Assembly (NCBI GenBank): GCA_040386775.1
Contig: JAZKEU010000017.1
Location: 85,464 to 149,463, forward strand
Source: Bdellovibrionota bacterium
Lineage (GTDB): Bacteria > Bdellovibrionota > Bdellovibrionia > Bdellovibrionales > JAEYZS01
Direction of reading: 5' to 3'
Length of the DNA stretch: 64,000 nucleotides
The notes beneath the pieces are model-generated. The model had not been told where the DNA came from. It saw nothing but the letters and a program-made list of their open reading frames with translations, and did no database searches. Positions 1-64,000 of this stretch are shown here, in pieces (the stretch's first letter is position 1; each line of letters begins with the position of its first letter). The translations under genes and the position numbers were made by a program.

Positions 1-179
1 AGCTCGGGAAAAATCCTGAAGTTTTTGAGCCACCAAGAGAATACGACAGCATTATGGAATTCATCACTTCCAACCAAGAAGAATCTCGATCCGAAAATAA
101 AGCCATCAACATTATGACAAATCAATTGAAGATGATGGGGCAACCGCTATTTATGATGAAGGGAACTTTCGGTGAATAA
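1..179 (+). CDS. 3' end of an unidentified CDS entering from the left window edge (partial)
   Basis: One frame is open from the window edge to TAA at 177-179 (...NQLKMMGQPLFMMKGTFGE*). Its stop overlaps the GTG start of the next gene. No recognisable motif. Confidence 0.3.
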   Translation, partial: LGKNPEVFEPPREYDSIMEFITSNQEESRSENKAINIMTNQLKMMGQPLFMMKGTFGE

Positions 180-714
180 TCGTACAAGTGGTCTTGGGGC
201 AAGGCTTTCAATTTTATTTAGACCCGACCGTTGGAAATACATTAAGCGTACCGATGCAGATAAAGAATGCGTTTTCTGCCAAGCGGGGAGACTTGAAAGT
301 TCTTTTGATACACTGACAGTTTATAAAACAAATTATTCGATGATTGTTTTAAATAAATATCCTTACAATACAGGGCACATCTTAGTTATTCCAAAGCGTC
401 ACGAAGGTGATTATTTAACACTCACGCAAAGTGAATTTGAAGATCTACACAACACTCTAAGACTTGCTGTAAAAGCAGTAAAAGATGTTTATGAAGCTCA
501 CGGCACGAACTTGGGACTAAATTTAGATAAAGCAGCAGGCGCGGGAATTCCCGATCATTTGCACTACCATGTGGTTCCAAGATTTAGAGGTGACATGAAT
601 TTCTTCCCATTGATTGCAGAAACAAAGGTAGTTCCTGAAGCTCTAGAGGAAACTTACCGTAAACTCAGTGCGTACTTTAGAAATAAGGCGAATATCATGG
701 GAGCTAAAGGTTAA
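172..714 (+). CDS. HIT family hydrolase (histidine triad protein)
   Basis: ORF track 180 aa. Histidine-triad motif DHLHYHVVPR near the C-terminus and an N-terminal ECVFCQ segment, as in HIT/Ap4A-phosphorylase-like proteins. GTG start. Confidence 0.85.
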   Translation: MNNRTSGLGARLSILFRPDRWKYIKRTDADKECVFCQAGRLESSFDTLTVYKTNYSMIVLNKYPYNTGHILVIPKRHEGDYLTLTQSEFEDLHNTLRLAVKAVKDVYEAHGTNLGLNLDKAAGAGIPDHLHYHVVPRFRGDMNFFPLIAETKVVPEALEETYRKLSAYFRNKANIMGAKG

Positions 715-1148
715 TGAGACCAGGTTTTGAAATAGATCATATTGGTGTAGCAGTTGAAAGCCTCGAAAAAGGTTTTGAATTCTACAAGCATATGGGTTGG
801 ACAAAAATGGACACTGAAGTTGTTGCTTCAGAAAAAGTAAAAGTTGGATTTATCCAATTTGAAAACAATGTTTCTGTAGAGTTGCTTGAGCCGACTTCGC
901 CGGAGAGTGCTGTTGCTAAATTTTTAGCAAAAAGAGGTCCAGGAATTCACCATATTTGTTACCGAGTTAAAAACATTGAAAAAGTAATGGAAAAACTCAA
1001 AAATGAAGGAGTCAGACTTATTCATGAGAAACCCTTCAAAGGTGCCCATAATTGCAAAGTCTGTTTTATTCATCCTGCAAGTTGCAGTGGCGTTCTCGTA
1101 GAATTAAGTGAGAAGATGTTAAGTGAAAAAATGGCGGAGGAGAAATAA
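714..1148 (+). CDS. mce: Methylmalonyl-CoA epimerase-like VOC (glyoxalase fold) protein
   Basis: 144 aa. IDHIGVAV start of a VOC domain, GIHHICY and VLVEL motifs and a length typical of methylmalonyl-CoA epimerase. ATG overlaps the upstream stop (TAATG). Confidence 0.7.
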   Translation: MRPGFEIDHIGVAVESLEKGFEFYKHMGWTKMDTEVVASEKVKVGFIQFENNVSVELLEPTSPESAVAKFLAKRGPGIHHICYRVKNIEKVMEKLKNEGVRLIHEKPFKGAHNCKVCFIHPASCSGVLVELSEKMLSEKMAEEK

Positions 1149-1912
1149 TGAGAAATGCAGGCTATGGTGGTGGACAGCCGACAGTCATGCCCCTCACAAA
1201 AGTTGTGAAGTACCTCATTATTGCAAACGTTGCTATTTGGTTGGTTCTTCAGGTCATTGTTGAAGGATATATTTTTCCATCACTCGATTTATCCCTTTAT
1301 TTTGGATTGGTTCCGCAAAATATTTTCTTGAACTTCTTTGTTTGGGAATTTGCTTCTTACATGTTCCTACATGATGTTTCTAATCCCATGCACTTGGTGT
1401 TCAACATGTTCACCCTATGGATGATCGGAGGAGAGCTAGAGCAAAAGTGGGGATCGAAGGGTTTTCTTAAATACTACTTAGCCTCTGGTGTTGGCGCTGC
1501 AATCATCTATTTCATCGGCGTTGTGGGTTACTATGCTATTACAGGTCACATCACTCCGCTTCAAATTCCGGTCATTGGAGCTTCAGGTGCTATCTTTGGA
1601 TTGCTACTGGCTTATGGTATTTTATTTGGTGAAAGACAGATGCTTTTCATGTTTATCTTTCCCATAAAGGCCAAGTGGTTCGTGACCATTATTGGTGTTA
1701 TTGAGCTCTCAATGCTCATGAGTCGCGGCATTGCTGGCGGTCAAGCTGCAAACCTTGCTCATCTGGGCGGAATCGTTGCTGGCTTCTTATACCTCACCAT
1801 TTGGGCTAATCGCGAAAAACGCAACAAAGGCAGCGGCGGTGATGGCGGCGGAAAAAAGAAGTCCAACCTAAAACTCATCGTCAACAACGACAAACCCAAA
1901 TACTGGAACTAA
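1148..1912 (+). CDS. Rhomboid family intramembrane serine protease
   Basis: Multi-TM protein with the catalytic Ser motif GASGAIFGLL and a downstream His motif LAHLGGIVAG. ATG overlaps the upstream stop. Confidence 0.85.
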   Translation: MRNAGYGGGQPTVMPLTKVVKYLIIANVAIWLVLQVIVEGYIFPSLDLSLYFGLVPQNIFLNFFVWEFASYMFLHDVSNPMHLVFNMFTLWMIGGELEQKWGSKGFLKYYLASGVGAAIIYFIGVVGYYAITGHITPLQIPVIGASGAIFGLLLAYGILFGERQMLFMFIFPIKAKWFVTIIGVIELSMLMSRGIAGGQAANLAHLGGIVAGFLYLTIWANREKRNKGSGGDGGGKKKSNLKLIVNNDKPKYWN

Positions 1913-1930
1913 AGGTGAGCCGCACCTTTT
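1911..1930 (+). terminator. Putative intrinsic terminator after the rhomboid gene
   Basis: AAAGGTG-agccg-CACCTTT hairpin followed by T residues, immediately after the stop at 1910-1912. Confidence 0.45.
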
Positions 1931-2012
1931 CCACAGATGTGCGTCATAATAAGCTTGAAATATTCGGTGATTGAACGTATTAATTGTCCTTTAAATCTTT
2001 AAAGAGGTGAAT

Positions 2013-2204
2013 ATGAGTTTAAGTGATGCAATGAAGAAGTTAAAGTACGACAAACGTTTAACTGAGAATCTCATGAAGTATGGTGAATTGACTCAAAAAG
2101 ATCTCGATAAACACCTTGAAACTCTTGAAGATGTTGCAAGCAATTCAGAAACTCTGAATCTTTTTGATTTAGACGACGAAGATCGTTCAGCACAATCTCA
2201 TTAG
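2013..2204 (+). CDS. Small acidic hypothetical protein
   Basis: ORF track 2007-2204. The ATG at 2013 sits 7 nt after AGAGGTG. No family recognised. Its 3' end overlaps the convergent L,D-transpeptidase stop. Confidence 0.4.
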   Translation: MSLSDAMKKLKYDKRLTENLMKYGELTQKDLDKHLETLEDVASNSETLNLFDLDDEDRSAQSH

Positions 2205-3262
2205 TTCTTTGTTGTTGTGAGTTTTCTATCAAGATTAGTGCAACAACTGAAGTTTGCAGCATCGTACTGAGCAATCGCGATAGACGATGTTGTAACATCA
2301 AAATCTTCCGCAATAATTTTTAAGTTCTCAATCGTAGTCCCTTTGATAAACAAAGTCTTGTGACCGAAATCTTCGTACTTATCAGATTTATATTTTTGAA
2401 TGAACTGCACAACCCATTCATCTCTGAAGTGAATGATTCGGGGTTCAGAAATCGAGATATTGATTTCACCATAAGTTGTAGCCAATCCTGATTTATACTC
2501 TTTCCACTGATCCCAATTCATCCGTTTAGAGCGGAAAGATTTGTCGAAGTAGCTCATGTAACTATCTAAATTTTTCGATTGCCATGACTCGAGCCATTTT
2601 TTAAGCCAAGCCACCATTAATTCTCTTTGTACTTCGATTTCTTTTGGAGAAACGTACTTCACTTCATCATGGACCATGATCGGAGTGTTATTGAGCTTGA
2701 TGAGTTTCATGGCTTCATCAAAATCATTATTTCGGATTACAACGCAACCACGAGATCCCCTGGTGAGCGGAGTATTGTCTGGCAAAGTGTGGAGCCAAAT
2801 TCCATATCCTGTTTTTCCGTCTCTACGATCGAAAAGGTTGGGATAGTTCATGGGAAAGGCTCTTACGTCATGCATTCCGTATTCTTGGAAATTCAATTTT
2901 GCTTTATCTAGGTAAGACGGGAAAAAGTAAATCCCTTCTGGAGTTTTGTGGTCTCCCACAGAAACTTTGTCACCCATGGTTCTGCCAAAGTCTGCATTGA
3001 TTTCTTTGATCTTGTAATAGCCTTTGTCGGATTGTTCCCAAACATTCAAAGTGCGTCTTGATTTATCCACCACAAAAACATGGTTGGAATAAAAAGGACC
3101 TTTTCCTAAATTGATAAGACTATCAGGAACTAATTTTTCGAACTGCGGTTGTGTCTGTGGCTCTTTCTGCGGTTCTTCGGCATTGAGATTCTGCGAAGCC
3201 GGCGACAATACTGCGCCAACGAAAGCCAAGCTTAGGAGTGGTGTTCTGAAATTTATCTTCAC
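2201..3262 (-). CDS. L,D-transpeptidase (YkuD domain), secreted
   Basis: Signal peptide (LLSLAFVGAVLSPA) and the YkuD catalytic signature GIWLHTLPDNTPLTRGSRGCVVI (His ... Ser-x-Gly-Cys). Confidence 0.85.
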   Translation of the reverse strand: MKINFRTPLLSLAFVGAVLSPASQNLNAEEPQKEPQTQPQFEKLVPDSLINLGKGPFYSNHVFVVDKSRRTLNVWEQSDKGYYKIKEINADFGRTMGDKVSVGDHKTPEGIYFFPSYLDKAKLNFQEYGMHDVRAFPMNYPNLFDRRDGKTGYGIWLHTLPDNTPLTRGSRGCVVIRNNDFDEAMKLIKLNNTPIMVHDEVKYVSPKEIEVQRELMVAWLKKWLESWQSKNLDSYMSYFDKSFRSKRMNWDQWKEYKSGLATTYGEINISISEPRIIHFRDEWVVQFIQKYKSDKYEDFGHKTLFIKGTTIENLKIIAEDFDVTTSSIAIAQYDAANFSCCTNLDRKLTTTKN

Positions 3263-3454
3263 ACTTTATTGTCATGAATTTTAGGGGTTTTTGTCAAGTC
3301 ACGGATAGGTCCTAATTTAGCTCTGCAATTGCTAGTGATTTCTTAGTTTTACCCTCGAGCGTGCCCTGAAACTTCTTAAAAATGTTTAATTCTTGGCCAT
3401 TTTAATTTTTCGAGAAGAATCTATGTCTCACGGTGAGAATCTCTCTCTAAGAGT

Positions 3455-3481
3455 TAAGACCTTTGTCTGCTACTCCGATAG
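3455..3481 (+). promoter_or_regulatory. Candidate sigma-28 (FliA) type promoter for fliL
   Basis: TAAG-N15-TCCGATAG compared with the consensus TAAA-N15-GCCGATAA. The spacing is exactly 15 nt and the -10 element ends 47 nt upstream of the ATG at 3528. Confidence 0.4.
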
Positions 3482-3527
3482 GACTAATGTAGAGTGTAGA
3501 GACCAATTGTGGGTCGGGGTAAACTAT

Positions 3528-3989
3528 ATGAAAAAAATGGTTAAACTAGGTTTTGTCGGAATAAATGTGGCATCAATGTGTGTGGGCCTAGGTCTTGTGT
3601 ATGCTTCAACCATGGGTGGAGAATCTCCAGTCATCAGAGAAGAGCAAGAAATCAAAAAACTAGAGGAAGCCCGAGATAAAAGGGATGAAACTCCCCACGT
3701 CTACACAATGGATAAATTTACGGTGAATCTTGATGGATACCCAAGAAGAATCGTGCAGACGGAAATCAACCTAGAACTCTTAGATAAAACCGGATACGAA
3801 CAAGTTATTAGATTGGGATCAAAAGGCAGAGATGCTGTCGTTAGAATCCTAAATGGAAAGCAGTTTGATGATATCGAAACCCTTCAAGGCAAGCTCCGTC
3901 TGAAGGAGCAAATCTCGACCACTCTGAATGACCTTATGGTTGATGGGGTGATCAAGAATGTTTACTTTACGGAATTGATTGTAAAATAA
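3528..3989 (+). CDS. fliL: Flagellar basal-body-associated protein FliL
   Basis: Single N-terminal TM followed by the FliL pattern: DKFTVNLDG ... RIVQTEINLEL ... RDAVVRIL ... LKEQISTTLN ... IKNVYFTELIV. The track ORF starts at 3393, but the M at 3528 precedes the TM segment and lies downstream of the sigma-28-like promoter. Confidence 0.8.
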   Translation: MKKMVKLGFVGINVASMCVGLGLVYASTMGGESPVIREEQEIKKLEEARDKRDETPHVYTMDKFTVNLDGYPRRIVQTEINLELLDKTGYEQVIRLGSKGRDAVVRILNGKQFDDIETLQGKLRLKEQISTTLNDLMVDGVIKNVYFTELIVK

Positions 3990-3999
3990 ATATTTTATT

Positions 4000-5535
4000 T
4001 TAATTTCTAGGTCTGCAAATATGTATCGTGTTTGTAGCGCAATGTAGATTGCCTCCGCCCAAATGAGCGTAATCAAAGGTGTCTATAAATTCTGATTTCA
4101 AACCTCTTTTTTCGTATTCGACTTGGAGGTATTTTCTAAAGATATCGTTTGCAGGTTCCGGTGAAATTATGGTTTCAGCAACGGCAACGGAATTGGTGGG
4201 ACTGGGTAAGAATGATTTAGCCATGCCATGGGGTAGAATATATTTATTTTTTGATGTTTTGACGGGTTGGCCTCCGTAAAATATATTTGGAACATCTAAA
4301 GCATCTATTTTGCACGCAGGAAGTGCTTTTTGCAATTTGGCGAGAACATCCTTTTTTAGATTATCTATCTGTTCTTGAATAAGTTGGTTATAGATCTTCA
4401 GTTCTGAATCTTCAGTCAAAATTCTGTAAACATCTTTATTGCTCAGGTTTTCACAATTTTCTAGAGCCGGAGATTCTGCAAAAGCTTTATTTAATAGTAT
4501 GTCTCTTAAGTTAAGTAGTTGCGAAACTCCTTGCGATGAAGGATTCTTTTTTTGGTCATATTGGAGTTGGATTTTTTTGCGACACAAAAGATTGAGGCCT
4601 TGATGGTGGGTTACTCTTCTGATGAAAGTGTCATTAAGAGATTCCGTATTTTTTTTCTTAAAATTTATAAATGATCCTTCAGGATTTACCTTTAAAAGTT
4701 CGAGGGCCTTATTGGGGCTTGCAAAAGTTATTGAAAAATCGCAAGGTGCGGGATTATTTTTGTTTCTTATCACCTTGATGACTTCGTCGGTATGCCCAAC
4801 TTGCAACCAAGATGTAGGAACTTTTATTCTATTTTTTGGACTTTTATCACAAACTTCAGAAGCATAGTTTTCCCATTCTTGACCTTGAAAGTTATCACTC
4901 CCCAGAAGGCATATGCCAGTGGGAAGGGTGCCAATATTTCCCGCGGAATGACCAGAGCGAAGAGAGTCGGTAGCTGGAGAGGTGAGAGGTGGTCCTTCTA
5001 GAAATCCACATTTCTTGCTGGCTTCGGTGATTCCCCTAAAGCTGCCCTTATCAAATTTATTTTTTCGTACCGCAGAAGAGTAATTGGAAACTTCTCTCAA
5101 AGAAATTTGACCGCTTTGGGGGTTTACAAAGGCTTGCATATAGTCCTTTTGCCAAGTGTAACTTTTAACGGGCACTTGTTGTAGCAGCGCTTTGAATTTC
5201 TTTTTTTTGGCTTCGGAAATTTTTAAAGAATCAATGGAGTTGTTTATTCTTTCCATGGTTGCGTCAGATACGGGGAGCACAATCAAGGGAGGATTTTCTC
5301 CTGCGGCCAGCAAAGTTTTTTCAACAAGTTCACTTGCGAATTGGCTATCCCTTTCGTATGACCCACTATCAGATACGACCACCGCTGCCACGGGATATGT
5401 TTCGGGAACAAGTTGTCCTTTCTCAGGGCACAGGGGAAGATTGGATTTATTGCTAATCCATTCGGGGCAGGCTGCATAACTTTTAAGGGAGCTTATGAAT
5501 ATAAAATAAAATATGTATATGAGGCGCAGTCTCAT
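4000..5535 (-). CDS. Secreted protein-arginine deiminase (PADI-type, PF03068-like) homologue
   Basis: Signal peptide (FIFISSLKSYA). Three motifs align to the remembered PADI active-site segments: YTWQKDYMQ (PADI W-x-Q-D-E-M), VGHTDEVIKVI (PADI G-H-V-D-E-F) and C-terminal GGGNLHCATN (PADI G-E-V-H-C-G-T-N, catalytic Cys, codon at 4039-4041). Confidence 0.7.
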   Translation of the reverse strand: MRLRLIYIFYFIFISSLKSYAACPEWISNKSNLPLCPEKGQLVPETYPVAAVVVSDSGSYERDSQFASELVEKTLLAAGENPPLIVLPVSDATMERINNSIDSLKISEAKKKKFKALLQQVPVKSYTWQKDYMQAFVNPQSGQISLREVSNYSSAVRKNKFDKGSFRGITEASKKCGFLEGPPLTSPATDSLRSGHSAGNIGTLPTGICLLGSDNFQGQEWENYASEVCDKSPKNRIKVPTSWLQVGHTDEVIKVIRNKNNPAPCDFSITFASPNKALELLKVNPEGSFINFKKKNTESLNDTFIRRVTHHQGLNLLCRKKIQLQYDQKKNPSSQGVSQLLNLRDILLNKAFAESPALENCENLSNKDVYRILTEDSELKIYNQLIQEQIDNLKKDVLAKLQKALPACKIDALDVPNIFYGGQPVKTSKNKYILPHGMAKSFLPSPTNSVAVAETIISPEPANDIFRKYLQVEYEKRGLKSEFIDTFDYAHLGGGNLHCATNTIHICRPRN

Positions 5536-5620
5536 CTTTTAATTATCCGAAAAATAGGAGCTAAATTCAATGGAGGTTATGTCCTCTAGACGATAGTCAG
5601 GACTTTAGATGATTACCAGC

Positions 5621-6424
5621 TTAATACTCAAAGAAGTCTATATTCAAACACCGAACTATCTCTGAATCCGAGTCCACCACCCATTTGTTGATCTTCTCAA
5701 TAAAGGCAGGCAATTCTTGTCGTATCTTTTGGGCGGCTTCTTTCGATAAAGACATGGGAGCAGTATAAAAGAGGTTCTTGTCCTCAGCAAAGATCATCTT
5801 ATTAAAACCCTGCATGCGCCAATTCTGGTGATGCTTAGTCACAAGAGGGGAATCGTTGCCTAGGTGAGTTCTCTTGGCTCCGACTAGGTATTTATTTTGT
5901 TTCAGCTCACACAATCCACTTTCCAGTAAAAAATCTAAAATCTTTTGAATTTGATTTCGAGGAATCTGAAGTCTTTGCGAAATGGAATCAATCGTAAGAC
6001 TTGTATCCGTCGCAATTAAATTTCTAATCCCGCTATAAATCCATGAAGAATAAAACGTGGCTTTATCATGATCTGTAAGTTCTTTGTCTTTCTCTAATCG
6101 TTCCTTAAGAACCGATGCTTGGATTTTTAATCTTTCAATCTTCTTTTTTAATTTTTGTTTTAAGCGGTGAGTGCCGGCTCTTTCAAACTCAACAAGTAGA
6201 AAAAAATAATCCGTTTCTTTTTCGTTGAGCCCAAGGTAGTCACAAAGATCGGAAGCGAGCTCTAAGTTGAAATTCTTTTCGCCATTTAGCACTTGGCTGA
6301 TCATGGTTGTGCTGATTCCCAAAGCCTCGGCAATACGACGGCTTTCGCCGTGACCTTTCTTCGGGAGAGCTTTTAACCAGGCCTTTAAATACGTTTTATA
6401 GCTAATAAACTCATAAATATTCAT
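5621..6424 (-). CDS. TIGR02147-family HTH protein (DUF4423-type), paralogue 1
   Basis: N-terminus YKTYLKAWLKALPKKGHGESRRIAEALGISTTMISQVLNGEKNF is the TIGR02147 signature (Xre-like HTH). 267 aa, the typical length. Confidence 0.8.
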   Translation of the reverse strand: MNIYEFISYKTYLKAWLKALPKKGHGESRRIAEALGISTTMISQVLNGEKNFNLELASDLCDYLGLNEKETDYFFLLVEFERAGTHRLKQKLKKKIERLKIQASVLKERLEKDKELTDHDKATFYSSWIYSGIRNLIATDTSLTIDSISQRLQIPRNQIQKILDFLLESGLCELKQNKYLVGAKRTHLGNDSPLVTKHHQNWRMQGFNKMIFAEDKNLFYTAPMSLSKEAAQKIRQELPAFIEKINKWVVDSDSEIVRCLNIDFFEY

Positions 6425-6462
6425 ATTTGCATCCTACTAATAATACTTCGGTATTTTAATAT

Positions 6463-6500
6463 ATTTACTTAATAGTAAATTATTTTATTAGTTATTTACT
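6463..6500. promoter_or_regulatory. Candidate operator: ATTTACT-taat-AGTAAAT palindrome plus a third ATTTACT half-site
   Basis: Perfect 7-bp inverted repeat at 6463-6480 and a direct copy of ATTTACT at 6494-6500. Both lie in the divergent promoter gap between the TIGR02147 gene (start 6424) and the 6597 gene. Confidence 0.35.
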
Positions 6501-6596
6501 AAACAAATCTATCGATAATTAATGCTCAAGGTCATAATGCATTCATCAATACGAACAATAACGAAACGTGAACAGAAAAAACCAATCAGAGGTATT

Positions 6597-7058
6597 ATGA
6601 AAATTTTAATTCTTGCATTTATATTGATGTTATCTCTTCAAGCCGTTGCGGCCCCTAGAGCTTACTACAGTAGTGATAAGAACAATTTTTTGATCAATGG
6701 AAGAGAAGCTTCAGGTCAAATTTGGGGATTCGGTTATCGAGTTCCTGGGGAATTTTCAAATAATATTAATGCTCATGAAATTTATAAAGACTATGTGATC
6801 GCAAAAAATTGGTCCGGCGTACTTTTGTGGGTTGGTTTCCCTTCATACATGATAGGGGCCTTTGATAATAATGATCGACTTTATATTGGTGGAGCAGCGG
6901 CATTTATTGTTGGAGCATTTTTGTCTCGTAGCGCTAACTTAAAGCTGCAAAAAGCCATTAATATTTACAATGGCGTGCCGTCAGATTTAGCAATTAAGAC
7001 TCGAGAGGAAAGATCTAATAATACTAATTATGCTCTCGGATGGAAATTTGAATTTTAG
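6597..7058 (+). CDS. Hypothetical secreted/membrane protein
   Basis: The M at 6597 is preceded by CAGAGG and followed by a signal peptide (MKILILAFILMLSLQAVAAP). Two internal hydrophobic segments. Ends GWKFEF. Confidence 0.5.
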   Translation: MKILILAFILMLSLQAVAAPRAYYSSDKNNFLINGREASGQIWGFGYRVPGEFSNNINAHEIYKDYVIAKNWSGVLLWVGFPSYMIGAFDNNDRLYIGGAAAFIVGAFLSRSANLKLQKAINIYNGVPSDLAIKTREERSNNTNYALGWKFEF

Positions 7059-7134
7059 AATTTTTTAACAACAATTTAGCAACTATTAAAAAAATAACTG
7101 GCACTGTATGTGCTCTATAAAAAGGAACAAACTT

Positions 7135-8400
7135 ATGAAACACTTATATTCATTCTTAATAGTACTTATCGTCGTATCTTTAATCGCTTGTGGCAAAAAT
7201 AGTCCTAAGAGTGGACTTGCGTCACAGAATGCGAGTGGTTCAAACCCAAGTGGAACTATTGACGGCGGTGGTGGTAATAGCTTTAAAGATAAAATGTTTG
7301 AAAGTTATATCGTAAAACCCAAAGATCTTTCGGGATATGAAATTCTTGAGCCATTACTGAAATCTTTAAGAAAAATCTTGAATGAAGACAGTCTAGATTT
7401 TACTGAGACAGGCTTTCCATATTATCAATTAGTAAATTCTGTTTTAGAAAAATCTTGGTATCTGGTTCCTACAGATCTTCAAACAATAGCAAACGAAAAA
7501 ATAGGTGTACCTTTATCTCAAGGAACGATCCAAGTGGCATTTCAAACCTTTGATGCTGTTTGGATTAACGAAAAGGCATTTGAAAAAATGGTCCCTGAAG
7601 AAAAAGCCAAACTTATTTTACATGAAATTGTTATGGGGCTAAAAATTTTGAAATTTGAATCTGATGCAAAATTCAATCAAATTTTTGGTGTGATTGGCTA
7701 TAAAGCTGAGGATGAGGCAATAGTTCACCCAGAAAGATTGACTTTAAAGATTACTGCAGAAGATGTATCTCAAGTTAGAACCGTTACAAGAAAATTTTGG
7801 GAGCTTTTAAATTTTGTAGATCAAAAATCTAATTTTAAAAATGGTTTTAACAAAAAAGATTTTGCCGCGATTATGGAAGAATTTAATTTCGAAAGAATCT
7901 TATATCGATCTAAGACCAATGGAAACTCTTATGGACTTTATCAGCTAGGAGCTGGCCATATGGTCAAGAACATTGCATCAATTTTTGAAGGTATAAATAA
8001 TAGACATCAATTCTTAGTTGAAGACTTTTCTAAAGCCAGCTGCGAATTATCTGTTAAAAAAATTACCGATTCTCAAGCGGAAGTTGAATTAAAAATTGAA
8101 GGTAAGAAGTACTCTAAATTTAAAGTGAATCTTCCTAAAAAAATCTATTATACTTTTGGACAAAGAATCATAAACGATTCGCAAAATCCTAAAATTGATC
8201 TTATCGGACCAGGAAGTTATCCAGATTCAAGAAAGATACTTACTCTTTATTTTGAATCAAATGAACTTGAAGGTCTTGAAGTCCAAGAGCTAGCAATTGA
8301 AAATTTTAAAAACTCAGATGGTCATCCTGTAGCTTCAGGCACAGCTTTTGGAGAGCAGATTCTATGCAACAAACTGGGAACCCAAAGCACCGACGATTAG
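7135..8400 (+). CDS. Lipoprotein of unknown function (polyGly ... HE motif family)
   Basis: The ATG at 7135 follows AAAGGA. Lipobox VSLIAC, then DGGGGN after the signal, and EEKAKLILHEIVMGL about 140 aa later. The same layout occurs in the 13380-14075 protein. Confidence 0.6.
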   Translation: MKHLYSFLIVLIVVSLIACGKNSPKSGLASQNASGSNPSGTIDGGGGNSFKDKMFESYIVKPKDLSGYEILEPLLKSLRKILNEDSLDFTETGFPYYQLVNSVLEKSWYLVPTDLQTIANEKIGVPLSQGTIQVAFQTFDAVWINEKAFEKMVPEEKAKLILHEIVMGLKILKFESDAKFNQIFGVIGYKAEDEAIVHPERLTLKITAEDVSQVRTVTRKFWELLNFVDQKSNFKNGFNKKDFAAIMEEFNFERILYRSKTNGNSYGLYQLGAGHMVKNIASIFEGINNRHQFLVEDFSKASCELSVKKITDSQAEVELKIEGKKYSKFKVNLPKKIYYTFGQRIINDSQNPKIDLIGPGSYPDSRKILTLYFESNELEGLEVQELAIENFKNSDGHPVASGTAFGEQILCNKLGTQSTDD

Positions 8401-8420
8401 TTTTAGAATTTTAAAAACCA

Positions 8421-8490
8421 TTTTAGGCAAAAAAAAGCCAACCAGGAGAGGATCTTGGTCGGCTTTTCTAAATCGTGGAGCGATTTAAAG
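8421..8490 (+). repeat. Direct repeat copy 1 (about 70 bp) containing a terminator-like hairpin
   Basis: TTTTAGGCAAAAAAAAGCCAACCAGGAGAGGATCTTGGTCGGCTTTTCTAAATCGTGGAGCGATTTAAAG. The stem is GCCAACCAGGA/TCTTGGTCGGC followed by TTTT. It recurs at 9085-9155 with 3 substitutions and 1 extra A. Confidence 0.85.
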
Positions 8491-8622
8491 GCATTAAATC
8501 ATCTTTAATGTTAACTTTCCCTTCTGTATAAATTGAAACTACAGCTCCGCCAGTTAAGATTACATCAATATTATCTTTTTTGAGCTGGGATGCCACATAG
8601 AAAGCGAAATCTTTTATAGACA
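8467..8622 (-). pseudogene. Truncated remnant of a nucleotidyltransferase-like partner gene (51 codons)
   Basis: Hand translation gives MSIKDFAFYVASQLKKDNIDVILTGGAVVSIYTEGKVNIKDDLMPLNRSTI*. It resembles the N-terminus of nucleotidyltransferase-fold proteins that usually follow this kind of wHTH gene. The reading frame runs into repeat copy 1 and stops there. It is below the 60-aa cut-off of the ORF track. Confidence 0.35.
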
Positions 8623-8640
8623 TTTTTTTGTTAATAGAAT

Positions 8641-8970
8641 TCACAGCTCTTTACCTGTTCTTCTTGGGCGTCGACGTTGTCTGTAATACTTTTCTATTTC
8701 TTTAGAGCTAAGTAAGCCCAGAGCTTTTTCAAGTAGAGTTAATAATTCTTTTTTAAAAGAATACCTAGGATTAATTTGAAACATTTTGCTGTTACCGGCA
8801 AAGCGAGCAACTAGTATCCCTCCTTTTTCCAGTCTCAGTATTTGTTTTCTGACTTGAGACTTTGAAATACCAAATGTGTCAGCTATACCTGAAATATGAC
8901 CTTCGCCATAATTAGCTATATATAAAAGAACTTTTTCGGCTGTTGAATTTCCCACTAAGCTTTCAATCAT
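8641..8970 (-). CDS. Winged-helix (ArsR/MarR-like) DNA-binding protein, probable antitoxin-like regulator
   Basis: 109 aa. AEKVLLYIANYGEGHISGIADTFGISKSQVRKQILRLEKGGILV is a wHTH, followed by a basic tail RQRRRPRRTGKEL. Confidence 0.75.
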   Translation of the reverse strand: MIESLVGNSTAEKVLLYIANYGEGHISGIADTFGISKSQVRKQILRLEKGGILVARFAGNSKMFQINPRYSFKKELLTLLEKALGLLSSKEIEKYYRQRRRPRRTGKEL

Positions 8971-8990
8971 ATAAACCTTCAGTATCTAAA

Positions 8991-9018
8991 GTAGAACGAT
9001 CGTACTACTAAATAGTAC
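8991..9018. promoter_or_regulatory. Overlapping imperfect palindromes upstream of the wHTH gene (candidate operator)
   Basis: GTAGAACGATCGTACTAC (18-bp palindrome with 2 mismatches) overlaps GTACTA-ctaaa-TAGTAC. Both lie 20-50 bp upstream of the start at 8970. Confidence 0.3.
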
Positions 9019-9084
9019 ATTATAAAATCGGTAGTTTAAATGAGTTTCTTAAGCAGTTAGAGAATCATGGAATAGTAAGATCGA

Positions 9085-9155
9085 TTTTAGGCAAAAAAAA
9101 AGCCAACCAGGAGGGGATCTCGGTCGGCTTTTCTAAATCGTGGGGCGATTTAAAG
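9085..9155 (+). repeat. Direct repeat copy 2 (about 71 bp)
   Basis: TTTTAGGCAAAAAAAAAGCCAACCAGGAGGGGATCTCGGTCGGCTTTTCTAAATCGTGGGGCGATTTAAAG, near-identical to 8421-8490. Confidence 0.85.
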
Positions 9156-9485
9156 AGGGGTAACTGATTTCTATATATAGCAACCTTCGTGCCATCTACA
9201 ACAATTCTGCAACTATTTTTAAAATATCATGTAAAATCAAATATTTATCCTAACGATTTCCTAACTATTTAGAGATATGCTTTAATTAGCTTTTTGGTTC
9301 CAATTTGGGTATGAGTTTTTGGTTTTACATAACATTGTGAGCTACAGAAAAACAAAAACTTTAGTGATTCTAGTAAATTCGAGGCTTAACATATCCTAAG
9401 TGCCATCGTGAGACCTAAAACCAAACTAGACCCACCGTGAACCCGATGAATAACGGTAAAAGGTGCACCTAAAAGGATATCATCT

Positions 9486-10829
9486 ATGAGAATTCTGCTT
9501 ACTGTATTATTCCTATTCTCCTTCCCAGCTCTTGCTGCCGAAGGACTCTCAAGTTTAAAATTTGAGGTCGAAAAATACCAACTGCCAAATGGCTTAACGG
9601 TGCTTCTTCACGAAGATCACTCTGTTCCTCTTGTGAGTTATCATACTTGGTTCCGTGTGGGCTCTAAGGATGAAGAATTAGGATACACCGGAATTGCGCA
9701 TCTCTTTGAGCACATGATGTTTAAAGGAACGCAAAAATATTCCAACAAAGATTACGAAAGAACACTGAGAGAAAATGGGGCATCCAATAACGCCTTCACA
9801 TCTCGTGATTACACGGGTTACTACGTGAATGGACCAAGTTCAAAATTAGAAACCATTATGGATTTAGAGTCCGATAGAATTGAACATCTCAATCTAACTC
9901 AAGCCAATTTGGATTCGGAAAGAGAAGTTGTAAAAGAAGAGAGACGTTTCCGTGTAGAAAATCGAGTGATGGGTTTGCTTATGGAAAAAATCAACGATGT
10001 GGTTTACAAAGTTCATTCCTATAGATGGCCCGTGATTGGCTACATGAAGGATCTTGGAAATATCACAGTAGAAAAAGCTCAAAGCTTTTATAAAACTTTT
10101 TATTCTCCTAATAATGCAGTCTTGGTGATCGCTGGAGATTTCAATTCTGGAAAAGTTAAAAAATTAATCGAAAAGTATTACGGACATATGAAGTCTCAAG
10201 ATATCAAGAGACCAAAGGTGAATCCAGAGCCTCCGCAAAAATCGATTAGAAATGAAGTGTTCTATAAAGACATTCAAAATGATTATTTAAGTATTTCATT
10301 CCCAGTGCCAAGTGCATTGTCGTTGGAACTGGCTCCGCTTGAATTGGCTTCGCATATTTTGGGTGAAGGGAACTCAAGCCGTCTCCACTCAAAACTTGTC
10401 TATAAGCAGGAGATTGCGACATCTGTGATGACATACATCATGAGCAATCAAGAATCCTCGGTGTTTCAAATTATCGTTGCCCTAAAGCCTCAGAAATCTA
10501 AAGCCCAAGCAGATAAAATTCTAGAGCAAGCTAAAAAAGAAATTTACTCTGAACTTTTCAACTTAAGAAATAAATCTGTTTCATTAGACGAAGTTTCTAA
10601 AGCGCAAAACCAAGCGGCGAAGTCTTTCATTGATGCTCTTAAAACTATCGATGGAAGAGCTTATTCTTTGGCCTCCAATGAAATCGTTGTGGGATCTTAT
10701 GAGAAACTCTTTACTGATCTTGAAAATTACATGCGCGTCAAGCCTGCGGAAATCAAAGGTGTATCAGAAAAATATCTAAAAAACACTCAAGCTAACGTTG
10801 TTGTTGCAAGACCGGAGAGATTCAAATGA
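9486..10829 (+). CDS. M16 (pitrilysin) family zinc peptidase, active subunit
   Basis: Signal peptide. Inverted zincin motif HLFEHMMFKGT (HxxEH). 447 aa. Confidence 0.9.
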   Translation: MRILLTVLFLFSFPALAAEGLSSLKFEVEKYQLPNGLTVLLHEDHSVPLVSYHTWFRVGSKDEELGYTGIAHLFEHMMFKGTQKYSNKDYERTLRENGASNNAFTSRDYTGYYVNGPSSKLETIMDLESDRIEHLNLTQANLDSEREVVKEERRFRVENRVMGLLMEKINDVVYKVHSYRWPVIGYMKDLGNITVEKAQSFYKTFYSPNNAVLVIAGDFNSGKVKKLIEKYYGHMKSQDIKRPKVNPEPPQKSIRNEVFYKDIQNDYLSISFPVPSALSLELAPLELASHILGEGNSSRLHSKLVYKQEIATSVMTYIMSNQESSVFQIIVALKPQKSKAQADKILEQAKKEIYSELFNLRNKSVSLDEVSKAQNQAAKSFIDALKTIDGRAYSLASNEIVVGSYEKLFTDLENYMRVKPAEIKGVSEKYLKNTQANVVVARPERFK

Positions 10830-12232
10830 TCACTAAAATGAGAAAAATATTAAATATTTTATTTGTATTAACATTGATTGTAGCAGCAGTGGGTTGTGCG
10901 ACTTTGGGTTTAAAGTCTAATGGAAGTCTTAAGCCTTATAAAACTTCAAAGTTAGATAATGGTTTAAACATTCTCTATGTGAATGATGAAAAGCTACCAT
11001 ATATTTCGACATCGCTTGTGATCATGAGTGGTTTTGCAGCGGACCCAAAAGATCAAACGGGATTAACGGCAGCAGCACTTGAACTTTTGAATAAAGGAAC
11101 GCTCACGAAATCCGCAGAACAAATCGCAGCAGAGATTGAACAGATGGGCGCAGAATACGATGCTAACATTACAGCAGACTACTCTATGATCTCTCTGGAT
11201 GGATTGGCTTGGCAGGAAGATAAGATTCTATCTATTTTATCTGAGCTTATCCTAAAACCAAAATTTGATGATCAAGAGATTAATCGCTACAAATCAAGAA
11301 CGCTTGCGGTAGTTCAACAACGCTTGGATCAAGTGTCTTATTTGGCCTCAGAAATTTTTGAGAGTTTCTATTACAAGAATCATCCCTATGGCCATAGAGA
11401 TATCGGCACCATGGCCGATATCAAAAAATTAAATAAAACTTCAATTCAAAATCAATTTGGAATGATTGCTAGACCGAACAACACTTGGCTTGTGGTTGTT
11501 GGAAAATATTCTGGTGACATAGAAGATAGAATTGAAAAATATTTTGGTGGTTGGAAGAATCAAGCTGTTGCGCAAACACAGTATCCTGCCATTGAGGCTT
11601 TTCAAGGCAGAAAGATTCTCCTTGTAAATAAGCCTGATGCAGCTCAGGCAGAAATTCGTATTGGACACAAAGGAACTGACAGAAGAGATCCTGCGCACGT
11701 TGCAACGACAATTGCGAACTCCATATTGGGTCAAGGTTTCACCAGCCGTCTTGTGGATCGCATCCGTGATCAATTGGGCCTCACTTACAGCATCAGCAGC
11801 TCTACTGATTTTAGACTCCAAGGGAGTGTATTTGAAATCCGCACCTTCACTCAAAGCCCAAAAGTAGGACAAACTATTTCTGAGGTCTTGAAAGTGTATG
11901 ATGATTTCCATAAAAATGGAATTACAGACACGGAGTTGAAAACTGCGCAAAAATACATGATCGGAGTATTCCCAAGTCTCGTGGAAACAGCCGAGAAGAC
12001 CGCATATAATTTGATTATCTTAAGAATCTTTGGCGTAGCAGATGACTATCTTTTAGATTACCAAAAGAACATCGCAAAAGCGACATTGGCAGAAGTGAAT
12101 AGCTCGATCCAAAAAAATTACGACCCTAGCAATTTAAAAGTAGTGATCGTAGCTCCTAAAGATAAAGTTCTCTCGCAATTGAAGAGCCTAGGAGAAGTAG
12201 AAGTCGTCGAAGCCTCAACATTCTTAAAATAA
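10826..12232 (+). CDS. M16 family peptidase-like lipoprotein (non-catalytic partner)
   Basis: 4-nt overlap with the upstream M16 gene. Lipobox AAVGCA. M16 N- and C-domain length and pattern, but no HxxEH motif. Confidence 0.85.
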   Translation: MITKMRKILNILFVLTLIVAAVGCATLGLKSNGSLKPYKTSKLDNGLNILYVNDEKLPYISTSLVIMSGFAADPKDQTGLTAAALELLNKGTLTKSAEQIAAEIEQMGAEYDANITADYSMISLDGLAWQEDKILSILSELILKPKFDDQEINRYKSRTLAVVQQRLDQVSYLASEIFESFYYKNHPYGHRDIGTMADIKKLNKTSIQNQFGMIARPNNTWLVVVGKYSGDIEDRIEKYFGGWKNQAVAQTQYPAIEAFQGRKILLVNKPDAAQAEIRIGHKGTDRRDPAHVATTIANSILGQGFTSRLVDRIRDQLGLTYSISSSTDFRLQGSVFEIRTFTQSPKVGQTISEVLKVYDDFHKNGITDTELKTAQKYMIGVFPSLVETAEKTAYNLIILRIFGVADDYLLDYQKNIAKATLAEVNSSIQKNYDPSNLKVVIVAPKDKVLSQLKSLGEVEVVEASTFLK

Positions 12233-12237
12233 AAAAA

Positions 12238-12262
12238 GGGACGGAAAATTAAATTCCGTCCC
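12238..12262. terminator. Bidirectional intrinsic terminator between convergent genes
   Basis: GGGACGGAA-aattaaa-TTCCGTCCC, flanked by an A7 run on the left and TCGATTTT on the right. Confidence 0.6.
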
Positions 12263-12297
12263 TCGATTTTAAATGCCTTATTTGTCAGGATATCTGT

Positions 12298-12582
12298 CTA
12301 GTTGGAAGAGCAACTGTCTTCGTGGTACTGTATACAATCTCCATTGTCTCTACGGACTCTACAGTTTTCTACGCAAATAGGATTTATTCCGCAATAATCA
12401 GAATGATATTGTATGCAACTTCCATCATCTCTACGAACTCGGCACCAGGGCACGCATGTTGTAGGCGTATTCTCTTGGTCAGATGTACAGGAATGTCTTT
12501 CGCCATGGCTATAGTCGTAATAATCATGAGCTTGAATATTTAATGTAGAAAAAATGATCATAAAAAATAAAGTTATCTTCAT
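12298..12582 (-). CDS. Small secreted cysteine-rich protein with an internal tandem duplication
   Basis: The ATG at 12582 follows AAGGA with 7-nt spacing. Signal peptide MKITLFFMIIFSTLNIQA. The mature part contains two copies of C-x3-C-RVRRD(D/N)G-x-C-IQYH-x-D-x-C. The track ORF (to 12648) adds an unlikely N-terminal extension. Confidence 0.6.
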   Translation of the reverse strand: MKITLFFMIIFSTLNIQAHDYYDYSHGERHSCTSDQENTPTTCVPWCRVRRDDGSCIQYHSDYCGINPICVENCRVRRDNGDCIQYHEDSCSSN

Positions 12583-12638
12583 TTTGTTTTCCTTTTTGTT
12601 ATCGCAAATGTTAATTTCAAGATTTATCAGATCAAATC

Positions 12639-13217
12639 TTAGTCCCAAAATATTTCTGACTTCAATTTCTTAGTAGCCGGCAGGCAATACATAGTAGCCT
12701 CATATCCACCTTCAAAAAAGACATCATCATTAGATCTTTTGCTGTCGATACTCCAATGAAGCAGAAGGTTATCTTTTCCTGCTTTTCTGATTCGCAAACT
12801 AAACTTATCGGCTTTCTTAATATATGCTTCTGGCATCTTAGGGAAAGTATCAGATCCAAGAATCTCTCCATCTAGATCAGAAACTCTTTCAATCGGAACA
12901 ACTGTAGGCCAGCCGTAACTTCTGTCAGCACCATCACCCAGGTCCTTAGACGGTTTCGTGTACAGGGTATATAAGTCGTTGAAGCTCTCAAACCGTACTA
13001 TAAAATTTCTGATAAACATAATTTGATCTTCATTGACTGAGCAATACCAAAGCTTGCCAGCTTTAAGATCCTTAGTGTTATTGACGGCTATCGAGGTTTT
13101 AAAAATATAGGGGATAAGTTCACTTGGCGGAAGAGATTGCGTAGGCTCGGCCAAAGCGCTTAACGAAACTGTAAATAACCCTAAGAACATCGCTATAGAA
13201 CGACATATTTTCAACAT
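12639..13217 (-). CDS. Hypothetical secreted protein
   Basis: 192-aa ORF with a signal peptide (IAMFLGLFTVSLSALAEP). No family recognised. Confidence 0.55.
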   Translation of the reverse strand: MLKICRSIAMFLGLFTVSLSALAEPTQSLPPSELIPYIFKTSIAVNNTKDLKAGKLWYCSVNEDQIMFIRNFIVRFESFNDLYTLYTKPSKDLGDGADRSYGWPTVVPIERVSDLDGEILGSDTFPKMPEAYIKKADKFSLRIRKAGKDNLLLHWSIDSKRSNDDVFFEGGYEATMYCLPATKKLKSEIFWD

Positions 13218-13320
13218 AAAATCTCCTTAACTGAAAAGCTTTGTTCAATGACAAAGATGGTTTGTAGAATGAGCATATTAACAAATTACGTTGAAAAAAT
13301 AAAATTTTTGACAGAGATAG

Positions 13321-13373
13321 TGTGGCAAGATCTTTGCCACGAGAGGATTTTATATGTGGCGAAGTATGCCACA
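13321..13373. promoter_or_regulatory. Two TGTGGC/GCCAC(A) inverted-repeat sites (candidate operator or sigma-54-like -24/-12 element)
   Basis: TGTGGC-aagatcttt-GCCACg at 13321-13341 (N9 spacer) and TGTGGC-gaagtat-GCCACA at 13355-13373. They lie about 105-155 bp upstream of the start at 13217. Read on the minus strand, the first site gives TGGCAA-N5-TTGC with GG/GC spacing as in sigma-54 promoters. Confidence 0.4.
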
Positions 13374-13379
13374 GGAGTA

Positions 13380-14075
13380 TTATTTAAAGTTGATAGCGCG
13401 TTTTGTTTCTTGGCAAAGCTCACGAATATCTTTGTAACAAGTTTGAATGCAAGAATCCGCGTGTTTATTTATTTGCGAGATAACGCTATTTATTTCTGGA
13501 TCTTCGAATTTTTGTTGAGCAACTAATTCATGAAACTGACTCATGCTTTGAGAGAGGAAATTTTGATTTTCCTGGCATATTGCATATTCAGCACTCTCGC
13601 TCCCTTGAGCTATACCTAGAATACGCTTTGCTAGGCCTCTAGAATAATAAAAATTTGTATCGTCATAAGTGGGAGACCACCACAGTAATTCGTGAATGGC
13701 GTATTTTATTTTTCCTTCTTGATCGAGCGATGTCCATCCTCTTGCTTTGTTAGGATCGCAGTAAAGTTCTAGTCTATTTTTCTTTGGATGACTGCAGGCA
13801 ATTGGATTGTCAGTGTTTGGACACTTCTCGATTGGTTTTTCTTTTACGACGATCACAAAGTCCGGATTCCTTGACGGCTCTGCTACATTGAAAGCCTCTA
13901 GTAAGATTCTTAGATCTGTCGGTGTGGTGTTGTGCGAAGGTGCAGAAGATATCCAGGCCAAGGTATTCATAAAATCTTCTTTGCATGGATGGCCACCGCC
14001 GCCTCCCTCGTTAGCGCGATTTGCAAATGCAAATGATGTAGATAAACAAATAGCGATAAATATTATTTTTTTCAT
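13380..14075 (-). CDS. Secreted protein of unknown function (polyGly ... HE motif family)
   Basis: Signal peptide, then NEGGGGGH, and later QEGKIKYAIHELLWW. This parallels the 7135-8400 lipoprotein. 4-nt overlap with the upstream TIGR02147 gene. Confidence 0.65.
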   Translation of the reverse strand: MKKIIFIAICLSTSFAFANRANEGGGGGHPCKEDFMNTLAWISSAPSHNTTPTDLRILLEAFNVAEPSRNPDFVIVVKEKPIEKCPNTDNPIACSHPKKNRLELYCDPNKARGWTSLDQEGKIKYAIHELLWWSPTYDDTNFYYSRGLAKRILGIAQGSESAEYAICQENQNFLSQSMSQFHELVAQQKFEDPEINSVISQINKHADSCIQTCYKDIRELCQETKRAINFK

Positions 14076-14836
14076 GCAGGTTCTCTTTTTTCTAAAGACG
14101 TTACTGGATAAAGTTGTACAGCCAGATGGAAAACAGCATCGCCGTCACCATCTTCCATAAAAGCCGCTAATTCACGGCGGAATTTCTTAATTACATCTTT
14201 TACTTCAATTAATTTCTTGGAGTTCCCAGCAATAGTCATAGAAGTAATATCTTTTAAATCTTGTGGGCAGCCATCAATTGCGTGTAAAGATTTTTCTACA
14301 ATTTGTCTTTGGTATTCTTTATGAGCAGCGGAAGTGTCGCCTTCTTTATAATTTGAAAAACTCATTTGAGTTTTTACCAATTTGCTATCTTGTTCTGCTA
14401 AAAGCTCCAAGCGTTTTAAGCGATCTATAGCTATTGAAACTTCGGTCACGGAAATTCCTAACTGTTGTGCAATCCAAGACGGGTTGCTATCAAAGTTTTT
14501 TAATAATGTTAAATCCAAAATGGCGAAGTGATACCAATCAGATATTGCTGCAAATAAATCTTTGCTCAAGAGAGAGTATTTTTTCCCCATACTCTGTTGC
14601 AAATTTTCCGAATCAAAAACAAATGCCATTCCGATTTTACTCTCGATTTTTTCTAACATTGATTGTGATACTTTTCGCTTACCAGACAACATTTGTGAAA
14701 CTGTAGATGGGTCAAGTGCCAAACTTTTTGCGAAAGCTCTTAAAGAATAGCGAGAGTTCACTCTGCAGCGACGTGTGAATTCTTCTTGTAACCAAATTTT
14801 AAAATAACTAAGTTCGATAGGGCTTAAGTTTTTCAT
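14072..14836 (-). CDS. TIGR02147-family HTH protein (DUF4423-type), paralogue 2
   Basis: SYFKIWLQEEFTRRCRVNSRYSLRAFAKSLALDPSTVSQMLSGKRKVS matches the family signature. 254 aa. Confidence 0.8.
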   Translation of the reverse strand: MKNLSPIELSYFKIWLQEEFTRRCRVNSRYSLRAFAKSLALDPSTVSQMLSGKRKVSQSMLEKIESKIGMAFVFDSENLQQSMGKKYSLLSKDLFAAISDWYHFAILDLTLLKNFDSNPSWIAQQLGISVTEVSIAIDRLKRLELLAEQDSKLVKTQMSFSNYKEGDTSAAHKEYQRQIVEKSLHAIDGCPQDLKDITSMTIAGNSKKLIEVKDVIKKFRRELAAFMEDGDGDAVFHLAVQLYPVTSLEKREPA

Positions 14837-14883
14837 AGTGCTGCGCAGTATGAATGATTCGGCCTTTTATTTAAAGAAAAAAA

Positions 14884-14916
14884 GCCACAATGTGTGGCAT
14901 GAGACATGCCACACAT
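14884..14916. promoter_or_regulatory. GCCACA-atg-TGTGGC-atgagacat-GCCACA composite palindrome (candidate operator)
   Basis: ATGTGTGGCAT-gagac-ATGCCACACAT is a perfect 11-bp inverted repeat. It contains TGTGGC-N9-GCCACA, the same half-sites and spacing as at 13321-13341. It lies 50-80 bp upstream of the TIGR02147 start at 14836. Confidence 0.45.
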
Positions 14917-15024
14917 TTAAAATGCTGATTTTATTTAAATATTTAAAAATTAGATTCAGGTATTTTTTCCATGAACAGGATCAATACAGTCAAGATCAAC
15001 TCACTAAAGACTTACAAGGAGTTC

Positions 15025-15747
15025 TTACTGTTTTTTCTTACGTTGTTTGAGAAAAAAGTAGAGTCCTACGGCGATGAGGATGATTCCTAATCCGAAAATC
15101 TTTTCTTTCATTCCAGAGGCGCCTCCCTGTTCGTCGGGATATTCTAAGCCCTCATCCACCAGCATATCGCCTGGGAATGCGCCACCGATTGGCGCACCCA
15201 AAGATTCTGAGCCTGGTCTAATGGGAGCTAAGCCAGTGCCGATTTTATTGGGAGCATTCACTTTCAAACTTAAGATGGCTTTAAAGAAATCATTACTGAA
15301 TTTGGTATAAACTTTTTTGTGTGCACTGAAGGTGACAAGGACTGCGATGCTTTGTTTTGTCGTTGCTAAGTATCTCGTGTAGTAAGTTGAGATTTCGCTA
15401 CCGAGTTGTAGACCGTCAATCCAATCATGATCATTGATTTTGCGAGTCTTAACGCCTTTCAGTTGAGAGGGAATTGGTTTTCCTCCCGGGCCAGGGATGG
15501 ATTTTAATTGTTTAAGGTAGGCGTCGTAGTGTTGAAGAGAGTCGGTGGGTCCAACCTCTTTTGCAGTTAAAATAATGATCGCAGTTTGTGCATCAGATTT
15601 TTGTTCTGATCTGCAAATCCATTCTGTTGCTTCAGATTGGCAATCCCATTTTGCGGGTAATTCGAAACTCACGTATGAGTTTGAAAAAAGTTTTGCGTGA
15701 GAATTTAAAGAAAAGAATACGATGAATAAAACGAAGATGTGTTTCAT
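15025..15747 (-). CDS. Hypothetical secreted protein with a C-terminal membrane anchor
   Basis: Signal peptide (FVLFIVFFSLNSHA) and a C-terminal TM followed by a basic tail (IFGLGIILIAVGLYFFLKQRKKKQ). Confidence 0.6.
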   Translation of the reverse strand: MKHIFVLFIVFFSLNSHAKLFSNSYVSFELPAKWDCQSEATEWICRSEQKSDAQTAIIILTAKEVGPTDSLQHYDAYLKQLKSIPGPGGKPIPSQLKGVKTRKINDHDWIDGLQLGSEISTYYTRYLATTKQSIAVLVTFSAHKKVYTKFSNDFFKAILSLKVNAPNKIGTGLAPIRPGSESLGAPIGGAFPGDMLVDEGLEYPDEQGGASGMKEKIFGLGIILIAVGLYFFLKQRKKKQ

Positions 15748-15831
15748 TGCTATATTCTGTCAAAAACAAATGAGTCTGTTAATAGTTATAGTGATTTGTG
15801 ACGGGAAACATATGACCTAGGTCGTGAGAAG

Positions 15832-15851
15832 GGGGATCGAAATCGATCCCC
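15832..15851 (-). terminator. Hairpin downstream of the S8 protease gene
   Basis: Perfect GGGGATCGA-aa-TCGATCCCC stem 9 bp past the stop. There is only a weak U-run on the minus strand. Confidence 0.3.
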
Positions 15852-15859
15852 GGAGTCAT

Positions 15860-17638
15860 TTATTGAGCAACTGCGCTCAACATGATTGAAGGATTACTTG
15901 CGGCTCTTACCGCGGCAGCAGCATCAACAACTTTTCCAGAAGTCAGTTTGCTTCTTAGGGCAGCAGATGATCTTCCTGAGTTCATGATGATTGCTTTCAC
16001 TTGTTCAGCTGTCAGATCTGGGTTTACAGACTTCACTAACGCTGCGATACCAGTAACTACAGGAGAAGCCATCGACGTTCCAGGGTAAGCAATGTAACTG
16101 CTAAGATCAGTCTGAGCGTATGTTGACCATAATGGACGCTCTCTTGTTCCACCTGGAGCAGCGATATCTACTGTTTTCAAACCGTAGTTTGAGTACTCAG
16201 TGAGAGAATCAGCTTCATCTGTTGCAGCTACTGCCAAAACATTTGATCCATCTTTGGAAGTTAAGAAAGATTCCACAGCATCCGTATTTGTAGTTTCATT
16301 TCCTGATGCCGCTACGATGAGGATTCCTTTTTGTTGTGCTTTTTTGATAGCGGCAAGAACCATTGGGCTCGCTTTTCCTTCGCCACCTAAAGACATGTTG
16401 ATCACATCTACATCCTGTTTAACAGCGTAGTATATTGCTGATACGATGGATGCTAAAGACCCACTTCCACTTGGCAACATCGCTTTTACAGGAAGGATTT
16501 TTGCTTTCTTTGCAATTCCAGATACGGAAGAGGCTGCTAATCCCGCAACGTGAGTTCCGTGCGATTCATCATCATATGGATATTGATCACCGATTGCGAA
16601 ATCCCAACCGTAGACGTCATCAATAAATCCGTTTTTGTCGTCGTCAACGCCGTTTCCTGCCACTTCTTTTTCATTGATTTTGATATTTTCACTTAAATCA
16701 GGGTGATTGTAGTTCACGCCTGAATCGATGATGGCGATGGTGACGCCTTCACCTTGAGTTGTTTGCCAAGCTTCTTCACCATTTACTAGCGGAACATGAA
16801 AGTATTTTTGGGCATTGTATTGTCCTTTATTTCCAATTCCTCCGACGAATTTTTTGTTGTGAGTAGCTCCAACCATCACTCCCGCAAGATCGCAAGCTTT
16901 TGTACTTGTGTCTTGTGCGATAAGTGCCACGAAGTAACCGCCTGGGCGATCTGGATTTACAGAAATCTTTGAGCCAGTTGCTTCTGCAAGAGTTGTAGAT
17001 CCAGGAGGGGCTTCAACGACCCAACTCAATTTTATGCTGGAAGCTGCTGCTTCCGGTGCAGTAGCGAATGGATTTTTAAATAAACCTTTTAATGGGTTCC
17101 AAATGCTGGATCCTTCTTCTGAAGTTTGCTGAGCGGCTTGAGTGAGTGTACCTTCGCCTCGAAACTCTAGAGCTACGCTTCCAACTTCGACAGTGTTTTG
17201 TGCCACCAAGTTGACTTCATTCGTCAATTGTAGCTTTGCAGCTGGGCCACCCAATGGAAGAAGTTTGCAGTCTAATTTATACAAAGCTTCTTCGATAGAT
17301 GCTCTCTTTGAAAAAGTCTCTCTGTTGTTCACATCGAAACCAGGATCTTTCATATTAATGTAGATATCTTCTTCTGCGTATGCAGCTGGCATTCTTTCTT
17401 GAACATCAACTAGCTTTGCATCTTGAATTTGATAGATGTTGTCTTCGCGACTCACAATAGTCACTTTGTTTGCTGGAAACAAAGCTTGAACCTCTTCTTG
17501 TGATTTAGATTCTGTTTGAACAACTACGCCATTTGATTTTTTGTTGAAAGGTCTTTGAGCCTTCCCGCAACCAACCTGCGCACTTACTCCCATTACACTT
17601 AGCACTAATAAAAGTGCACGTCCCCCAGTAGTAGCCAT
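15860..17638 (-). CDS. S8 family (subtilisin-like) serine protease lipoprotein
   Basis: Catalytic triad motifs AIIDSGVNYNHPD, HGTHVAG and GTSMASP. Lipoprotein-type signal LSVMGVSAQVGC. Confidence 0.9.
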   Translation of the reverse strand: MATTGGRALLLVLSVMGVSAQVGCGKAQRPFNKKSNGVVVQTESKSQEEVQALFPANKVTIVSREDNIYQIQDAKLVDVQERMPAAYAEEDIYINMKDPGFDVNNRETFSKRASIEEALYKLDCKLLPLGGPAAKLQLTNEVNLVAQNTVEVGSVALEFRGEGTLTQAAQQTSEEGSSIWNPLKGLFKNPFATAPEAAASSIKLSWVVEAPPGSTTLAEATGSKISVNPDRPGGYFVALIAQDTSTKACDLAGVMVGATHNKKFVGGIGNKGQYNAQKYFHVPLVNGEEAWQTTQGEGVTIAIIDSGVNYNHPDLSENIKINEKEVAGNGVDDDKNGFIDDVYGWDFAIGDQYPYDDESHGTHVAGLAASSVSGIAKKAKILPVKAMLPSGSGSLASIVSAIYYAVKQDVDVINMSLGGEGKASPMVLAAIKKAQQKGILIVAASGNETTNTDAVESFLTSKDGSNVLAVAATDEADSLTEYSNYGLKTVDIAAPGGTRERPLWSTYAQTDLSSYIAYPGTSMASPVVTGIAALVKSVNPDLTAEQVKAIIMNSGRSSAALRSKLTSGKVVDAAAAVRAASNPSIMLSAVAQ

Positions 17639-17810
17639 TTTTCCCCCCTGCTAACTCGACCCTTGCCTAGACACCCCCGTGTCTTCGTCCGGTTAACCTC
17701 CCTCAAGGTTCACTGGACTTATCGCTTTGTCGTTTGGCTCATGACTTCGTGAGCTGTTTCGACTCCGCTGTAGGCTGGACTTACGTCCGGTCTCGCTTCC
17801 TAATTCAAAG
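17639..17810 (-). promoter_or_regulatory. Long GC-rich structured 5' leader of the S8 protease gene (unclassified cis-regulatory RNA candidate)
   Basis: About 56% G+C by hand count over 17641-17800, against a very AT-rich flank. Hairpins include GGAC-GUAA-GUCC and GACAC-GGGG-GUGUC. The complementary motifs CCGGACG and UAAGUCCAG are each duplicated. Confidence 0.4.
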
Positions 17811-17833
17811 TTTTTAGTAGCTAAAAGTAGTTA

Positions 17834-17844
17834 TTACAATGTAA
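17834..17844. promoter_or_regulatory. TTACA-A-TGTAA palindrome in the LysR/protease divergent promoter (candidate LysR box)
   Basis: Perfect 11-bp palindrome inside ATTACAATGTAAT (T-N11-A-like). It lies between the protease leader and the LysR start. Confidence 0.35.
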
Positions 17845-17913
17845 ATTTTTTTCGGTGAACTATAAGCAAATCTTATGTTAGAAAGGCTTACCTCAGAAAA
17901 TTGGAAGGTTAGA

Positions 17914-18807
17914 ATGAATTTTCAGCACTTAATCACGTTTTGTACTGTTCTAATGGAAAAAAGTATGACCGCTGCGGCGCAGAAACTATTTCTTACTCAG
18001 CCCGCTGTAAGCCAACAAATTCGACAACTCGAAGAATACTTGGGAGTTGAACTTTTAGTTCGTGGTGTAAGACAAATTCAATCCAGTCCACAAGGACATT
18101 TGCTCTTCGAATATGCACAAAAAATCATTCGTCTCTCGAAGGAAGCTGAAGTTGCAATTCAAACTATGGGCGGTGAAGTTACGGGGCCATTGAGAGTTGC
18201 AACATTGAACTCACTTGGTCTTCATTTATTGGGCCCAGTGTTCGCTCTATTTTTAAAAAATAATAAGAATGTAAAATTGCATCTCGAGTACGCTAAAGGC
18301 CAAGATCTCATCAACGGCGTGGTGAAGGGTGATTTTGATATTATCCTACTTCCAGACGCGGAAAAAGAGTATGGCGAAGATCCAAAAGATTGTAAGAAAA
18401 TAAAAATTTCTTATGACGAGATGTGGTTAGTAGTTTCTTCAAGAGCAGAAGTTCCGGCACAAATTAAGCTCAAAGATATCATGGCTCATCCGTTTGTAAG
18501 CATCATTGGAGAGTACCCAGGATTTGAATCATTACTCAGTAAATCTTTAAGAAAAGAAGATCAAAAGATCACTTCAGTGTTTGAGTCTTCAAACGTTGGA
18601 ACACTTAAGAGAATCATCGAAGCAGGTCTTGGTTGGGGATTTTTGCCTTCTCACAGTATCAAAAAGCAAATTGAGGCGGGAAGACTCAAAAGAATCCAAA
18701 TTCAAGATTTTGAATACACAATGGATTTGTGCTGTTACGTGAACAAAACTAGAAGTCAGCTCAAGTCTACAGAAGTATTCTTAAAAGCTTTGGAACAGCA
18801 ACGTTAG
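17914..18807 (+). CDS. LysR family transcriptional regulator
   Basis: The N-terminal HTH MTAAAQKLFLTQPAVSQQIRQLEEYLGVELL begins 14 aa after the M at 17914 (GGAAGG 5 nt upstream). LysR substrate-binding domain length. The track ORF starts at 17875. Confidence 0.9.
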   Translation: MNFQHLITFCTVLMEKSMTAAAQKLFLTQPAVSQQIRQLEEYLGVELLVRGVRQIQSSPQGHLLFEYAQKIIRLSKEAEVAIQTMGGEVTGPLRVATLNSLGLHLLGPVFALFLKNNKNVKLHLEYAKGQDLINGVVKGDFDIILLPDAEKEYGEDPKDCKKIKISYDEMWLVVSSRAEVPAQIKLKDIMAHPFVSIIGEYPGFESLLSKSLRKEDQKITSVFESSNVGTLKRIIEAGLGWGFLPSHSIKKQIEAGRLKRIQIQDFEYTMDLCCYVNKTRSQLKSTEVFLKALEQQR

Positions 18808-18830
18808 ACTAATTCTTCTGCTTAACTTTT

Positions 18831-19664
18831 CTAAAATATTTCTTCTTTGACCCCGAAGCGTTTAGAAATAATTTTGATTATCTCTGAAGCGGTTTCTTCT
18901 AAAGCTCTCGATGTAACATCGAAGACGGGCCATTTTTTATTTTTCTTATAGAGTTCATCTGCAAATTGGATTTCGTCTAAAACGTGTTGCAGGCTTGCGT
19001 AATCAGAATTTCCGTCTCCAAGTTTTGAAAGGCGATTTGCTCTAATCAAGGAAAGTTTATCAGGATCAATCGTAAGGGCGATAACTTTTCGTTGGTCGGC
19101 CTCAAAAATTTCTTTGGGTGGAGGCACATTCACTACAAGAGGAACATTTGCTACCTTCCAACCTTTGTGGCTTAAGAAAATCGAAAGTGGGGTTTTACTA
19201 GTTCTGCTGATTCCCACCAGAATGATTTCGGCGTTTTCTAAATCTCTTAACTCTTTTCCATCATCGTGCTTTACTGTGAATTCGATTGCATCGATTCTTT
19301 TAAAATATTTTTCATCGACAGCTCTCAAGATACCAGCCTGCATGGGTTTATGAATATCAAAGTAATTGTCCAAGCCGCCAAGAAGGGGGCCGAGTAAATC
19401 CACATGAGGAATATTTTGAGCTATAGCTTGCTTTTGAATTTCGGTTCTTAGATCTTGTGAAACCACAGTATAAACAATAAAGCCTTGATTTGCTATAGCT
19501 TCATCGATGATTGATTTGACTTGGTCTGGAGCCCTTACATTTTTGAAGCGCACTAAGCTTGCATCAACGCCCTTGTACTGAACGAGAGCGGCCTTGGTCA
19601 TCAGCGATGCGGTCTCACCTGTACCATCTGAAATGATATATATGATGCTTTTAGAAGTTCTCAT
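18831..19664 (-). CDS. Pyruvate,phosphate dikinase / PEP synthase regulatory protein (DUF299 kinase-pyrophosphorylase)
   Basis: IYIISDGTGETA N-terminus and P-loop-like VGISRTSKTPLS. 277 aa. Confidence 0.88.
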   Translation of the reverse strand: MRTSKSIIYIISDGTGETASLMTKAALVQYKGVDASLVRFKNVRAPDQVKSIIDEAIANQGFIVYTVVSQDLRTEIQKQAIAQNIPHVDLLGPLLGGLDNYFDIHKPMQAGILRAVDEKYFKRIDAIEFTVKHDDGKELRDLENAEIILVGISRTSKTPLSIFLSHKGWKVANVPLVVNVPPPKEIFEADQRKVIALTIDPDKLSLIRANRLSKLGDGNSDYASLQHVLDEIQFADELYKKNKKWPVFDVTSRALEETASEIIKIISKRFGVKEEIF

Positions 19665-20143
19665 GTGTGAGTGGGACTCACGTCTTCAACGACCGTCACT
19701 TGTAGTTCTTCAAAATCATCCTTCATTATTTTCATAAACTGATTCACATCAACACCTTTTGGTAAAAAAATCCGCGCTGTGCGAGGTTTCAGTTGTTTTA
19801 AGCCCAACATAATCTGATCTGTCCATGATTTGATATCTTGAAAATTTCTGATCATTACTGTCGAAGTGTTTGGAAGATAGTTTTGTGTAGAAAGAAGAGT
19901 CTGTTCATATTGAGTTTTAAGATTGATATCGAAATGAATGTCTTCCTCAGTTAAAATTCCTTTGAGAGTTCCAGAAAGATCTCTTCTTGTTTTCTGATTG
20001 CACCGGTCGTTGCTAAGTGCGATCAGAAAATTGATATGCCAATCTAGAAATCTAGTCCAACCGCTGATATTTTTTTCTGGAATAAACCAAACCTGTGAGC
20101 CTGACTTAAGAGCATGAAATGGATGAAGTTTTTCGATCGCCAT
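19661..20143 (-). CDS. Hypothetical protein
   Basis: 160-aa ORF whose 3' end overlaps the start of the downstream regulatory-protein gene (18831-19664) by 4 nt. No family recognised. Confidence 0.5.
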   Translation of the reverse strand: MAIEKLHPFHALKSGSQVWFIPEKNISGWTRFLDWHINFLIALSNDRCNQKTRRDLSGTLKGILTEEDIHFDINLKTQYEQTLLSTQNYLPNTSTVMIRNFQDIKSWTDQIMLGLKQLKPRTARIFLPKGVDVNQFMKIMKDDFEELQVTVVEDVSPTHT

Positions 20144-20248
20144 AACTAAAAGGTACCCTGCACCTTTTTGTGTCGCAAGTGCATAAATTAAAATTTAACG
20201 CATGAGCGATACGGAAAGGTGCACATGGAAAGACTACCAGGGCCTTTT

Positions 20249-20656
20249 TTAGAGAGATTTTGAGATTTGATCTAATATGCCGTTGATGAAGTGGCTTGAG
20301 TCCTCTGATCCAAACTTTTTGGCGATCTCGATGGCTTCGTTAATGGATGCGTTTTTAGGCACCTCGTCTTGAAGGTGAGTCATTTCAAAGATACTAAGTC
20401 TAATGATGTTTCTGTCCACATGAGACATTCTTGAAATTTTCCAGTTGATGGAAAATTTTTGAATTGTTTCATCGATTTGATTTTGATGTTCTTTGATTCC
20501 ATTAATTAGCTTTTCAGAATAGTCCATTGAAAGTTGATCATTTTTAAAATGATCTTCGTACTGTCTCAATCCTTGAACTGGGGTCAGAGCTGTATCGAAT
20601 TCCATTTGATATAGAACTTGAAGTGCAATTTCTCTCGAGACTCTTCTGTTTTTCAT
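20249..20656 (-). CDS. nusB: Transcription antitermination factor NusB
   Basis: 135 aa. RRVSREIALQVLYQMEF N-terminus and EAIEIAKKFGSEDSSHFINGILD C-terminal pattern. Confidence 0.9.
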   Translation of the reverse strand: MKNRRVSREIALQVLYQMEFDTALTPVQGLRQYEDHFKNDQLSMDYSEKLINGIKEHQNQIDETIQKFSINWKISRMSHVDRNIIRLSIFEMTHLQDEVPKNASINEAIEIAKKFGSEDSSHFINGILDQISKSL

Positions 20657-21144
20657 GACTCTTCTTTAGTTAGAAAGTTAGAATTGGAAATATCGTCATC
20701 TTGCTTTGGGGCAAGAGTGTTGACGAACTCATTTACATCTGTGAACGTTCTGTAAACGCTGGCAAAGCGAATATAAGCTACGTCGTCGATATTTTTAAGC
20801 TCATCCATGATATGTTGTCCAATCATTTGTGAAGAGACTTCTTTTTCTGGAAGTTCTAGAGCCCATTGACTAATTTTTTCAACAATTTGATCGATATGCG
20901 CGAGGGGCACAGGTCGTTTTTGGCAAGCCATCTGCACCCCGTTTGAAATTTTCGTTTTAATGAAAGACTCTTTTCTGCCATCTTTTTTTACTACGTTTGG
21001 ATAATTGAGGATGAGAGACTCTTGTGTGGTAAAACGATGTTTGCATTCCAAGCACTCACGACGTCTTTTGATGAGTTCGCCTTCTTTTTGGATTCTAGTG
21101 TCAAGGACACGATCTTCTTGGTGATGACAAACTGGACAACGCAT
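20653..21144 (-). CDS. nrdR: Transcriptional repressor NrdR
   Basis: MRCPVCHHQEDRVLDTR ... CLECKHRFTT zinc ribbon followed by an ATP-cone. 4-nt overlap with nusB. Confidence 0.92.
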   Translation of the reverse strand: MRCPVCHHQEDRVLDTRIQKEGELIKRRRECLECKHRFTTQESLILNYPNVVKKDGRKESFIKTKISNGVQMACQKRPVPLAHIDQIVEKISQWALELPEKEVSSQMIGQHIMDELKNIDDVAYIRFASVYRTFTDVNEFVNTLAPKQDDDISNSNFLTKEES

Positions 21145-21292
21145 ATCAAAATCCTTTAGGCTAAACCCTCTTAATTGGATGCCAAATCTCTACGTTACTT
21201 GAATCTATGTCAAGATTGATTTTAGGTTTGCAAAAATCCTCTAAAACGTTAATGATAGGTATGTCATCAACAGGCCAAATTAGGATAACCAA

Positions 21293-21988
21293 ATGAAATT
21301 TTTAGTTTATATTCTGACTTTAAGCTTATCTATTCCATTGCTTGCTCAAAAAGTAGAGCTCAGTGATGATCCGCAAACCGTTGAAGTGACTGAGGAACCA
21401 ACCTACAGAAACAATCCAGACAAAGAGCAGCCGACAGGTAAAGGTGCTGCTCAGAAATTTTTCAACAAAAATAAATCAGAATCTTCTTCGTCAACATCTT
21501 CAGGTGCGGAAGATCATTACTTAATGTTCGGTTTGGGTTCTTTTGTAAACAGCAAATCCTATAAGTGGGGTCCGAAAAGTCGCGATGACGATCCAGGAGA
21601 ATTCAATGCAGGAGTGACTTACCGTTTTGGTGAGTGGGTTAACTCTATGGATTTTATGCTTCGTGTGGAATATCAAACCTATGATGTTGAGGCGAGCACA
21701 GACCCTAAAAAATTCAGTATTGTTCCTATGCTTATTTTCCCCGATGCAAGAAGTGGTTTTCCAGTTTACTTCGGTGCCGGTGTAGGGATTGGTGTTTTTG
21801 TTGATCAACCAGATGATGAATCAAGTTTGTCTTTAGACTATCAAATTGTTCTAGGCGGTAGAATTCTTGATGTGTTCAACTCAGTAGGATTTTTTGCGGA
21901 AACTGGAATTAAAAATCATGTTCACCTCCTTAGCAGCGGTCAGTTTGACGGTGTATTCTTCACTGTCGGATCTGTATTTACATTCTAA
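21293..21988 (+). CDS. Putative outer-membrane beta-barrel protein
   Basis: Signal peptide, alternating beta-strand pattern, and a C-terminal aromatic signature ending VFTF. Confidence 0.55.
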   Translation: MKFLVYILTLSLSIPLLAQKVELSDDPQTVEVTEEPTYRNNPDKEQPTGKGAAQKFFNKNKSESSSSTSSGAEDHYLMFGLGSFVNSKSYKWGPKSRDDDPGEFNAGVTYRFGEWVNSMDFMLRVEYQTYDVEASTDPKKFSIVPMLIFPDARSGFPVYFGAGVGIGVFVDQPDDESSLSLDYQIVLGGRILDVFNSVGFFAETGIKNHVHLLSSGQFDGVFFTVGSVFTF

Positions 21989-23199
21989 TGAAAATTCATA
22001 AACATATTCTTCTTGATGTTTTAGATTCTCTGGAAATTATTTTTGGAGAGCAGAAGCATGCGGATAAAGTCATTGAAAAAGCTCTGAAGTCTCACAACAA
22101 ATGGGGTGGGCGAGATCGAAAATTTTTTGCTGAGAGTGTTTATGAGATCGTAAGAAACTGGCGTTATCTTTGGTTCTTACTAAATAAAGATGTAAGCCTT
22201 CACCGAGAAGATCTTTTTGAGATCTTTGGTGTATGGTGGTTTGTTCAACATCGAGATATCCTAACTTATCCGGAACTTGCAGAGCTGAAGGCTTCTAAAC
22301 TTTTAGAGCGCATAGAAAAAGCTAAAAAGCTTCCAGCCATCGAACAGTCATTTCAAGATTGGACGTATGAGAGACTGCAAAAAGAATTGGGTGACGAAAC
22401 TCCTGACCTTATGAAAGCACTCAATCAAAAAGCTGAAGTGGTTCTGCGAGTGAATTTACTAAAAACTAATCTCTTAGCGCTTCAAGAAAGACTCTTGGCT
22501 GACGGAATAGAAACCGAAGTCTTAGGTGCTGATTATCCGGATGGAATTGCATTAAAAATTAGAAAAAATGTTTTCATCACTGGCGCTTTCAAAGAAGGTC
22601 ACTTTGAAATGCAAGATGGATCTTCGCAAAAAGTAGCGCACTTTATGAAAATTGAACCCGGCATGAGGATCATCGACGCCTGCGCGGGAGCGGGTGGTAA
22701 AACGCTTCATATTGCCTCGCTAATGAAAAATAAAGGCAAGATCATCGCTATGGACATAGAGGATTTTAAGCTCACAGAAATGAAAAGACGCTTAAGACGT
22801 GCGGGTGTAGATATTGCCGAAACAAAACTCATTGATTCCACAAAAGTGATTAAAAGACTGGAGGGTACGGCAGACCGTGTGCTTCTGGATGTTCCATGTT
22901 CTGGTCTTGGAGTTCTTAGAAGAAACCCTGATACAAAATGGAAAATCACCGTAGATAGATTGGAAGAGTTGAGAGAAATTCAAAAAGAAATTTTAAAGGA
23001 TTATTCAAAGATGGTAAAAAAAGGTGGCTATTTGATTTATGCCACGTGCAGTCTTCTTCCTTCTGAAAATCGCGAACAAGTGGATTGGTTCTTAGAGCAA
23101 AATCCTGGGCACTGGGAATTAGAAGAAGATCTTAAATTATTCCCCAACAAAGATCGCTTCGATGGATTCTATGTTTCTAGAATGAAGCGTTTAAGCTAA
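21988..23199 (+). CDS. RsmB/RsmF-like rRNA cytosine-C5 methyltransferase (NOL1/NOP2/Sun family)
   Basis: NusB-like N-domain, SAM motif IIDACAGAGGKT, and catalytic cysteines in LDVPCSGLGVLRRNPD and YATCSL. Confidence 0.85.
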   Translation: MKIHKHILLDVLDSLEIIFGEQKHADKVIEKALKSHNKWGGRDRKFFAESVYEIVRNWRYLWFLLNKDVSLHREDLFEIFGVWWFVQHRDILTYPELAELKASKLLERIEKAKKLPAIEQSFQDWTYERLQKELGDETPDLMKALNQKAEVVLRVNLLKTNLLALQERLLADGIETEVLGADYPDGIALKIRKNVFITGAFKEGHFEMQDGSSQKVAHFMKIEPGMRIIDACAGAGGKTLHIASLMKNKGKIIAMDIEDFKLTEMKRRLRRAGVDIAETKLIDSTKVIKRLEGTADRVLLDVPCSGLGVLRRNPDTKWKITVDRLEELREIQKEILKDYSKMVKKGGYLIYATCSLLPSENREQVDWFLEQNPGHWELEEDLKLFPNKDRFDGFYVSRMKRLS

Positions 23200-23200
23200 A

Positions 23201-24139
23201 ATGAAAAACGATCGTATTGAAAAATTCTTGCAGGTTGATGGAATGATTAGGGCATCAGCTATTATCGCAACAGATGTTGTAGAGGAAATGCGTACCACTC
23301 TCAATTCCTACGAGCTTGCGACTATTACCTTGGGAAGATCTATGATCGGAGCGCTTCTTATGGCTTCGCATCTTAAAAAAGGTGAAAACGTAGGTGTTTA
23401 CTTTCGTGGAAATGGTCCTTTAGGAGCTATTTTTGCAGAAGGTGATCACACCGGCGCAACAAGAGCCTATACTCCATTTCCTCACGCTGAACTTCCATTA
23501 AAAGATAACAGGCCAGATATTGGTAGCGGAATTGGTATTGGAATTATGGAAGTGGTGAGAAGTTCTGCTTACAACAATGCTTTAAGTCGAGGTGCCGTGG
23601 AAATCAGAACCGGCCAAGTCGGAGACGATATAGCTTACTATCTTTTTCAGAGTCATCAGATTCCATCTGTCGTTGCGCTTTCAGTAGAGCTTCATCCTGA
23701 TGGCCGAGTGAGGTCAGCAGGTGGAGTTTTGATTGAGCTTATGCCGGGTGCCGATGAAGATATCATTGGAAAAATTGAAAAGAAAGTGATTGAGAACAAC
23801 AAGCAAGGTGTAAACCTTGGAGATATGATTGCTTCTGGTGCAACTCCTGCGCAATTGGTCAATCAATTCTTAAGTGACTTTAAAATCGTGCAAATTGCTC
23901 ATAAAGCAGAGGTAAAATATCAATGCCGTTGCTCGCTCGATAGAGTGAAGCGTGCGTTGATGCTTCTTGGACATCAAGAGCTGGATGAGCTTATAAATGA
24001 CTCTAAAGGAGACTCTCAAGGAAAAGATGCAAAAGGTTCTCATGATATCAATTGTGACTTTTGTGGACGCAAGTACACCTTGACCATAGGCGAGATTCAG
24101 GAAATCCGAGACAAGGCTTTCAAAAATTCATTAAACTAA
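23201..24139 (+). CDS. hslO: Redox-regulated chaperone Hsp33
   Basis: Hsp33 length and the C-terminal zinc centre YQCRCS ... NCDFCGRKY. Confidence 0.9.
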   Translation: MKNDRIEKFLQVDGMIRASAIIATDVVEEMRTTLNSYELATITLGRSMIGALLMASHLKKGENVGVYFRGNGPLGAIFAEGDHTGATRAYTPFPHAELPLKDNRPDIGSGIGIGIMEVVRSSAYNNALSRGAVEIRTGQVGDDIAYYLFQSHQIPSVVALSVELHPDGRVRSAGGVLIELMPGADEDIIGKIEKKVIENNKQGVNLGDMIASGATPAQLVNQFLSDFKIVQIAHKAEVKYQCRCSLDRVKRALMLLGHQELDELINDSKGDSQGKDAKGSHDINCDFCGRKYTLTIGEIQEIRDKAFKNSLN

Positions 24140-24188
24140 TCACCTCATTCACTGTTAAAATTTATCTTACATCGTAAGAGAGATAACA

Positions 24189-26033
24189 TTGGAAAAATAC
24201 ATCGCATTGAACGCCCTTAATACCTTCAAAGAAAAAGCTTTAGAAAACTGGAAGCTTGTGATTCTTGTTTTGGTAGGCGCTATTTTTGCTAATCTTTATT
24301 ACGTAAAAGAAAATATCATCAGCAATCAAATTTTTAGTGGGATCTATCCCAGTCAAGCCCCAGTCTTTAGAACCTACAAGACTACGGGAAATACTTTTTA
24401 TCAGAAAAAGGATTCAAGAAAATGGTTGTTCTTAAGTGGAGAAGAAATACTTTCGAATGGAAGTGAAATTCAAACAGACGCTGATTCCCATGCGATTCTT
24501 TCTTTTGTGGGGCAAAGCGGAAGAGTAGAGCTTTCTGAAAAAACTCATGTTGGAGTAATTAAAAACGGAAACGACACCACTATTGATTTTAAAAAAGGCG
24601 AGATTTACATCAATTATCAAGCAGGAAGTGCTCAGAAACCTCTTTTTGTTAAAATTGATCAAAAAGTTTTTAAAATGACGAATTCCGATCTCTATATTTC
24701 TGGCGATCTTGAAGATCAGGTACAAGTTTCGGTAGAATATGGGAAGACTACGATGGCTCTTGGTCAGCAAGTGAGCACTCTTGAGAAAGGGCAGTCGGTT
24801 TTCTTTAGGAGTGACAGAGACTACACAGTTGAAGATTCAAAATTTAAAATTAAAAACCCTTTCAATTATGATCGATACAACCTTGAAAAAAATGAATACA
24901 GAGTTCGTTTTGCTTTTGAGCCTTTTTCAGAAAACTACCAAGTTCAACTCATGGTGGGGTCTTCTCTTGAAACTATGACTCCGCACTTTGCTCAACCGCA
25001 GACTTTTCCGCCGAATCTTCCTGAAGTAGAATTTGGAATTCCTTTTAAAAAAGGATCTTACTATTGGCAACTGGTGGCATTCGAAGGAGCTAAGCCTATT
25101 TTTTTGTCTCATGTAAAAAGATTTTTTGTAGAACCTCAGTCTGCGATTCAATTGGTAAAACCTCTGGTCAATTCAAAGTTCCAATTGATAGATGGTAAAG
25201 CAGATGTACAGTTTCAGTGGGATAATCCTTCTCAATTGGAAAAAGCCTTCATAGAAATTTCAGATCGCAGAGATTTTTCGAAAACTCTCGTTCATGAATC
25301 CATTCCAGAGAATAACTATTTCAATCAAGAATTTAGAGAAGTTGGAGATTATTATTGGAGGGTGAGTGGTTTTCCATTTGGCACTTCAGATCTTGTCGCG
25401 AGTGCAGTAGGCAAGTTGAGTATAGTCAATGATGTTGTTCCTCAGCAGGTGAGAGTGATTTTTCCAAAGGGTAAGACAGTTCTTACAACATTATCACTAA
25501 AAAATTCGGACATTACTTTTCAGTGGACTAAAAATTCGGCGACCTCAGTTTATCAGGTGGAAATTAAATCTCTGAAAGACAATAAAATATTCGAATTTAC
25601 AACCGAAGATACACAAATCAAGGTCAAGGATCTTAACCCAGGAAAATACAGTTGGAAGGTCTCTGATAAAAAATCGAATTTGGTTTCCACAACGGAAGAA
25701 TTCAGTGTGGTCCATACGAAAAGGCTGAACTTTTTGTCGAATCTCTCTAAAGGTTCTGAGGAGTTTGGATTTTTAAGCTGGCAGCAAGGACCCAAGGGGA
25801 CTGTTCAGTACCGGGTGGAAGTGCTAAGGATTGGCTCGAGGTCAGATTTCAATGCTTTCTTTGATGAAAAGAGCAGCACCAAGAGAAGTCTCGAAATCAA
25901 AGGAGATAGAATCAGTTACAAGAATTTTTCAGATGGAATTTATGCATTTAAAGTTTATGCGTTAGATTCAGAGAAAAATATTTTAGCAGATTCTAATTTA
26001 AAATTTTTAAAAGTTGGAAATCCTAAAAAGTAA
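24189..26033 (+). CDS. Membrane-anchored hypothetical protein with a FecR-like domain and repeated beta-sandwich-like modules
   Basis: TTG start per the track. One N-terminal TM. The DADSHAILSFVGQSGRVELSEKTHV segment is FecR-like. At least three modules of about 90 aa share the pattern F(Q)W ... Y ... EI ... G-x-Y-x-W-x-VS. Confidence 0.55.
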   Translation: MEKYIALNALNTFKEKALENWKLVILVLVGAIFANLYYVKENIISNQIFSGIYPSQAPVFRTYKTTGNTFYQKKDSRKWLFLSGEEILSNGSEIQTDADSHAILSFVGQSGRVELSEKTHVGVIKNGNDTTIDFKKGEIYINYQAGSAQKPLFVKIDQKVFKMTNSDLYISGDLEDQVQVSVEYGKTTMALGQQVSTLEKGQSVFFRSDRDYTVEDSKFKIKNPFNYDRYNLEKNEYRVRFAFEPFSENYQVQLMVGSSLETMTPHFAQPQTFPPNLPEVEFGIPFKKGSYYWQLVAFEGAKPIFLSHVKRFFVEPQSAIQLVKPLVNSKFQLIDGKADVQFQWDNPSQLEKAFIEISDRRDFSKTLVHESIPENNYFNQEFREVGDYYWRVSGFPFGTSDLVASAVGKLSIVNDVVPQQVRVIFPKGKTVLTTLSLKNSDITFQWTKNSATSVYQVEIKSLKDNKIFEFTTEDTQIKVKDLNPGKYSWKVSDKKSNLVSTTEEFSVVHTKRLNFLSNLSKGSEEFGFLSWQQGPKGTVQYRVEVLRIGSRSDFNAFFDEKSSTKRSLEIKGDRISYKNFSDGIYAFKVYALDSEKNILADSNLKFLKVGNPKK

Positions 26034-26034
26034 A

Positions 26035-27051
26035 TTATTTTTTCTTTCGCAATTCATCGGCAAGTCTTGCCACTTCTTCTTCGGTTGTTGAGAGTTCATC
26101 GGTTTTTGAGAGATCAAACCGTAAGCTGTAATCCTTTTGAGATACTTTGCGAATGTTTCCCTCAATGGCGCCGAGTCTTTGTTGAAATTTTAGATACAAT
26201 ATGTGAAGTGCTAATAAAATTATGATCGAGATAGCAAAGAAATTAAAAACTCCAATTTCTATAAAGGTATATAGAAATGCATTAGCACGAGGTTTAGTAA
26301 AGCCTAGCATGTAAAGGTTCTTTAGAACTTTATAGTTAAAAACATTTCTATTATCAAATTGGCTTAGAGACACTTCAGCAACACCGGAGGATTTTGATTC
26401 GTTTTGCAGTGTTCTTAAGAAAGAAGATTCATCGACAAGTTTTTCTTGAATTAAGAAATTTCCTTTTGTATCCATCAAGCTCAGCTGGCACTTTTCATCC
26501 GAATGGAGAGTGGAAACAAATTGATCAGTAAAGAGCGTGATTCTAATCAAGTGTTTTGAGGTAAAGCTTGTGATGTTATTGGGAATATCGAGCACTAGAA
26601 CAGGCATGTCTGAAATTTTACTTTCTTGTAGGGTGATCTGCTCAGAGTTTGCGCTAGGGGCTATGAGTCCTTGATCGACCTTGATGTATTCGCTCTGTGC
26701 AATTTTATAAATATCGACAACGACATCATTTAATTTAAAATCTTTGAGAACCCATTCTTTTCCATCGTGTTCGTAATAACTGATCGCAAACCACTTGGAA
26801 TCAAAGAAGGTATTTTCACTGTTTTCAATCCAGAGTTTAGAGTTGTTCACATTTTCTAGTAATAGCTGCTTAATCTGATAGGACTTGTCCTTTAAGTGAT
26901 AGATACAGGACTGAGAAACCTCGGTGTTGAGTTTCTCTGGAATGATTGAGGTTCCAACAAAAATAAAACTCGCAAGCATCAAGAGTAGCGTTAGAAAAGC
27001 TACGGCAAAAATTCTGAGAGAATAATAATTTTTTTGGTTAGACATCATCAT
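26035..27051 (-). CDS. Membrane sensor-like protein: extracytoplasmic domain plus HAMP-like segment, no output domain
   Basis: Two TMs flank a domain of about 230 aa. The C-terminus LGAIEGNIRKVSQKDYSLRFDLSKTDELSTTEEEVARLADEL looks like a HAMP helix pair. The protein ends 30 aa later. Confidence 0.5.
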   Translation of the reverse strand: MMMSNQKNYYSLRIFAVAFLTLLLMLASFIFVGTSIIPEKLNTEVSQSCIYHLKDKSYQIKQLLLENVNNSKLWIENSENTFFDSKWFAISYYEHDGKEWVLKDFKLNDVVVDIYKIAQSEYIKVDQGLIAPSANSEQITLQESKISDMPVLVLDIPNNITSFTSKHLIRITLFTDQFVSTLHSDEKCQLSLMDTKGNFLIQEKLVDESSFLRTLQNESKSSGVAEVSLSQFDNRNVFNYKVLKNLYMLGFTKPRANAFLYTFIEIGVFNFFAISIIILLALHILYLKFQQRLGAIEGNIRKVSQKDYSLRFDLSKTDELSTTEEEVARLADELRKKK

Positions 27052-27569
27052 GTCTTATATCGACACGTTAAGAGGGAGAAATTAGGCTAGAAATTTTTGA
27101 GCACAAAAGGATTGGGTGGGAGGGTTTTCCTCTCCGCCCCCAAGCTAGGACTGTTTGATTTTGGTCTTTGTCGTCCCGGGTCTCCACGATCGCGGAAGGG
27201 ACAAGCGATTTACACAGTTCTATAGAGCAAGGTGTGTGCCATAGGTCTAGCGAGATGGTGTGGCAGTATTTTGGATTTGATCGCGGCGAGAAAAATAGGT
27301 CAGTGTCATTGTAACACCTGTCGTATACAACTGTGAATTTTGGTGAATGACTTCATCCGTGAATGTCACCACTATGCTGTTTTTTAATGTGAGAGATAAG
27401 GCGCGCTTATTGTAATTTCTCGAGAGAAAATTTGAATTTTACATCACAAATTATTATTTCATGGATAAATCATTCTTTGTTTGTGAGAGAAAATTTTTTT
27501 ATGAAAATGGTTGGAGGAATTTTTGTGGAACTTGTTTTTTTTGGGAATTTAATTTTTTTAGAAGTGCGG

Positions 27570-27746
27570 AGAAGGAAGGCATCCTGCCTGCTGAGAGCAC
27601 TGCTCTCAGACTCTCGCTTCTGCCGGCCATCGTGGCCGTCAGATATTTATTAAAAAATATTAAAGCTAAGATCGGCTGGCCACGATGGCCAGACGAAACG
27701 GGTTCAAAAGGGCAGTTGCCCTTTTCAGGCAGGATGCCTTTCTTCT
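27570..27746. other. Nested inverted-repeat element predicted to fold as a closed four-helix junction (ncRNA or MITE-like element, unclassified)
   Basis: 21-bp closing helix 27570-27590/27726-27746 with one G-T position. Inner helices are 27591-27598/27602-27609 (8 bp), 27625-27637/27678-27690 (13 bp, perfect, 40-nt AT-rich loop) and 27706-27714/27717-27725. The linkers are 0/15/15/0 nt. Confidence 0.5.
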
Positions 27747-28016
27747 GAATGACGCAGTCTCAGTACGGAAAACTAGGGGGTACCTTTTTTTGGTCACTTT
27801 GCGGTTTTAGCGTGTTTAGAGTTTTGACAGGCTTTTTTTATTGTGATTTCAGATAGTTAGTGGTGGGTTAGATTAAGTGAGTTTTAAAACTTTATATCTT
27901 TAGTCGCGGTGTTTGTTGGTTAGGCAGTTTATAGGTTTTAAAATATCAGTGATTTCAGTAGCTTGTATTTATACCCAAATCTAGGTTTGGGTCTTTTTCT
28001 TGTAATGTATAATAGT

Positions 28017-28646
28017 ATGAGAGCCCTTCCTAAATTAAGGACCCTAGTCCTATCCATTCTAATAGCTTCATCGGTAGCACTTGTAGCGTGTCAGCCTAAG
28101 CTTCAGCCAGAAGAGGATTGTAACTTTGTAATGAGCTCTGACATTCAGCGTGTATCGTGGAAGAACAAACTGCCTGTGAAGCTTTATATCTCACCAGAGG
28201 TGCCTACAGAGCTTAGAGAATCAATTAGAATTGCCGCATCTAAATGGAACCTTGAAATTGGTAAAGAAGCTCTATTAATCTATGAGTCAGATAACATTCC
28301 TTCAACGGTTCAAAAAGACGGTATCAACGTAATCTATTGGGAAGAATCTTGGAGTTCAGGTAAAGCTTCGGAGCAAGCGCGTACCACCATCACTTGGAGA
28401 GGCGATACCATCAATGAAGCGGACATCCTCGTAAATGCAAAAGATCACAAATTCTCAGCGTTTGGAGAGATTGCGCCTGGTAAAATCGATTTCACAAGTT
28501 TGATGGTTCATGAGTTAGGGCATGTTTTAGGTTTACAACACGTATCAGGTGAGCCAAGCGTAATGGCGCCAACGCTCGCAGAAAATACGCCGCGGCTTAC
28601 AATTGAAGAAGTGGACGTTAACTCATTGAAATGTGAATACAATTAG
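28017..28646 (+). CDS. Matrixin-like (M10 family) zinc metalloprotease lipoprotein
   Basis: MVHELGHVLGLQHV is HExxHxxGxxH, followed by the SVM Met-turn. The M at 28017 precedes the lipobox SSVALVAC. The track ORF starts at 27963. Confidence 0.8.
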   Translation: MRALPKLRTLVLSILIASSVALVACQPKLQPEEDCNFVMSSDIQRVSWKNKLPVKLYISPEVPTELRESIRIAASKWNLEIGKEALLIYESDNIPSTVQKDGINVIYWEESWSSGKASEQARTTITWRGDTINEADILVNAKDHKFSAFGEIAPGKIDFTSLMVHELGHVLGLQHVSGEPSVMAPTLAENTPRLTIEEVDVNSLKCEYN

Positions 28647-28780
28647 GAGTCATATCTAAAGCGTAATGTAAGAGTTCCAAAATGGAACTGAGAAGAATGA
28701 AAGAAAATTTATAGAAAAATTATTTTTGCTATTGTGAAAGAATAAAAAAAAGTTAGAATCAATAAATCAGAGAGGTATAA

Positions 28781-29050
28781 ATGTCGATTAAAATAAGCTC
28801 TAAATCTTTAGGAAATGCTCAAGCGAGCAAGAAAAACTTGTTCTCCAAGTTACAGAGCTTAACATTCAGTAACTTTGTACCTTCAACTTTTGCTTCTTCA
28901 AGACTTGAAGAGAGAGAGGGTCATCTAGATTTAGAGTCACAAGAGATCTTATCTCTTCTTAAAGGCAATATTGAAAAATTAGCTGACGCTAGCTCAAGAG
29001 TTGAATTTATGATGGGCGAAATTTCTCACTTAATGAAAAAAGGTATTTGA
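28781..29050 (+). CDS. Small hypothetical protein
   Basis: 89-aa ORF preceded by AGAGAGG. No family recognised. Confidence 0.4.
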   Translation: MSIKISSKSLGNAQASKKNLFSKLQSLTFSNFVPSTFASSRLEEREGHLDLESQEILSLLKGNIEKLADASSRVEFMMGEISHLMKKGI

Positions 29051-29052
29051 TT

Positions 29053-29715
29053 CTATTCTTTTACTTCATTGTTCATATATTCTTCGTCAATCAATGTGAA
29101 TTTTTTTAGCTTATCAGAATATACAAAAACATTTGCGTTATTGATATCAAACCACCAACCATGAATACCTAAGGTTCCTGCTTCTATGCGCTCTCTTACG
29201 AGAGGATAGGTTTTTACGTGTTCAATCTGTTGTAAAACATGGGCTTGAGAAATTTGGTTGTGCTCAGGCAATTCATTATTATCAATATCATGTCTATGAA
29301 AGCGCTGAAGGCTTGCCGCACCATATTTCAGCCAAGATTTCAAGTGTGGGTGAGTGGGTGGAAGATTATCAATTCCATTGCAAATGGCATTGATAGCACC
29401 GCATTCAGCATGACCGCAGATTATAATATTTTTCACATTTAAAGTTTGAATAGCATATTCAAAAGCTGCGATCTCCGATTCATCGCCCATAGAATATCCG
29501 CTACTAGAAGGTGGGATAATGTTTCCCACATTTCGGATCACAAAAAGATCTCCGGGGTTTGTAGAGGCAAAAGCATTAGGTGCGACCCTGCTGTCTGAGC
29601 AGCAAATAAAAAGAGCGTCGGGTTTTTGTTCTAAAGCGAGTTTTGCAAATTTCTCACGGTAACTATCTTGAGTGTTTTTTCTAAACTCGATAATACCGTT
29701 AATTAATTTTTTCAT
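29053..29715 (-). CDS. Beta-class carbonic anhydrase
   Basis: Zinc-ligand motifs CSDSRV and GHAECGA. 220 aa. Confidence 0.9.
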   Translation of the reverse strand: MKKLINGIIEFRKNTQDSYREKFAKLALEQKPDALFICCSDSRVAPNAFASTNPGDLFVIRNVGNIIPPSSSGYSMGDESEIAAFEYAIQTLNVKNIIICGHAECGAINAICNGIDNLPPTHPHLKSWLKYGAASLQRFHRHDIDNNELPEHNQISQAHVLQQIEHVKTYPLVRERIEAGTLGIHGWWFDINNANVFVYSDKLKKFTLIDEEYMNNEVKE

Positions 29716-29748
29716 TTATTTGATTCCCCAAGGATGTCGTAATTTATC

Positions 29749-31269
29749 CTATGCTTTAGGAATTACAACTTTTAATATGCCGTCTCGATAGGTTCTTACG
29801 ACGGCTTTCTCTTTAATCGCTTTTTCAATAGGGAATTCTTCTCTTACGGTCTCGTATCTATTTGTAGACGTTTTAACGCCTTCCTGTACATTGTCGTCTT
29901 TCCACGAGCGGTTACCGGTGACTACGAGTTTGTCTTTTTGCACAATGACATCAAAGTTCTTGGCTTCATGCTGAGGAACTTTCACCGTCACCATGTAGGA
30001 GTCGTCGTTATCTGCAAAGTTCGCATTGATTTTTGACATGGAGTAGAAGGGGTCATTTTCTTTTTCAGAGTATTTGTTGAGTTGCTTAACGTTGTTGGTT
30101 TTTGCGGCTTCGAGTTCTCTGTTGAAAACGGCTCTTTGGTTTCCAAGGGCGTCTTTATAATGCTGCTCATTCTTTGTGTACTTCTCGATATGTTCCGCTT
30201 TTTGGCGATCCATATCTTGCTTGTAAAGAACTTCCTGTTTTGATTTTTGCTGTTGATGATTTTTAAGAGATTCTTGTTTTTTACTCTCATGTTGAGCTTC
30301 GGCTTCAGTCATCTCTACTTTTTGATAGTTTTTTTGCTTTACTTGATGTTTTTCGAATCTTTGATTTTCTTCTGCTAAAGCTTGATCACCTTTTTTGTGT
30401 GTTTCTGCTAATTCTTTTCTGTATTGCTCTTTATCTCTCTTAGATTTTGTAGCGTGCAATTCATTTTGTGCTTGGAGGTCAGATTCATTTTGCTTTTGAT
30501 TTGTCTCTATTTTCTTTTGCCCTTGCTCACGGATTTCTTTGTAGTTTTTAGTGTATTCATTTTGAATCTTTGAAAGGTTCTGGTTGCTTTGGTCTTGCTC
30601 AGCTTTTATAGAAGCTTGGTTTTTTTCTTGAACCATTTGGATTTCTTTTTTAGCTTTTTCCTGCTCTGCTTTCATTCTTCCTTCAAAGAAAGCGTCTTGT
30701 TCGCTGAGCGTTGAACTTTGCTGACCTTGGTTTTTTTGAAGCTGCTCACGGTTGGCGATATTCATCTTTTTGATTTTTTCGCTAGACTCCGATTCAATTC
30801 TTTGAATTTCCATATTGGATCTATTCTGGATATCAGAAACCCGTTTTTCGCTCTGCTGTTGTTCCTTAGAAAGAGTTTCAGAATATGTATTTTTTAAATT
30901 TCTATATTGATCATTGTATCTTTTTGTTTCTTGAGAAATTTGTTTTTGATTTTGATCTTTTATGTAGTTTGTTCTTTTAGCTTCTTCTTCTTGGGTAGAC
31001 TTGATGGCTTCATTTTTTTGGTCTACTGCAGATTTAAGATTTTTTTCTTTTTCTTTGCCTTGAGCAAGGAGATTGACTTCGCGATCTCTATTGGAAGTTC
31101 GGATGTGATTGACGGCCGCTTCACCAGAATCTTTTTCGGTCTCGGCTTTGTTGTCGTAACTTTCGCGTAAATTTTTAATGCGTTCTTCTTCAGATTTTAC
31201 AATCTGTTCGCGCTGTTGAGCATAGCGTTCGGCAAGCTTGGCATTGGAATCATTGTTCACGGAACTCAT
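29749..31269 (-). CDS. Hsp20/alpha-crystallin-domain protein with a roughly 400-aa K/E/Q-rich N-terminal extension
   Basis: The C-terminal 100 aa or so (SYMVTVKVPQHEAKNFDVIVQKDKLVVTGNR ... FPIEKAIKEKAVVRTYRDGILKVVIPKA) fits the ACD fold. The preceding region is low-complexity, charged and coiled-coil-like. Confidence 0.75.
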   Translation of the reverse strand: MSSVNNDSNAKLAERYAQQREQIVKSEEERIKNLRESYDNKAETEKDSGEAAVNHIRTSNRDREVNLLAQGKEKEKNLKSAVDQKNEAIKSTQEEEAKRTNYIKDQNQKQISQETKRYNDQYRNLKNTYSETLSKEQQQSEKRVSDIQNRSNMEIQRIESESSEKIKKMNIANREQLQKNQGQQSSTLSEQDAFFEGRMKAEQEKAKKEIQMVQEKNQASIKAEQDQSNQNLSKIQNEYTKNYKEIREQGQKKIETNQKQNESDLQAQNELHATKSKRDKEQYRKELAETHKKGDQALAEENQRFEKHQVKQKNYQKVEMTEAEAQHESKKQESLKNHQQQKSKQEVLYKQDMDRQKAEHIEKYTKNEQHYKDALGNQRAVFNRELEAAKTNNVKQLNKYSEKENDPFYSMSKINANFADNDDSYMVTVKVPQHEAKNFDVIVQKDKLVVTGNRSWKDDNVQEGVKTSTNRYETVREEFPIEKAIKEKAVVRTYRDGILKVVIPKA

Positions 31270-31296
31270 GCTTAAATTCTAGCATGAGTTTGTCTC

Positions 31297-31608
31297 TTAT
31301 GGAGATGCGATTTTGCGCTGAGCTGGGCTTTGGCTGGGTGTTGATTGACGGGAAGGTTTTTCGCAGTACTTTTTATGATAACTGGAGTCGCCCCAGCACA
31401 TCCAAGTATCACGGTACATAACGATTTCTCCTTGGCCAAGGTCGTAGTATCCTGGGTATTGGAGTGGATCTAAAGAGCTGATCACGATGCGTTCGCTTTT
31501 GGTTTCTTGATTTTGAATTACCAATTCAAAAACACGGTATTCGGCGAATGCTGAATTCACGAATATAAAAGACATTATCGTGATGAATAAAAAGAGGAGT
31601 ATTCTCAT
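31297..31608 (-). CDS. Small hypothetical secreted protein
   Basis: Signal peptide MRILLFLFITIMSFIFVNSAFA. 103 aa. No family recognised. Confidence 0.5.
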   Translation of the reverse strand: MRILLFLFITIMSFIFVNSAFAEYRVFELVIQNQETKSERIVISSLDPLQYPGYYDLGQGEIVMYRDTWMCWGDSSYHKKYCEKPSRQSTPSQSPAQRKIASP

Positions 31609-31680
31609 ACTCCTCTTTTCGGATTATTTTACTTTAGTATTTAGTGTCCGAATCGTAAAAACCAGTAAGGCACTTTTGAT

Positions 31681-34600
31681 TTAGAAGCAGGTTGGTCCTA
31701 CTCGGCACTCATAAGTTCTAGATTTATCTGATGGACAAGGAGCTACAGGCTGTGAAGCTGTGTCTCCAACAGGGGTACACGGTGTGCCAGTAAGGATTGG
31801 CCCAGGTATACCGCAGCCATAGTCTTCAAGTCCTGCGAAGCACCAGACTCCCATTACAACAGGAGGAGATGCGCTGCAACCTGCGTTGCTGCCGCCTCCA
31901 GAGCCATTGCAGTTCCAATTCCATGGGCCTGACCCCGTCACAGCAGAAGCTGTCCCACTTGAACAAAGATTTGTGGTTGGGGCTGAAGCAACCGTAGTTC
32001 CATTCGCTGTTCCGCATGCACCATTCACCATTGCTCCTACGCTAGCAGAACAGCCAGCATCTCCGCCTCCCCCTGAGCCCTCACAGCTCCAACTCCATGG
32101 GCCAGCGCCAGTCACTGCAGAGGCTGTCCCACTCGAACAAAGATTTGTGGTTGGGGCCGATGCAACGGCAGTCCCATCGGCAGTTCCGCAAACGCCGTTG
32201 ATGACAGGGATAGAATAAGATTTACTACAATCAGCGCTGGTGCCGCTTCCAGTTCCTGCACATGACCATGTCCAAGGGCCAGAGCCTGACACAGCAGAAG
32301 CTGTTCCTGCATTACACAATGAGGTAGGCGCTGTAGGGCCAGAGGTTCCATGATCACTGCCGCAAGCTCCGTTTGTTCCTCCGCATGTAATGCATTCGAT
32401 GTTTCCTTGGGTGCATACTACTCCAATCGGTAGAAGCCTTTGGAAATACTGTTGGTCTCCAACATTTGTACATGCAGTTCCGATTAAGTTAGGAACTCCA
32501 TGTGCCGTAGTATAACCATTGTAACCGCAGCCGCTAGATGGCCCCGGAGAGCACTCGGCGTTTGATCCGAAGCAGCTCCAGCAACCGGCAGTACATGCGC
32601 CAACAGAGCAGTTTTGATTTGTGAATGAACCGCTTAAAACCCCATTGGTGCAAGTTCGGTTTTCTGAAATGCAAGTGCTCGCGCAGGCTACGGAACTTGT
32701 CTGATAAGCTGTAACGCTAGTTCCATTTGGAATCTCAGTTCCCCAAGGTGTTTGGCAGTCAGTACATGGCGTTGTACTCGCAGGCATTGGTCCAATACAG
32801 CAAGATGTTGGACAATTTACAGTTCGAGTTCTCACTGCACCAACGCAAGCACCCCATGCACCGACGTTCCAGTTTGAACATGGTGTGCAACTTGTCGGCC
32901 CTTGTGGGCTGCCAATTCCTGAAGTGCAGGAGTTAAGAGCTGGACAATAAACCGGAGAGCAATCGTTTGCGGCAGGAGAGCTGTTATTCGTAGGACATGT
33001 ACAAATATTCCCTGTGCAAGTAGGGCCTCCAGCTTCTGCAGAAGTTACGCCGTAACTTGGATCTTCGCAGTCAACTGCAGTTGTGCAGGCGGTACCTTCT
33101 TTGGCGCAAGTGTTGAAACACTTTCCTGTTCTTGAACAATAAGATCCTGCTTCGCAAACATTTCCGCCTCTTTGTGTTCCGCCGTAACGGAAGCAATGAT
33201 TGGCCGCGGGGGGGAATGTATGAGGAACGCTGGTTAGAGGTGTCGAGTATCTCATCGGAGGAGTCGTGTTCTGTTGATATCTACCACAAGGATCTACGAC
33301 AATGGCGCAAAAATTACCGGAAGGATCTTGGGTGCAACCAGAGTTGGTCATGCTATTCCATCCGCCTGTACCACATACTGTTCCTAGTGTAGGAGTAAAA
33401 GTTGCATCCAAATTAGGACATAATGTAGAAACCCCACAAGCTTTGGCAGGTGCAGTAGCCGCGGTAATGACCGATGCAAAACTTGGAATCGGTGTCGAAA
33501 AATTTTCTGCCGGTGAGTAAGTTGCACCAACGGTAGCTGTGGAATCCAAGCACCAACTTTGCACAGGTATCGCCTGAAGTGTTCCACAATTATTTTCAGC
33601 AGAGAGAGAAAGTGTATAACCACCTTCCGAAGCCACGGCAGGAAGTCTTGCGGTACAATCTACTCCTACACAGTTACAGCCGGGAATTACACCCGGAGCG
33701 GCACTTGGTATTATTGTTGTAGCACCACTGGGACTTGTTAATAAGCCGCTGCAATTATGTGAGATTGAAGAGGGGCCTGGTGGTAACGGTGGAGTATAAA
33801 CAACACTTCCTATGAATACTGGCGCTCCACCTTGACATTGAAATTTGCCTCCTGCAAATGCAACCATAGCGTCCGTATATTTTGGTGCAGATGTTCCAGT
33901 TAGACTTGGTGCAAAGCTTCCCACAGCATTTCCCGCATTTGCAACGTGATTTGTATTGTCAGATATAGGGCCCATGACAGGAACTGAATCAATGATGGAG
34001 AAGTGGGCCGGTGAAGCAGAAGAGCAACTTGGAGATCCATTGGCTGGATTACAAAAAGAAGGTCCAACATTTCCAGATGTATCAACAGTTCTTACATCGA
34101 CAACATAACCTTTCATAGAGCGAAGGCCTGAGAGAGTCAGAATTGCATTTGCTGTTCTTTGTGTATTGCCATTGCCAGAGACAAGGGGCTGATACGATAT
34201 TGAAACATTTCCTGCCGTAGTGCCATCAGAGTCTTTCACAGTTGCATTTTCGCAAGGTTCCCATACGTTCGCATTGGTAGGATCATCAAACCAAGTTTTT
34301 TCTCCAATTCTACATAGGAAAGCAGTTCCTGGTTCTGACTCTAGACAAGCAGCACACGCAGCATTATTGAATGAATCAAATAAATCCGGTCCGGCCCCGG
34401 TGGCATCAGAACATGTTGTAGAGTTAATCTGTTGTTGGCAGTTTGTTTGGCAGGCAGTTCCTGCATTGCTTTTGAAAGTTCTTATCGCAATTTGTACAGG
34501 CGCAGGAGCTCCGCAAATCGCAGGGGATATAATTCCAGGTCCACAGAGATTTTGGTATTGAATCAGAGTCAATGCAGGAGTTGTATCCATTGTTCTTTGG

Positions 34601-35322
34601 ACAGTTCCTGTTCCAGTGCAAGATTTTTCTTGATCGGTTCCTCGTTGGATGGTTACACGCACTTTAAATTCTGCTCGTGTAGTGTCTTGTGAGCTAGGGA
34701 GGTCGGCCATGGCAAGTCTTCGAGCTGTACAAGGGATACCATCAAAATCTACAGCAAGATCTATTTCTACGTTTCTATCTGTGATTGTAAATCCTGGTCT
34801 GGGAGTGGAATCGTCGTAGAATCTTTCACCGCAGTTGGGGCCCATGTCCAGGCCATTGCAGCAGAAGTTTCCGCTGGCCGCTAGGGCAATGAGTCTATTC
34901 GTAGAATTTTTAATGTTGAGATAGTTAAAATATTTCCATGGAGGAGGAATTTGAGTTGCTGTTGGTGGTAAACTCAATGTACCTGTTCCGGTGTATATAG
35001 GAATGGGCGTAGAGGTGAATCTAAATCTATCAATGCCATCGTCAGTTTGATCAAGGCCTTGTGGAAAATCTACGCCGCCAGCAGGACCATATGAAGAAAT
35101 AAACAGAGAGGTTTCATCTTTTTTGATATATTCCACAAGAGAGTTTGCAATATTTTGGCAGCTCCCTGCAATCTCGATTCTTTTTGAAAGTCTACTCTGA
35201 TCGCTAACAACATAGGCAACAGTCATTGCTATTGTTATGACCAATGCGGCGGCGATAAGTGCCCCCACTAAACCAACCCCACGTTGATTTAAAAATAATG
35301 TAATTAATTTATTTTTCTTCAT
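31681..35322 (-). CDS. Giant cysteine-rich surface protein with a PilX_N-like N-terminal anchor
   Basis: 1213-aa ORF. The N-terminus NQRGVGLVGALIAAALVITIAMTVAYVV resembles the PilX N-terminal / pseudopilin-like anchor (no Glu at +5). About 82 Cys by hand count. The rest is rich in G, T, S, P and A. Three C-terminal tandem repeats. Confidence 0.75.
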   Translation of the reverse strand: MKKNKLITLFLNQRGVGLVGALIAAALVITIAMTVAYVVSDQSRLSKRIEIAGSCQNIANSLVEYIKKDETSLFISSYGPAGGVDFPQGLDQTDDGIDRFRFTSTPIPIYTGTGTLSLPPTATQIPPPWKYFNYLNIKNSTNRLIALAASGNFCCNGLDMGPNCGERFYDDSTPRPGFTITDRNVEIDLAVDFDGIPCTARRLAMADLPSSQDTTRAEFKVRVTIQRGTDQEKSCTGTGTVQRTMDTTPALTLIQYQNLCGPGIISPAICGAPAPVQIAIRTFKSNAGTACQTNCQQQINSTTCSDATGAGPDLFDSFNNAACAACLESEPGTAFLCRIGEKTWFDDPTNANVWEPCENATVKDSDGTTAGNVSISYQPLVSGNGNTQRTANAILTLSGLRSMKGYVVDVRTVDTSGNVGPSFCNPANGSPSCSSASPAHFSIIDSVPVMGPISDNTNHVANAGNAVGSFAPSLTGTSAPKYTDAMVAFAGGKFQCQGGAPVFIGSVVYTPPLPPGPSSISHNCSGLLTSPSGATTIIPSAAPGVIPGCNCVGVDCTARLPAVASEGGYTLSLSAENNCGTLQAIPVQSWCLDSTATVGATYSPAENFSTPIPSFASVITAATAPAKACGVSTLCPNLDATFTPTLGTVCGTGGWNSMTNSGCTQDPSGNFCAIVVDPCGRYQQNTTPPMRYSTPLTSVPHTFPPAANHCFRYGGTQRGGNVCEAGSYCSRTGKCFNTCAKEGTACTTAVDCEDPSYGVTSAEAGGPTCTGNICTCPTNNSSPAANDCSPVYCPALNSCTSGIGSPQGPTSCTPCSNWNVGAWGACVGAVRTRTVNCPTSCCIGPMPASTTPCTDCQTPWGTEIPNGTSVTAYQTSSVACASTCISENRTCTNGVLSGSFTNQNCSVGACTAGCWSCFGSNAECSPGPSSGCGYNGYTTAHGVPNLIGTACTNVGDQQYFQRLLPIGVVCTQGNIECITCGGTNGACGSDHGTSGPTAPTSLCNAGTASAVSGSGPWTWSCAGTGSGTSADCSKSYSIPVINGVCGTADGTAVASAPTTNLCSSGTASAVTGAGPWSWSCEGSGGGGDAGCSASVGAMVNGACGTANGTTVASAPTTNLCSSGTASAVTGSGPWNWNCNGSGGGSNAGCSASPPVVMGVWCFAGLEDYGCGIPGPILTGTPCTPVGDTASQPVAPCPSDKSRTYECRVGPTCF
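31867..32382 (-). repeat. Three tandem 54-60-aa four-cysteine repeats at the C-terminus of the giant protein
   Basis: The repeat is NG-x-CG-x-A-x-G ... P-T-x-x-LC-x-x-GTASAV-x-G-x-GPW-x-W-x-C-x-G-x-G ... C-S. Units 2 and 3 share the identical stretch VASAPTTNLCSSGTASAVTG. Confidence 0.8.
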
Positions 35323-35592
35323 ATTAATACTTTCTTAATAGAATAAGATTTTGTCAGCTTAAATTATATACTTATCGGCTGTCTATACCGCTGGACATAA
35401 GTCTTGCTGAATTTTCTCTGAATAATAATCTGTATTCTAATAAGACAGGGAGACGTTTGGAGTGTCTCATATTGAAACGCACTAAAGAAGATGAGTGCTA
35501 ATTATTAAAAGAATAGGCTGCCACTCACGAAAGATAAATATCTTAGTGGAAAATAATATGAGTATTTAGAATTTACTTTTTAAAGTTTAAGC

Positions 35593-35964
35593 CTAATGTT
35601 TAAACTTCGCAGATTCTAAAATCGCATTATCTACGATGTTGAAGTACGTACGAACCAAAAGTTCATAGGCCTCTTCATCTAGATTTTTTAAGAACTTCTG
35701 CTTTTCGACAATGGATTTTTGAGAGATAAAATCACTCAAAATTCCTTGAACTCTTTTAACATTATCAAAGTTAAAAAAGTCGATGTCCTCTGTTGGTGTC
35801 TTCAAAATTTTGCCAATAATCTTATTGTCAAAAAGAAGATGCAATCCCTGAATGGATTGCGAAAGTAGATACTCTATTTCGCTCAATTTATCTGCTGATA
35901 TTTGTATGACATTGCGTCCTTGCAAAGCCATCCCCCCTGTTGAAGTTTTTGGTGCTGTTTTCAT
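35593..35964 (-). CDS. Hypothetical protein
   Basis: 123-aa ORF with no antisense competitor of similar length. No family recognised. Confidence 0.45.
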   Translation of the reverse strand: MKTAPKTSTGGMALQGRNVIQISADKLSEIEYLLSQSIQGLHLLFDNKIIGKILKTPTEDIDFFNFDNVKRVQGILSDFISQKSIVEKQKFLKNLDEEAYELLVRTYFNIVDNAILESAKFKH

Positions 35965-36014
35965 CCGAATGTACTAATTTCCCCTACCTTTATTTCAAGC
36001 GCCATTAAGTCTCT

Positions 36015-36926
36015 TTGCAACAAAAATCAATTGTGTTTGACATGCGCAGTCAGACGCGAGTGAATAGTAAGGTGAGCGGTAAAAAGAAAAAATCTAAAAA
36101 ATCAAGAGACTCTCAAGGACAAAGAACTCCAATCATCATCGATGAAAGTCGAGGTTGGATTTTTAATGACGAAAATGATGTGGTTGCGCACTTCAGAGAG
36201 CAAATCGAAATTCTCGAAAAAGAATATCATGAGTGGCGTCCTGAAACCGACATCAACTTGGATGAGATCGAAAACATTGATCAGCATCTCTCTGAACTTT
36301 TACAAGAACCCGATGAGGTCTGGTTGTCGACAACAACTCTTAAAGGAATTTCTTTAGGAACTTTTGTTGGATATTTTGAGGCTGAAGAAGAAGACATTAG
36401 TTTTTATTATATCACGCTGACATACTTTGTAGATAATATTCCGCGTTTTGTGTTCTTGCATTTTGCGACAACAGATTTAAATCTTGTAAAAAAATATCAA
36501 CGTGGTGAAAAAATTTATGATCGTAATAATCAAGAGATTCAATCTGATGAAGAAGCCGTGGATGCTTTGACGGAAGGTGATGAATTGGCGGTTGGTCTTT
36601 ATGGTGCGATGTTAAAGCTGAGAAATCAAACGGATATTCCTGAGAATGAATTTCCGAGCTACATCAAGCACCGCGAGGAAACAATTGAAGAGCCCGATGA
36701 GATCTGGAGAAAAATTGATTCTGAAGGTCGTATTTTAGTGAGTTTTGTTAAATCCATCGAAGATGCTGGAGATGTAAAATACATTGTTGTGACCACTGAA
36801 GATGAAGCTTCGGAAAGCCAATACTTATTATTTTCATTCCCAACAAAAGATCCAAATCTAGTGGATAGATACAAGCAGGGCGAATCGGTAGATGCAGCTT
36901 CATATACTCGGGAAGAATCGCATTAG
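36015..36926 (+). CDS. Hypothetical acidic protein
   Basis: 303-aa ORF (TTG per the track, alternative ATG at 36042). Basic N-terminal tail followed by a highly acidic body. No family recognised. Confidence 0.5.
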   Translation: MQQKSIVFDMRSQTRVNSKVSGKKKKSKKSRDSQGQRTPIIIDESRGWIFNDENDVVAHFREQIEILEKEYHEWRPETDINLDEIENIDQHLSELLQEPDEVWLSTTTLKGISLGTFVGYFEAEEEDISFYYITLTYFVDNIPRFVFLHFATTDLNLVKKYQRGEKIYDRNNQEIQSDEEAVDALTEGDELAVGLYGAMLKLRNQTDIPENEFPSYIKHREETIEEPDEIWRKIDSEGRILVSFVKSIEDAGDVKYIVVTTEDEASESQYLLFSFPTKDPNLVDRYKQGESVDAASYTREESH

Positions 36927-36937
36927 GGAATTAGTAT

Positions 36938-37387
36938 TTATCTGAATTCGCCGCGAAGTACCTCGTTGGTATTATCAAGGTTTCCTAGGTTGTCGTCTTC
37001 GTAAATTACAAACCAAGCGTCGCTGCTATTGAAGACCACCGAAAAACTATCGCCAGGTCTTAGGCCATCGGTTAAATGCGCAAGTCGTACATCGGTTGCT
37101 GTATTTAGGGTTGCAATGTCTGATTCCACTTGAACGCCATAGATAGAAACTTCGCTTCCGAGAAAAGTATCATTGTAGCAAACTTGGAAGTTGAATTCGT
37201 TGAGTGAGCCTACCAAGAAAGTCACTCGCATGCCAACACCACCTTGGATAAAGTTTGGTGTGCAATAAGAGCTTGCTCCATTACCACAGGAGATCACAAA
37301 CGATAATAAAATCGCAATAGATGCAAGTAAGCTAGTTCTTAGAGCTTTGCTCGCTATATTAAGCATTGCCAGGGAGCTGTGTTTCAT
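36938..37387 (-). CDS. Hypothetical lipoprotein
   Basis: Lipobox LSFVISCG after a hydrophobic N-terminus. 149 aa. Confidence 0.5.
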   Translation of the reverse strand: MKHSSLAMLNIASKALRTSLLASIAILLSFVISCGNGASSYCTPNFIQGGVGMRVTFLVGSLNEFNFQVCYNDTFLGSEVSIYGVQVESDIATLNTATDVRLAHLTDGLRPGDSFSVVFNSSDAWFVIYEDDNLGNLDNTNEVLRGEFR

Positions 37388-37418
37388 AAGATAATTATAA
37401 ATGAGAGAGAGCCTAAAT

Positions 37419-38279
37419 ATGAAGCTTATTTTAAAGATGTTAATTTTATTTGTCAGTGGGTTGGGATTAATTTCATGCTCACTGTCTCAAAAAGAGACAA
37501 ACGGTCCGATTTCCTTAAGCCTAGAAGGCATTCCTGGGCACAAAGACAATTATGCAATTCACTCTCAAACTCTCGTTGAAAATGTAAGCACAGATAAACT
37601 TCTTCATCAGAAAATCGAAATTGTAGAATTTGATGTAGCAACAGAGATCTCTAAAATCGATAAAAAAAATTCTACAGTTGCGATTGATACAAAGACCACA
37701 AAAAAAGAAGGATCATTAAGTCTTCATGATATGGCTTATCCGGAGCTTGATGAAACAATTCATTTTGTTTTTGATTCTCGCGGAAGAGTGATTCAAGCAG
37801 GGAAACATAATCCCGGAACGATTTTTTTTGTATCGCCATTACCACTTCCAGATAAAATTGTAAAAGTCGGCGACACTTGGACCTACAAAACGGAATGGGT
37901 CACGCTCGAAAGTCAAATGCCAATGAAACTGGAGCTTGTGATGGTTCTTAAAAAAGCCATTAAATGTTTTGGCAACGAATACTGTGCTGAAATTGAGTGG
38001 TCTGGAAAAGTATTCCCTGATCAAATCAAGATGCCAATCGAAAGTAAAATCTCAGGCTATTCACTCTATCGTCCAAAAACAGGAAGTCAGATTTGGACCT
38101 GGTCAAGAAACGAAGAAACTCTCGAACTTCAGGGTGTGAAAATGAAAGTATCAACCTGTATCCAATCCATCTTAAAATCTGAAAAATCAAAAATCAATCC
38201 CTTCGCTGGAAGAGCTCCGGTGTGTGATCCTGCCGATGCCAATGGCCCATTACCAAATGTCGCAAAAGTAAAAATCTAA
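37419..38279 (+). CDS. Hypothetical lipoprotein
   Basis: MKLILKMLILFVSGLGLISC lipobox directly after the ATG at 37419. The track ORF starts at 37401. Confidence 0.55.
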   Translation: MKLILKMLILFVSGLGLISCSLSQKETNGPISLSLEGIPGHKDNYAIHSQTLVENVSTDKLLHQKIEIVEFDVATEISKIDKKNSTVAIDTKTTKKEGSLSLHDMAYPELDETIHFVFDSRGRVIQAGKHNPGTIFFVSPLPLPDKIVKVGDTWTYKTEWVTLESQMPMKLELVMVLKKAIKCFGNEYCAEIEWSGKVFPDQIKMPIESKISGYSLYRPKTGSQIWTWSRNEETLELQGVKMKVSTCIQSILKSEKSKINPFAGRAPVCDPADANGPLPNVAKVKI

Positions 38280-38294
38280 AAAAAGGTGCTCCTT

Positions 38295-40610
38295 TTAGCT
38301 GAGGTCGGCCCAGGTGTAGCCGTCGTCGTTGGAGGATTCGCTGCCGGCTTGCCACTTTTGGATGTAGACACTTCTTGATAAGTATTTTCTTACAGATTTT
38401 TTTAATGCCTCAGTGCCGTGGCCGTGAATGATTTTTACTCGGTCCACTTGCTCTTGAAGAGCTTTGTCGAAAGATTTTTCTAGTTCTTCAATGGCTTGAT
38501 CTGTAGACATTCCACGAATATCAATTTCGATTTCATCTTGAGGAAGTTTGATTTTGGATTTTTTCTGTTGCTGTACAGGATGTTGGATATTCGGCGCATT
38601 TGCAGCTCTCACATCTTTCCAATGAATTTGTAGTCTCATAGATTTAGAAAGTACAGTCACTTCACCTTTAGAGTTAGGAAGTCCTTGGATGATTCCATCT
38701 TGTCCTAAATTTGATAAATAGGCTGTGCTTCCGGGCGGAAACTGTCTGGAGAACTCTTCTACTGAGGTTACCGAAGGAGTCGAGCCTGTAGACTTTACGA
38801 TTTCTGGAAATTGTGCTTTAACCTTAGAAACATTGGGATTAGCTCTAAATTCTTCGATGATTTTTTCGATTTTCTTCTCAGCACGATCTACAGCTTTAGA
38901 AATATGATGGTTTTTTTCGGACTCGAATTTTTTAAGAACGTCTTTGTATTTGTTCTTTTCCGTTTCCATCATGCGTGTTTCAAGTTCAAGTTTTCTGGAA
39001 AGCTCGACAACTTTTTCTTTGTATTGGTCGAGTTCGTTGAGTTTTTCTTCACGCACGCGGGTTTCCGTAGACAAGTAGCTCATAGCTTTTTGAATAATGC
39101 TCTCAGGAACCCCCGCAGCTTTAGCTGTTTTCAAAGCAAAGGATCTTCCGTGAATTCCCATAAAGAGTTTGTAAGTAGGATGATCTGTAAATTCCATGCT
39201 TCCACAGGTGATTGGAGATTCTTTTGGCCAAATTTGTTTTAGTGGGCCCAAGTGACTTGTGATAACTCCAAAGACATCGTTTTCAGCATAATGCTCGATA
39301 AAACTTTTAGCAATAGCAGCGCCTTCTTCGGGATCCGTAGACCCGCAAATTTCATCCACTAAGATTAAATTATCTTTTCCTTTCGCTGTGAGCGCCTTAC
39401 TCAGAGTATTGAGATGAGCGGCGAAAGTACTCATGTGTTCATCCACACTCTGTGTGTCACCAATGGCGACAAAGATAGTTTTAAAAAAAGGAATTTTTGA
39501 TTCTTCAGCTGCAGGAACTAAAAGTCCGCATCTTGCCATATGGCAAGTGAGGCCGATAGCCTTCAATAATACTGTTTTTCCCCCAGCATTGGGACCAGAG
39601 AGAATTAGAACTTTCTTTCCATCATCAAACTCTACATTATTTGAAATGACTTCTTTGATATTTTGAAATGAGAGCAAAGGATGTCGTACTTCTTTTAAGA
39701 AAAACTCATTGTCTGTAAATTCAAAAGTACTTGAATTTGTTTTAAGTGCAAATTGTGCCTGAGCCAATCGTTGATCACACTCAAGCATCTTGTGGTAAGC
39801 TCTTAAGAGTTCATTGCATGATCCGGCGACAAAGTGGGTGAGTTGAGTGAGAAGTTTTTCAATTTCCGCTTCAATTTCACTCTCGGCTTCTTTTAATCGA
39901 TTATTGATCGCGATAATTTCTTTAGGTTCCATGAAAACAGTTTGTTTTGTTTGAGAAGAATCATGAATGATCCCGTCAAACTGACGCTGTTTGCCACTTC
40001 GGATAGGCAATACCCAACGTCCCTCACGATTTGTCACATAACGGTCTTGAAGAAGTGTTTCCATCTCGTGAGTCTTAACGAATTTATCCAGCGTTGTTCT
40101 GATCTGTCTTTCTAGATTTTTCTTTTCGTTATAAAGATTATGAAGTGTTTCACTGGCGTCAACTCGGATGTCGCCTTCAAAGGTAATTATTTGGTCTATG
40201 GCAGAATGAATTTTCGTAGTGTCCATCAATTGCGCAAGAGATGAGGTCGTCCAATCATTGGTTGTTTGCGATAGAGTTTTCTGAAGATTAAAAATATCAA
40301 AGCAAAACCTTCTTACTTCTTGGAATTCAGAAGTCTTAAGTACCGCTTTTCTTTTTAAACGTTCAAACCAACTAAAGAAAAGATCGAGAGAGTCTAATCT
40401 TGGGCGAAAATCTAAGGAGACAACTGCTTTCGCTTGATAAATTTCATTCACTTGTTTTTGAGATTCTTCCTTGGTTTTGAAAGGAGCGGTCTTGGCAATT
40501 AAATCTTTTGCAGTAGAGCTGGTGGAGTAATTTTTAATTTTCTCCAAAGTATCATGCCAATCTAAATTTTTAAATTGGTCTTTTTTGTTGTGCTCTAGGC
40601 TATTACTCAT
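38295..40610 (-). CDS. mutS2: Endonuclease MutS2 (MutS domain V plus C-terminal Smr)
   Basis: Walker A GPNAGGKTVLLK, DEICGSTDPEEG, and a C-terminal Smr domain (EIDIRGMSTDQA ... IIHGHGTEALKKSVRKYL). Confidence 0.92.
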   Translation of the reverse strand: MSNSLEHNKKDQFKNLDWHDTLEKIKNYSTSSTAKDLIAKTAPFKTKEESQKQVNEIYQAKAVVSLDFRPRLDSLDLFFSWFERLKRKAVLKTSEFQEVRRFCFDIFNLQKTLSQTTNDWTTSSLAQLMDTTKIHSAIDQIITFEGDIRVDASETLHNLYNEKKNLERQIRTTLDKFVKTHEMETLLQDRYVTNREGRWVLPIRSGKQRQFDGIIHDSSQTKQTVFMEPKEIIAINNRLKEAESEIEAEIEKLLTQLTHFVAGSCNELLRAYHKMLECDQRLAQAQFALKTNSSTFEFTDNEFFLKEVRHPLLSFQNIKEVISNNVEFDDGKKVLILSGPNAGGKTVLLKAIGLTCHMARCGLLVPAAEESKIPFFKTIFVAIGDTQSVDEHMSTFAAHLNTLSKALTAKGKDNLILVDEICGSTDPEEGAAIAKSFIEHYAENDVFGVITSHLGPLKQIWPKESPITCGSMEFTDHPTYKLFMGIHGRSFALKTAKAAGVPESIIQKAMSYLSTETRVREEKLNELDQYKEKVVELSRKLELETRMMETEKNKYKDVLKKFESEKNHHISKAVDRAEKKIEKIIEEFRANPNVSKVKAQFPEIVKSTGSTPSVTSVEEFSRQFPPGSTAYLSNLGQDGIIQGLPNSKGEVTVLSKSMRLQIHWKDVRAANAPNIQHPVQQQKKSKIKLPQDEIEIDIRGMSTDQAIEELEKSFDKALQEQVDRVKIIHGHGTEALKKSVRKYLSRSVYIQKWQAGSESSNDDGYTWADLS

Positions 40611-42216
40611 TTTCTTTTTTGCTCCACCTTTTTAATTTATATGGCTTCAATTTATATAGCTTTAGAAGATAGATGAGGGCAAGTATTACTGCGAAATAGT
40701 CAAGATATAGAAAACGTGAATAGATTGTCTTGGGTGCATTCTTTAAATAAGGAACCACTACGGTTTTAGCCCACTCTTGTTTTTGTGGAGAAATTTCTAT
40801 AACTTTTCCGCTGGCTAAAATCACAGAGGAGATTCCGGTGTTGGTCACGCGAATCATGGGACGTCTAAATTCCACGGACCTCATCAGCGTCATATAGAGA
40901 TGCTGATAAGATTCAAAGGTATGTCCGAACCAAGAGTCGTTTGTAATATTCACGAAAATATCCGCGCCATCATCAACTAATCCTTTTGAAAACCAAGGAT
41001 GTAATCCTTCGTAACAAATTTGTGGACCCAGTTGAACCTCTTCGGATGTTTGGGGTTTTGTAATACTAAGGACATGAGGGCCTACGCCTCTTTCAAAATC
41101 AGCTATGGTTGGAAGTAATTTTAAAAGAAATGGAAAGTGATCAGAGAAGGGCAAATATTCACCAAAAGCGAGGAGAATATGCTTTTGGTAAACGCCAGTA
41201 TTTTTTCCGGTCGTATCAAAGGTGAAGATGGCATTGCTTTGTCTTCGAGTTTTGCTGTCTTCCGTGAAAGCGCCAGTAAACAAATTGATTTGGTTTGATT
41301 TTACATAATTCAAAACAGATTTGACAGCTTTTACACGGTAGAATCTGGGCTCCATAAATTCTGGAATAGAAGTTTCTGGCCAAATGATCAGATCAGGCTT
41401 GTTGACTAACTCCGGAGTAGTTAAATCAAAATGCTTTTGTACAGTTTTGCTTTTGAACTCTGGTCCAAAGATTTCCCATTGCTTTTCTTGATTTCCAATA
41501 TTGGGTTGAACCATAAGGGCTTTGATTTCTGTGTCTGTTTTTTCCCAAACATGTTGCTTGTAGAGACCGATTGCATTGATAATTGCAAAAAATAAAACAA
41601 AATAAGTCACTTGTTTTTTAAATACCGGACGATCTTTGATATTGAGATAAATATACAAAATCCATCCATTGATAATCAAGGTCAGAGAGCTGAGGCCAGT
41701 AACACCAATTGTGTCTGCCAATTGATAAGCAGGAAAATCTCCGTAGAACCAAGAATATCCAAAGTACCAAGGAAAAATCTGAGGGTTGAGTTTTTCGAAT
41801 AAAGCTGTAAGTAGGGCTAGAACAAAAATGGATTTTCCTTGAGAGAAAGAAAGTTTTTGATTGAGGCGATACCAAACCACCGCTGCTAAAGGAAAATGCA
41901 GATTTGTGAAAGAAGCAAAGGCAATAAGACCAATCGCTCCAGCAAAGGCAGGCATGTGGCCAAATTCCATAATTGTGTGTGGAATCCAATGAAATCCAAT
42001 GATCGTAAAAACAAAAGGGGTGAGCCAGCTATAGAAGAAGATTTTCTTTAGGCTGGATTCTTTAAGTAAGACTGTCCAAAGAGGACAAAGGGAAAAGAAC
42101 AAGGCCCAAGGGGGAAAAGGAATATAACTTGTTCCAAACATGATCCCCGAGAGTATGCATAGCCTTAGCGGTTTCGAAAGCGTAAAAAATGATGTCAGTC
42201 TCGAGAAGAAAGTCAT
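40603..42216 (-). CDS. lnt: Apolipoprotein N-acyltransferase
   Basis: Multi-TM N-terminal half plus a CN-hydrolase domain with IIWPETS and ICYEG catalytic motifs. 8-nt overlap with mutS2. Confidence 0.9.
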   Translation of the reverse strand: MTFFSRLTSFFTLSKPLRLCILSGIMFGTSYIPFPPWALFFSLCPLWTVLLKESSLKKIFFYSWLTPFVFTIIGFHWIPHTIMEFGHMPAFAGAIGLIAFASFTNLHFPLAAVVWYRLNQKLSFSQGKSIFVLALLTALFEKLNPQIFPWYFGYSWFYGDFPAYQLADTIGVTGLSSLTLIINGWILYIYLNIKDRPVFKKQVTYFVLFFAIINAIGLYKQHVWEKTDTEIKALMVQPNIGNQEKQWEIFGPEFKSKTVQKHFDLTTPELVNKPDLIIWPETSIPEFMEPRFYRVKAVKSVLNYVKSNQINLFTGAFTEDSKTRRQSNAIFTFDTTGKNTGVYQKHILLAFGEYLPFSDHFPFLLKLLPTIADFERGVGPHVLSITKPQTSEEVQLGPQICYEGLHPWFSKGLVDDGADIFVNITNDSWFGHTFESYQHLYMTLMRSVEFRRPMIRVTNTGISSVILASGKVIEISPQKQEWAKTVVVPYLKNAPKTIYSRFLYLDYFAVILALIYLLKLYKLKPYKLKRWSKKENE

Positions 42217-42265
42217 TGATATTTTCCTTTAAACATTCGAACATTATAGATAGGAATTTATACTT

Positions 42266-42721
42266 ATGGAACACTTTTCTTGTCCTGAATGTGGTTATGA
42301 AAATCCCAAGGGCAGCGTATCTTGTAAACGCTGTCTGCTGATCTTTGAAAAATACGAAAAAAAGAACATGAAGGTAAATTCTCAGGTGAATGGCTCTAAA
42401 AAGCTAGATGAGAAATGGCGCGAGCTTCTTACTGAGTACGATAACAAGGACAAACATGAGGCCTTTATTGCTGATGCCCTCAAAGAAAAGAATCTTCAGT
42501 ACGCCTCTCAGCAATATCGCAAAATGCTCGATATGAACGGTGCAGACGAAACTGCCAAAAGAATGATCGATAAGATCATTCAGATCGCAACACTGACTTA
42601 TGTTCCACCTTTTAGAAAGGAACCACCCAAAAACACAAGATGGATCACGCTTTCCATCTTAGCATTGATAGTTATTGGTGTGATAGCTATGACCTTAATG
42701 TTCATGTCGAGAAGACCCTAA
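42266..42721 (+). CDS. Zinc-ribbon protein with a C-terminal transmembrane anchor
   Basis: N-terminal CPECG ... CKRC ribbon and C-terminal TM WITLSILALIVIGVIAMTLMF. Confidence 0.5.
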   Translation: MEHFSCPECGYENPKGSVSCKRCLLIFEKYEKKNMKVNSQVNGSKKLDEKWRELLTEYDNKDKHEAFIADALKEKNLQYASQQYRKMLDMNGADETAKRMIDKIIQIATLTYVPPFRKEPPKNTRWITLSILALIVIGVIAMTLMFMSRRP

Positions 42722-42735
42722 TCCAATCAGTTGAA

Positions 42736-44085
42736 TCAGTTAAGAGTCTTTTCATTTTTATCTGCGATTGTATTTAAAAGTTGGTTCAACTGATTCAGTT
42801 GTTGTGAGAGAGCTGGGTTACGGTTGTTGTTGTCCACAACGGCTGTTGTGTTTGATAAAATTTGATTCGAAGTTGGAGCTGCGATTCCACTCACCGGAAC
42901 TGCTGGATGGATTGCAAGAGCTGCCCAAGAATTTAAAATCCCTGAGGTCTGAGTTTTGGTGAACATGGTAGCTCTTGTGTCTGCTGTTGCTAAAATTTGA
43001 TTCTTAATTTGTTTGAAATCCATATCTGAATTGTTGGCCTTAAGTAATGCAGCCACACCGCTCACGAAAGCGGTTGCTTGTGATGTTCCTGTCATTGTCC
43101 CGTATCTGCTTCCTGGGAGTGTAGAATAAATTCCTTCGCCTGGAGCCGCGATATGCACAGTCTTCATTCCATAATTGCTACTTTGTAAAACATTGGCGTC
43201 AGCATTGATTGCAGTCACAGAGATGATATTTGGTAAATTGTAGTTTGCAGGGTAGTAGTGAGCCTTATCTGAATTTGACTTTTCATTGCCGGCTGCTGCC
43301 ACAAAGATAATTCCAGCATCGTTAGCTCTTTTTACTGCATCATATTCTGTTTGAGAATAATCAAGTCCGCCACCAGAGTAATTGATGATATCGACTTTTT
43401 TGTCTACGGCGTAGTGAATAGATTTGATTGTGTTTTTTAGGTTGTCTGTTCCTGGAGCTTTTGGATCATAATATTTTAAGATCATAAGGCTGACTTTTGG
43501 TGAAACTCCGCTGATACCGATTCCGTTTCCGCCTTCGGCACCTACGATACCAGCAATGTGTGTCCCGTGACCGTGGTTATCAGTAAGATTTCCAGTTCCT
43601 GTGATGAAATTACAACCATGGATATCGTCAATACAACCATTCTGATCGTCGTCAATTCCAGTCTTACCATTTTTTTCTGCTTCGTTAACCCAAAGGTTAT
43701 TCTTGATATCAGGGTGATTAATATCGATACCTGTATCGATGATTGCTACCACTACTTTTCTTGAACCTGTAGTGATATTCCAAGCTTTGTCGACGTTGAT
43801 GTCTGATAAACCACCTGTTCCAAGTAGTCCCCAATTTTTCTTAATTGCGGGGTCATTTAAAAGTACGCTTTGTTCTTTTTTAATTTGTTTTACAACTTTT
43901 GGTGTACTGAGGGATGGAATTCTTAAAGACTCTTCGTTATAGAGCATTCCCATTTCAACGGTTTTCCAAACACAGAATGATCCAATAACTAAAGCTAAGC
44001 CTAAGCATGCAGCTTGAGTTCGACGATATTTCTTGTCGCTTAATCTTACGATGAATGCCTTTTTGTCTTTGAGTTGAAATGCCAT
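42736..44085 (-). CDS. S8 family (subtilisin-like) serine protease, membrane-anchored
   Basis: Triad motifs VAIIDTGIDINHPD, HGTHIAG and GTSQATA. A single N-terminal TM. Confidence 0.9.
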   Translation of the reverse strand: MAFQLKDKKAFIVRLSDKKYRRTQAACLGLALVIGSFCVWKTVEMGMLYNEESLRIPSLSTPKVVKQIKKEQSVLLNDPAIKKNWGLLGTGGLSDINVDKAWNITTGSRKVVVAIIDTGIDINHPDIKNNLWVNEAEKNGKTGIDDDQNGCIDDIHGCNFITGTGNLTDNHGHGTHIAGIVGAEGGNGIGISGVSPKVSLMILKYYDPKAPGTDNLKNTIKSIHYAVDKKVDIINYSGGGLDYSQTEYDAVKRANDAGIIFVAAAGNEKSNSDKAHYYPANYNLPNIISVTAINADANVLQSSNYGMKTVHIAAPGEGIYSTLPGSRYGTMTGTSQATAFVSGVAALLKANNSDMDFKQIKNQILATADTRATMFTKTQTSGILNSWAALAIHPAVPVSGIAAPTSNQILSNTTAVVDNNNRNPALSQQLNQLNQLLNTIADKNEKTLN

Positions 44086-44447
44086 ATATTAGTTGCCTCC
44101 ATCTGGGATAAATAAAGCGCCCAGATACAGGTATATAAAGCAATGTGCTTGCCAAAGTTAAACTATTGAAATTAATAAATAATCTCAGGTTAAAACGCAT
44201 GGTTTGTTGATCAATTTTTGAGCCCTTGTCAACTCTCTAGACAGCGTGGAAAATTCTTCTAAGGATGCGTATCGAAAGGAGAATTAGCTGATTTTTTGGG
44301 CAATAAAAACTAACTTTAATGGCAGTGGCTATGACGACCTTTTCTTGACGCAACTCTTGCCATTTAGTACCTCTAAATCCTTGCAGTTATACAATAAAAT
44401 AATAAAACTGAAAAACAAACTTGAAATAAACAAACTGAGGTACAACC

Positions 44448-46511
44448 GTGTTTAGTCAATCACTACTGATTTCACCAATTATTATCGGAGCTCTTGGGCT
44501 TCTAGTTGCGTTAGCTTTTTACATCCGTGTCATTCGCCAGCCTACTGGAAATGAATTAATGAATAAAATCGCAGGCTATATTCGAGAAGGTGCGATGGCA
44601 TTCCTTATGCGTGAATATAAAGTTCTTTTTGTTTATGCAATAGTTGTTGGTTTAGCGTTATGGTACGCACTCGGTTTAGTAGCGGCATGGAGCTTCTTGC
44701 TTGGAGCTGCATTATCACTTCTGGCTGGATTCTTCGGAATGAAAGCTGCGACTTACGCAAACGTAAGAACAACTCAAGCAGCATCTACAGGTTCAAAAGC
44801 CAAGGCATTACTTGTAGCACTTGATGGTGGTGCGGTGATGGGATTGTCAGTGGCAGGCTTAGCGTTGATTGGTCTTGGAGCTTTATATTTAATTTATCAA
44901 GGTACAGAAATCGTAAGTACGGTTCTTCATTCATTTGCTGTGGGCGCATCTTCAATTGCACTTTTTGCTCGTATTGGTGGCGGTATTTATACTAAGGCTG
45001 CGGATGTAGGAGCCGACATTGCCGGAAAAGTTGTTCAAGGAATTCCTGAAGACGATCCAAGAAATCCAGGCGTAGTTGCGGATAATGTTGGCGACAACGT
45101 CGGTGACGTTGCAGGTATGGGCGCGGATCTTTATGAATCCCTGGTTGCAGCAATTGTTTCAGCAATGGCGATTGCCTTTACGATTCCAGTGGCGAATCTT
45201 ACAAATTTAACGGTGGAAGGTACCGCTTACGCAGAAACAAGACTTGTGGGTGTTGTTGCACCATTACTTCTTTCGACTCTTGGACTTTTAATTTCTGTGG
45301 TGGTGATTTTTGCGGCACGTGCCTTCAGTGGTTCGAGCCCAGCAGCAGTTTTGAGAGGAGCGTTGATGGTTCCTCCAATTCTTTTAACCATTGCTAGTTA
45401 TATTTTAATGCCAATGTTTGGTTTAACCCAAAGTGTGACAGTGGCTTTAGCCGCGGGTGCCTTTGGTGGTGCGATCATTGGTTTGATCACGGAGTATTAC
45501 ACGGCGGCAAAACCAATTCGTTTGGTTGCAGAAGCATCTTTAACTGGTGCGGGAACAAACGTCATTCGTGGTTTAGCGGTGGGGATGGAATCCGTTGCAA
45601 TTCCACTGATCGTTGTGGTGATCGCAGCATACATTGCGGATCATGTTCTTGGAATTTACGGAGTGGCCTTGGCTGCGGTAGGAATGCTTGCCGGTACAGC
45701 AGTTGTGATGACAGTTGATGCTTACGGACCGATTGCAGATAACGCTGGTGGGATTTCTGAGATGTCAGGTCTTGGCCCCAACGTTCGTGAAATCACCGAT
45801 GAATTGGATGCTGTGGGAAATACCACTGCTGCCATTGGAAAAGGTTTTGCGATTGGTTCTGCGATCCTAACGGTTGTTGCTCTTTTTGGTGCTTTCAATA
45901 TGGAAGTGAATCACATTCGTGAATTGAATAATCTTGCAAAAATGTCTTTAGATTTAGCTTCGACACAAGTTCTTATCGGTATCTTGATCGGATCGATCTT
46001 GCCATTCCTTGTGGGCTCAACAACAATGACAGCCGTAGGGCGTGCGGCGCAAAAAATTGTGGTGGAGATTGCTCGTCAGTTCAAAGAAATTCCAGGATTG
46101 ATGCAAGGTAAAGCAGATCCTGAGCCCGCAAAGATCGTAGACATTGCGACGAAAGCGGCGTTAACAGAAATGATTTTACCGGGAATGATTGCCGTTGTTG
46201 CTCCGGTAGCAATTGGATTCTTAATGGGGCCGCAGGCGCTAGCGGGAATGTTAGCGGGTGCTTTAGCGGTGGGTGCAACGCTTTCTCTTTTCATGGCAAA
46301 TGCGGGTGGAGCTTGGGATAACGCTAAGAAATACATCGAAAAAGGAAATCTTGAAGGTCATAAGAAAGGTTCGGATGCTCACAAGGCAGCAGTAGTTGGA
46401 GACACAGTGGGTGACCCGTTCAAGGACACCTCAGGTCCCGGCATTGCAATTCTCATCAAGGTAATGAGCGTAGTTTCTTTATTGATCGCATCTCTCATTG
46501 CGCTGATCTAA
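44448..46511 (+). CDS. hppA: Membrane-bound proton/sodium-translocating pyrophosphatase
   Basis: 687 aa, polytopic. Signature motifs [27 protein letters not shown] and [16 protein letters not shown] start. Confidence 0.95.
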
Positions 46512-46533
46512 TCGAACCATTTTAATAAAGTTA

Positions 46534-46575
46534 GCGTCTGCGAATTTTGCAGACGCAATTTTTATCTTTTTTTTT
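46534..46575 (+). terminator. Intrinsic terminator of hppA
   Basis: GCGTCTGC-gaatttt-GCAGACGC followed by AATTTTTATCTTTTTTTTT. Confidence 0.75.
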
Positions 46576-46595
46576 AAATACCGTTTGTTAGAATG

Positions 46596-46688
46596 TCCGA
46601 GTAAAGGCACATGGATAATTCCACCGCCGATTCCTATCAAAGTACCGAGACATCCAATACTAAAGCCCAAAATAAAAATAAACTCACT
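46596..46688 (-). pseudogene. Remnant of the N-terminus of a TauE/SafE-type permease
   Basis: SEFIFILGFSIGCLGTLIGIGGGIIHVPLLG closely matches the N-terminus of the intact TauE gene at 52324-53118 (LLFFILGLSVGILGTLMGIGGGIILIPVLL). The frame then diverges and runs through the hppA terminator. Confidence 0.45.
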
Positions 46689-46837
46689 CTGTTTTATATC
46701 ATCTTTCACGGTTGGAATATTGGACTGATATTTTTGCAATTGATATTTATAGGTAGTTAAACAATTATAGTGTAATATCGTAAGTTCTAAACTTTGATAA
46801 GGTGGATAATCCACGCATAGTTATTTGAATTAAAGGG

Positions 46838-49800
46838 GTGCCTGTGTCTGGAGCTGTAGATCAACGGACGTTTCGTCAGATTTTATTTCGTAACATTATT
46901 TTACCGCTAGCACTTGGACTAGTGAGTTGTTCGATTTTTGTTAGTTTAATTATCTATATTATGAATCTTAATGGCTGGGTGTATCACACAAACATTATTC
47001 TCTTAAAAACTGGAAAAATAGAACGAACTTTTTCTAAGGCTGTTTCCTCTCTTAGAGGGTTTGTTTTGACGGAAAAAAAAGAATTCATCGAGCCTTACTA
47101 TGAATCTAAAGATATATATCAAGAACTTTTAAAGGAGCTAGAATCTAAGGTATCTGATAACGTTATGCAAACCCGCAGAGCTGTAGAAATAAAAAAACAA
47201 TATGATAATTGGGTATCATTTGCGGAAAAAACGTTAGAAATTCAAAGAAAAAATGGAAAGCGAGCCGCAACTGATCATATATTGGAAGGGCAAGGAAAAA
47301 AAATTGTCGATACTCTCTATGTACAATTCGGTGAATTTCGAGATGCCGAAGAAAGCCTGAGAAATAAGCGCGTTTATTCTCAACATCGTTTTGCACGTAT
47401 AGCAATGGGTGTGGCCATTGTATTGAGTTTGCTTTTTGGAATTTTGATTGCGGTTTATGGTCGTAGACAACTTTTAGGTCTTTCGACTTCTTATGAAGAC
47501 ATTCTAGAATTGCAAGTTAAGCAAAATGAAACGTTAAAAATACAAAATTGGATGAAGTCAGGGCAAGCAGAGCTGGGTATTGTAATGACCTCCGATATGC
47601 TTTTAAAAGATTTAAGTGAAAAAATTCTCCAGTATGTAGCGCAATTTGTAAAAGCAAAAATTGGGGTGATGTATATTGCCAACGATCATCAAGTGTTTGA
47701 AATAAAATCAACATACGCTCATGCTCAAGAAACATTTCCCCTGAAGAGCTTTAAAATTGGTGAAACGTTATTGGGACAAGTGGCCAGAGAAGGCGAGATT
47801 GTACAAACCAAAGACCTACCTCCTGAATACTTTAAAATCACATCTGGAGTGGGGGAGATGAGTCCTAAGCATGTTGTTATTGTTCCTATTTCTTACAATA
47901 AGCAGGTGAACTCGCTTATTGAACTTGGATTTATAGATGATGTGAATCCTCAATCTTTGGAATGGTTAAATCAAGTAGGCGAAAGTATCGGCACTGCTAT
48001 AAAGACAGCCAAGTACAAAGACCATCTTGAAGTTCTCCTGGAGGAAGTCCAAAATCAAGCGGAAGAACTTCAATCTCAACAAGAAGAGTTACGGGTCAAT
48101 AACGAAGAGTTAGAAGAACAAACGAAAATTTTAAAAGAAACTCAATCTCATTTAGAATCCCAACATGCAGAACTTGAACAAACCAACTCTCAGTTAGAAG
48201 AACAAACGCAAGCTCTAGAAAATCAAGCTGATATTTTGAATGAAAAGAATCAACAGCTGAATTTAGCTCAAGAAGATCTCAAGAAAAAAGCAGAGGAACT
48301 CAAGAAATCTAGCCAATATAAATCTGAATTTTTAGCAAACATGTCTCATGAATTGAGAACTCCACTGAATAGCTCGTTGATTCTAGCCAAATTGCTTGCA
48401 GACAATAAAGATAAGAATCTCACTGGGCAGCAGGTAGAGTATGCAGAACAGATTTTAAACTCTAGCAATGATCTATTGCATCTTATCAATGATATTTTGG
48501 ATTTATCAAAAGTCGAAGCTGGTAAGCTAGAAGTCTCTGCAGATAATATTCCATTAAAAAAATTCACTTCAAATTTAGAAAAAATGTTTTTACCTTTGGC
48601 AAAAGAAAAAAATTTGAATTTTGCAATCGACATATCTAACGATACACCTCAAGAAATTTTCACTGATTCATTGAGATTGGAGCAAGTACTTAAGAATTTA
48701 TTATCGAATGCTATCAAATTCACGAAGAAAGGTTCTGTCACTCTGACGATTTCTAAATCTAAAGATTATTCGTCCTTCCTTGATTTTTCTGTCGTAGATA
48801 CGGGGATCGGAATTGATTCGGATAAGCTAGAAGTTATTTTTGAAGCTTTTAAACAAGCCGATGGTACCACCAATAGAATGTACGGTGGAACGGGCCTAGG
48901 ATTATCAATTTCTAGAAATCTCGCTTATCTTTTGGGCGGAAAGATAAGCGTAAAAAGTGTAAAAGGTAAAGGCAGTACATTTACAGTTTTTATTCCCCAA
49001 AAGTTAAATGATATAGGAAAACAAGATGCCATTTCTCGTGATCTGCCAACTCAACCCGAATCAAAACCTGTGGTTGAGGAAGTAAGAAAACCTTTCGTCG
49101 TAGATGATAGAGACAAAATCACGGAGAACTCCAACGTAGTCTTGATTGTTGAAGATGATCCTAAATTTGCCAGAATACTTTATGGAATGGCCAAAGCTTC
49201 TAATTTTGAGTCTATTATTACGGATCATGCCTCGGATGCCTTAGAATTAGCTTTGACTATAAAGCCTCAAGCTATTTTGTTGGACGTAAAACTTCCGGAT
49301 CACAGCGGTCTTATCGTACTTGATCAATTGAAACACAATGTCTCCACAAAGCATATTCCTGTGCACATTATTTCAGGAATGGATTTCGTGAAGGATGCTT
49401 TAGAAATGGGTGCAGTAGGTTATGCAATAAAACCAGCAGGAGATGAAGAGCTAAAAAAAGTATTCTCACTCTTAAAAGAAAAAATTTTAGAAACTACGCA
49501 GAAAGTTTTGATTGTTGAGGATGATAAAACTCAGAGAATGGCCATAAGACATCTCATCCGAAACAATAAAGTGCAAACAGTTGCGGTAGGTTCAGGTACT
49601 GAAGCGCTGGAGGCTCTCACAAAAGAAGAATACAGTTGCATGATTGTAGATCTGAATCTTCCTGATATGACTGGGTTTGAGCTTTTGGAAAAAATTTCTG
49701 AGACCAAATTAGGCGGAAATCTTCCGGTGATTGTTTATACAGGGAGAGACCTCTCAATGACAGAAGAGGATAGGCTTAGAAAATATTCTAAATCTGTTAT

Positions 49801-50311
49801 TGTTAAAGGCGCAAAATCTCCAGAGCGATTGTTGAGTGAAGTTACGCTATTCTTACATCAAGTGGAAACAGAACTTGATCCTGATCGCCAAAAAGTACTT
49901 GAAGAACTAAGAAGTCGTGAAAAAATATTTGAATCCAAGAAAATTCTTATAGTTGATGATGACATGAGAAACGTATTTGCATTGACGGCAGCTTTTGAGC
50001 AAAAAGGAGCAAAGATAGTTGTTGCCAAAAATGGCCAAGAATCTTTGAAGAGACTTCAGGAGGATACGGTTGACATCGTATTGATGGATATCATGATGGG
50101 CATTATGGATGGCTATAAAGCCATACAGGAAATTCGAAAACAAAAGAAATTTGCAAAGCTTCCGATAATTGCTCTGACCGCAAAGGCAATGAAAGATGAT
50201 AGAGAGCTTTGCTTAAATGCCGGTGCTAATGATTACCTAACAAAGCCAATTGATATTGAAAAATTATTATCTTTGGTTCGAGTTTGGATATCTCACAGCG
50301 GGAGAGTCTAA
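46838..50311 (+). CDS. Hybrid sensor histidine kinase (CHASE3-like, GAF, coiled coil, HisKA/HATPase, three receiver domains)
   Basis: Two TMs flank a CHASE3-like segment (LRGFVLTEKKEFIEPYYES ...). GAF region. EELQSQQEELRVNNEELEEQ coiled coil. H-box MSHELRTPLN. HATPase motifs DTGIGI and GGTGLGLSI. Three REC domains (VLIVEDD..LLDVKLPD, VLIVEDD..IVDLNLPD, ILIVDDD..LMDIMM). GTG start. Confidence 0.9.
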   Translation: MPVSGAVDQRTFRQILFRNIILPLALGLVSCSIFVSLIIYIMNLNGWVYHTNIILLKTGKIERTFSKAVSSLRGFVLTEKKEFIEPYYESKDIYQELLKELESKVSDNVMQTRRAVEIKKQYDNWVSFAEKTLEIQRKNGKRAATDHILEGQGKKIVDTLYVQFGEFRDAEESLRNKRVYSQHRFARIAMGVAIVLSLLFGILIAVYGRRQLLGLSTSYEDILELQVKQNETLKIQNWMKSGQAELGIVMTSDMLLKDLSEKILQYVAQFVKAKIGVMYIANDHQVFEIKSTYAHAQETFPLKSFKIGETLLGQVAREGEIVQTKDLPPEYFKITSGVGEMSPKHVVIVPISYNKQVNSLIELGFIDDVNPQSLEWLNQVGESIGTAIKTAKYKDHLEVLLEEVQNQAEELQSQQEELRVNNEELEEQTKILKETQSHLESQHAELEQTNSQLEEQTQALENQADILNEKNQQLNLAQEDLKKKAEELKKSSQYKSEFLANMSHELRTPLNSSLILAKLLADNKDKNLTGQQVEYAEQILNSSNDLLHLINDILDLSKVEAGKLEVSADNIPLKKFTSNLEKMFLPLAKEKNLNFAIDISNDTPQEIFTDSLRLEQVLKNLLSNAIKFTKKGSVTLTISKSKDYSSFLDFSVVDTGIGIDSDKLEVIFEAFKQADGTTNRMYGGTGLGLSISRNLAYLLGGKISVKSVKGKGSTFTVFIPQKLNDIGKQDAISRDLPTQPESKPVVEEVRKPFVVDDRDKITENSNVVLIVEDDPKFARILYGMAKASNFESIITDHASDALELALTIKPQAILLDVKLPDHSGLIVLDQLKHNVSTKHIPVHIISGMDFVKDALEMGAVGYAIKPAGDEELKKVFSLLKEKILETTQKVLIVEDDKTQRMAIRHLIRNNKVQTVAVGSGTEALEALTKEEYSCMIVDLNLPDMTGFELLEKISETKLGGNLPVIVYTGRDLSMTEEDRLRKYSKSVIVKGAKSPERLLSEVTLFLHQVETELDPDRQKVLEELRSREKIFESKKILIVDDDMRNVFALTAAFEQKGAKIVVAKNGQESLKRLQEDTVDIVLMDIMMGIMDGYKAIQEIRKQKKFAKLPIIALTAKAMKDDRELCLNAGANDYLTKPIDIEKLLSLVRVWISHSGRV

Positions 50312-51132
50312 TGTGCTCTGAAGAGAATTTTGATATTGAAGTTAAACTTTTAATTGAGGCTATATATGAAAAGTATAGCTATGATTTTAGAAGTTACGCA
50401 ATGGCTTCAGTTAAGCGCAGATTGCATATGATTTTAAATAAATATAAGTTTAGAACGGTATCAAGGCTTCAAGAAAAAATTCTTTATGATCCGAATTTTT
50501 TCTTATCCGTTTTACAGTTTTTAACGATCACTACCACTGAAATGTTTAGGGATCCTTTTTATTATTTAACGATAAGAGAAAATGTTATTCCCATCTTAAA
50601 AACCTATCCTTCTCTTAAAATATGGATTGCGGGATGCAGTACAGGAGAAGAGGTGTATTCTTTTGCTATTCTTCTTCAGGAGGAAGGACTCTTAGAGTGC
50701 ACCACGATTTATGCAACGGATATCAATCCTGTAAGCATTAAAAAAGCTGAAGATGGGATTTTCTCAGCAGAGAATATTAAAGAATATGAATCCAACTATA
50801 AAAAAAGTGGGGGAAAGCAAAACTTTTCAGATTACTTTGTTGTGAGTTACGGAGCAGCACTCTTTGACAAATCCCTTAAGAAAAATATTGTTTTCGCAGA
50901 CCATAGCTTGGCAACGGATAGTGTTTTTTCGGAGATGCAAATGATTTCTTGCCGAAACGTATTGATTTACTTTAGTCGTGAATTGCAAGAACACGCTTTG
51001 GGTTTATTCTCTGGCAGTTTGTGCCGAAGTGGATTTCTAGGGTTGGGCTCTAAGGAAACCATTCGCTTCTCGAGTCACTTTCAATGTTTTAATGAATTTT
51101 CAAAACAAGAAAAAATTTATCAAAAAAAATAA
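50311..51132 (+). CDS. cheR: CheR-type protein-glutamate O-methyltransferase
   Basis: CheR N-domain followed by the SAM-binding motif KIWIAGCSTGEEVYSFAILL. The ATG at 50311 shares 1 nt with the kinase stop (TAATG) and follows GGAGAG. The track ORF starts at 50284. Confidence 0.85.
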   Translation: MCSEENFDIEVKLLIEAIYEKYSYDFRSYAMASVKRRLHMILNKYKFRTVSRLQEKILYDPNFFLSVLQFLTITTTEMFRDPFYYLTIRENVIPILKTYPSLKIWIAGCSTGEEVYSFAILLQEEGLLECTTIYATDINPVSIKKAEDGIFSAENIKEYESNYKKSGGKQNFSDYFVVSYGAALFDKSLKKNIVFADHSLATDSVFSEMQMISCRNVLIYFSRELQEHALGLFSGSLCRSGFLGLGSKETIRFSSHFQCFNEFSKQEKIYQKK

Positions 51133-51151
51133 ATTAATATTAGAGGTACAA

Positions 51152-52327
51152 ATGACATCGGAGTTACAATTGAACAATAAATTATTGATAAAATTATTGA
51201 TAGTGGACGATAGGAAAGAAAATATTTTTTCCTTGAAATCATTGCTCGAAGATACTGGCGCTGAAATTTTTTCTGCAAGCTCTGGTGCCGACGCTTTAGG
51301 TCTTATGATTGACAATGACTTTGCTTTGGCACTTGTAGATGTCCAAATGCCAGAAATGGATGGCTTCGAACTTGCCGAGCTTATGCATGGCGCAGATAAA
51401 ACAAAAAATATTCCGATTATATTTGTGACAGCCGCTTCAGAGTCTTCGGGATTCGCATTTAAAGGTTATGAAAGAGGTGCCGTTGACTTTATGTATAAGC
51501 CAATCAACCCAGCTATTCTTAAAAGCAAAGTTCGCATATTTATGGAGCTCGATGCCCAGAAAGAACTTCTTCAATTTAAAATGAAAGAGTTAAGGCATGC
51601 CAAGGAAGCTGCGGAAAATGCGAATCGATTAAAGTCTGCATTTTTAGCTAACATAAGTCATGAAATTAGAACTCCACTCAATGCGATTATAGGCTTCGCG
51701 GATATCTTGAGCGCTGAAAATATTGCCTCAGAAGAAAGAATCGAGTATTCGACAATTATTTCTCGCAATGGAAAATCATTGGTGTATATCATCAATGATA
51801 TTTTGGATTTATCTAAAGTAGAAGCTGGTCACATAGAAATAGAGAATATAAATTATTCTCCACAACAAGTAGTTAATGAAGCTTTAGATCTCATGATTGT
51901 AAAAGTAGACAAAAAAAATATCGCTTTAAAAATGAATGTTTCTAAAAATTTTCCGCAAACATCTGTAGCAGATCCGACGAGATTAAAACAAATTCTAACC
52001 AACATCATTGGCAATGCCATTAAATTCACGGAGAAAGGTAGCGTTACCGTGTCTCTTTCTTACTCAGAAGAAGACCAAATGCTCTCTTTTACAGTTGAAG
52101 ACACGGGGATGGGAATTGCTAATGACCAGGCAGAAAAGCTTTTCAAGCCTTTCATGCAGGCAGACAATTCTATTACCAGAAAATTTGGAGGCACGGGGTT
52201 AGGGTTAGTATTAGCAAAACGCCTAGCTCAACTTATGGGTGGTGATGTGGTACTTTTAAAAACCAATATCAACGAGGGAAGCTCTTTTGTTATCAAGATC
52301 AAACACTCTGATGGCAATTCTCTTTAA
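51152..52327 (+). CDS. Receiver-histidine kinase hybrid (REC, HisKA, HATPase)
   Basis: The ATG at 51152 follows AGAGG. REC domain (LLIVDDRKEN ... LVDVQMPEMDG ... YKP). H-box ISHEIRTPLN. HATPase motifs DTGMGI and GGTGLGL. Confidence 0.9.
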   Translation: MTSELQLNNKLLIKLLIVDDRKENIFSLKSLLEDTGAEIFSASSGADALGLMIDNDFALALVDVQMPEMDGFELAELMHGADKTKNIPIIFVTAASESSGFAFKGYERGAVDFMYKPINPAILKSKVRIFMELDAQKELLQFKMKELRHAKEAAENANRLKSAFLANISHEIRTPLNAIIGFADILSAENIASEERIEYSTIISRNGKSLVYIINDILDLSKVEAGHIEIENINYSPQQVVNEALDLMIVKVDKKNIALKMNVSKNFPQTSVADPTRLKQILTNIIGNAIKFTEKGSVTVSLSYSEEDQMLSFTVEDTGMGIANDQAEKLFKPFMQADNSITRKFGGTGLGLVLAKRLAQLMGGDVVLLKTNINEGSSFVIKIKHSDGNSL

Positions 52328-53118
52328 AAAAATACCAATCGTAGAGCTGCCAATATCAGAGCTACGCTCAAAAGTCTTACAATGGTTGTACCCTTCACCC
52401 GTGAAGATAATTTTGCTCCAAATGGTGCGCCTAGCGCAATTCCGGCTGCAATATAAAAGACCACCGGTTGATGAAAGGTTAAAGTTTGATTGATGTAGTG
52501 TTCAGCACTGGCCACAATTGTCGAGACTGCTAGTATAGTGTGCGAAGTTGCTACTGCAACGTGAGCAGGGAATTGAACTACTTCGATCAAAAAAGGGACG
52601 TGGATGATTCCACCACCAAGTCCCAAAACGCTTGCAAATATTCCAACAAAAAAACTCCCTATAGTGCCTAGAATGTAAGTTTTTCGATTCGGATTGAGTT
52701 GATGAGTATTGACGGTGGAACTTGGTTTTGGCTTCTTAATAAAAAGATAGACACCCATGATAAATAAAAAAGCACCAAAGGATGTCTCATAGGTATTTCT
52801 ATTTAGCATACCATTTAGTTGTACGCCTAGCCATGCGCCGGGAAGACTGGCCAGGGAAAATAAAGCGGCTGAGCGCAGATGGACTTTCTTTTTTATCAAA
52901 TAGGAAATGGAGCCCACCGTAGAATTAATTGCAACACAGAATAAACTTATGGCGGTAATATGCTGAGGGGGCAATTCAGGGTAAAGAGCGAGTAACACGG
53001 GAATCAAAATAATTCCTCCGCCAATACCCATGAGTGTTCCTAGAATTCCAACGCTTAAACCTAAAATAAAAAATAATAATAAACTCATTACGAATTCATA
53101 ATTACTTAACAGGGACAA
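52324..53118 (-). CDS. TauE/SafE family (sulfite exporter-like) permease
   Basis: 264 aa, polytopic. Duplicated motifs GTLMGIGGGIILIPV and VLGLGGGIIHVPF. The stop overlaps the convergent kinase gene by 4 nt. Confidence 0.85.
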   Translation of the reverse strand: MSLLSNYEFVMSLLLFFILGLSVGILGTLMGIGGGIILIPVLLALYPELPPQHITAISLFCVAINSTVGSISYLIKKKVHLRSAALFSLASLPGAWLGVQLNGMLNRNTYETSFGAFLFIMGVYLFIKKPKPSSTVNTHQLNPNRKTYILGTIGSFFVGIFASVLGLGGGIIHVPFLIEVVQFPAHVAVATSHTILAVSTIVASAEHYINQTLTFHQPVVFYIAAGIALGAPFGAKLSSRVKGTTIVRLLSVALILAALRLVFF

Positions 53119-53354
53119 TATTGGAATTAATATTTGTAGTTACTTAAACCTTATGATGCTAGAGTCCTAAAACTTGAAAAAATAGGACAAATTCACGCGG
53201 TGGGTTGGAACTCTGTTCTTTCAATAAACTTGCTTATTGTTCATTGCGATAATCACACAATCTTACGGTAGCTGCATTTTTTAGTGTAAGCTAAGGTATA
53301 ATCTTTGGAGGTCTTATTTCGCTCGAACTCAATCAAATATTTTTTATTATAATT

Positions 53355-55106
53355 ATGATGGGCGCACTTTATCTTTTCATTTCCGAGAAAGTGCGCGTTG
53401 ACGTGACAGCTGTCTTAGTGATTTTGGCCTTGGTCATAACTCGTATTTTAGATCCAAAAGAGGCATTGAGCGGTTTTTCAAGTGAACCCGCCATCATCGT
53501 GGCAGCTGTATTTGTACTCTCAGGAGCTCTAGCCACAACGGGCGTAACGGATTGGATTGGGGAAAAGGTCAGTCTCGCGGCAGGTAAAAGCGAGTGGAGA
53601 GCCATTTTGGTATTTATGTTTGTAGTGGCATCATTGTCGGCCTTTACTCATCATTTGATGATCACCGCGATGATGCTTCCTGTGGTGATGAAATTTTGTG
53701 AAGAAAAAAAAATAGCGTCTTCTAGAGTTCTTATACCTATGGCGACGGCCGCTTCTCTTGGAACCACCATGACCATCATCAGTGCTCCAGCATTTTTACT
53801 CGCGGCTAGTATTTTAAAAAGATCCGGTGAGCCGGCTTTAGGTGTGTTTTCTGTTTTTCCTCTGGGGATAACGCTCACTTTGATGAGCATTGTCTTTATT
53901 ATTTTAATTCGATGGATATTACCTAAAAGATCTGGAGAAAGTGGTTTAGAAAATAAATTTCAAATCGAGCAGTTCTACACAGAGCTGGTCATACCACAAA
54001 ATTCAAAATGGATTGGAGTGGAATACAAAGAATTTTCAGCCAGCACGGAAAAGCGTTTTGATGTCGTTGACTGGGTCAGGGAAGGGGCGACGAGAAGTCC
54101 TATTTCTTCCAGCCACACTATTAAGGAGGGAGATCTTTTTTTAGTCAAAGCTTCTCCTGAAGAGATAGTTTCTATTGATGAAAAGTTAGGGTTGGCTTTA
54201 AATCCCGTTAAAAAATATGCGCAGCAAATACAGACAGAAGAGGGTTCCAAAGAGCAACCCGCACTTTTGCAAGCTATAATTTCGCCCACTTCGCGACATA
54301 TAGGAAAAACTATAGCCAACATTAATTTTTTACGATTGTACGAACTGATCGTAGTTGGTGTATGGAGAAAAAATGGCTGGTTGAAAGAAAAACTTTCTGA
54401 AACAAAAGTTAGACCAAATGACTTGCTAGTATTTTGGGGAAAGAACAATGGCTTTGATCGACTTATTGCCTCTCAAGATTTTTTATTTTTAAATCCTTTG
54501 AGTGTTGCCGGAAAAAAACGTGCTAAAATCTGGGTGGCAGCCATAATCATGATTACGGCCATTGTTTCTGCTGCCTATGATTGGCTTCCCCCACATATTT
54601 CTTTTTTAGCTGGCGCCATTATGATGGTATTGACCGGTTGTGTTTCACTTGAAAAAGCTTATGAATCGATCGAAGTGAAAATTTTTGTTATGATTGCGGG
54701 AGTAATTCCGCTAGGTATAGCTATGGAAAAAACTGGGGTTGCAAATCTGATTGCTAGTAATTTATCTCAGATTATAGGCTCATGGTCGCCATTTTATGTG
54801 ATGCTCATGCTTTTCACGTGCGCAGCACTTCTCACACAAATTCTTTCCGATGCCGCGACCACTGTACTCTTGGCTCCGGTAGCGATCCTACTCGCTAATA
54901 AATTGCAGATCTCTCCAACTGCCGCTGTCATTACCACAACGGTTGGAGCAGTAGCTTCTTTCTTAACTCCTATTGGTCATCATGGAAATTTGTTGATTTT
55001 AAGTCCTGGTGATTATCGATTTGTGGATTTTTTAAAAGTTGGATTACCTCTGACTATTTTAATAGCAGTTGTAACCTCATATTTGAGTTTACAATTATTT
55101 AGTTAA
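53355..55106 (+). CDS. SLC13/DASS-type anion permease with two central TrkA-C (RCK_C) domains
   Basis: 583 aa. N- and C-terminal polytopic halves flank two soluble modules (... GDLFLVKASPEEIVSI ... and ... NDLLVFWGKNNGFDRL ...). No in-frame alternative start upstream. Confidence 0.8.
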   Translation: MMGALYLFISEKVRVDVTAVLVILALVITRILDPKEALSGFSSEPAIIVAAVFVLSGALATTGVTDWIGEKVSLAAGKSEWRAILVFMFVVASLSAFTHHLMITAMMLPVVMKFCEEKKIASSRVLIPMATAASLGTTMTIISAPAFLLAASILKRSGEPALGVFSVFPLGITLTLMSIVFIILIRWILPKRSGESGLENKFQIEQFYTELVIPQNSKWIGVEYKEFSASTEKRFDVVDWVREGATRSPISSSHTIKEGDLFLVKASPEEIVSIDEKLGLALNPVKKYAQQIQTEEGSKEQPALLQAIISPTSRHIGKTIANINFLRLYELIVVGVWRKNGWLKEKLSETKVRPNDLLVFWGKNNGFDRLIASQDFLFLNPLSVAGKKRAKIWVAAIIMITAIVSAAYDWLPPHISFLAGAIMMVLTGCVSLEKAYESIEVKIFVMIAGVIPLGIAMEKTGVANLIASNLSQIIGSWSPFYVMLMLFTCAALLTQILSDAATTVLLAPVAILLANKLQISPTAAVITTTVGAVASFLTPIGHHGNLLILSPGDYRFVDFLKVGLPLTILIAVVTSYLSLQLFS

Positions 55107-55611
55107 GCTCAGAAGTTCTTTGGCAGAAGGCTTTAGGCAAAGGAACCATTTCAAATTTATCGTCGCCTCCAGCCAGAGCTTCCAAGAAAAGAGTTTTTTC
55201 TTCGTTTCCGCAACCGCCTTCAATAACAAAACCTTTGTTTTCCAATATCAGGTTTCCACTTTTATTGAGGCTGACTTGAACACGTCCACCATCACATTCA
55301 ATTCCGCAATAATTGTCTTCTTCATTGCATAAAAAGAATCCGCGGTAGTTTTTAAATTCATGTTTTTTGCCTTTTAGGGTTACTTCAACTTCCATAATTC
55401 TAGTTTCATACTTAGAATCTGTACGTTTAGATCTTACAAATTTAGATTGGATTTTTTGTACAGTTTGTTTGTCATGAGATTTTAAGTAGTCAGCCCCATA
55501 TTCACGGCCGTAACAGGCAGGTTCATTCAGGTTTAATTTAGAAAATACACCGTCAGTTGCGAGTGAAGTTTGTGAAGCAAGAAGTGTAATGCCTATGATA
55601 ATATGTTTCAT
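55099..55611 (-). CDS. Hypothetical secreted cysteine-containing protein
   Basis: The ATG at 55611 follows AAGGA with 8-nt spacing. Signal peptide MKHIIIGITLLASQTSLA. The track ORF extends to 55662. Confidence 0.5.
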   Translation of the reverse strand: MKHIIIGITLLASQTSLATDGVFSKLNLNEPACYGREYGADYLKSHDKQTVQKIQSKFVRSKRTDSKYETRIMEVEVTLKGKKHEFKNYRGFFLCNEEDNYCGIECDGGRVQVSLNKSGNLILENKGFVIEGGCGNEEKTLFLEALAGGDDKFEMVPLPKAFCQRTSELN

Positions 55612-55818
55612 TTTTTTGTCCTTTGGGTTTTGGTGGTAGATACTTAGCATAAAACTGGGCAAATTGTCTTGTGTATAAAACCCAAATATTACTTTCTTTA
55701 TACTTTAAGGGCTTTAAGAGTAGCTTTAAACCTAATTTGGGCTATCTTAGATAGGATTACTATTGCTGTTGCGCAAAAATTGCTTTGCGAAACCTTTGAC
55801 AAGAATACCCATATCATA

Positions 55819-56397
55819 ATGAATAGTCGGATGCTAAAAATTCGCCCTTTTAAACAGGCAGATCTAAAGGCCATACGCCAGTTCACGGACCGTGAAATTG
55901 GAGCTGGTTATTACTCTGAAAAAGAAATTCAGAGCATTTTTGAGAGGTCGTCCAAAAATGGCGTTATGTGTTCTCTTCTTCTTGAGGACTCCAACGGTGA
56001 AATTCGCGGAGTTAGAATTTCTTATCCCCAAGGACAATGGAAGCATGGAAAAGGAAAAGGACTCTGTTCGGAAAAATGGCCGCACTCTCTTGAGGAAACT
56101 GCTTACTTCCAATCTTCATTCATTTCGACAGATCTCCAAGGACAGGGTTGGGGCGGAAAGATTGCGCAGGAAGCTCTCTTTGCGTTAAAGGAAGTTGGCG
56201 CTAAAGGTGTTGTTTGTCATTCTTGGAAAGAAAGCCCAAATGGTTCATCAACACGTTATTTAAAAAAAATAGGTTTTGAATTGATCAAAGAACATCCGGA
56301 GTATTGGAAAGAAGTGGATTACAACTGCACTCGTTGCGGAAAACCACCATGTCTTTGCACGGCTCAGGAGATGTATTTAAATTTAGAAAATATTTAG
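55819..56397 (+). CDS. GNAT family N-acetyltransferase
   Basis: LKIRPFKQADLKAIRQF start and a Q/RxxGxG/A-like segment LQGQGWGGKIAQEA. Start uncertain (55819 or 55831). The track ORF from 55669 adds an implausible leader. Confidence 0.65.
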   Translation: MNSRMLKIRPFKQADLKAIRQFTDREIGAGYYSEKEIQSIFERSSKNGVMCSLLLEDSNGEIRGVRISYPQGQWKHGKGKGLCSEKWPHSLEETAYFQSSFISTDLQGQGWGGKIAQEALFALKEVGAKGVVCHSWKESPNGSSTRYLKKIGFELIKEHPEYWKEVDYNCTRCGKPPCLCTAQEMYLNLENI

Positions 56398-56445
56398 AAT
56401 TATAGTGGTCATCACAGTGACCACTGAGATCAGAGGGGAAAAAGT

Positions 56446-57618
56446 ATGAGTACTTCATATTGGTTAGATCGCAGTCCGAATAAAGAAAAAAAAATTTACG
56501 ATGTTGTTATCGTAGGAGCTGGAATTTCTGGATTATCAACAGCCTATTGGATGAACAAAGAAGATCCTTCTTTAAAAATTGCAATCGTTGAGAAATCGAG
56601 ACTTACTTTTGGCGCTAGCGGAAGAAATGCCGGATTTGTAACTTGTGGATCTGTTGAACACTTCAACCGTATGATCGGCAAACATGGATTAGATCAAGCT
56701 GTAGACATCTGGAGATATTCAGAAACAAATCTTAAACTTTTACAAAGTGAAATCATTCAAGATAAAGCTGCGGCGCTCGAGTTCGAACAAAACGGTGCAT
56801 ACTCACTTGCGGCTCAAGAAAACGAATATGCGGAACTTGCTGAGGTTGCAAAGATTATGGCAGGTCTTGATATAAAAACCGAAACTTTCAATTCTGAACA
56901 AATTAAAAAACTTGTAGGTGCAACAAACTTTGTGGGCGGAATCAAGTATATGGATGATGCTTCAGTAAATCCGGTTAAACTTGTTAATGAAATGGCTTCC
57001 AAAGTAAAGGCTGATATTTTTGAGTTAACAGAAGGTTATGAGATTACGCAAACCGATGAAGGCACGAGAATTTTAAAGACAGACAATGGTGATTTTGAAG
57101 CTCCGATGATTGTTATCAACTTGAATGGTTATTCTTCAACATTGCATCCGTATTTCAAAGATAAAATTTATCCAACGCGTGGCCAATGCTTAATGATGGA
57201 GAGAGTTCCGAGATTTATGGAAGGTCCTTGTTATGCAAACTTCTACCTGGATTATTTCAGACAAATTCCGACTGGTGAATTATTGATTGGTGGATTTAGA
57301 CAAGTGGAAAAAGAAACAGAAACTGGTTGTTCAGATCATATCACTGATCCTATTCAAAACTCTTTGCATGATTTTGTGATGACTCATCTTCCCCAGTACA
57401 AAAACGCAAAAGTGACTCACAGATGGTCAGGAGTGATGGGCTTTTCTAAAGACGGCGAGCCAATGATTGGATCAATACCAGATGACAATCAAATTTTCTT
57501 TGCTGGTGGATACACGGGGCATGGAATCGGTATGGCATTCCATACTGGAAAATGTTTAACGGATCTCGTATTTGGTCGTGAAATTCCAAAATGGATTTCT
57601 GCGCGTAGATTTGCCTGA
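56446..57618 (+). CDS. FAD-dependent oxidoreductase (DAO / D-amino-acid oxidase-like family)
   Basis: N-terminal dinucleotide-binding motif DVVIVGAGISGLSTA. 390 aa. C-terminal GGYTGHGI pattern. Confidence 0.85.
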   Translation: MSTSYWLDRSPNKEKKIYDVVIVGAGISGLSTAYWMNKEDPSLKIAIVEKSRLTFGASGRNAGFVTCGSVEHFNRMIGKHGLDQAVDIWRYSETNLKLLQSEIIQDKAAALEFEQNGAYSLAAQENEYAELAEVAKIMAGLDIKTETFNSEQIKKLVGATNFVGGIKYMDDASVNPVKLVNEMASKVKADIFELTEGYEITQTDEGTRILKTDNGDFEAPMIVINLNGYSSTLHPYFKDKIYPTRGQCLMMERVPRFMEGPCYANFYLDYFRQIPTGELLIGGFRQVEKETETGCSDHITDPIQNSLHDFVMTHLPQYKNAKVTHRWSGVMGFSKDGEPMIGSIPDDNQIFFAGGYTGHGIGMAFHTGKCLTDLVFGREIPKWISARRFA

Positions 57619-57716
57619 TCCTAATACAGCGCTCGCTATGGCGAGCACTATTGAAACACAACTTGATTATACATAAAGGAGCATAGTGCTTGCCACAGCA
57701 AGCACTGAAATAGGAT

Positions 57717-60700
57717 ATGACTTTATCAGATCTCTCAATTAAAAAACCGGTTTTTGCATGGATGTTGATGTTTGGTCTGATCACTTTTGGTGCGATCAGC
57801 TTTACCCGTATGGGTGTGAGCGAGATGCCTGATGTGGAATTTCCAATCATCGCTTTGACTGCCAGGTATGAAGGCGCCGCTCCGGAAGTGATTGAAGCTG
57901 ACGTGGTAGATCCTTTAGAAGACGCTTTAGTCAGTATTCAAGGAGTCAAGAATGTCACTTCGAAGTCTAGAGTAGGTGTTGCAGAGATCACAGTGGAATT
58001 TGATTTGAATCGCAATATCGATGCTGCTTTTCAGGATGTTCAAGCCAAGATTTCTCAAATTCAAGATATGCTTCCAACAGAGATGGAGCCGATTTCCATT
58101 ATGAAAATCGCCATGTCTGAGTTTCCGATCATGTGGATTTCTGTTAAGAGCTCAACCATGCAGCTCAATGATCTTATGGTTTATGTGAAAAATGAAATCA
58201 GAGATCACATCACGACAGTCCCTGGTGTAGGGAATCTTTGGATGCCAGGATATTTAGAACCAAATCTTAGAGTTTGGGTAGACAATAAAGCTCTTCAAAA
58301 CTACGCGCTCTCGATCACGGACATTGTAAACACAATAAAAACTGAGCACACGGAACCGCCCTCAGGTCGCGCAGAATTTGACAAGAAAGAATATTCTTTG
58401 AGAACGTTAGGTGAAGAAAAAACTGTAGAGGGTTTTTCTAATATTCTTATTAATTCTCGTGGCGGCGGTCCGAACTACAATCCTGTTCCTCTCAGTCGAG
58501 TTGCAAAAGTGGAAGAGGGAACTGTTGATATCATGCAGTTTGCCAGAACCAATGGTGAAACAGCTGTGGGTCTTGGAGTTGTAAAGCAAAGAGGGGCGAA
58601 TGCCGTTAGCGTTGCAAAGGCAGTGAAAGCTAAAATTGCAGCTATTCAAAAGATTTTGCCTGAAGGTACGACGATGGTTGTAAACTTCGACGGAACAAAG
58701 TTCGTTGAAGAAGCTGTTCAGGAATTAATTTTAACTTTAATTCTTGCGGCCATTCTTACTTCTCTAGTTTGCTGGATATTTATTGGTTCTTGGGCTTCAA
58801 CGCTGAATGTTTTGCTAGCGATTCCAACCTCTGTTCTCGGAAGTTTTATTATTTTATCTTTTGCTGGCTTTACTTTAAATATTTTTACTCTTTTGGGTTT
58901 AAGTTTAGCGATTGGTATTGTTGTCGATGATGCCATTATGGTTTTAGAAAATATTATTCGTCATCGCGAGATGGGAAAACCTCGCAAGGAAGCTGCTATT
59001 TTTGGTGCGAGAGAAATTACTTTTGCAGCAATGGCGGCCTCGGTGGCTTTGGTTGCAATTTTTCTTCCGATTGCTTTTATGGAAGGAATTATCGGAAAAT
59101 TCTTGTACCAGTTTGGTGTTACGTTAAGTGCTGCCGTGATGATTTCATTGCTTGAAGCCTTAACTCTTACTCCCATGAGAGCGGCGCAATTTAAAGGAGA
59201 CATTGAACGTCATTCTAAATTTGGTAAATTCTTTGAAGCGAGTTTTGTAAAAGTAAAAGATTTTTATGAGAGAACTTTGACTTCCACTTTGAATCACCGT
59301 TGGAAAGTGTTAATTGCATCTCTTGTTTTCTTTGTATTGAGTTTTGGGTCCGTTGCTTTTTTAAAGGGCGAATTTCAACCAGCCCAGGATCAAAGTATGT
59401 TGATGATCCAAATGACAAATCCTCCCGGTTCGGCGATCACTCTGACGGATGAGAGAGCTAAGCTTGTAGAAAAATATTTGGCAGAACGTTCAGAAGTGAA
59501 TACATTCTTCTTAGCCGCTGGTGGTTTTACTGGTGGTGAGACTTATGCAGCAATTATATTCATTGAGATGAAGCCAAAAGGCAGTCGTGGAATTGATGCC
59601 AAGAGTGGCAAAGAATTAACTCAGCAAGAATTTATCGCAGTCGTCAGAGATTTCTTAAACGAAACCATTCCAGAATCAAAACCTCAAGTCCAAGATCCAT
59701 CCACTCAAGGTTTTGGAGGGAGTGGTAACGGATATCCTGTGGAATTTACGATTCAAGGACCAGATTGGATAAAGCTCAGTGAGTACGCTGAAAAAATCAT
59801 GGAAGAATTGAAAACTAAAAAATTAATGACTGATGTGAACTCAGATCTTTTAACTGGAGCTCCTGAAATTCACATTGTACCAAATCGTCAGAAAGCCTCT
59901 GAAAGAGGCGTCGATATTACATCTGTTGGAGCTGTCGTGAATGCAACAATGGGTGGGGCGATTGCTGGCTCTTATGAAAAAGGTGGGCATCGTTATGATA
60001 TCCGAGTTAAACTCACCGACGAAGCCAGATCTCCGGTAGAAAGAATCAAAGAACTTTATGTACGTAATAACCGCGGCGAGATGATTTCATTAGCAGATGT
60101 TGTAGATGTTAAAGAAGAAGTCGTAGCCTCATCGATCTCTAGAAAAAACAGGGAAAGAGCGATTACAATTTTTGGAAACCCTGGTGATAAATTAAGTCAG
60201 CAGGAAAGTTTAGTGAAGGCCGAAGAAACTGCAAAAAATGTTCTTCCAGAAGGTTACACATTCAACTTGAGCGGGTCAGCAGAAGAAATGGAAAGAAGTT
60301 TCTTGGGACTATTGATTGCAATGGGAATGGGATTCCTGGTTGCATACATGGTACTTGCTTCACAGTTTGATAGCTTTATCGATCCATTTACAGTGTTCGT
60401 AGCAATGCCATTCAGTTTCTCGGGAGCGTTCTTAGGACTTCTTATCGGAGGACAAACAATCAACTTATTCAGTATGATTGGTTTAGTGCTGCTGATGGGT
60501 ATTGTGAAAAAGAATTCCATCTTGCTTGTGGACTTTACAAATCAAGTGCGCGATCACGAGAAAAAAGATGTATTGTCATCGCTTCTAAAGGCTTGTCCAA
60601 ATCGCCTACGTCCAATTCTTATGACTTCGATTGCGACGATTGCAGGAGCTTTGCCAGCAGCAATGAGTTTTGGACCGGGAGCCGAGGCTCGTCAGCCTAT

Positions 60701-60827
60701 GGCAATTGCAGTGATTGGTGGTGTGTTGGTTTCAACATTATTAACACTGTATGTGGTTCCTATAGTGTATAGCTTATTCTCAAAATTTGATAAGAGATCT
60801 CGTCAAAAAGAAGAATTGGAGGCTTAG
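57717..60827 (+). CDS. RND family efflux permease (AcrB/HAE1-like)
   Basis: 1036 aa with the 12-TM/two-large-loop architecture and a typical N-terminus LSDLSIKKPVFAWMLM. Confidence 0.95.
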   Translation: MTLSDLSIKKPVFAWMLMFGLITFGAISFTRMGVSEMPDVEFPIIALTARYEGAAPEVIEADVVDPLEDALVSIQGVKNVTSKSRVGVAEITVEFDLNRNIDAAFQDVQAKISQIQDMLPTEMEPISIMKIAMSEFPIMWISVKSSTMQLNDLMVYVKNEIRDHITTVPGVGNLWMPGYLEPNLRVWVDNKALQNYALSITDIVNTIKTEHTEPPSGRAEFDKKEYSLRTLGEEKTVEGFSNILINSRGGGPNYNPVPLSRVAKVEEGTVDIMQFARTNGETAVGLGVVKQRGANAVSVAKAVKAKIAAIQKILPEGTTMVVNFDGTKFVEEAVQELILTLILAAILTSLVCWIFIGSWASTLNVLLAIPTSVLGSFIILSFAGFTLNIFTLLGLSLAIGIVVDDAIMVLENIIRHREMGKPRKEAAIFGAREITFAAMAASVALVAIFLPIAFMEGIIGKFLYQFGVTLSAAVMISLLEALTLTPMRAAQFKGDIERHSKFGKFFEASFVKVKDFYERTLTSTLNHRWKVLIASLVFFVLSFGSVAFLKGEFQPAQDQSMLMIQMTNPPGSAITLTDERAKLVEKYLAERSEVNTFFLAAGGFTGGETYAAIIFIEMKPKGSRGIDAKSGKELTQQEFIAVVRDFLNETIPESKPQVQDPSTQGFGGSGNGYPVEFTIQGPDWIKLSEYAEKIMEELKTKKLMTDVNSDLLTGAPEIHIVPNRQKASERGVDITSVGAVVNATMGGAIAGSYEKGGHRYDIRVKLTDEARSPVERIKELYVRNNRGEMISLADVVDVKEEVVASSISRKNRERAITIFGNPGDKLSQQESLVKAEETAKNVLPEGYTFNLSGSAEEMERSFLGLLIAMGMGFLVAYMVLASQFDSFIDPFTVFVAMPFSFSGAFLGLLIGGQTINLFSMIGLVLLMGIVKKNSILLVDFTNQVRDHEKKDVLSSLLKACPNRLRPILMTSIATIAGALPAAMSFGPGAEARQPMAIAVIGGVLVSTLLTLYVVPIVYSLFSKFDKRSRQKEELEA

Positions 60828-61223
60828 ATGTCAGTAGAATCAGCAAAGCATGTAGGTGGCTTAGCTTATGATATAAAATTGCCAGAATTTTTAATCCGTG
60901 TGGATGTTAAAGAAAAGCAAGGCGGTGCAAACTCTGCTCCTGATCCCCACGATTATTTGGAAGCGGCACTTGCAGGATGTACTGCCATCACAGTTCAGAT
61001 GTATGCAAATAGAAAGGGTATTCCTCTTGAAAGTGTAGACGTTAAAATTTCGATCACGAAAGAAGGCAAAGAGGGAAATGAAATTACAAGAGAAGTGAAG
61101 TTTAAAGGCAACCTCACCGAAGAACAAAAAACTATGTTGTTAGCTATTGCTGAAAAGTGCCCAATACACCACTTCCTAGTTCGTGGTGCGAATATTCGTA
61201 CCACGCAAATGGTTGAGTCATGA
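60828..61223 (+). CDS. OsmC family peroxiredoxin-like protein
   Basis: 131 aa. OsmC pattern with the conserved cysteines in LAGCTAIT and AEKCPIHH. Starts 1 nt after the RND stop. Confidence 0.85.
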   Translation: MSVESAKHVGGLAYDIKLPEFLIRVDVKEKQGGANSAPDPHDYLEAALAGCTAITVQMYANRKGIPLESVDVKISITKEGKEGNEITREVKFKGNLTEEQKTMLLAIAEKCPIHHFLVRGANIRTTQMVES

Positions 61224-62101
61224 GTGATTATATAATTAAAAGTAAAGAGAAAGACCTCGGTGGATTTTTAATTCACAGATCACTTCCGACAGCAAAGAAG
61301 AGGCAGTTAGGGCCTTTTGTATTCTTAGATCATATCGGACCTGTAAGTATTGATGAACAACATGCCATGGATGTTAGGCCTCATCCTCATATTGGTTTGG
61401 CTACAGTGACTTATTTTTTTAGTGGAAGAGGGTTTCACCGCGACAGCATTGGTTCTGAGCAATTAATCACGCCAGGAGATTTGAACTGGATGACGGCAGG
61501 AAGAGGAATTGTTCATTCAGAAAGAACACCGCAGGAAGATCGTCATGCTAGTGCCCAGGTGAATATGCATGGCGTGCAAATTTGGGTAGGACTTCCCAAA
61601 GATAAAGAAGAATGTGATCCTTATTTTACTCATTACCCGAAAGAAATATTACCCAACTTGCAGATTGTAGACGGCTTGAAAGTAAAGCTCATGATCGGGG
61701 AATACGGAAGCGTAAAGTCTCCTGTCACATGTGCTTCGCGAACTTTATTTATGGATATCTTGAGTGAAAAAAATTTAAAAACAAAACTTTCTTTCAATGA
61801 AGTTGAGGTCGGTCTATTTTTAGTTGCTGGAAAAGCCGTCGTGAACGATCAAGAAATGATCGTCGATGACTTAATGGTACTTACAGATCCAAGTAATGCA
61901 GAAATTCAATTCGAAAAGGGTACGCGATTTGTTGTCATAGGCGGAGATCCTTTTTTGGAGGAACGCTTTATGTGGTGGAACTTTGTGTCTTCAAGCAAAG
62001 AACGTTTAAGAAAGGCAGCTTTAGATTGGCAAGCGCAAAAATTTGGACAGGTTCCTGGAGAAGCAGAATGGATTCCTTTGCCTGAAGGACCGCTTCCTTA
62101 A
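61220..62101 (+). CDS. Pirin family protein
   Basis: Cupin metal motif RPHPHIGLATVTY ... GIVHSE. 293 aa. 4-nt overlap with the OsmC gene. Confidence 0.9.
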   Translation: MSDYIIKSKEKDLGGFLIHRSLPTAKKRQLGPFVFLDHIGPVSIDEQHAMDVRPHPHIGLATVTYFFSGRGFHRDSIGSEQLITPGDLNWMTAGRGIVHSERTPQEDRHASAQVNMHGVQIWVGLPKDKEECDPYFTHYPKEILPNLQIVDGLKVKLMIGEYGSVKSPVTCASRTLFMDILSEKNLKTKLSFNEVEVGLFLVAGKAVVNDQEMIVDDLMVLTDPSNAEIQFEKGTRFVVIGGDPFLEERFMWWNFVSSSKERLRKAALDWQAQKFGQVPGEAEWIPLPEGPLP

Positions 62102-62290
62102 TAAAAAATGTTTCAAATAAAATCAAAGAAAAACGTATCATTTTGATTACATCATATTTTGAGACGAATTCTCCTGTCTATTTCGTTTAAATTTTAATTT
62201 AATCTATTTCACCAGAAACTCTGGTAAACTATCGGTGCATCTAAAAAATTATTAATTGCTGAAGCGGTACGTATGAAGGAGAAACAGCAT

Positions 62291-62659
62291 ATGGGTAATA
62301 TAAGAAATCTTATATTTAGGTTACTTTCGTTGGTCTTTATTTCAATGATAGTAATTTCTTGTAACCAACAGGCTTTGCCAGATCAAGATTCTGACTCAGA
62401 ACCAATAGATTATGCTTATACACTGACTTTGGGTAGTCCGTTGCCTGGGGATACTATTCTAGCTGTAGATGGGGCCCATGGAGATTGCACAATATCCGCG
62501 GGTTTTGATGAAATCACATATACAAAAACGGATCTTGCATATACGGGAACAGATGTGTGTGGTTTCGTCGATTCGATTTGTTCTAATGGATTTGCAATTA
62601 ATTTTTCTGCCCCAGTACCTGCACTTGTTGGTACTGGAGCAAACTGTGCCTCTATTTAA
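62291..62659 (+). CDS. Hypothetical lipoprotein
   Basis: The ATG at 62291 lies 9 nt after AAGGAG. Lipobox MIVISC. The track ORF starts at 62273. Confidence 0.5.
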   Translation: MGNIRNLIFRLLSLVFISMIVISCNQQALPDQDSDSEPIDYAYTLTLGSPLPGDTILAVDGAHGDCTISAGFDEITYTKTDLAYTGTDVCGFVDSICSNGFAINFSAPVPALVGTGANCASI

Positions 62660-62672
62660 AAAGAACTAAATA

Positions 62673-63245
62673 CTACTCGAGTCTATCAGCGTATTCAGGC
62701 ATTTCTTTACGAATGAACTCCGCAATGCCGCCGGGCATATTCACGAGATAAATAAAAAGTTGTTCCTGCGAGCGAGCGCATTTTCGAAGATCATATGGAT
62801 TTTTGGCTTTAAGTACTCCGCCAGAGAAAATGGTTCTAAGAGCATTTTCTCCAATTTTTCCCGCCAATAAAGAATTTTTATTATTCAAAGCAATTTGCAA
62901 TTCCTCGATACTTCTTGCTGCAGTTTTCTCACACTCAATTCCATTAATTACGACAACATTGGGGTTCAATGTATTATAGATAGAAAGACTGGCGGTTTTA
63001 CAAGATGCGTATTCGGCATTATCGCTTGTTTTTAAAGCTAATTCCTGAATTTGGGTCATGGATGCTAGTGCTTTGCTTTCCGCTACCACGATTTCCGCAT
63101 CGGAGGAATATGGAGATAACTTGTTTGAAGAATGAAGATACGTTGTTATTGCAACCGATGCAATTTTCTCACAGCTTTCTTTAATGGAGTCTTCTGCCCA
63201 AGTTAAAGTCGAAAATAATGATATTATTAATACTAATGTTTTCAT
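62673..63245 (-). CDS. Hypothetical secreted protein
   Basis: Signal peptide MKTLVLIISLFSTLTWA. 190 aa. No family recognised. Confidence 0.5.
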   Translation of the reverse strand: MKTLVLIISLFSTLTWAEDSIKESCEKIASVAITTYLHSSNKLSPYSSDAEIVVAESKALASMTQIQELALKTSDNAEYASCKTASLSIYNTLNPNVVVINGIECEKTAARSIEELQIALNNKNSLLAGKIGENALRTIFSGGVLKAKNPYDLRKCARSQEQLFIYLVNMPGGIAEFIRKEMPEYADRLE

Positions 63246-63260
63246 AAAATACCTCTTCTT

Positions 63261-64000
63261 TTACTTTTGTAAATTGAAATTTAAGTAGGTGAGTGCCATA
63301 GCTAGGCTGTGGTTTCCTTCGTGATCATAAAAAGAAATTTTTGTAGAACTCAAAGCATCACGGTATACTTGATATACTTCGGTAGTGCTTTGATTGCTTA
63401 AAATTGCCAACCTTGTAAGGTTCATGGCAAATATAGGATCAATATCTCGATTGAGCATAGACAACTGACTTAAGGCTGTTCTATTAAAAATATCTACGAC
63501 TTCATCAAGGCTTTTGCCAGACTGAAGCTTTATGAAAACGATTTCATAAGCAAACTGATTCTCAGACAATTTTTTGCTTCTTTTTAAATGGCTATAATTG
63601 TGAGCGGAGTTGTAGAGACCAATAACTTGATCCAAAGTCTTTTCAAATAGCAAAGACAAAGTGGTCAATTGCATTGCTAACTCTGAATCTTGATGAGATC
63701 GCCTGTAAGCTGAGTTGAATGCTTGGATAGTATCATCGATAGATTTGCCAGAAGAAAAAGCCAGTTTCGTAAACTGTAAGCTATCCTGAACTCTTGTTGA
63801 GTGCTCGTCTCCTTTATGTGTTCTGACATAAAAATCTCTATAGAGAGAATAGACCTCATCGCGGGTCAGATTGTTTTCCAATGCTATTTCTGTTAATTTT
63901 ATGGCTAATTTTTCATTTCCGCCAATGAGATCAAAGAAGTCATTATGCAATTTTATAATAGCATCCACAGAAGTATTAAATTTAAAGTTAAGATAACTTA
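63261..64000 (-). CDS. Helical-repeat protein of unknown function (5' end probably beyond the window)
   Basis: At least six units of 35-42 aa with the pattern (L/F)A(M/I)-x-LT-x-LA ... S-x-(D/T)EV ... Y. The reading frame stays open from the track start (GTG at 63968) to the window edge, and the extra residues (...YLNFKFNTS) resemble the C-terminal YLNFNLQK. Confidence 0.5.
   Translation of the reverse strand, partial: SYLNFKFNTSVDAIIKLHNDFFDLIGGNEKLAIKLTEIALENNLTRDEVYSLYRDFYVRTHKGDEHSTRVQDSLQFTKLAFSSGKSIDDTIQAFNSAYRRSHQDSELAMQLTTLSLLFEKTLDQVIGLYNSAHNYSHLKRSKKLSENQFAYEIVFIKLQSGKSLDEVVDIFNRTALSQLSMLNRDIDPIFAMNLTRLAILSNQSTTEVYQVYRDALSSTKISFYDHEGNHSLAMALTYLNFNLQK

What the first reader, a model, noticed from the sequence alone, without database searches (positions are those of the whole stretch)
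5621..14836. TIGR02147-family regulators paired twice with secreted 'polyGly ... HE' proteins
Both TIGR02147 paralogues in the window sit next to a member of what looks like one uncharacterised exported protein family.
- **Paralogue 1 (5621-6424, -):** divergent from an operon ending in the lipoprotein 7135-8400. That protein has a lipobox, then DGGGGN, then ...EEKAKLILHEIVMGL.
- **Paralogue 2 (14072-14836, -):** translationally coupled (4-nt overlap) to 13380-14075. That protein has a signal peptide, then NEGGGGGH, then ...QEGKIKYAIHELLWW.

The shared layout is a signal, a Gly4-5 run within about 10-30 residues of the mature N-terminus, and a charged K-x-K stretch followed by hydrophobic-HE-hydrophobic. 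This suggests homology and a conserved His-Glu functional site that is not the HExxH of zincins.

Other exported proteins complete each neighbourhood: the PADI-like enzyme at 4000-5535, the 12639-13217 protein, and the Cys-rich mini-protein at 12298-12582. A dedicated HTH regulator plus exported effector cassette, present in paralogous copies, would be a candidate undescribed system.
Basis: inference. Interest (0 to 1): 0.6.

Follow-up and report, generated by a model that had tools for sequence, protein, structure and literature searches.

The report
Regulator plus variable exported-protein cassettes
The window holds two copies of a two-gene unit that is widespread in predatory Bdellovibrio-like bacteria: a DNA-binding regulator (DUF4423/TIGR02147) next to a fast-evolving exported protein with a conserved glycine loop and His-Glu pair. 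The pairing is real and I found no description of it in the papers and family libraries searched, but its function is still unknown.

Summary
Both regulators are TIGR02147/DUF4423 proteins, and both neighbours are exported proteins with a Gly run at the start of the mature domain and an HE motif about 105-120 residues later.

A census of 80 loci, fetched through the regulator alone, shows the pairing is close to a rule in Bdellovibrionota:
- 80 of 82 assessable DUF4423 genes have a same-strand downstream ORF, and 78 of those look exported.
- The Gly-run plus HE layout occurs in 36/81 downstream ORFs against 16/485 other ORFs (p = 3e-22).

The lipoprotein (famA) belongs to a family of about 700 clusters with no Pfam or NCBIfam model, in which H and E are invariant. 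The 231-aa protein (famB) belongs to a second group. The two groups are linked only by profile-profile comparison (93.6 %, E 2e-7, 31 columns; decoys at most 1.6 %). Direct A-versus-B similarity is not significant.

New findings:
- Against a near-identical MAG, the regulators are 94-99 % conserved but both exported genes are replaced by alleles about 50 % identical.
- Conserved three-half-site palindromes lie upstream of the regulators.

The other exported neighbours (PAD-like enzyme, 12639-13217, Cys-rich peptide) are not part of the unit. Biochemical function is unknown; a zincin assignment failed.

The parts
5621..6424 (-). DUF4423/TIGR02147 regulator 1 (267 aa). It has an XRE-type HTH_3 at residues 31-67 and a winged-HTH-like (TrmB) segment at 141-179 inside DUF4423.
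   Evidence: It is 87 % identical to the L002 orthologue.
6425..6521 (.). Conserved divergent control region. It carries the inverted repeat ATTTACT-N4-AGTAAAT (6463-6480) and a third half-site, ATTTACTA (6494-6501).
   Evidence: About 88 % identical to L002 over about 116 nt and about 94 % to L091. Repeats. Its role as an operator is inferred.
6522..7058 (+). Small signal/TM-bearing ORF (178 aa) between regulator 1 and famA. It is a variable filler, not a conserved part of the unit.
   Evidence: Relatives have other small genes here or none. No family hits.
7099..7114 (+). TGGCAC-N5-GTGCT element 21 nt upstream of the famA start. It reads either as a sigma-54-type -24/-12 promoter or as a degenerate copy of the TGGCA palindrome.
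   Evidence: The same element is present in L002 and a better match in L086 (3 of 5 independently transcribed members; 0.006 expected per upstream region). Not present in L026 or L085.
7135..8400 (+). famA: type A Gly-loop/HE lipoprotein (421 aa). Lipobox C19, a roughly 20-residue tether, DGGGGN at 43-48, an alpha/beta N-domain with H163/E164 on helix 154-174, and a C-terminal beta-barrel at 293-412.
13380..14075 (-). famB: type B Gly-loop/HE secreted protein (231 aa). Signal peptide, NEGGGGGHPCKEDF, IHELLWWS, and a Cys-containing helical C-terminus. Between near-identical genomes this ORF is a sharply bounded island of low similarity.
14072..14836 (-). DUF4423/TIGR02147 regulator 2 (254 aa). 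Its stop overlaps the famB start by 4 nt.
   Evidence: It is 98.8 % identical to L005, 83 % to L001, 79 % to L003 and 49 % to L004.
14884..14917 (-). Three-half-site element. Read on the minus strand it is GTGTGGCATG-TCT-CATGCCACAC-ATT-GTGGC, ending about 50 nt upstream of the regulator 2 start. It is a candidate operator and may double as the terminator of the upstream gene.
   Evidence: The consensus TGGCA-N6/7-TGCCAC-N4-5-GTGGC is found at the same position in 11 loci.

Best explanation
The window carries two paralogous copies of a two-gene module that is common in Bdellovibrionota.

Gene 1 is a cytoplasmic DUF4423/TIGR02147 transcription factor with an XRE-type HTH and a winged-HTH-like segment.

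Gene 2 is a Sec-exported protein, either a lipoprotein or a soluble signal-peptide protein.
- Its roughly 200-residue N-terminal domain starts with an acidic Gly-rich loop ([DE]-x-G-[GN]-G-G).
- After two or three helices and a three-stranded sheet, it carries an invariant His-Glu on a long helix.
- This conserved core is followed by interchangeable C-terminal parts: a calycin-like barrel in famA, a helical Cys-rich tail in famB, and a Kelch propeller in L073.

Shown here:
- the pairing;
- tight spacing with the regulator, up to a 4-nt overlap;
- the conservation of the Gly loop and HE;
- the absence of these proteins from the Pfam, NCBIfam and PADLOC libraries;
- the variable presence of each cassette at one chromosomal site;
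- allele replacement of the exported gene between near-identical genomes while the regulator stays 94-99 % identical.

Inferred:
- The regulator binds the conserved three-half-site palindrome upstream of its own gene and sets when the cassette is expressed, probably at a defined stage of the predatory cycle.
- The exported protein acts in the envelope or on prey. Its conserved Gly-loop/HE core would be a catalytic or ligand site, and its variable surface and C-terminal domain would set target specificity under diversifying selection.

famA and famB are most likely very distant homologues (types A and B of one superfamily).
For: Regulator identity.

Pairing conserved in orthologues and distant relatives.

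Census through the regulator only:
- 85 DUF4423 genes in 80 loci, 82 with room downstream.
- 80 have a same-strand downstream ORF of at least 100 aa.
- 38 of these have an exact 4-nt overlap and 73 lie within 60 nt.
- 78 of the 80 look like they carry a signal peptide.
- The motif layout is present in 36/81 downstream ORFs against 16/485 others, Fisher p = 3e-22. Most of the 'control' hits are second or third copies in the same operons.

Size and conservation of the exported families:
- Type A has 696 clusters at 50 % identity with E <= 1e-3.
- 20 census downstream genes join type A by BLAST and 25 by iterated HMM.
- Type B has 22 downstream genes including famB.
- H and E are invariant in 171 type A sequences. 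A Gly of the run plus H, E and one Ser are the only columns conserved at 85 % or more in type B.

Link between the two types:
- famB against the other type B groups: 96.7 %, E 3e-10, 122 columns that include both motifs.
- Type B against type A: 93.6 %, E 2e-7, with decoys at most 1.6 %.

Structure: the famA model has pLDDT 78.8 and places HE in the middle of helix 154-174, after strands 107-111, 135-137 and 141-145.

Allele replacement:
- Cassette 2: flanks are 93-100 % identical at the DNA level and the regulator 98.8 % at the protein level, while famB is 51.6 %. DNA identity falls to 39-72 % across the famB ORF, already easing to 80-89 % in the last ~200 nt of the regulator gene.
- Cassette 1: 94 %, then 71 %, then no similarity, then 95 %.

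Cis elements.

Expression: in B. bacteriovorus HD100 the DUF4423 protein Bd3700 pulses about 1000-fold at 3-4 h of predation, and its neighbour Bd3701 peaks at the same time (PMC12546842 supplement).
Against: - No experiment links any DUF4423 protein to DNA or to its neighbour.
- famA appears to have its own promoter-like element resembling a sigma-54 site. DUF4423 is not a sigma-54 activator, so direct control of famA is less certain than control of famB.
- The type A to type B link rests on 31 columns. HMMER never bridges the two groups.
- The famB structure model is unreliable in the relevant region (pLDDT 51).
- No fold or family match gives a biochemical function.
- Hypervariability is not universal. 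Two B. bacteriovorus genomes show only a mild dip: the effector is 73-84 % identical against 80-90 % in the flanks.
- Nine or more downstream genes are short (113-160 aa), have a Gly run but no HE, and are not linked to either type.
- The motif regex was written after seeing the sequences.
- The census covers only Bdellovibrionota relatives of regulator 2. Fibrobacter, where TIGR02147 was defined, was not examined.
Confidence: 0.6

Rival explanations
1. The exported proteins are genuine zincin-type metallopeptidases. HE would be the first half of a zinc site, with the remaining ligands supplied elsewhere, for example by the acidic residue of the Gly loop or by conserved E56/D210. On this reading they are secreted proteases used in predation.
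For: - The HE sits on a long helix directly after a small beta-sheet, as in zincins.
- 3 of 114 members give weak PF18894 'phage metallopeptidase' hits, best E about 1e-3.
- The BFVD fold search gives weak 'metallopeptidase domain' hits at E about 0.05.
- Some DUF4423-downstream proteins with the same N-terminal Gly motif have a full HExxH: L017, L038, L049, L063, L068, L070 and L073.
Against: - None of the 171 type A sequences has His at +4; the residue is M in 141 and Y in 18. famB has W at that position.
- No peptidase model in Pfam or NCBIfam matches.
- No PDB fold hit covers the N-domain, and there is no PDB sequence hit.
- The HExxH-bearing proteins were not shown to be homologous to type A or B.
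Confidence: 0.2
2. The exported proteins are non-enzymatic surface or periplasmic binding proteins for prey recognition, adhesion or kin discrimination. On this reading the Gly loop and HE are structural, and the variable regions are the functional part. famA would then resemble hypervariable surface lipoproteins built from a handle domain plus a beta-barrel.
For: - Allele replacement is confined to the exported gene between near-identical genomes.
- The C-terminal domains are interchangeable and of ligand-binding types: a calycin-like barrel and a Kelch propeller.
- 8 of 10 sampled 90 %-identity clusters are singletons.
Against: - Absolute invariance of a His-Glu pair and a Gly loop across hundreds of otherwise 20-25 % identical sequences is more typical of a catalytic or cofactor site than of a scaffold.
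- Surface exposure has not been shown.
Confidence: 0.3
3. The module is a partner-switch or addiction-like pair rather than regulator plus cargo. The 4-nt overlap would provide stoichiometric co-production, because the regulator senses or is titrated by its partner's unexported precursor, giving secretion-coupled feedback, as in toxin-antitoxin autoregulation.
For: - A 4-nt overlap is found in 38 of 80 pairs.
- The regulator's HTH resembles HigA-type antitoxin HTHs, although below the model cut-off (26 bits against 47.7).
Against: - 78 of 80 partners carry signal peptides, so they leave the cytoplasm.
- The lipoprotein members sit on the opposite strand with their own upstream regions.
- There are no PADLOC or TA family hits for the partners.
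Confidence: 0.08
4. The resemblance between famA and famB is coincidental. On this reading two unrelated exported proteins merely share a low-complexity Gly run and a common dipeptide, and each sits next to a DUF4423 gene for unrelated reasons.
For: - BLASTP gives E = 0.75.
- HMMER profiles never connect them.
- hhalign of famB alone against type A gives only 0.7-49 %.
Against: - Both lie in the same position relative to the same regulator family.
- The Gly run and HE are the top conserved columns in both extended families.
- The motif spacing is comparable.
- The profile link of 93.6 % compares with decoys of at most 1.6 %.
- The layout is 13-fold more frequent next to DUF4423 genes (44 % against 3.3 %; odds ratio 23).
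Confidence: 0.1

Closest known systems
TIGR02147 ('Fsuc_second') / Pfam PF14394 DUF4423 family
   Same: Both window regulators score above the curated cut-offs. They have the family's architecture: an N-terminal XRE-type HTH followed by the DUF4423 region.
   Different: The family is annotated only as a paralogous family or domain of unknown function. The literature search found one paper, which merely lists a DUF4423 protein in a proteome. The obligate pairing with an exported Gly-loop/HE protein, the operator-like palindromes and the Bdellovibrionota expansion were not found described.
Zincin metallopeptidases (HExxH helix after an edge strand)
   Same: His-Glu sits on a long helix immediately after a small sheet. 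There are weak sequence and fold hints to phage metallopeptidase-like proteins.
   Different: The second His is absent in every type A sequence and in famB. No peptidase model and no PDB fold match. Membership was tested and not met.
XRE-family regulator with an adjacent exported product (for example RRNPP-type quorum-sensing pairs) and autoregulated HTH-first operons such as type II toxin-antitoxin loci
   Same: A small XRE-type HTH gene is immediately followed by, and often overlaps, a gene whose product carries a signal peptide. Palindromic sites lie upstream of the HTH gene.
   Different: The regulator has no TPR peptide-binding domain. The partner is a folded protein of 110-730 aa, not a short pro-peptide. 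The partner is exported, so it cannot be a cytoplasmic toxin. The comparison rests on my own knowledge of those systems, apart from the domain scans.
Hypervariable, recombination-shuffled exported loci (polymorphic toxins or effectors, variable surface lipoproteins built from a handle plus a beta-barrel)
   Same: A conserved N-terminal module carries interchangeable C-terminal parts. Discrete allele classes about 50 % apart sit between conserved flanks. Effector and flank relatedness are incongruent.
   Different: There is no immunity gene, no known toxin domain and no known secretion-system marker. The variable gene is wired to its own transcription factor. This analogy is inferred, not tested.

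Membership tests
TIGR02147 / DUF4423 (both regulators) | Score above NCBIfam's curated cut-off (50 bits) and Pfam's PF14394 gathering score (30 bits) | tested here: met
   89.4 and 105 bits on TIGR02147; 76.7 and 131.7 bits on PF14394.
TIGR02147 / DUF4423 (both regulators) | N-terminal helix-turn-helix DNA-binding domain | tested here: met
   PF01381 HTH_3 scores 26.5 and 27.8 bits against a cut-off of 23. Actual DNA binding cannot be tested with these tools.
Zincin metallopeptidases (famA, famB) | HExxH (or HExxxH) zinc-binding motif with a second His | tested here: not met
   famA has HEIVM and famB has HELLW. In 171 type A sequences the +4 residue is M (141) or Y (18), never H.
Zincin metallopeptidases (famA, famB) | Match to a peptidase family model or to a solved zincin fold | tested here: inconclusive
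Type A Gly-loop/HE superfamily (unnamed; famA) | N-terminal domain with G40, G46, W108, H163 and E164 invariant, following a signal or lipoprotein signal peptide | tested here: met
   The profile search gives 696 clusters at E <= 1e-3. Invariant columns are from a 114-sequence alignment. famA seeded the family, so its own membership is by construction.
Type B Gly-loop/HE group (unnamed; famB) | Significant match to a profile built without famB from other DUF4423-downstream proteins, covering both motifs | tested here: met
   hhalign of famB against S2 gives 96.7 %, E 3e-10, over 122 columns. hmmsearch with the S2 profile hits famB at E 2.1e-5.
One superfamily uniting type A and type B | Significant profile-profile similarity beyond decoys, and the same fold | tested here: inconclusive
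   93.6 %, E 2e-7, but over only 31 columns; decoys reach at most 1.6 %. The fold comparison was not possible because the famB model has pLDDT 51.
Protein-arginine deiminase, PF03068 (4000-5535) | Score above the gathering threshold | tested here: met
   69.3 bits against a cut-off of 25, covering profile positions 175-385 of 395. The gene is not conserved next to the module.
Type II toxin-antitoxin (HigA-like antitoxin plus toxin) | Antitoxin model above its cut-off, and a cytoplasmic toxin partner | tested here: not met
   HigA scores 26.1 and 17.9 bits against a cut-off of 47.7. The partners carry signal peptides. There are no PADLOC hits for the partners.
Sigma-54-dependent promoter (upstream of famA) | TGGCAC-N5-TTGCW with GG-N10-GC spacing, conserved among relatives | tested here: inconclusive
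   The element is present with correct spacing in the window, L002 and L086, but absent in L026 and L085. The implied leader would be only about 10 nt. No enhancer-binding protein is encoded in the cassette.

The most novel reading that the evidence does not exclude
Bdellovibrionota carry many paralogous 'timer plus variable effector' cassettes. Each DUF4423 factor would switch on its own exported Gly-loop/HE protein at a set stage of predation. The exported proteins would form a new enzyme or ligand-binding fold, with an N-terminal Gly loop closing over a His-Glu site. Their alleles would be swapped by recombination between otherwise identical strains because they determine prey range, resistance to prey counter-measures, or discrimination between predator strains.
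Probability: 0.25. Interest if true: 0.8.

Novelty: new variant of a known kind. Interest (0 to 1): 0.62.

Why it matters
Predatory bacteria are being studied as living antibiotics, yet most of their exported proteins and stage-specific regulators have no known function. This result matters for four reasons.
- It ties an uncharacterised regulator family (DUF4423/TIGR02147) to one specific class of targets.
- It defines an exported superfamily of roughly 700 clusters that has no Pfam or NCBIfam model, and names its likely functional residues.
- It proposes operator sequences that can be tested directly.
- It shows that the exported partner can be a strain-level replacement hot spot. If these proteins act on prey or on other predators, they are candidates for prey-range or compatibility determinants.

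Tried and rejected
- Direct comparison of the two window proteins gave nothing: BLASTP E 0.75 and hhalign of the shallow alignments 0.27 %.
- A deep type A HMM searched against famB gave no hit.
- Iterated HMM searches started from type A and from famB each converged without reaching the other group.
- The AlphaFold model of famB from 6 sequences was unusable in the N-domain (pLDDT 51).
- PDB Foldseek matched only the C-terminal barrel, weakly, to avidin, lipocalin and FABP at E about 0.03.
- A PDB sequence profile search found nothing relevant.
- Pfam scans of the HExxH-bearing downstream proteins found no peptidase family.
- PADLOC returned only generic HTH hits, so there is no case for a defence system.
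- Rfam and tRNA scans of the window were empty.
- Reading the 14889-14917 palindrome as a simple terminator was rejected as the general explanation. In seven other loci the arms are only 5 bp long with non-complementary spacers, there is no U-tract, and the position relative to the regulator start is fixed. In the window itself it may still terminate the upstream gene.
- Reading that palindrome as a sigma-54 promoter fits the 17-nt versions but not the 16-nt versions.
- Universal hypervariability was rejected, because the two B. bacteriovorus genomes show only a mild dip.
- Literature searches for TIGR02147, DUF4423 and PF14394 returned one proteomics paper only.

Full report
**1. What is in the window**

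The source is a Bdellovibrionota MAG. NCBI names the two exported proteins V4596_10590 and V4596_10625, both 'hypothetical'. All ORFs in the finding exist as described.

The two regulators:
- 5621-6424(-) and 14072-14836(-) both pass the curated thresholds of TIGR02147 (89 and 105 bits; cut-off 50) and PF14394 DUF4423 (77 and 132 bits; cut-off 30).
- Both start with an XRE-type HTH_3 domain.
- They are distant paralogues, 21-22 % identical over the two aligned segments.

The two exported neighbours:
- The protein at 7135-8400(+), 'famA', has the lipobox LIAC, DGGGGN at residues 43-48 and LILHEIVMG (H163/E164).
- The protein at 13380-14075(-), 'famB', has a signal peptide, NEGGGGGH and AIHELLWW (H128/E129). 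Its start overlaps the regulator's stop by 4 nt.
- 4000-5535(-) is PAD-like (PF03068, 69 bits).

**2. Are famA and famB related?**

Directly, no.
- BLASTP gives E = 0.75, and the alignment is the GGGG run.
- Each protein has only five or six close homologues in the word-indexed search. Within each set, the Gly run and HE are invariant.
- hhalign of those shallow alignments is not significant (0.27 %), although its best local match already pairs the two HE segments.

An exhaustive profile search with famA changed the picture.
- It returned 696 clusters (50 % identity level) at E <= 1e-3, of which 596 were at E <= 1e-10. All matched over the N-terminal ~240 positions.
- Every one of the top 150 has HE, and 131 of them a recognisable Gly run, typically 100-125 residues upstream of it.
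- In a 114-sequence alignment the invariant columns are G40, G46, W108, H163 and E164.
- No Pfam model covers this family.

**3.

I fetched 80 genome loci using only an alignment of DUF4423 proteins. All come from Bdellovibrionota-like genomes or MAGs.

| Measure | Result |
|---|---|
| DUF4423 genes in the 80 loci | 85 |
| With room downstream | 82 |
| With a same-strand downstream ORF of at least 100 aa | 80 |
| Of those, exact 4-nt overlap | 38 |
| Of those, within 60 nt | 73 |
| Of those, signal-peptide-like N-terminus | 78 |

- Read side by side, the downstream proteins show the same layout. After the signal peptide comes x(1-6)-[DE]-x-G-[GN]-G-G, often followed by a short strand with a Cys. 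About 90-160 residues later comes hydrophobic-hydrophobic-H-E-hydrophobic.
- A regex for this layout hits 36/81 downstream ORFs against 16/485 other non-nested ORFs (odds ratio 23, p = 3e-22). Most of the 16 'controls' are second or third copies in the same operons, or divergent partners of a second DUF4423 gene. The regex was written after seeing the data.
- The family-based counts do not depend on the regex. Twenty downstream genes join the famA superfamily by BLAST and 25 by iterated HMM.
- In the reverse direction, five of six sampled superfamily representatives (P0013, P0022, P0068, P0150, P0045) have a DUF4423 gene next door. The sixth, P0100, lies on a 2.6-kb contig that is too short to judge.
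- Lipoprotein-type members sit on the opposite strand, divergent or convergent. Signal-peptide-type members sit directly downstream.

**4. Two types and their link**

The neighbours fall into two groups that HMMER treats as closed.
- Type A contains famA and 34 ORFs in the loci.
- Type B contains famB and 23 ORFs in all, 22 of them directly downstream.

The evidence connecting them:
- famB matches a profile built from the other type B clusters at 96.7 %, E 3e-10, over 122 columns that include both the Gly motif and HE. HMMER with the same profile gives E 2e-5.
- The extended type B profile matches the extended type A profile at 93.6 %, E 2e-7, but over only 31 columns: the last strand, a turn and the HE helix.
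- Decoys (reversed profiles and the DUF4423 profile) give at most 1.6 % and E >= 0.03.
- A greedy alignment also places the two Gly motifs in register.
- The only columns conserved at 85 % or more are G27, H128, E129 and S145 in type B. In type A they are G40, G46, G47, W108, L115, Q133, A135, H163, E164 and R215.

I take types A and B to be probable distant homologues (about 0.7). Nine or more short downstream proteins (113-160 aa) have a Gly run but no HE and remain unlinked.

**5. Structure and biochemical clues**

- The famA model (114-sequence alignment, pLDDT 78.8, pTM 0.74) has a disordered lipoprotein tether. After the Gly motif it has an alpha/beta domain: helices 68-87 and 97-104, strands 107-111, 135-137 and 141-145, and helix 154-174 carrying H163/E164. 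A C-terminal beta-barrel spans residues 293-412.
- PDB Foldseek matches only the barrel, weakly, to avidin, lipocalin and FABP (E about 0.03). Nothing matches the N-domain.
- BFVD gives 'metallopeptidase domain' proteins at E about 0.05. Three of 114 relatives give weak PF18894 hits.
- Against a true zincin: the residue four positions after His is M (141) or Y (18) in 171 type A sequences, never His. famB has W there.
- Some DUF4423-downstream proteins do have HExxH, but I could not show that they belong to type A or B.
- C-terminal parts differ between members: a barrel in famA, a helical Cys-containing tail in famB and a Kelch propeller in L073.
- The famB model is unreliable (pLDDT 51). Its predicted order of elements matches famA (Gly run, helices, three strands, HE helix), but this carries little weight.
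- The biochemical function therefore remains open. An invariant His-Glu plus a Gly loop across 20-25 % identical sequences suggests a catalytic or cofactor site more than a scaffold. That is inference.

**6. Cassettes come and go, and the exported gene is replaced**

- The same chromosomal region (YkuD - FliL ... two M16 peptidases ... S8 peptidase) holds only cassette 1 in two relatives. It holds only cassette 2 in another. The window has both.
- The closest relative is MAG OTE_70b (loci L005, L090, L091). Its flanking genes are 96-100 % identical to the window at the protein level.

| Cassette | Segment | Identity to OTE_70b |
|---|---|---|
| 2 | Regulator 2 (protein) | 98.8 % |
| 2 | famB (protein) | 51.6 % |
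| 2 | Flanks (DNA) | 93-100 % |
| 2 | famB ORF, 13380-14075 (DNA) | 39-72 % beyond a better conserved 5' end (about 83 %), recovering just past the stop |
| 1 | 5809-6614 (DNA) | 94 % |
| 1 | famA promoter and N-domain, 7066-7806 (DNA) | 71 % |
| 1 | famA C-terminal half (DNA) | no detectable similarity |
| 1 | From 9079 (DNA) | 95 % |

- Relatedness is incongruent. L005 and L001 share 78 % in famB but 83.5 % in the regulator. The window and L005 share 52 % in famB but 98.8 % in the regulator.
- This looks like discrete allele classes exchanged by recombination, not gradual drift.
- It is not universal. Two B. bacteriovorus genomes show only a mild dip.
- Both genomes in the main comparison are MAGs, so strain mixing during assembly is a caveat. 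The sharp gene-bounded edges argue for real allelic variation.

**7. Cis elements**

Upstream of regulator 2:
- The window has GTGTGGCATG-TCT-CATGCCACAC-ATT-GTGGC at 14884-14917.
- The core TGGCA-N6/7-TGCCAC-N4-5-GTGGC recurs at the same distance (about 60-85 nt from the annotated start) in 11 loci.
- Those loci have regulators 42-99 % identical, and their upstream genes and downstream effectors differ.
- About 1.4 chance matches were expected across the 91 upstream regions (my own estimate), and 16 were found.
- In most loci the arms are 5 bp long with non-complementary spacers and no U-tract. A protein-binding site therefore fits better than a terminator. In the window the 13-bp stem could also terminate the upstream gene.

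Upstream of regulator 1:
- The 97-nt divergent region is 88-94 % conserved with relatives.
- It holds ATTTACT-N4-AGTAAAT plus a third ATTTACT.
- Both regulators therefore have a 'forward, reverse, forward' half-site layout with different sequences.

Immediately upstream of famA:
- TGGCAC-N5-GTGCT lies at 7099-7114. It is also present in L002 and, in better form, in L086 (3 of 5 independently transcribed members; 0.006 expected per region).
- It may be a sigma-54 promoter or a degenerate TGGCA site. I leave this open.

**8. Outside evidence**

- The only paper that mentions DUF4423 is a B. bacteriovorus HD100 time-course proteome.
- In that study, Bd3700 (DUF4423) rises about 1000-fold (log10 intensity 3.4 to 6.6) at 3-4 h, and the neighbouring Bd3701 peaks at the same time. 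A second DUF4423 protein, Bd3758, falls in a different temporal cluster (PMC12546842).
- I could not verify that Bd3701 is a family member.

**9. Verdict**

- The unit is 'DUF4423 regulator plus exported Gly-loop/HE protein'. The PAD-like enzyme, 12639-13217 and the Cys-rich peptide are lineage-specific neighbours, not components of the unit.
- Homology of the two exported proteins is probable but remote.
- The mechanism is inferred, not shown: an autoregulated, stage-specific operon driving a variable exported enzyme or binding protein.
- I rate it a new variant of a known kind, namely a regulator-plus-cargo operon built from an uncharacterised regulator family and an unmodelled exported superfamily. 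Interest is 0.62.

Noticed in passing
window 8406-8490 and 9070-9155: An ~85-nt direct repeat (62-nt core 95 % identical, containing a terminator-like hairpin) flanks a 580-nt segment that carries a small winged-HTH gene (8641-8970, -). In the near-identical MAG OTE_70b (L090), copies of the same repeat flank a different 4.4-kb cargo: an NTP_transf_2/NTase_sub_bind pair, RtcB and a Peptidase_M48+PT-TG protein. This looks like an insertion or exchange hot spot right after famA.
   Followed up: partly
window 7099-7114; L002 about 3457-3472; L086 about 1822-1837: A sigma-54-like -24/-12 element (TGGCAC-N5-GTGCT; TGGCAT-N5-CTTGCT in L086) lies upstream of the independently transcribed lipoprotein-type members. 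One related locus (L088) also encodes a sigma-54 activator two-component pair nearby.
   Followed up: partly
window 14837-14860, and the same position in L001, L003, L010-L013, L016: A TATAnT-like box sits only about 12-18 nt upstream of the DUF4423 start codons, and no Shine-Dalgarno sequence is visible. This suggests leaderless or very short-leader regulator mRNAs. Read by eye only.
   Followed up: no
window 4000-5535 (-): A signal-peptide-bearing PAD-like (protein-arginine deiminase, PF03068) gene lies between FliL and regulator 1. It is absent at this position in the syntenic relatives (P0009 contig, L002), so it looks like a lineage-specific insertion.
   Followed up: partly
window 12298-12582 (-): The Cys-rich mini-protein contains an internal duplication, C-x-x-C-R-V-R-R-D-[DN]-G-[SD]-C-I-Q-Y-H-[SE]-D-x-C, present twice. 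It is 94 % conserved in the closest MAG only.
   Followed up: no
window 31681-35322 (-): A 1213-aa ORF rich in Cys, Gly, Thr, Ser and Pro has a pilin-like hydrophobic N-terminus and repeated 'NLCSSGTASAVTG.GPW.W.C.G' units. It causes a local GC peak (0.50 against about 0.39). No rRNA, other Rfam family or tRNA was found anywhere in the window.
   Followed up: no
L010, L030, L038, L041, L049, L061, L079 (census loci): Several DUF4423 operons carry two or three Gly-loop/HE genes in tandem downstream of a single regulator.
   Followed up: partly
L019, L020, L023, L035, L042, L044, L056, L062, L074, L077, L084: A subset of DUF4423 genes is followed by short exported proteins (113-160 aa). Most have an N-terminal Gly motif (for example KEGGGD or RETGGG), none has an HE, and none has a detectable link to type A or B. 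They form two small clusters of their own.
   Followed up: partly
L052 against L054: Only the cassette (regulator plus effector, 58-74 % DNA identity) aligns between these two loci, and the flanks are unrelated. The cassette therefore occurs in different genomic contexts, as expected for paralogous or mobile units.
   Followed up: no

Follow-up and report, generated by a model that had tools for sequence, protein, structure and literature searches.

A conserved structured leader ahead of an S8 protease gene, probably a narrowly distributed cis-acting control element of a Bdellovibrionales clade

Gene neighbourhood and promoter region

The window (i.e., the whole 64-kb stretch of DNA that was analysed) carries a minus-strand S8 subtilase gene, whose translation reads as a protein with a lipoprotein-type signal (..AQVGC), and, divergent from it, a gene for a LysR-family regulator (Table 1). 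For the latter we consider ATG 17914 a more likely start than 17875, since the resulting 297 aa is the length called in most orthologues; taking this start, the protease-LysR intergenic region extends over 17639-17913. None of the NCBIfam subfamilies with which the LysR gene was compared attained its cut-off.

The closest protease (96% identical) was found in a Bdellovibrionales MAG (locus L001), and the protein search recovered further orthologues at 44-72% identity (thus 44-96% with L001 included); a metagenome scan with the protease alignment (generic S8 peptide patterns) returned no orthologues. A divergent LysR gene, mostly of 297 aa, was called at every orthologous locus with flank returned (with or without DNA). 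At the loci for which both flanks were returned, the common gene order was found to be kinase/pyrophosphorylase gene, divergent LysR, S8 protease and a ~240-aa protein of unknown function, the gene for the last being displaced by one inserted gene in L087/L088.

Table 1. Positions of genes, leader elements and promoter elements in the window (strand given where one applies).
Feature	Position	Strand	Basis or remark
S8 subtilase gene, 592 aa	15860..17638	-	Pfam Peptidase_S8, E = 1.7e-58; translation
Early-coding hairpin GCACU-UUUAUU-AGUGC, +20 to +39	17600-17619	-	pairing counts
G6 Shine-Dalgarno run, then A5 and AUG (17638)	17643-17648	-	sequence read
P1 3' strand GGUCGAGUU	17653-17661	-	partner of 17789-17797
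P4 hairpin GACAC-GGGG-GUGUC	17670-17683	-	sequence read; covariation
P3 hairpin GUCCAG-UGAACCUUGAGGGAGGUUAA-CCGGAC	17687-17718	-	sequence read; covariation
62-nt insertion unit (56-nt imperfect hairpin and second GUCCAG copy)	17713-17774	-	bounded by direct repeat UAAGUCCAG
P2 hairpin CCGGAC-GUAA-GUCCAG (GNRA-capped)	17775-17790	-	sequence read; pairing counts
P1 5' strand AGCGAGACC	17789-17797	-	pairs with 17653-17661 around tandem G.A/A.G
Sigma-70-like candidate promoter TTGTAA-N17-TAAAAA	17811-17839	-	both hexamers position-conserved
Perfect 11-nt palindrome TTACAATGTAA	17834-17844		sequence read; alignment
FliA/sigma-28-like candidate ATAAG-N16-CCGAAA	17850-17876	-	9/11 bases, exact spacing
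Dyad ATAAG-N5-CTTAT (T-N11-A type), candidate LysR-type site	17862-17876		alignment, 14 loci
LysR-family regulator gene, divergent from protease, 297 aa	17914..18807	+	Pfam HTH_1 and LysR_substrate

Every sequence element that an earlier sequence-only reading had listed for this region was found in its place when the sequence was read. The G+C-rich leader that it described ahead of the protease is real: the segment 17641-17800 has 56.2% G+C (39.1% across the window), a value reached in only 0.4% of the 160-nt windows counted window-wide. The 181-nt leader folds with a minimum free energy (MFE) of -54.1 kcal/mol (z = -2.16 relative to dinucleotide shuffles). The Shine-Dalgarno run is unusual for this genome: its G6 is the only run of G5 or longer upstream of the 45 candidate starts in the window, at which GGAG, AGGA and GAGG are the usual motifs.

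In the promoter region, ACCATAAG-N5-CTTATA...CACCGAAAAAAATTTACATTGTAAT and a downstream CTAAAAA are kept in all 14 aligned loci. The CTTAT half of the dyad is invariant in these loci (including those without the RNA motif) and its ATAAG half differs at one base, in L087 only; we assign it to LysR on the basis of the T-N11-A form, which is the general LTTR box pattern. The palindrome is identical in 13 of the 14 loci and degenerate only in L003. A scan of 17500-18000 for sigma-70 promoters gave nothing above threshold, the sigma-70-like candidate (8 of 12 bases matching) lying under it. Provided that transcription starts near 17804, as predicted from this candidate, the dyad would be centred at -65 and the palindrome at -35, which is the classical geometry for LysR-type regulators. 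The second candidate promoter resembles the consensus of the FliA/sigma-28 attack-phase promoters of Bdellovibrio bacteriovorus (TTAAG-N16-CCGATA; PMC3627812). All 11 core loci have kept its CCGAAA, which L087 and L003 have lost. With 12 matches in the window where 7.7 are expected, sigma-28-like patterns show no significant enrichment.

From these predicted promoters we infer the 5' end of the leader, and either start (sigma-70-like or FliA-like) would yield a leader of at least 165 nt. Control of the promoter by a LysR-type regulator, acting through dyad and palindrome, fits this arrangement, and since the LysR gene, the palindrome and the T-N11-A dyad are conserved too, a dual control (promoter-level and RNA-level) appears plausible. 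The sequence-only reading had suggested such a dual control, and the conserved leader speaks for it as well; the riboswitch or attenuator form that it gave to the RNA-level part was not supported (see below).

Fold and covariation of the leader

The leader is common to the window and ten Bdellovibrionales metagenome loci (L001, L002, L081-L085, L089, L170 and L171), and the eleven aligned leaders represent about seven lineages with protease identities of 52-96%. It measures about 105 nt in most relatives and, owing to an insertion, about 165 nt in the window. All share one fold, which consists of a closing helix with tandem G·A (P1), a long hairpin (P3) and a short one (P4), and which stops 5-8 nt upstream of a G5-G7 Shine-Dalgarno run. 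The common short form (e.g., L083) reads AGGAAsCGAGACC-rGAC-tetraloop-GUCyAG-..-AAAUCU-UGAGGG-AGAUUU-AA-CCGGAC-.. in its 5' part, continued by GACA-UGAGGG-UGUC-..-GGyCGAGsU-..-G5-7-A-rich-AUG in its 3' part. RNAalifold and the single-sequence MFEs concur on P3 and P4 for each of the ten folded leaders, and the long-range closing helix is present in the MFE of nine of them (the exception being L085). Thus the leader is predicted to fold into a closed multi-helix domain in which P1 brings the 5' end beside the ribosome-binding site.

In the window, P1 pairs AGC-GA-GACC with GGUC-GA-GUU. P3 has a six-pair outer stem (GUCCAG/CCGGAC) that includes a conserved A.C mismatch; above it come a 2x2 internal loop, with AA on the 3' side in every aligned leader, and an inner stem of five to six pairs (AACCU/AGGUU in the window) capped by the loop UGAGGG (17700-17705). 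P4, which reads GACA-UGAGGG-UGUC in nine orthologues, carries the same G-rich loop as P3, with CGGGGG in place of AUGAGGG in the window and L001. Ten nucleotides around the P3 loop (CUUGAGGGAG) and the UAAC that lies 3' of inner P3 are invariant in the 11 sequences; GACAUGAGGGUGUC is nearly invariant, and so are the G-rich P4 loop and its flanking stem bases. The junctions between P3 and P4 and between P4 and P1 vary. Invariant positions fall in the two terminal loops, UAAC and the CGAG of P1. The G5-G7 run itself is kept in the 11 core loci (G10 in L088).

Counted on unedited sequences, from the outer P3 strand through to the AUG, P3 and P4 together have 95.3% of their cells paired and eight pairs changed on both sides; none of 500 shuffles attained the observed values, and slid controls reached 11-45%. 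P3 alone (12 pairs) contributes seven pairs changed on both sides, with 92.9% of cells paired, and P4 alone (six pairs) has 100% of cells paired, one pair being seen as AU, GC and GU. For P1, the five flanking pairs (unedited full leaders) are paired in 94.5% of cells, and one pair occurs as GC, GU, AU and CG; with seven pairs counted, in the whole-fold alignment, the value is 85.7%. The whole fold including P1, assessed on an alignment (A4) from which clade-specific insertions had been removed by hand, has 91.4% of cells paired, with nine pairs and 19 cells changed on both sides (attained by 0-3 of 500 shuffles). We stress that these covariation data form a small set (11 sequences, one uncultured clade). 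The P2 hairpin stands apart: 78.8% of its cells are paired, its GAC/GUC core is nearly invariant, its loop varies (GUAA, GUAG, GUUA, AUUG, UUUG, AAAA), and the covariation signal looked for in the leader alignment was absent.

The proof that the leader is more than chance comes from conservation and covariation in the orthologous loci. The long structured leader on the protease strand, as the sequence-only reading had it, is thereby upheld: its helices GUCCAG/CCGGAC and GACAC/GUGUC are conserved with compensatory changes in ten further loci, and the absence of conservation, which that reading had named as grounds for giving it up, was not observed. The strand counts (30 G.U cells against 15 A.C cells; pairing in 91.4% of cells for the sense strand and in 85.9% for the antisense) fit an RNA on the protease (minus) strand.

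The same counts bear on whether the inverted repeats are instead DNA operators, bound downstream of the promoter by LysR or another transcription factor. The conserved LysR gene adjoins the region, and the leader holds two direct repeats (yWTGAGGGWG) about 27-33 nt apart. However, dimeric DNA sites keep bases rather than complementarity, and here the stems change in compensation while an asymmetric loop stays invariant; the long-range P1, moreover, joins segments 70-135 nt apart, and the 30 G.U cells also speak against operators. We regard this explanation as very improbable.

Some orthologues have quite different leaders and yet keep LysR and the promoter boxes, namely L086 (52% protease identity), L087/L088 (44%) and L003 (35%). 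Considering that the L086 and L087/L088 lineages have quite different leaders, the element is dispensable for the protease gene. Downstream of the start codon lies a further hairpin in the early coding region, which has 82% of its cells paired (a value attained by none of 500 shuffles) and shows a U-A to C-G exchange in the window/L001 and in L082; it is a candidate part of the leader element.

Duplicated motifs and the 62-nt insertion

The repeat finder located CTGGACTTA twice (17713 and 17775) and CGTCCGGT twice (17686 and 17784). Among mononucleotide shuffles of the 167-nt leader, 9% contained a repeated 9-mer and 3.5% at least three repeated 8-mers, and therefore the duplication by itself is only mildly unusual. 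It reflects a 62-nt insertion, flanked by a 9-nt direct repeat (UAAGUCCAG; 17775-17783 and 17713-17721), which duplicates the GUCYAG strand (b). Seven short-form orthologue leaders have no such insertion and a single GUCYAG strand, which can pair either with an upstream CCRGAC (a) to form P2 or with a downstream CCGGAC (c) to form outer P3.

In all the DNA compared, copies of the insert were found only in the window and L001. It makes its own imperfect hairpin in the MFE, and where the window and L001 copies differ, at three bases, the positions are all unpaired in that hairpin. L081 and L082 carry shorter, unrelated inserts at the same site, each with two b copies. Since the window/L001, L081 and L082 lineages form one clade (69-73% identity), the most economical reading of the alignment would be a single ancestral duplication. 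A repeated or mobile element (MITE or REP) was considered and rejected, as the 16-nt hairpin is unique in the window and the insert recurs only in L001.

The sequence-only reading had taken the duplicated motifs for mutually exclusive folds. The comparison does not support this, for the duplication belongs to a clade-specific insertion and both helices coexist in the window MFE. Given that P2 and the outer stem of P3 are present together in the MFE of the long forms, the duplication is predicted to abolish strand competition in these leaders rather than to create it. In L081 the two copies (b1 and b2) have diverged, each fitting its own partner, which hints that both helices are maintained. 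In the short forms, where P2 and the outer stem of P3 share one strand, a switch between them is conceivable (from the folding model), but P2 has no covariation signal and forcing it brings the structure 3-8 kcal/mol above the MFE.

Such a switch could serve a riboswitch of a new class, in which a small molecule or second messenger, bound in the P1/P3/P4 junction, stabilises P1 or shifts the balance between P2 and outer P3, altering access to the Shine-Dalgarno run. A single strand with two alternative partners in the short forms would suit this idea, as would an energy gap that a ligand could bridge and the fact that the window/L081/L082 clade keeps both partners of GUCYAG as separate helices. 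Against it, the long forms lose the strand competition and are still maintained. Weighing these together with the points on junctions and output given below, we consider a riboswitch unlikely.

Output, distribution and proposed mode of action

No terminator-like site was found in a scan of 17500-18000, and no U-run follows P4 in the window; transcription attenuation was thus rejected for want of a terminator hairpin and U-tract in the scanned region. The Shine-Dalgarno run is unpaired in the MFE, with an unpaired probability of 0.42-0.98 in the partition function, which led us to discard an RNA thermometer. No conserved helix or partner that would sequester the run was found in the orthologous leaders. 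The riboswitch or attenuator logic of the sequence-only reading is hence not supported on its output side, as neither a terminator nor a conserved Shine-Dalgarno-sequestering helix turned up; of the features of a riboswitch, a conserved covarying structure is present and an expression platform was not found. Overall, that reading was partly supported (its observation is right, its interpretation half right).

In nine orthologues the P4 loop contains an AUG (ACG in the window), and an identical AUGAGGGUG is the real start codon of L003, so that a leader peptide (uORF) might be supposed. Its frame relative to the protease is 0, 1 or 2, its length 4-14 or more codons (in L083 it continues in frame into the main ORF), and the indels are not multiples of three; a conserved uORF from the P4 AUG was rejected on grounds of frame, length and the AUG missing in the window. 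An independent plus-strand gene fares no better, the only plus-strand ORFs being of 27-29 aa, and we hold either explanation, uORF or plus-strand gene, to be extremely improbable.

Two further candidates were set aside. A G-quadruplex from the GGG tracts (judged by eye) would need loops of 11-22 nt, and most loci have only three G3 tracts and the G-run (L171 only G5); pairing of a loop with the 5' region of LysR (CCUCA, about 17893) is not conserved at other loci.

We made use of Rfam 15 (4227 models) to look for known families, and none was found at the gathering threshold over the whole window. At E <= 10 the leaders of eight orthologous loci gave no match, and the sole match in 17400-18100 was a chance lncRNA inside a coding region; the Rfam/Infernal check that had been proposed for the leader thus assigned no family to it, neither in the window nor in the eight orthologous loci. 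A covariance model (R1) built from the leaders found one copy in the window (75.8 bits) and, over 91 loci (548 kb), orthologous leaders only. Hairpins capped by GAGGG are not enriched in the window (10 against 12.9 expected), and YWTGAGGGWG occurs there once (0.87 expected). No second copy, either of the motif or of UGAGGG-capped hairpins, was found in the 64-kb window or the 548 kb of other loci, which leaves no evidence of a regulon, and viral contigs scanned for the double-loop pattern yielded no matches. On present data, the element is a single-gene, single-clade motif, and the leader is probably a new, narrowly distributed cis-acting gene-control element that matches no catalogued RNA family.

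We reason that the leader may serve as a docking platform, which would display two G-rich loops beside an open G-rich ribosome-binding site. A trans-acting factor would read both loops along with the ribosome-binding site and govern how fast translation is initiated, which in turn would determine mRNA stability; transcription of the leader would probably be set separately, by the divergent LysR-type regulator through dyad and palindrome. We favour this arrangement in view of the invariant loops, the free variation of the junctions and of the P2 loop, and the lack of both a terminator and an anti-Shine-Dalgarno helix. Taken broadly (a trans-acting factor docking on the leader and controlling translation), it has in our judgement about an even chance of being correct. 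Candidate factors would be a dimeric RNA-binding protein of the CsrA type or, via GAGG/CCUC pairing, an sRNA or the 30S subunit. An invariant GGA lies at the border between loop and stem of P3 and another at the 3' end of the G-run, and the P4 loop (GAGGGU) is without it; a canonical CsrA site would be only partly matched, as the GGA of P3 straddles loop and stem. Bdellovibrionota encode CsrA, and that of B. bacteriovorus is active and has been implicated in predation (PMC13443453).

A simpler possibility, which we rate as rather unlikely, is that nothing is sensed and that the leader is a constitutive 5' stabiliser and ribosome stand-by site or enhancer, whose GAGG loops and G-run recruit the 30S subunit while the fold protects the 5' end. 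GAGG is complementary to the CCUC of the 16S anti-Shine-Dalgarno sequence, and both loops are given as carrying this core; every predicted ensemble leaves the Shine-Dalgarno run itself open, the structure starts within about 8 nt of the sigma-70-like predicted start, and the clade tolerates large insertions between P2 and P3. Nevertheless, a generic stabiliser would not need ten nucleotides around the P3 loop, and UAAC as well, to stay strictly invariant over 52% protein divergence, and the L086 and L087 orthologues manage without the element.

The variable junctions and invariant loops that favour a docking platform also weigh on the riboswitch. Its compact, covariation-supported multi-helix domain, closed by P1 and ending 5-8 nt before the Shine-Dalgarno run, resembles a riboswitch aptamer, which would likewise be a closed junction placed directly ahead of the ribosome-binding site. 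However, junction nucleotides, the usual place of a ligand pocket, vary and terminal loops do not, terminator and conserved anti-Shine-Dalgarno pairing are both lacking, Rfam at E <= 10 gave no match for the window's leader region or for those of eight orthologous loci, and the protease context points to no metabolite. In its most specific version, the leader would be the aptamer of a new riboswitch or RNA-sensor class confined to a Bdellovibrionales clade, through which a prey-derived or second-messenger signal would govern the translation of a predatory lipoprotein protease, with the competition between P2 and outer P3 as the switch and the twin loops in the ligand or tertiary core; this we think quite doubtful.

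To our knowledge, post-transcriptional control in predatory bacteria has scarcely been described, the reported cases being c-di-GMP riboswitch RNAs and a few attack-phase sRNAs. The leader, placed ahead of a secreted-type protease gene, gives a definite starting point for testing how a predator controls the timing of a hydrolytic enzyme. Should CsrA or some new RNA-binding protein prove to be the effector, its recognition element would be defined by the UGAGGG-capped hairpin. The narrow distribution (one uncultured clade, one gene family) limits the general impact.

Among known systems, the promoter layer is closest to divergent LTTR promoters, with which it shares a divergent LysR gene, a T-N11-A dyad and a second palindrome ~30 bp downstream; it differs in that the same bases also fit a FliA-type promoter and that binding and start are predicted only. 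With the orphan riboswitch candidates and cis-regulatory leaders of Rfam it has in common a covarying multi-helix 5' leader directly upstream of the ribosome-binding site, and with the c-di-GMP-I riboswitches known in Bdellovibrio (PMC3627812) a predator lineage that possesses RNA sensors; unlike the orphan leaders, it has no match in Rfam 15, its junctions are unconserved and no expression platform was found.

CsrA/RsmA leaders (e.g., B. subtilis hag and E. coli glgC) likewise present at least two purine-rich single-stranded sites, in a hairpin loop and at the Shine-Dalgarno sequence, work without a terminator and have translation as their output (here a proposed one). They differ by a canonical A(N)GGA within the loop, in place of which the present leader has U-GAGG-G, a putative site only. 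In the E. coli thrS operator the loops imitate a tRNA anticodon and the gene is regulated by the protein that it encodes, whereas nothing hints that the protease binds RNA. The logic is nonetheless the one that we propose for the leader: thrS has two similar hairpin loops by its ribosome-binding site, and the dimeric protein that recognises them is in competition with the 30S subunit.

Leader variation among protease orthologues

In L003, the most distant orthologue of the S8 protease (35% identity), the start codon was found inside a UGAGGG-capped hairpin, 5 nt past a G6 run, and we reason that the UGAGGG loop motif may predate the leader with two hairpins. The orthologous locus L086 (52% identity) carries a different leader in place of the conserved one, with AAGGA as its Shine-Dalgarno sequence; the leader thus changes faster in evolution than the LysR gene and the promoter boxes. 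L087 and L088, two samples encoding an identical protease (P0016), nevertheless have poly-G tracts of unequal length, which could reflect slipped-strand variation or an assembly error.

A hairpin in the early coding region

The stem of the hairpin located within the signal-peptide coding region reads GUACU..AGUAC in most relatives, while a U-A to C-G exchange was seen in the window and L001 (the locus with a 96%-identical protease), and in the orthologous locus L082. One side of the exchange turns Val (GTA) into Ala (GCA); its partner change, GTA to GTG, is synonymous. Pairing was recorded in 82% of cells (attained by 0 of 500 shuffles).

Features and their coordinates (window positions unless a locus is named)
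Feature	Position	Strand	Remark
Hairpin AAUCCA-UGAGGG-UGGAUU	L003 2972-3000		UGAGGG-capped; contains start codon
Replacement leader	L086 1883-2000		four small predicted hairpins, two with AAAA caps
Poly-G tract, ribosome-binding site	L087 1985-2000; L088 1592-1610		G7 vs G10
Hairpin GCACU-UUUAUU-AGUGC	17600-17619	minus	signal-peptide coding region, +20 to +39 nt from AUG
~240-aa protein gene	15025-15747		S8 protease neighbour; no Pfam or NCBIfam match
HTH_3 plus DUF4423 protein gene	14072-14836	minus	domain matches
ATAAG-N16-CCGAAA	17850-17876		candidate promoter; close to FliA attack-phase consensus
TAAG-N16-CCGAWA	3455-3480	plus	second exact match

Gene neighbourhood and a FliA-like pattern

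The order kinase/pyrophosphorylase (PF03618), LysR, S8 protease and ~240-aa protein is strictly kept (window 13380-20143; loci L081-L089), and in relatives an M16 peptidase often comes next. The 231-aa protein adjoining the HTH_3 plus DUF4423 gene had no NCBIfam match.

The FliA-like pattern overlaps the LysR-type dyad and resembles TTAAG-N16-CCGATA, the consensus for attack-phase promoters read by FliA (sigma-28) in B. bacteriovorus (PMC3627812).

Follow-up and report, generated by a model that had tools for sequence, protein, structure and literature searches.

Bacterial MITEs and nested palindromic repeats (e.g., Correia/NEMIS, ERIC, and RPE) are small, non-coding, and intergenic, with terminal inverted repeats and strong folds. 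Classic MITEs are derived from DDE transposons, are accompanied by target-site duplications, and are multi-copy. A REP is a short palindrome with a GTAG tag; two REPs in inverted orientation make up a REPIN, which folds as a single hairpin and is presumably mobilised by a RAYT, and the REPIN illustrated from Pseudomonas fluorescens SBW25 is 89 bp long (PMC3337134). GTAG REP families have been described from the PVC superphylum, Cyanobacteria, and Chloroflexi; the dimers have spacers of 20 to 100 bp, which in some cases end in small stem-loops, and some dimers lie within longer palindromes (PMC3733652). The same study describes TIR families linked to RAYT-like genes ("TIRYT/TIRtron"), which are untagged, in some cases self-complementary, and moderately abundant or rare (PMC3733652).

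Here we describe a nested palindrome located in an intergenic gap of a 64-kb stretch of DNA, the whole of which is referred to as the window. The element shares with bacterial MITEs its small size, non-coding nature, terminal inverted repeats, strong fold, and intergenic position, but no DDE origin, target-site duplication, or multi-copy state was seen in the window. Like REPINs (Bertels & Rainey 2011, PMC3116915, PMC3337134), it is non-coding and has no target-site duplication, and the apex of its arms is identical to that of RAYT-flanking hairpins from other phyla. It differs from REPINs in its size (177 bp), in a spacer that forms a three-branch junction, in weakly self-palindromic arms that carry no GTAG/GTGG tag, and in being single-copy in its lineage, with no RAYT found in the searched sequence. 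The GTAG REP dimers with structured spacers (Di Nocera et al. 2013, PMC3733652) agree in architecture with the repeat family described below, whereas the spacers found here are longer (~100 to 135 nt) and the window copy is untagged. The untagged TIRs of the TIRYT/TIRtron type (PMC3733652) are nearer to the untagged arms of the window element, but no TIRYT gene is known in the lineage and the window apex is shared with the GTAG-type family. Our preferred reading, to which we assign a probability of roughly 0.6, is that the element is a lone, unusual, DNA-level relative of the selfish REP-doublet/RAYT palindromes and lies in an insertion-tolerant spacer.

Structure of the nested palindrome

The original prediction had called the 965-bp gap between the divergent genes at 26035 to 27051 (-) and 28017 to 28646 (+) unusually long. 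This gap (~953 to 965 bp) is indeed the longest in the window, the runners-up being ~535 and ~515 bp. The four helices drawn within it, the G-T position of the closing helix, and the linkers of 0, 15, 15, and 0 nt were all reproduced at the same coordinates (Table 1). The RNA MFE structure (-105.1 kcal/mol) was the four-way junction, compared with -59.5 +/- 4.2 kcal/mol for dinucleotide shuffles (z = -10.8), and none of 200 shuffles matched this value. The complementary strand (z = -10.2) and the element under DNA folding parameters (z = -9.1) folded about equally well, which indicates a DNA palindrome. Under DNA parameters, the arms of helix 2 formed two separate local hairpins. Small palindromes, missed in the original prediction, are present within each helix-2 arm and, less so, within each terminal arm, and a REP-like apex mini-hairpin (AGGCA-TCC-TGCCT) is found at 27577 to 27589 inside the left terminal arm. 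Inner hairpin 3 has an A-run/T-run shape that resembles a weak bidirectional terminator. Apart from the element's own, no long inverted repeats at most 400 nt apart were found in the whole 64-kb window.

TABLE 1 Coordinates of the element's parts and of the palindromes occupying the same variable segment in three other lineages
Feature	Coordinates	Strand	Remarks
Whole nested palindromic element	27570..27746 (177 bp)	.	Closed four-way junction; counterpart in the L002/L033 gap
Left terminal arm, AGAAGGAAGGCATCCTGCCTG	27570..27590	.	Core GGCATCCTGCCTG, common to ~105 inverted-pair elements of other phyla; closing helix with 27726-27746 of 21 bp (20 Watson-Crick pairs and one G-T, 27575/27741)
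Right terminal arm, CAGGCAGGATGCCTTTCTTCT	27726..27746	.	Inverted copy of the left arm, one G-T
Inner hairpin 1, CTGAGAGC-ACT-GCTCTCAG	27591..27609	.	0-nt linker to the left arm; pairing 27591-27598 / 27602-27609
Helix 2, left arm	27619..27643	.	Core GGCCATCGTGGCC (27625-27637); imperfect palindrome TCTGCCGGCCA-TCG-TGGCCGTCAGA
Helix 2, right arm	27672..27696	.	Core GGCCACGATGGCC (27678-27690), forming a perfect 13-bp helix with the left core; imperfect palindrome TCGGCTGGCCA-CGA-TGGCCAGACGA
Apical loop of helix 2	27638..27677	.	40 nt, A/T-rich; most variable part between the window and L002
Inner hairpin 3, AAAAGGGCA-GT-TGCCCTTTT	27706..27725	.	Abuts the right arm (0-nt linker); pairing 27706-27714 / 27717-27725
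L004 palindrome	L004:9305-9442		DNA fold z = -9.3
L005 palindrome	L005:2623-2784		z = -5.6
L135 palindrome	L135:146-207		Perfect 30+30-nt hairpin, ending 4 nt short of the conserved CCTTTTTGG right block

Assembly errors can make palindromes, and an assembly or chimeric artefact, or mere chance, might be suspected given that the L003 contig terminates within the element and that L125 has a giant perfect palindrome at its contig end. Against this, the fold stands at z ~ -10 with 0 of 200 shuffles as good, and the SRA assembly L001, which derives from a separate read set, is 100% identical to window positions 25210 to 27790, so that the structure is no assembly artefact. Moreover, a diverged orthologous copy was found in two independent assemblies (i.e., an NCBI MAG, L002, and another read set, L003). 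The artefact or chance reading is effectively refuted, its probability being close to nil; the structure is genuine and lies well outside what chance would produce. The long perfect or near-perfect palindromes found exactly at contig ends (L004:16708-16771 and L125:1157-1386) are probably assembly artefacts and are not to be counted as elements.

The gap and its element in related lineages

The flanking 338-amino-acid (aa) protein had 18 homologues, and the gap was recovered from nine distinct lineages with protein identities of 94% to 55%; one of the orthologous contigs belongs to a Bdellovibrionales MAG (named via L033; GCA_031374125.1, JANMFM01). The gene order (M10 peptidase, gap, 338-aa gene) is kept in all orthologous loci, and the gap is 705 to 966 bp long on contigs carrying both flanking genes. 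It is tripartite, consisting of a highly conserved left block (~27100 to 27345), conserved motifs on the right (from 27785), and, between them, a variable A/T-rich segment in which the element is located. Among the nine orthologous gaps, only that of the closest relative, L002, has a window-type element, and the more distant lineages have unrelated sequence at its position. No alignment with a relative ran convincingly across the junction as an empty site would, and L121, whose flanking protein is 85% identical and which would have dated the insertion, has just 43 nt upstream on its contig.

In a comparison of the window with L002, a difference was found at 1 of 102 stem columns, as against 14 of 81 for loops and linkers (indels among them) and 67 of 791 for the rest of the gap. 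For these two window-type sequences, Fisher tests gave p = 5e-5 for stems versus loops and p = 0.004 for stems versus the surrounding gap. The single stem difference affects the loop-closing pair of helix 3 (T27717 -> C in L002), and none of the four named helices has compensatory changes. The divergence of loops relative to stems indicates that the pairing, or the stem sequence as such, has been maintained. In the right arm of helix 2, the flanks are altered at six positions in L002, and the arm's own palindrome remains paired at 10 of 11 positions, with one T-A -> C-G double change on our reading of the alignment. This is a weak hint that the arm-level hairpins may matter.

A REP/RAYT family with the same arm core

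A search of GTDB, with each species represented by one genome, for two 11-mer arm cores paired at the spacing seen in the window yielded 110 loci compared with ~2 expected by chance (our own estimate); ~105 are real elements, approximately five are chance or unrelated matches, and one is the orthologous Bdellovibrionales copy. The carrier MAGs are labelled as Verrucomicrobiota, Planctomycetota, Acidobacteriota, Cyanobacteria, Chloroflexaceae, and others, with up to 16 loci in one MAG and 14 in another. The family arms are mostly GTAG/GTGG-tagged hairpins (e.g., GTAGCGGCAGGCA-TCC-TGCCTGCCG), the tag being GGAG in an acidobacterial subfamily, and solo hairpins and tandem arrays also occur. Throughout the family (L008 to L117; e.g., L041:5989-6866, L043:5142-5796, and L080:4560-5295), the apex CAGGCA-TCC-TGCCTG is invariant, and the doublets are ~165 to 190 bp long and usually form three-branch junctions.

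At eight loci, a gene is located beside or between the family hairpins. The open reading frames (ORFs) between hairpins in L035, L041, and L043 scored 87 to 96 bits on NCBIfam NF047646 (REP-associated tyrosine transposase; cut-off, 80), and six hairpin-associated ORFs passed Pfam Y1_Tnp. The RAYTs of the family are 33 to 84% identical among themselves, and the hairpin apex is shared nonetheless. The hairpins flanking RAYTs in L035, L041, L043, L080, L081, and L084, all from phyla other than that of the window, have the 13- to 14-nt apex (A)GGCATCCTGCCTG.

The original prediction had stated that no feature explained the structure, a statement superseded by the link between the arm core and a RAYT-associated repeat family. 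The regular layout that it had emphasised is typical of this family: a closing helix with three branches is the modal fold (41 of 110 elements), and linkers of 0/0 nt next to the closing helix are the commonest (40 of 110), both counts including the window and L002 copies. A literature search for the motif returned unrelated primers only, and the hairpin sequence GGCATCCTGCC is absent from the text of PMC3733652. Among our side results, this cross-phylum REP/RAYT family, with its invariant GGCA-TCC-TGCC apex, diverse RAYTs, and three-branch doublets, is possibly of greater interest than the window element.

Some carrier labels appear implausible, namely, those of L017, L051, L063, L065, L071, and L080 ("uncultured Klebsiella"); of L019, L084, L087, and L109 ("Bifidobacterium/Bifidobacteriaceae"); and of L009 and related RFSE01 loci ("Proteobacteria"). 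The doubtfully labelled contigs have ~60 to 65% GC and carry REP doublets of the Verrucomicrobia type as well as RAYTs that share 84% identity with one from Pedosphaera, and the MAGs in question are probably mislabelled bins. Many carriers (L033 [OTE_70b], L021 and L100 [OTE_75], and GL72/GL93/GL140/VAR/GFS) seemingly come from the sampling series of the Bdellovibrionales MAG, and a transfer from prey into the predatory lineage is conceivable. In a Planctomycetia MAG (L113:4295-5250), tandem arrays of tagged hairpins with a 30-nt period (GTAGCGTAGGCATCCTGCCTGCGTCCGTCC) lie beside a RAYT-like gene.

Relation of the window element to the family

The window element resembles the family in the core and length of its arms, in its overall size, and in the architecture of its junction, and the inverted repeat extends beyond the core for 10 to 12 nt in the family and for 10 nt in the window. 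Outside the 13- to 14-nt core, similarity to the family is not above base composition, save for the adjacent (A)GG; an extra resemblance to the acidobacterial subfamily (GCGGAGA...) was gone when tested against composition. The window arms begin AGAA in place of a tag, and the hairpin formed by an arm on its own is 5 bp long, with an MFE of -6.7 kcal/mol compared with a family median of -17.4 and -6.9 for the weakest member.

No further copies were detected in the 64-kb window at up to three mismatches for the arm or two for the inner core, no solo cores were present in 155 kb of Bdellovibrionales DNA, and the JGI metagenomes contained no window-type arms (AAGGCATCCTGCCTG pair). The related MAG JANMFM01 had one match to the paired core, diverged copies being beyond the reach of the scan. 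A tblastn search covering the window and ~90 kb of orthologous loci found no RAYT. Given the missing GTAG tag, the weak arm hairpins, the single copy, and the lack of a RAYT nearby, we describe the element as REPIN-like and not as a proven REPIN; it is probably a relative or derivative of the REP-doublet family that works, or formerly worked, alike. A RAYT flanked by AGGCATCCTGCCT hairpins together with several copies, if present, would make this a genuine REPIN population; with neither RAYT nor other copies, the element would be an orphan, and a function would have to be sought to explain its conserved stems.

The sequences flanking the element (...AGAAGTGCGG on the left and GAATGACGCA... on the right; GTGCGG / GAATGA) contain no direct repeat and hence no target-site duplication. 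Such an absence is expected of HUH transposition. A classic DDE-derived MITE was rejected, as there is no target-site duplication and only a single copy in the 64-kb window. The MITE-like palindrome had been one of the candidates of the original prediction and came closest of them, for which reason we regard that interpretation as partly supported: the evidence favours it in the form of a REP-doublet (REPIN-type) element related to a RAYT-associated family, and neither a multi-copy state nor target-site duplication was seen.

A possible history of the element is as follows. Its inverted terminal arms bear the apex hairpin GGCA-TCC-TGCC, which elsewhere forms part of GTAG-tagged REP hairpins presumably mobilised by the RAYTs (HUH/Y1) whose genes they flank. 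Such elements would travel as single-stranded DNA hairpins, leaving no target-site duplication. One copy may have inserted into the variable, insertion-tolerant spacer between conserved, divergently oriented blocks once the lineage with a 79%-identical flanking protein had branched off, in an ancestor shared by the window organism and the Bdellovibrionales MAG GCA_031374125.1. This copy would now be solitary and atypical (i.e., untagged, with a 5-bp arm hairpin, no RAYT within 64 kb, and stems apparently under constraint).

The stem conservation reported above counts against the REP-doublet reading, being unexpected in a dead orphan copy, and implies some function or maintenance that this reading does not supply. 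The reading thus leaves the conserved stems of the lone copy unaccounted for, as well as the recurrent unrelated palindromes described below. If the lineage lacks a RAYT, a solitary untagged relative with conserved stems bears on the persistence or co-option of such elements.

The helix-2 hairpin, together with its 13-nt flank CTCTCGCTTCTGC, recurs within long palindromes on unrelated metagenome contigs of 66% GC, a sequence match that suggests a second hairpin family nested within the first. These contigs (L123:3660-3940, L126:300-580, and L132:1-265) have nested imperfect palindromes of ~250 nt with no Rfam match, which share the inner hairpin GGCCA-NNN-TGGCC and the flank with the window and carry hairpins with a CATCC-type loop (GGCACATCCATGTGCC).

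RNA, terminator, coding, and recombination-site readings

Rfam 15 yielded no match at the gathering threshold in the whole window. When the gap was searched at E <= 10, the best overlapping matches reached 16 to 18 bits against thresholds of 72 to 107 and represented miRNA/snoRNA noise; the related loci had no family match except one tRNA, and a tRNA/tmRNA scan of the DNA found none.

The original prediction had also proposed a novel structured non-coding RNA (ncRNA), in which case one strand of the gap would be transcribed into a four-way junction. In favour of this, the structure is predicted to be extremely stable, its predicted multi-helix junction of ~180 nt is a feature in common with structured ncRNA families in Rfam, the lone non-Watson-Crick position is a G-U on the plus strand and an A-C on the minus strand, and stems are kept while loops vary between the window and L002. 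However, no Rfam family matches even at E <= 10, and the fold is equal on both strands. The helices are long and perfect, with hardly any wobbles or bulges, which is atypical of RNAs, and they do not covary. Furthermore, seven other distinct orthologous lineages lack the element, no promoter-like or terminator-like signals frame it on either strand, and its arm core is part of a transposase-associated DNA repeat family. We consider an ncRNA improbable. A match to a repeat family and absence from orthologous loci without covariation, either of which the original prediction had said would reduce the structure to a fortuitous or selfish palindrome, are essentially what we observed. For annotation, the case illustrates that a long intergenic gap can hold a striking four-helix junction that is a DNA palindrome of the REP-doublet type and no RNA gene.

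An intrinsic terminator was rejected, as no T-run follows the closing helix on either strand. The sole terminator flag at the element came from the 5-bp mini-hairpin of the right arm followed by TTCTTCT, a tail that belongs to the closing helix. The two ORFs crossing the element (27432 to 27653 and 27461 to 27748), previously judged to be nonsense-like, are broken in L002, the closest relative, by indels of 2 nt and 1 nt, and a coding reading was discarded.

The GGCCNNNNNGGCC arms resemble SfiI sites, and a vector, plasmid, or phage origin was tried and rejected: the plasmid matches were chance A/T-rich ones, phages gave none, and viral contigs had no match to the element. Given that no similarity to plasmids, phages, or viral contigs was found, a construct or vector scar is excluded. 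It is also very improbable that the element serves in site-specific recombination, as an origin of replication, or in hairpin resolution. Nested inverted repeats with an A/T-rich centre recall some origins and recombination sites, and the gap is A/T-rich, but there are no integrase, Rep, or partition genes nearby, the gene order around the gap is conserved with no trace of an integrated element, and the cumulative GC skew has no local inflection. This candidate of the original prediction fell away for want of supporting genes and of plasmid or phage similarity.

Recurrent palindromes in the variable segment

Three lineages (L004, L005, and L135) have their own, unrelated strong palindrome in the same variable segment (Table 1), and in L004 and L005 this palindrome is the only internal long inverted repeat in the fetched locus. 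The segment contains no strong palindrome in five of the nine lineages. The recurrence suggests that the site is an insertion hot spot or, alternatively, that a hairpin is selected for there, and unrelated palindromes recurring at one intergenic site provide a small natural test between the two.

The palindrome might be a co-opted structural element, kept because a strong hairpin or cruciform is useful here, whatever its origin (e.g., as an insulator or supercoil sink between divergent conserved units, or as an RNA 3'-end barrier), with different lineages filling one slot with different palindromes. The contrast between stems, loops, and surrounding gap is consistent with this, as are the unrelated palindromes, the position of the segment, which has a conserved promoter-like site of the minus strand (27337 to 27308) on one side and the conserved motifs upstream of the peptidase gene on the other, and the end of the L135 palindrome just before the conserved block. 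However, the five lineages without a strong palindrome show that it is dispensable. No U-run follows the closing helix and the conserved T-run is 39 nt away, so that the element is no canonical terminator. The test for selection is thin because just two window-type sequences exist, and a permissive spacer would gather insertions by chance too. We regard co-option as possible, at well below even odds.

A more specific version is a "palindrome slot," in which selection keeps a strong cruciform or hairpin at this site and a REPIN-type element has been domesticated, for example, as a supercoiling-sensitive insulator between divergent promoters. This version is more doubtful still, and, if true, it would explain why a single-copy element has conserved stems and why three other lineages carry unrelated palindromes at the site.

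Other conserved non-coding features of the gap

The motifs upstream of the M10 peptidase gene (27785 to 27800, 27843 to 27852, 27949 to 27958, and 27973 to 27992) are conserved; they include CCTTTTTGGTCACTTT, GTGATTTCA (twice), and a terminator-like hairpin right before the start codon, and are probably regulatory sites.

On the minus strand, the block at 27100 to 27345 has a mean column identity of 80% in eight lineages (flanking protein identity, 55 to 94%) and contains long invariant runs (e.g., AAAGACCAAATCAAACAGTCC...GGGGGCGGAGAGGAAAA..CCTCCCACCC). Frame-shifting indels exclude a coding role. A conserved extended -10 promoter-like site, running from 27337 to 27308 on the minus strand, is directed at the 338-aa gene. 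The block has no Rfam match, and compensatory changes are present in one of its hairpins. It is a candidate for a new small RNA or 5' leader, and its novelty may exceed that of the palindrome.
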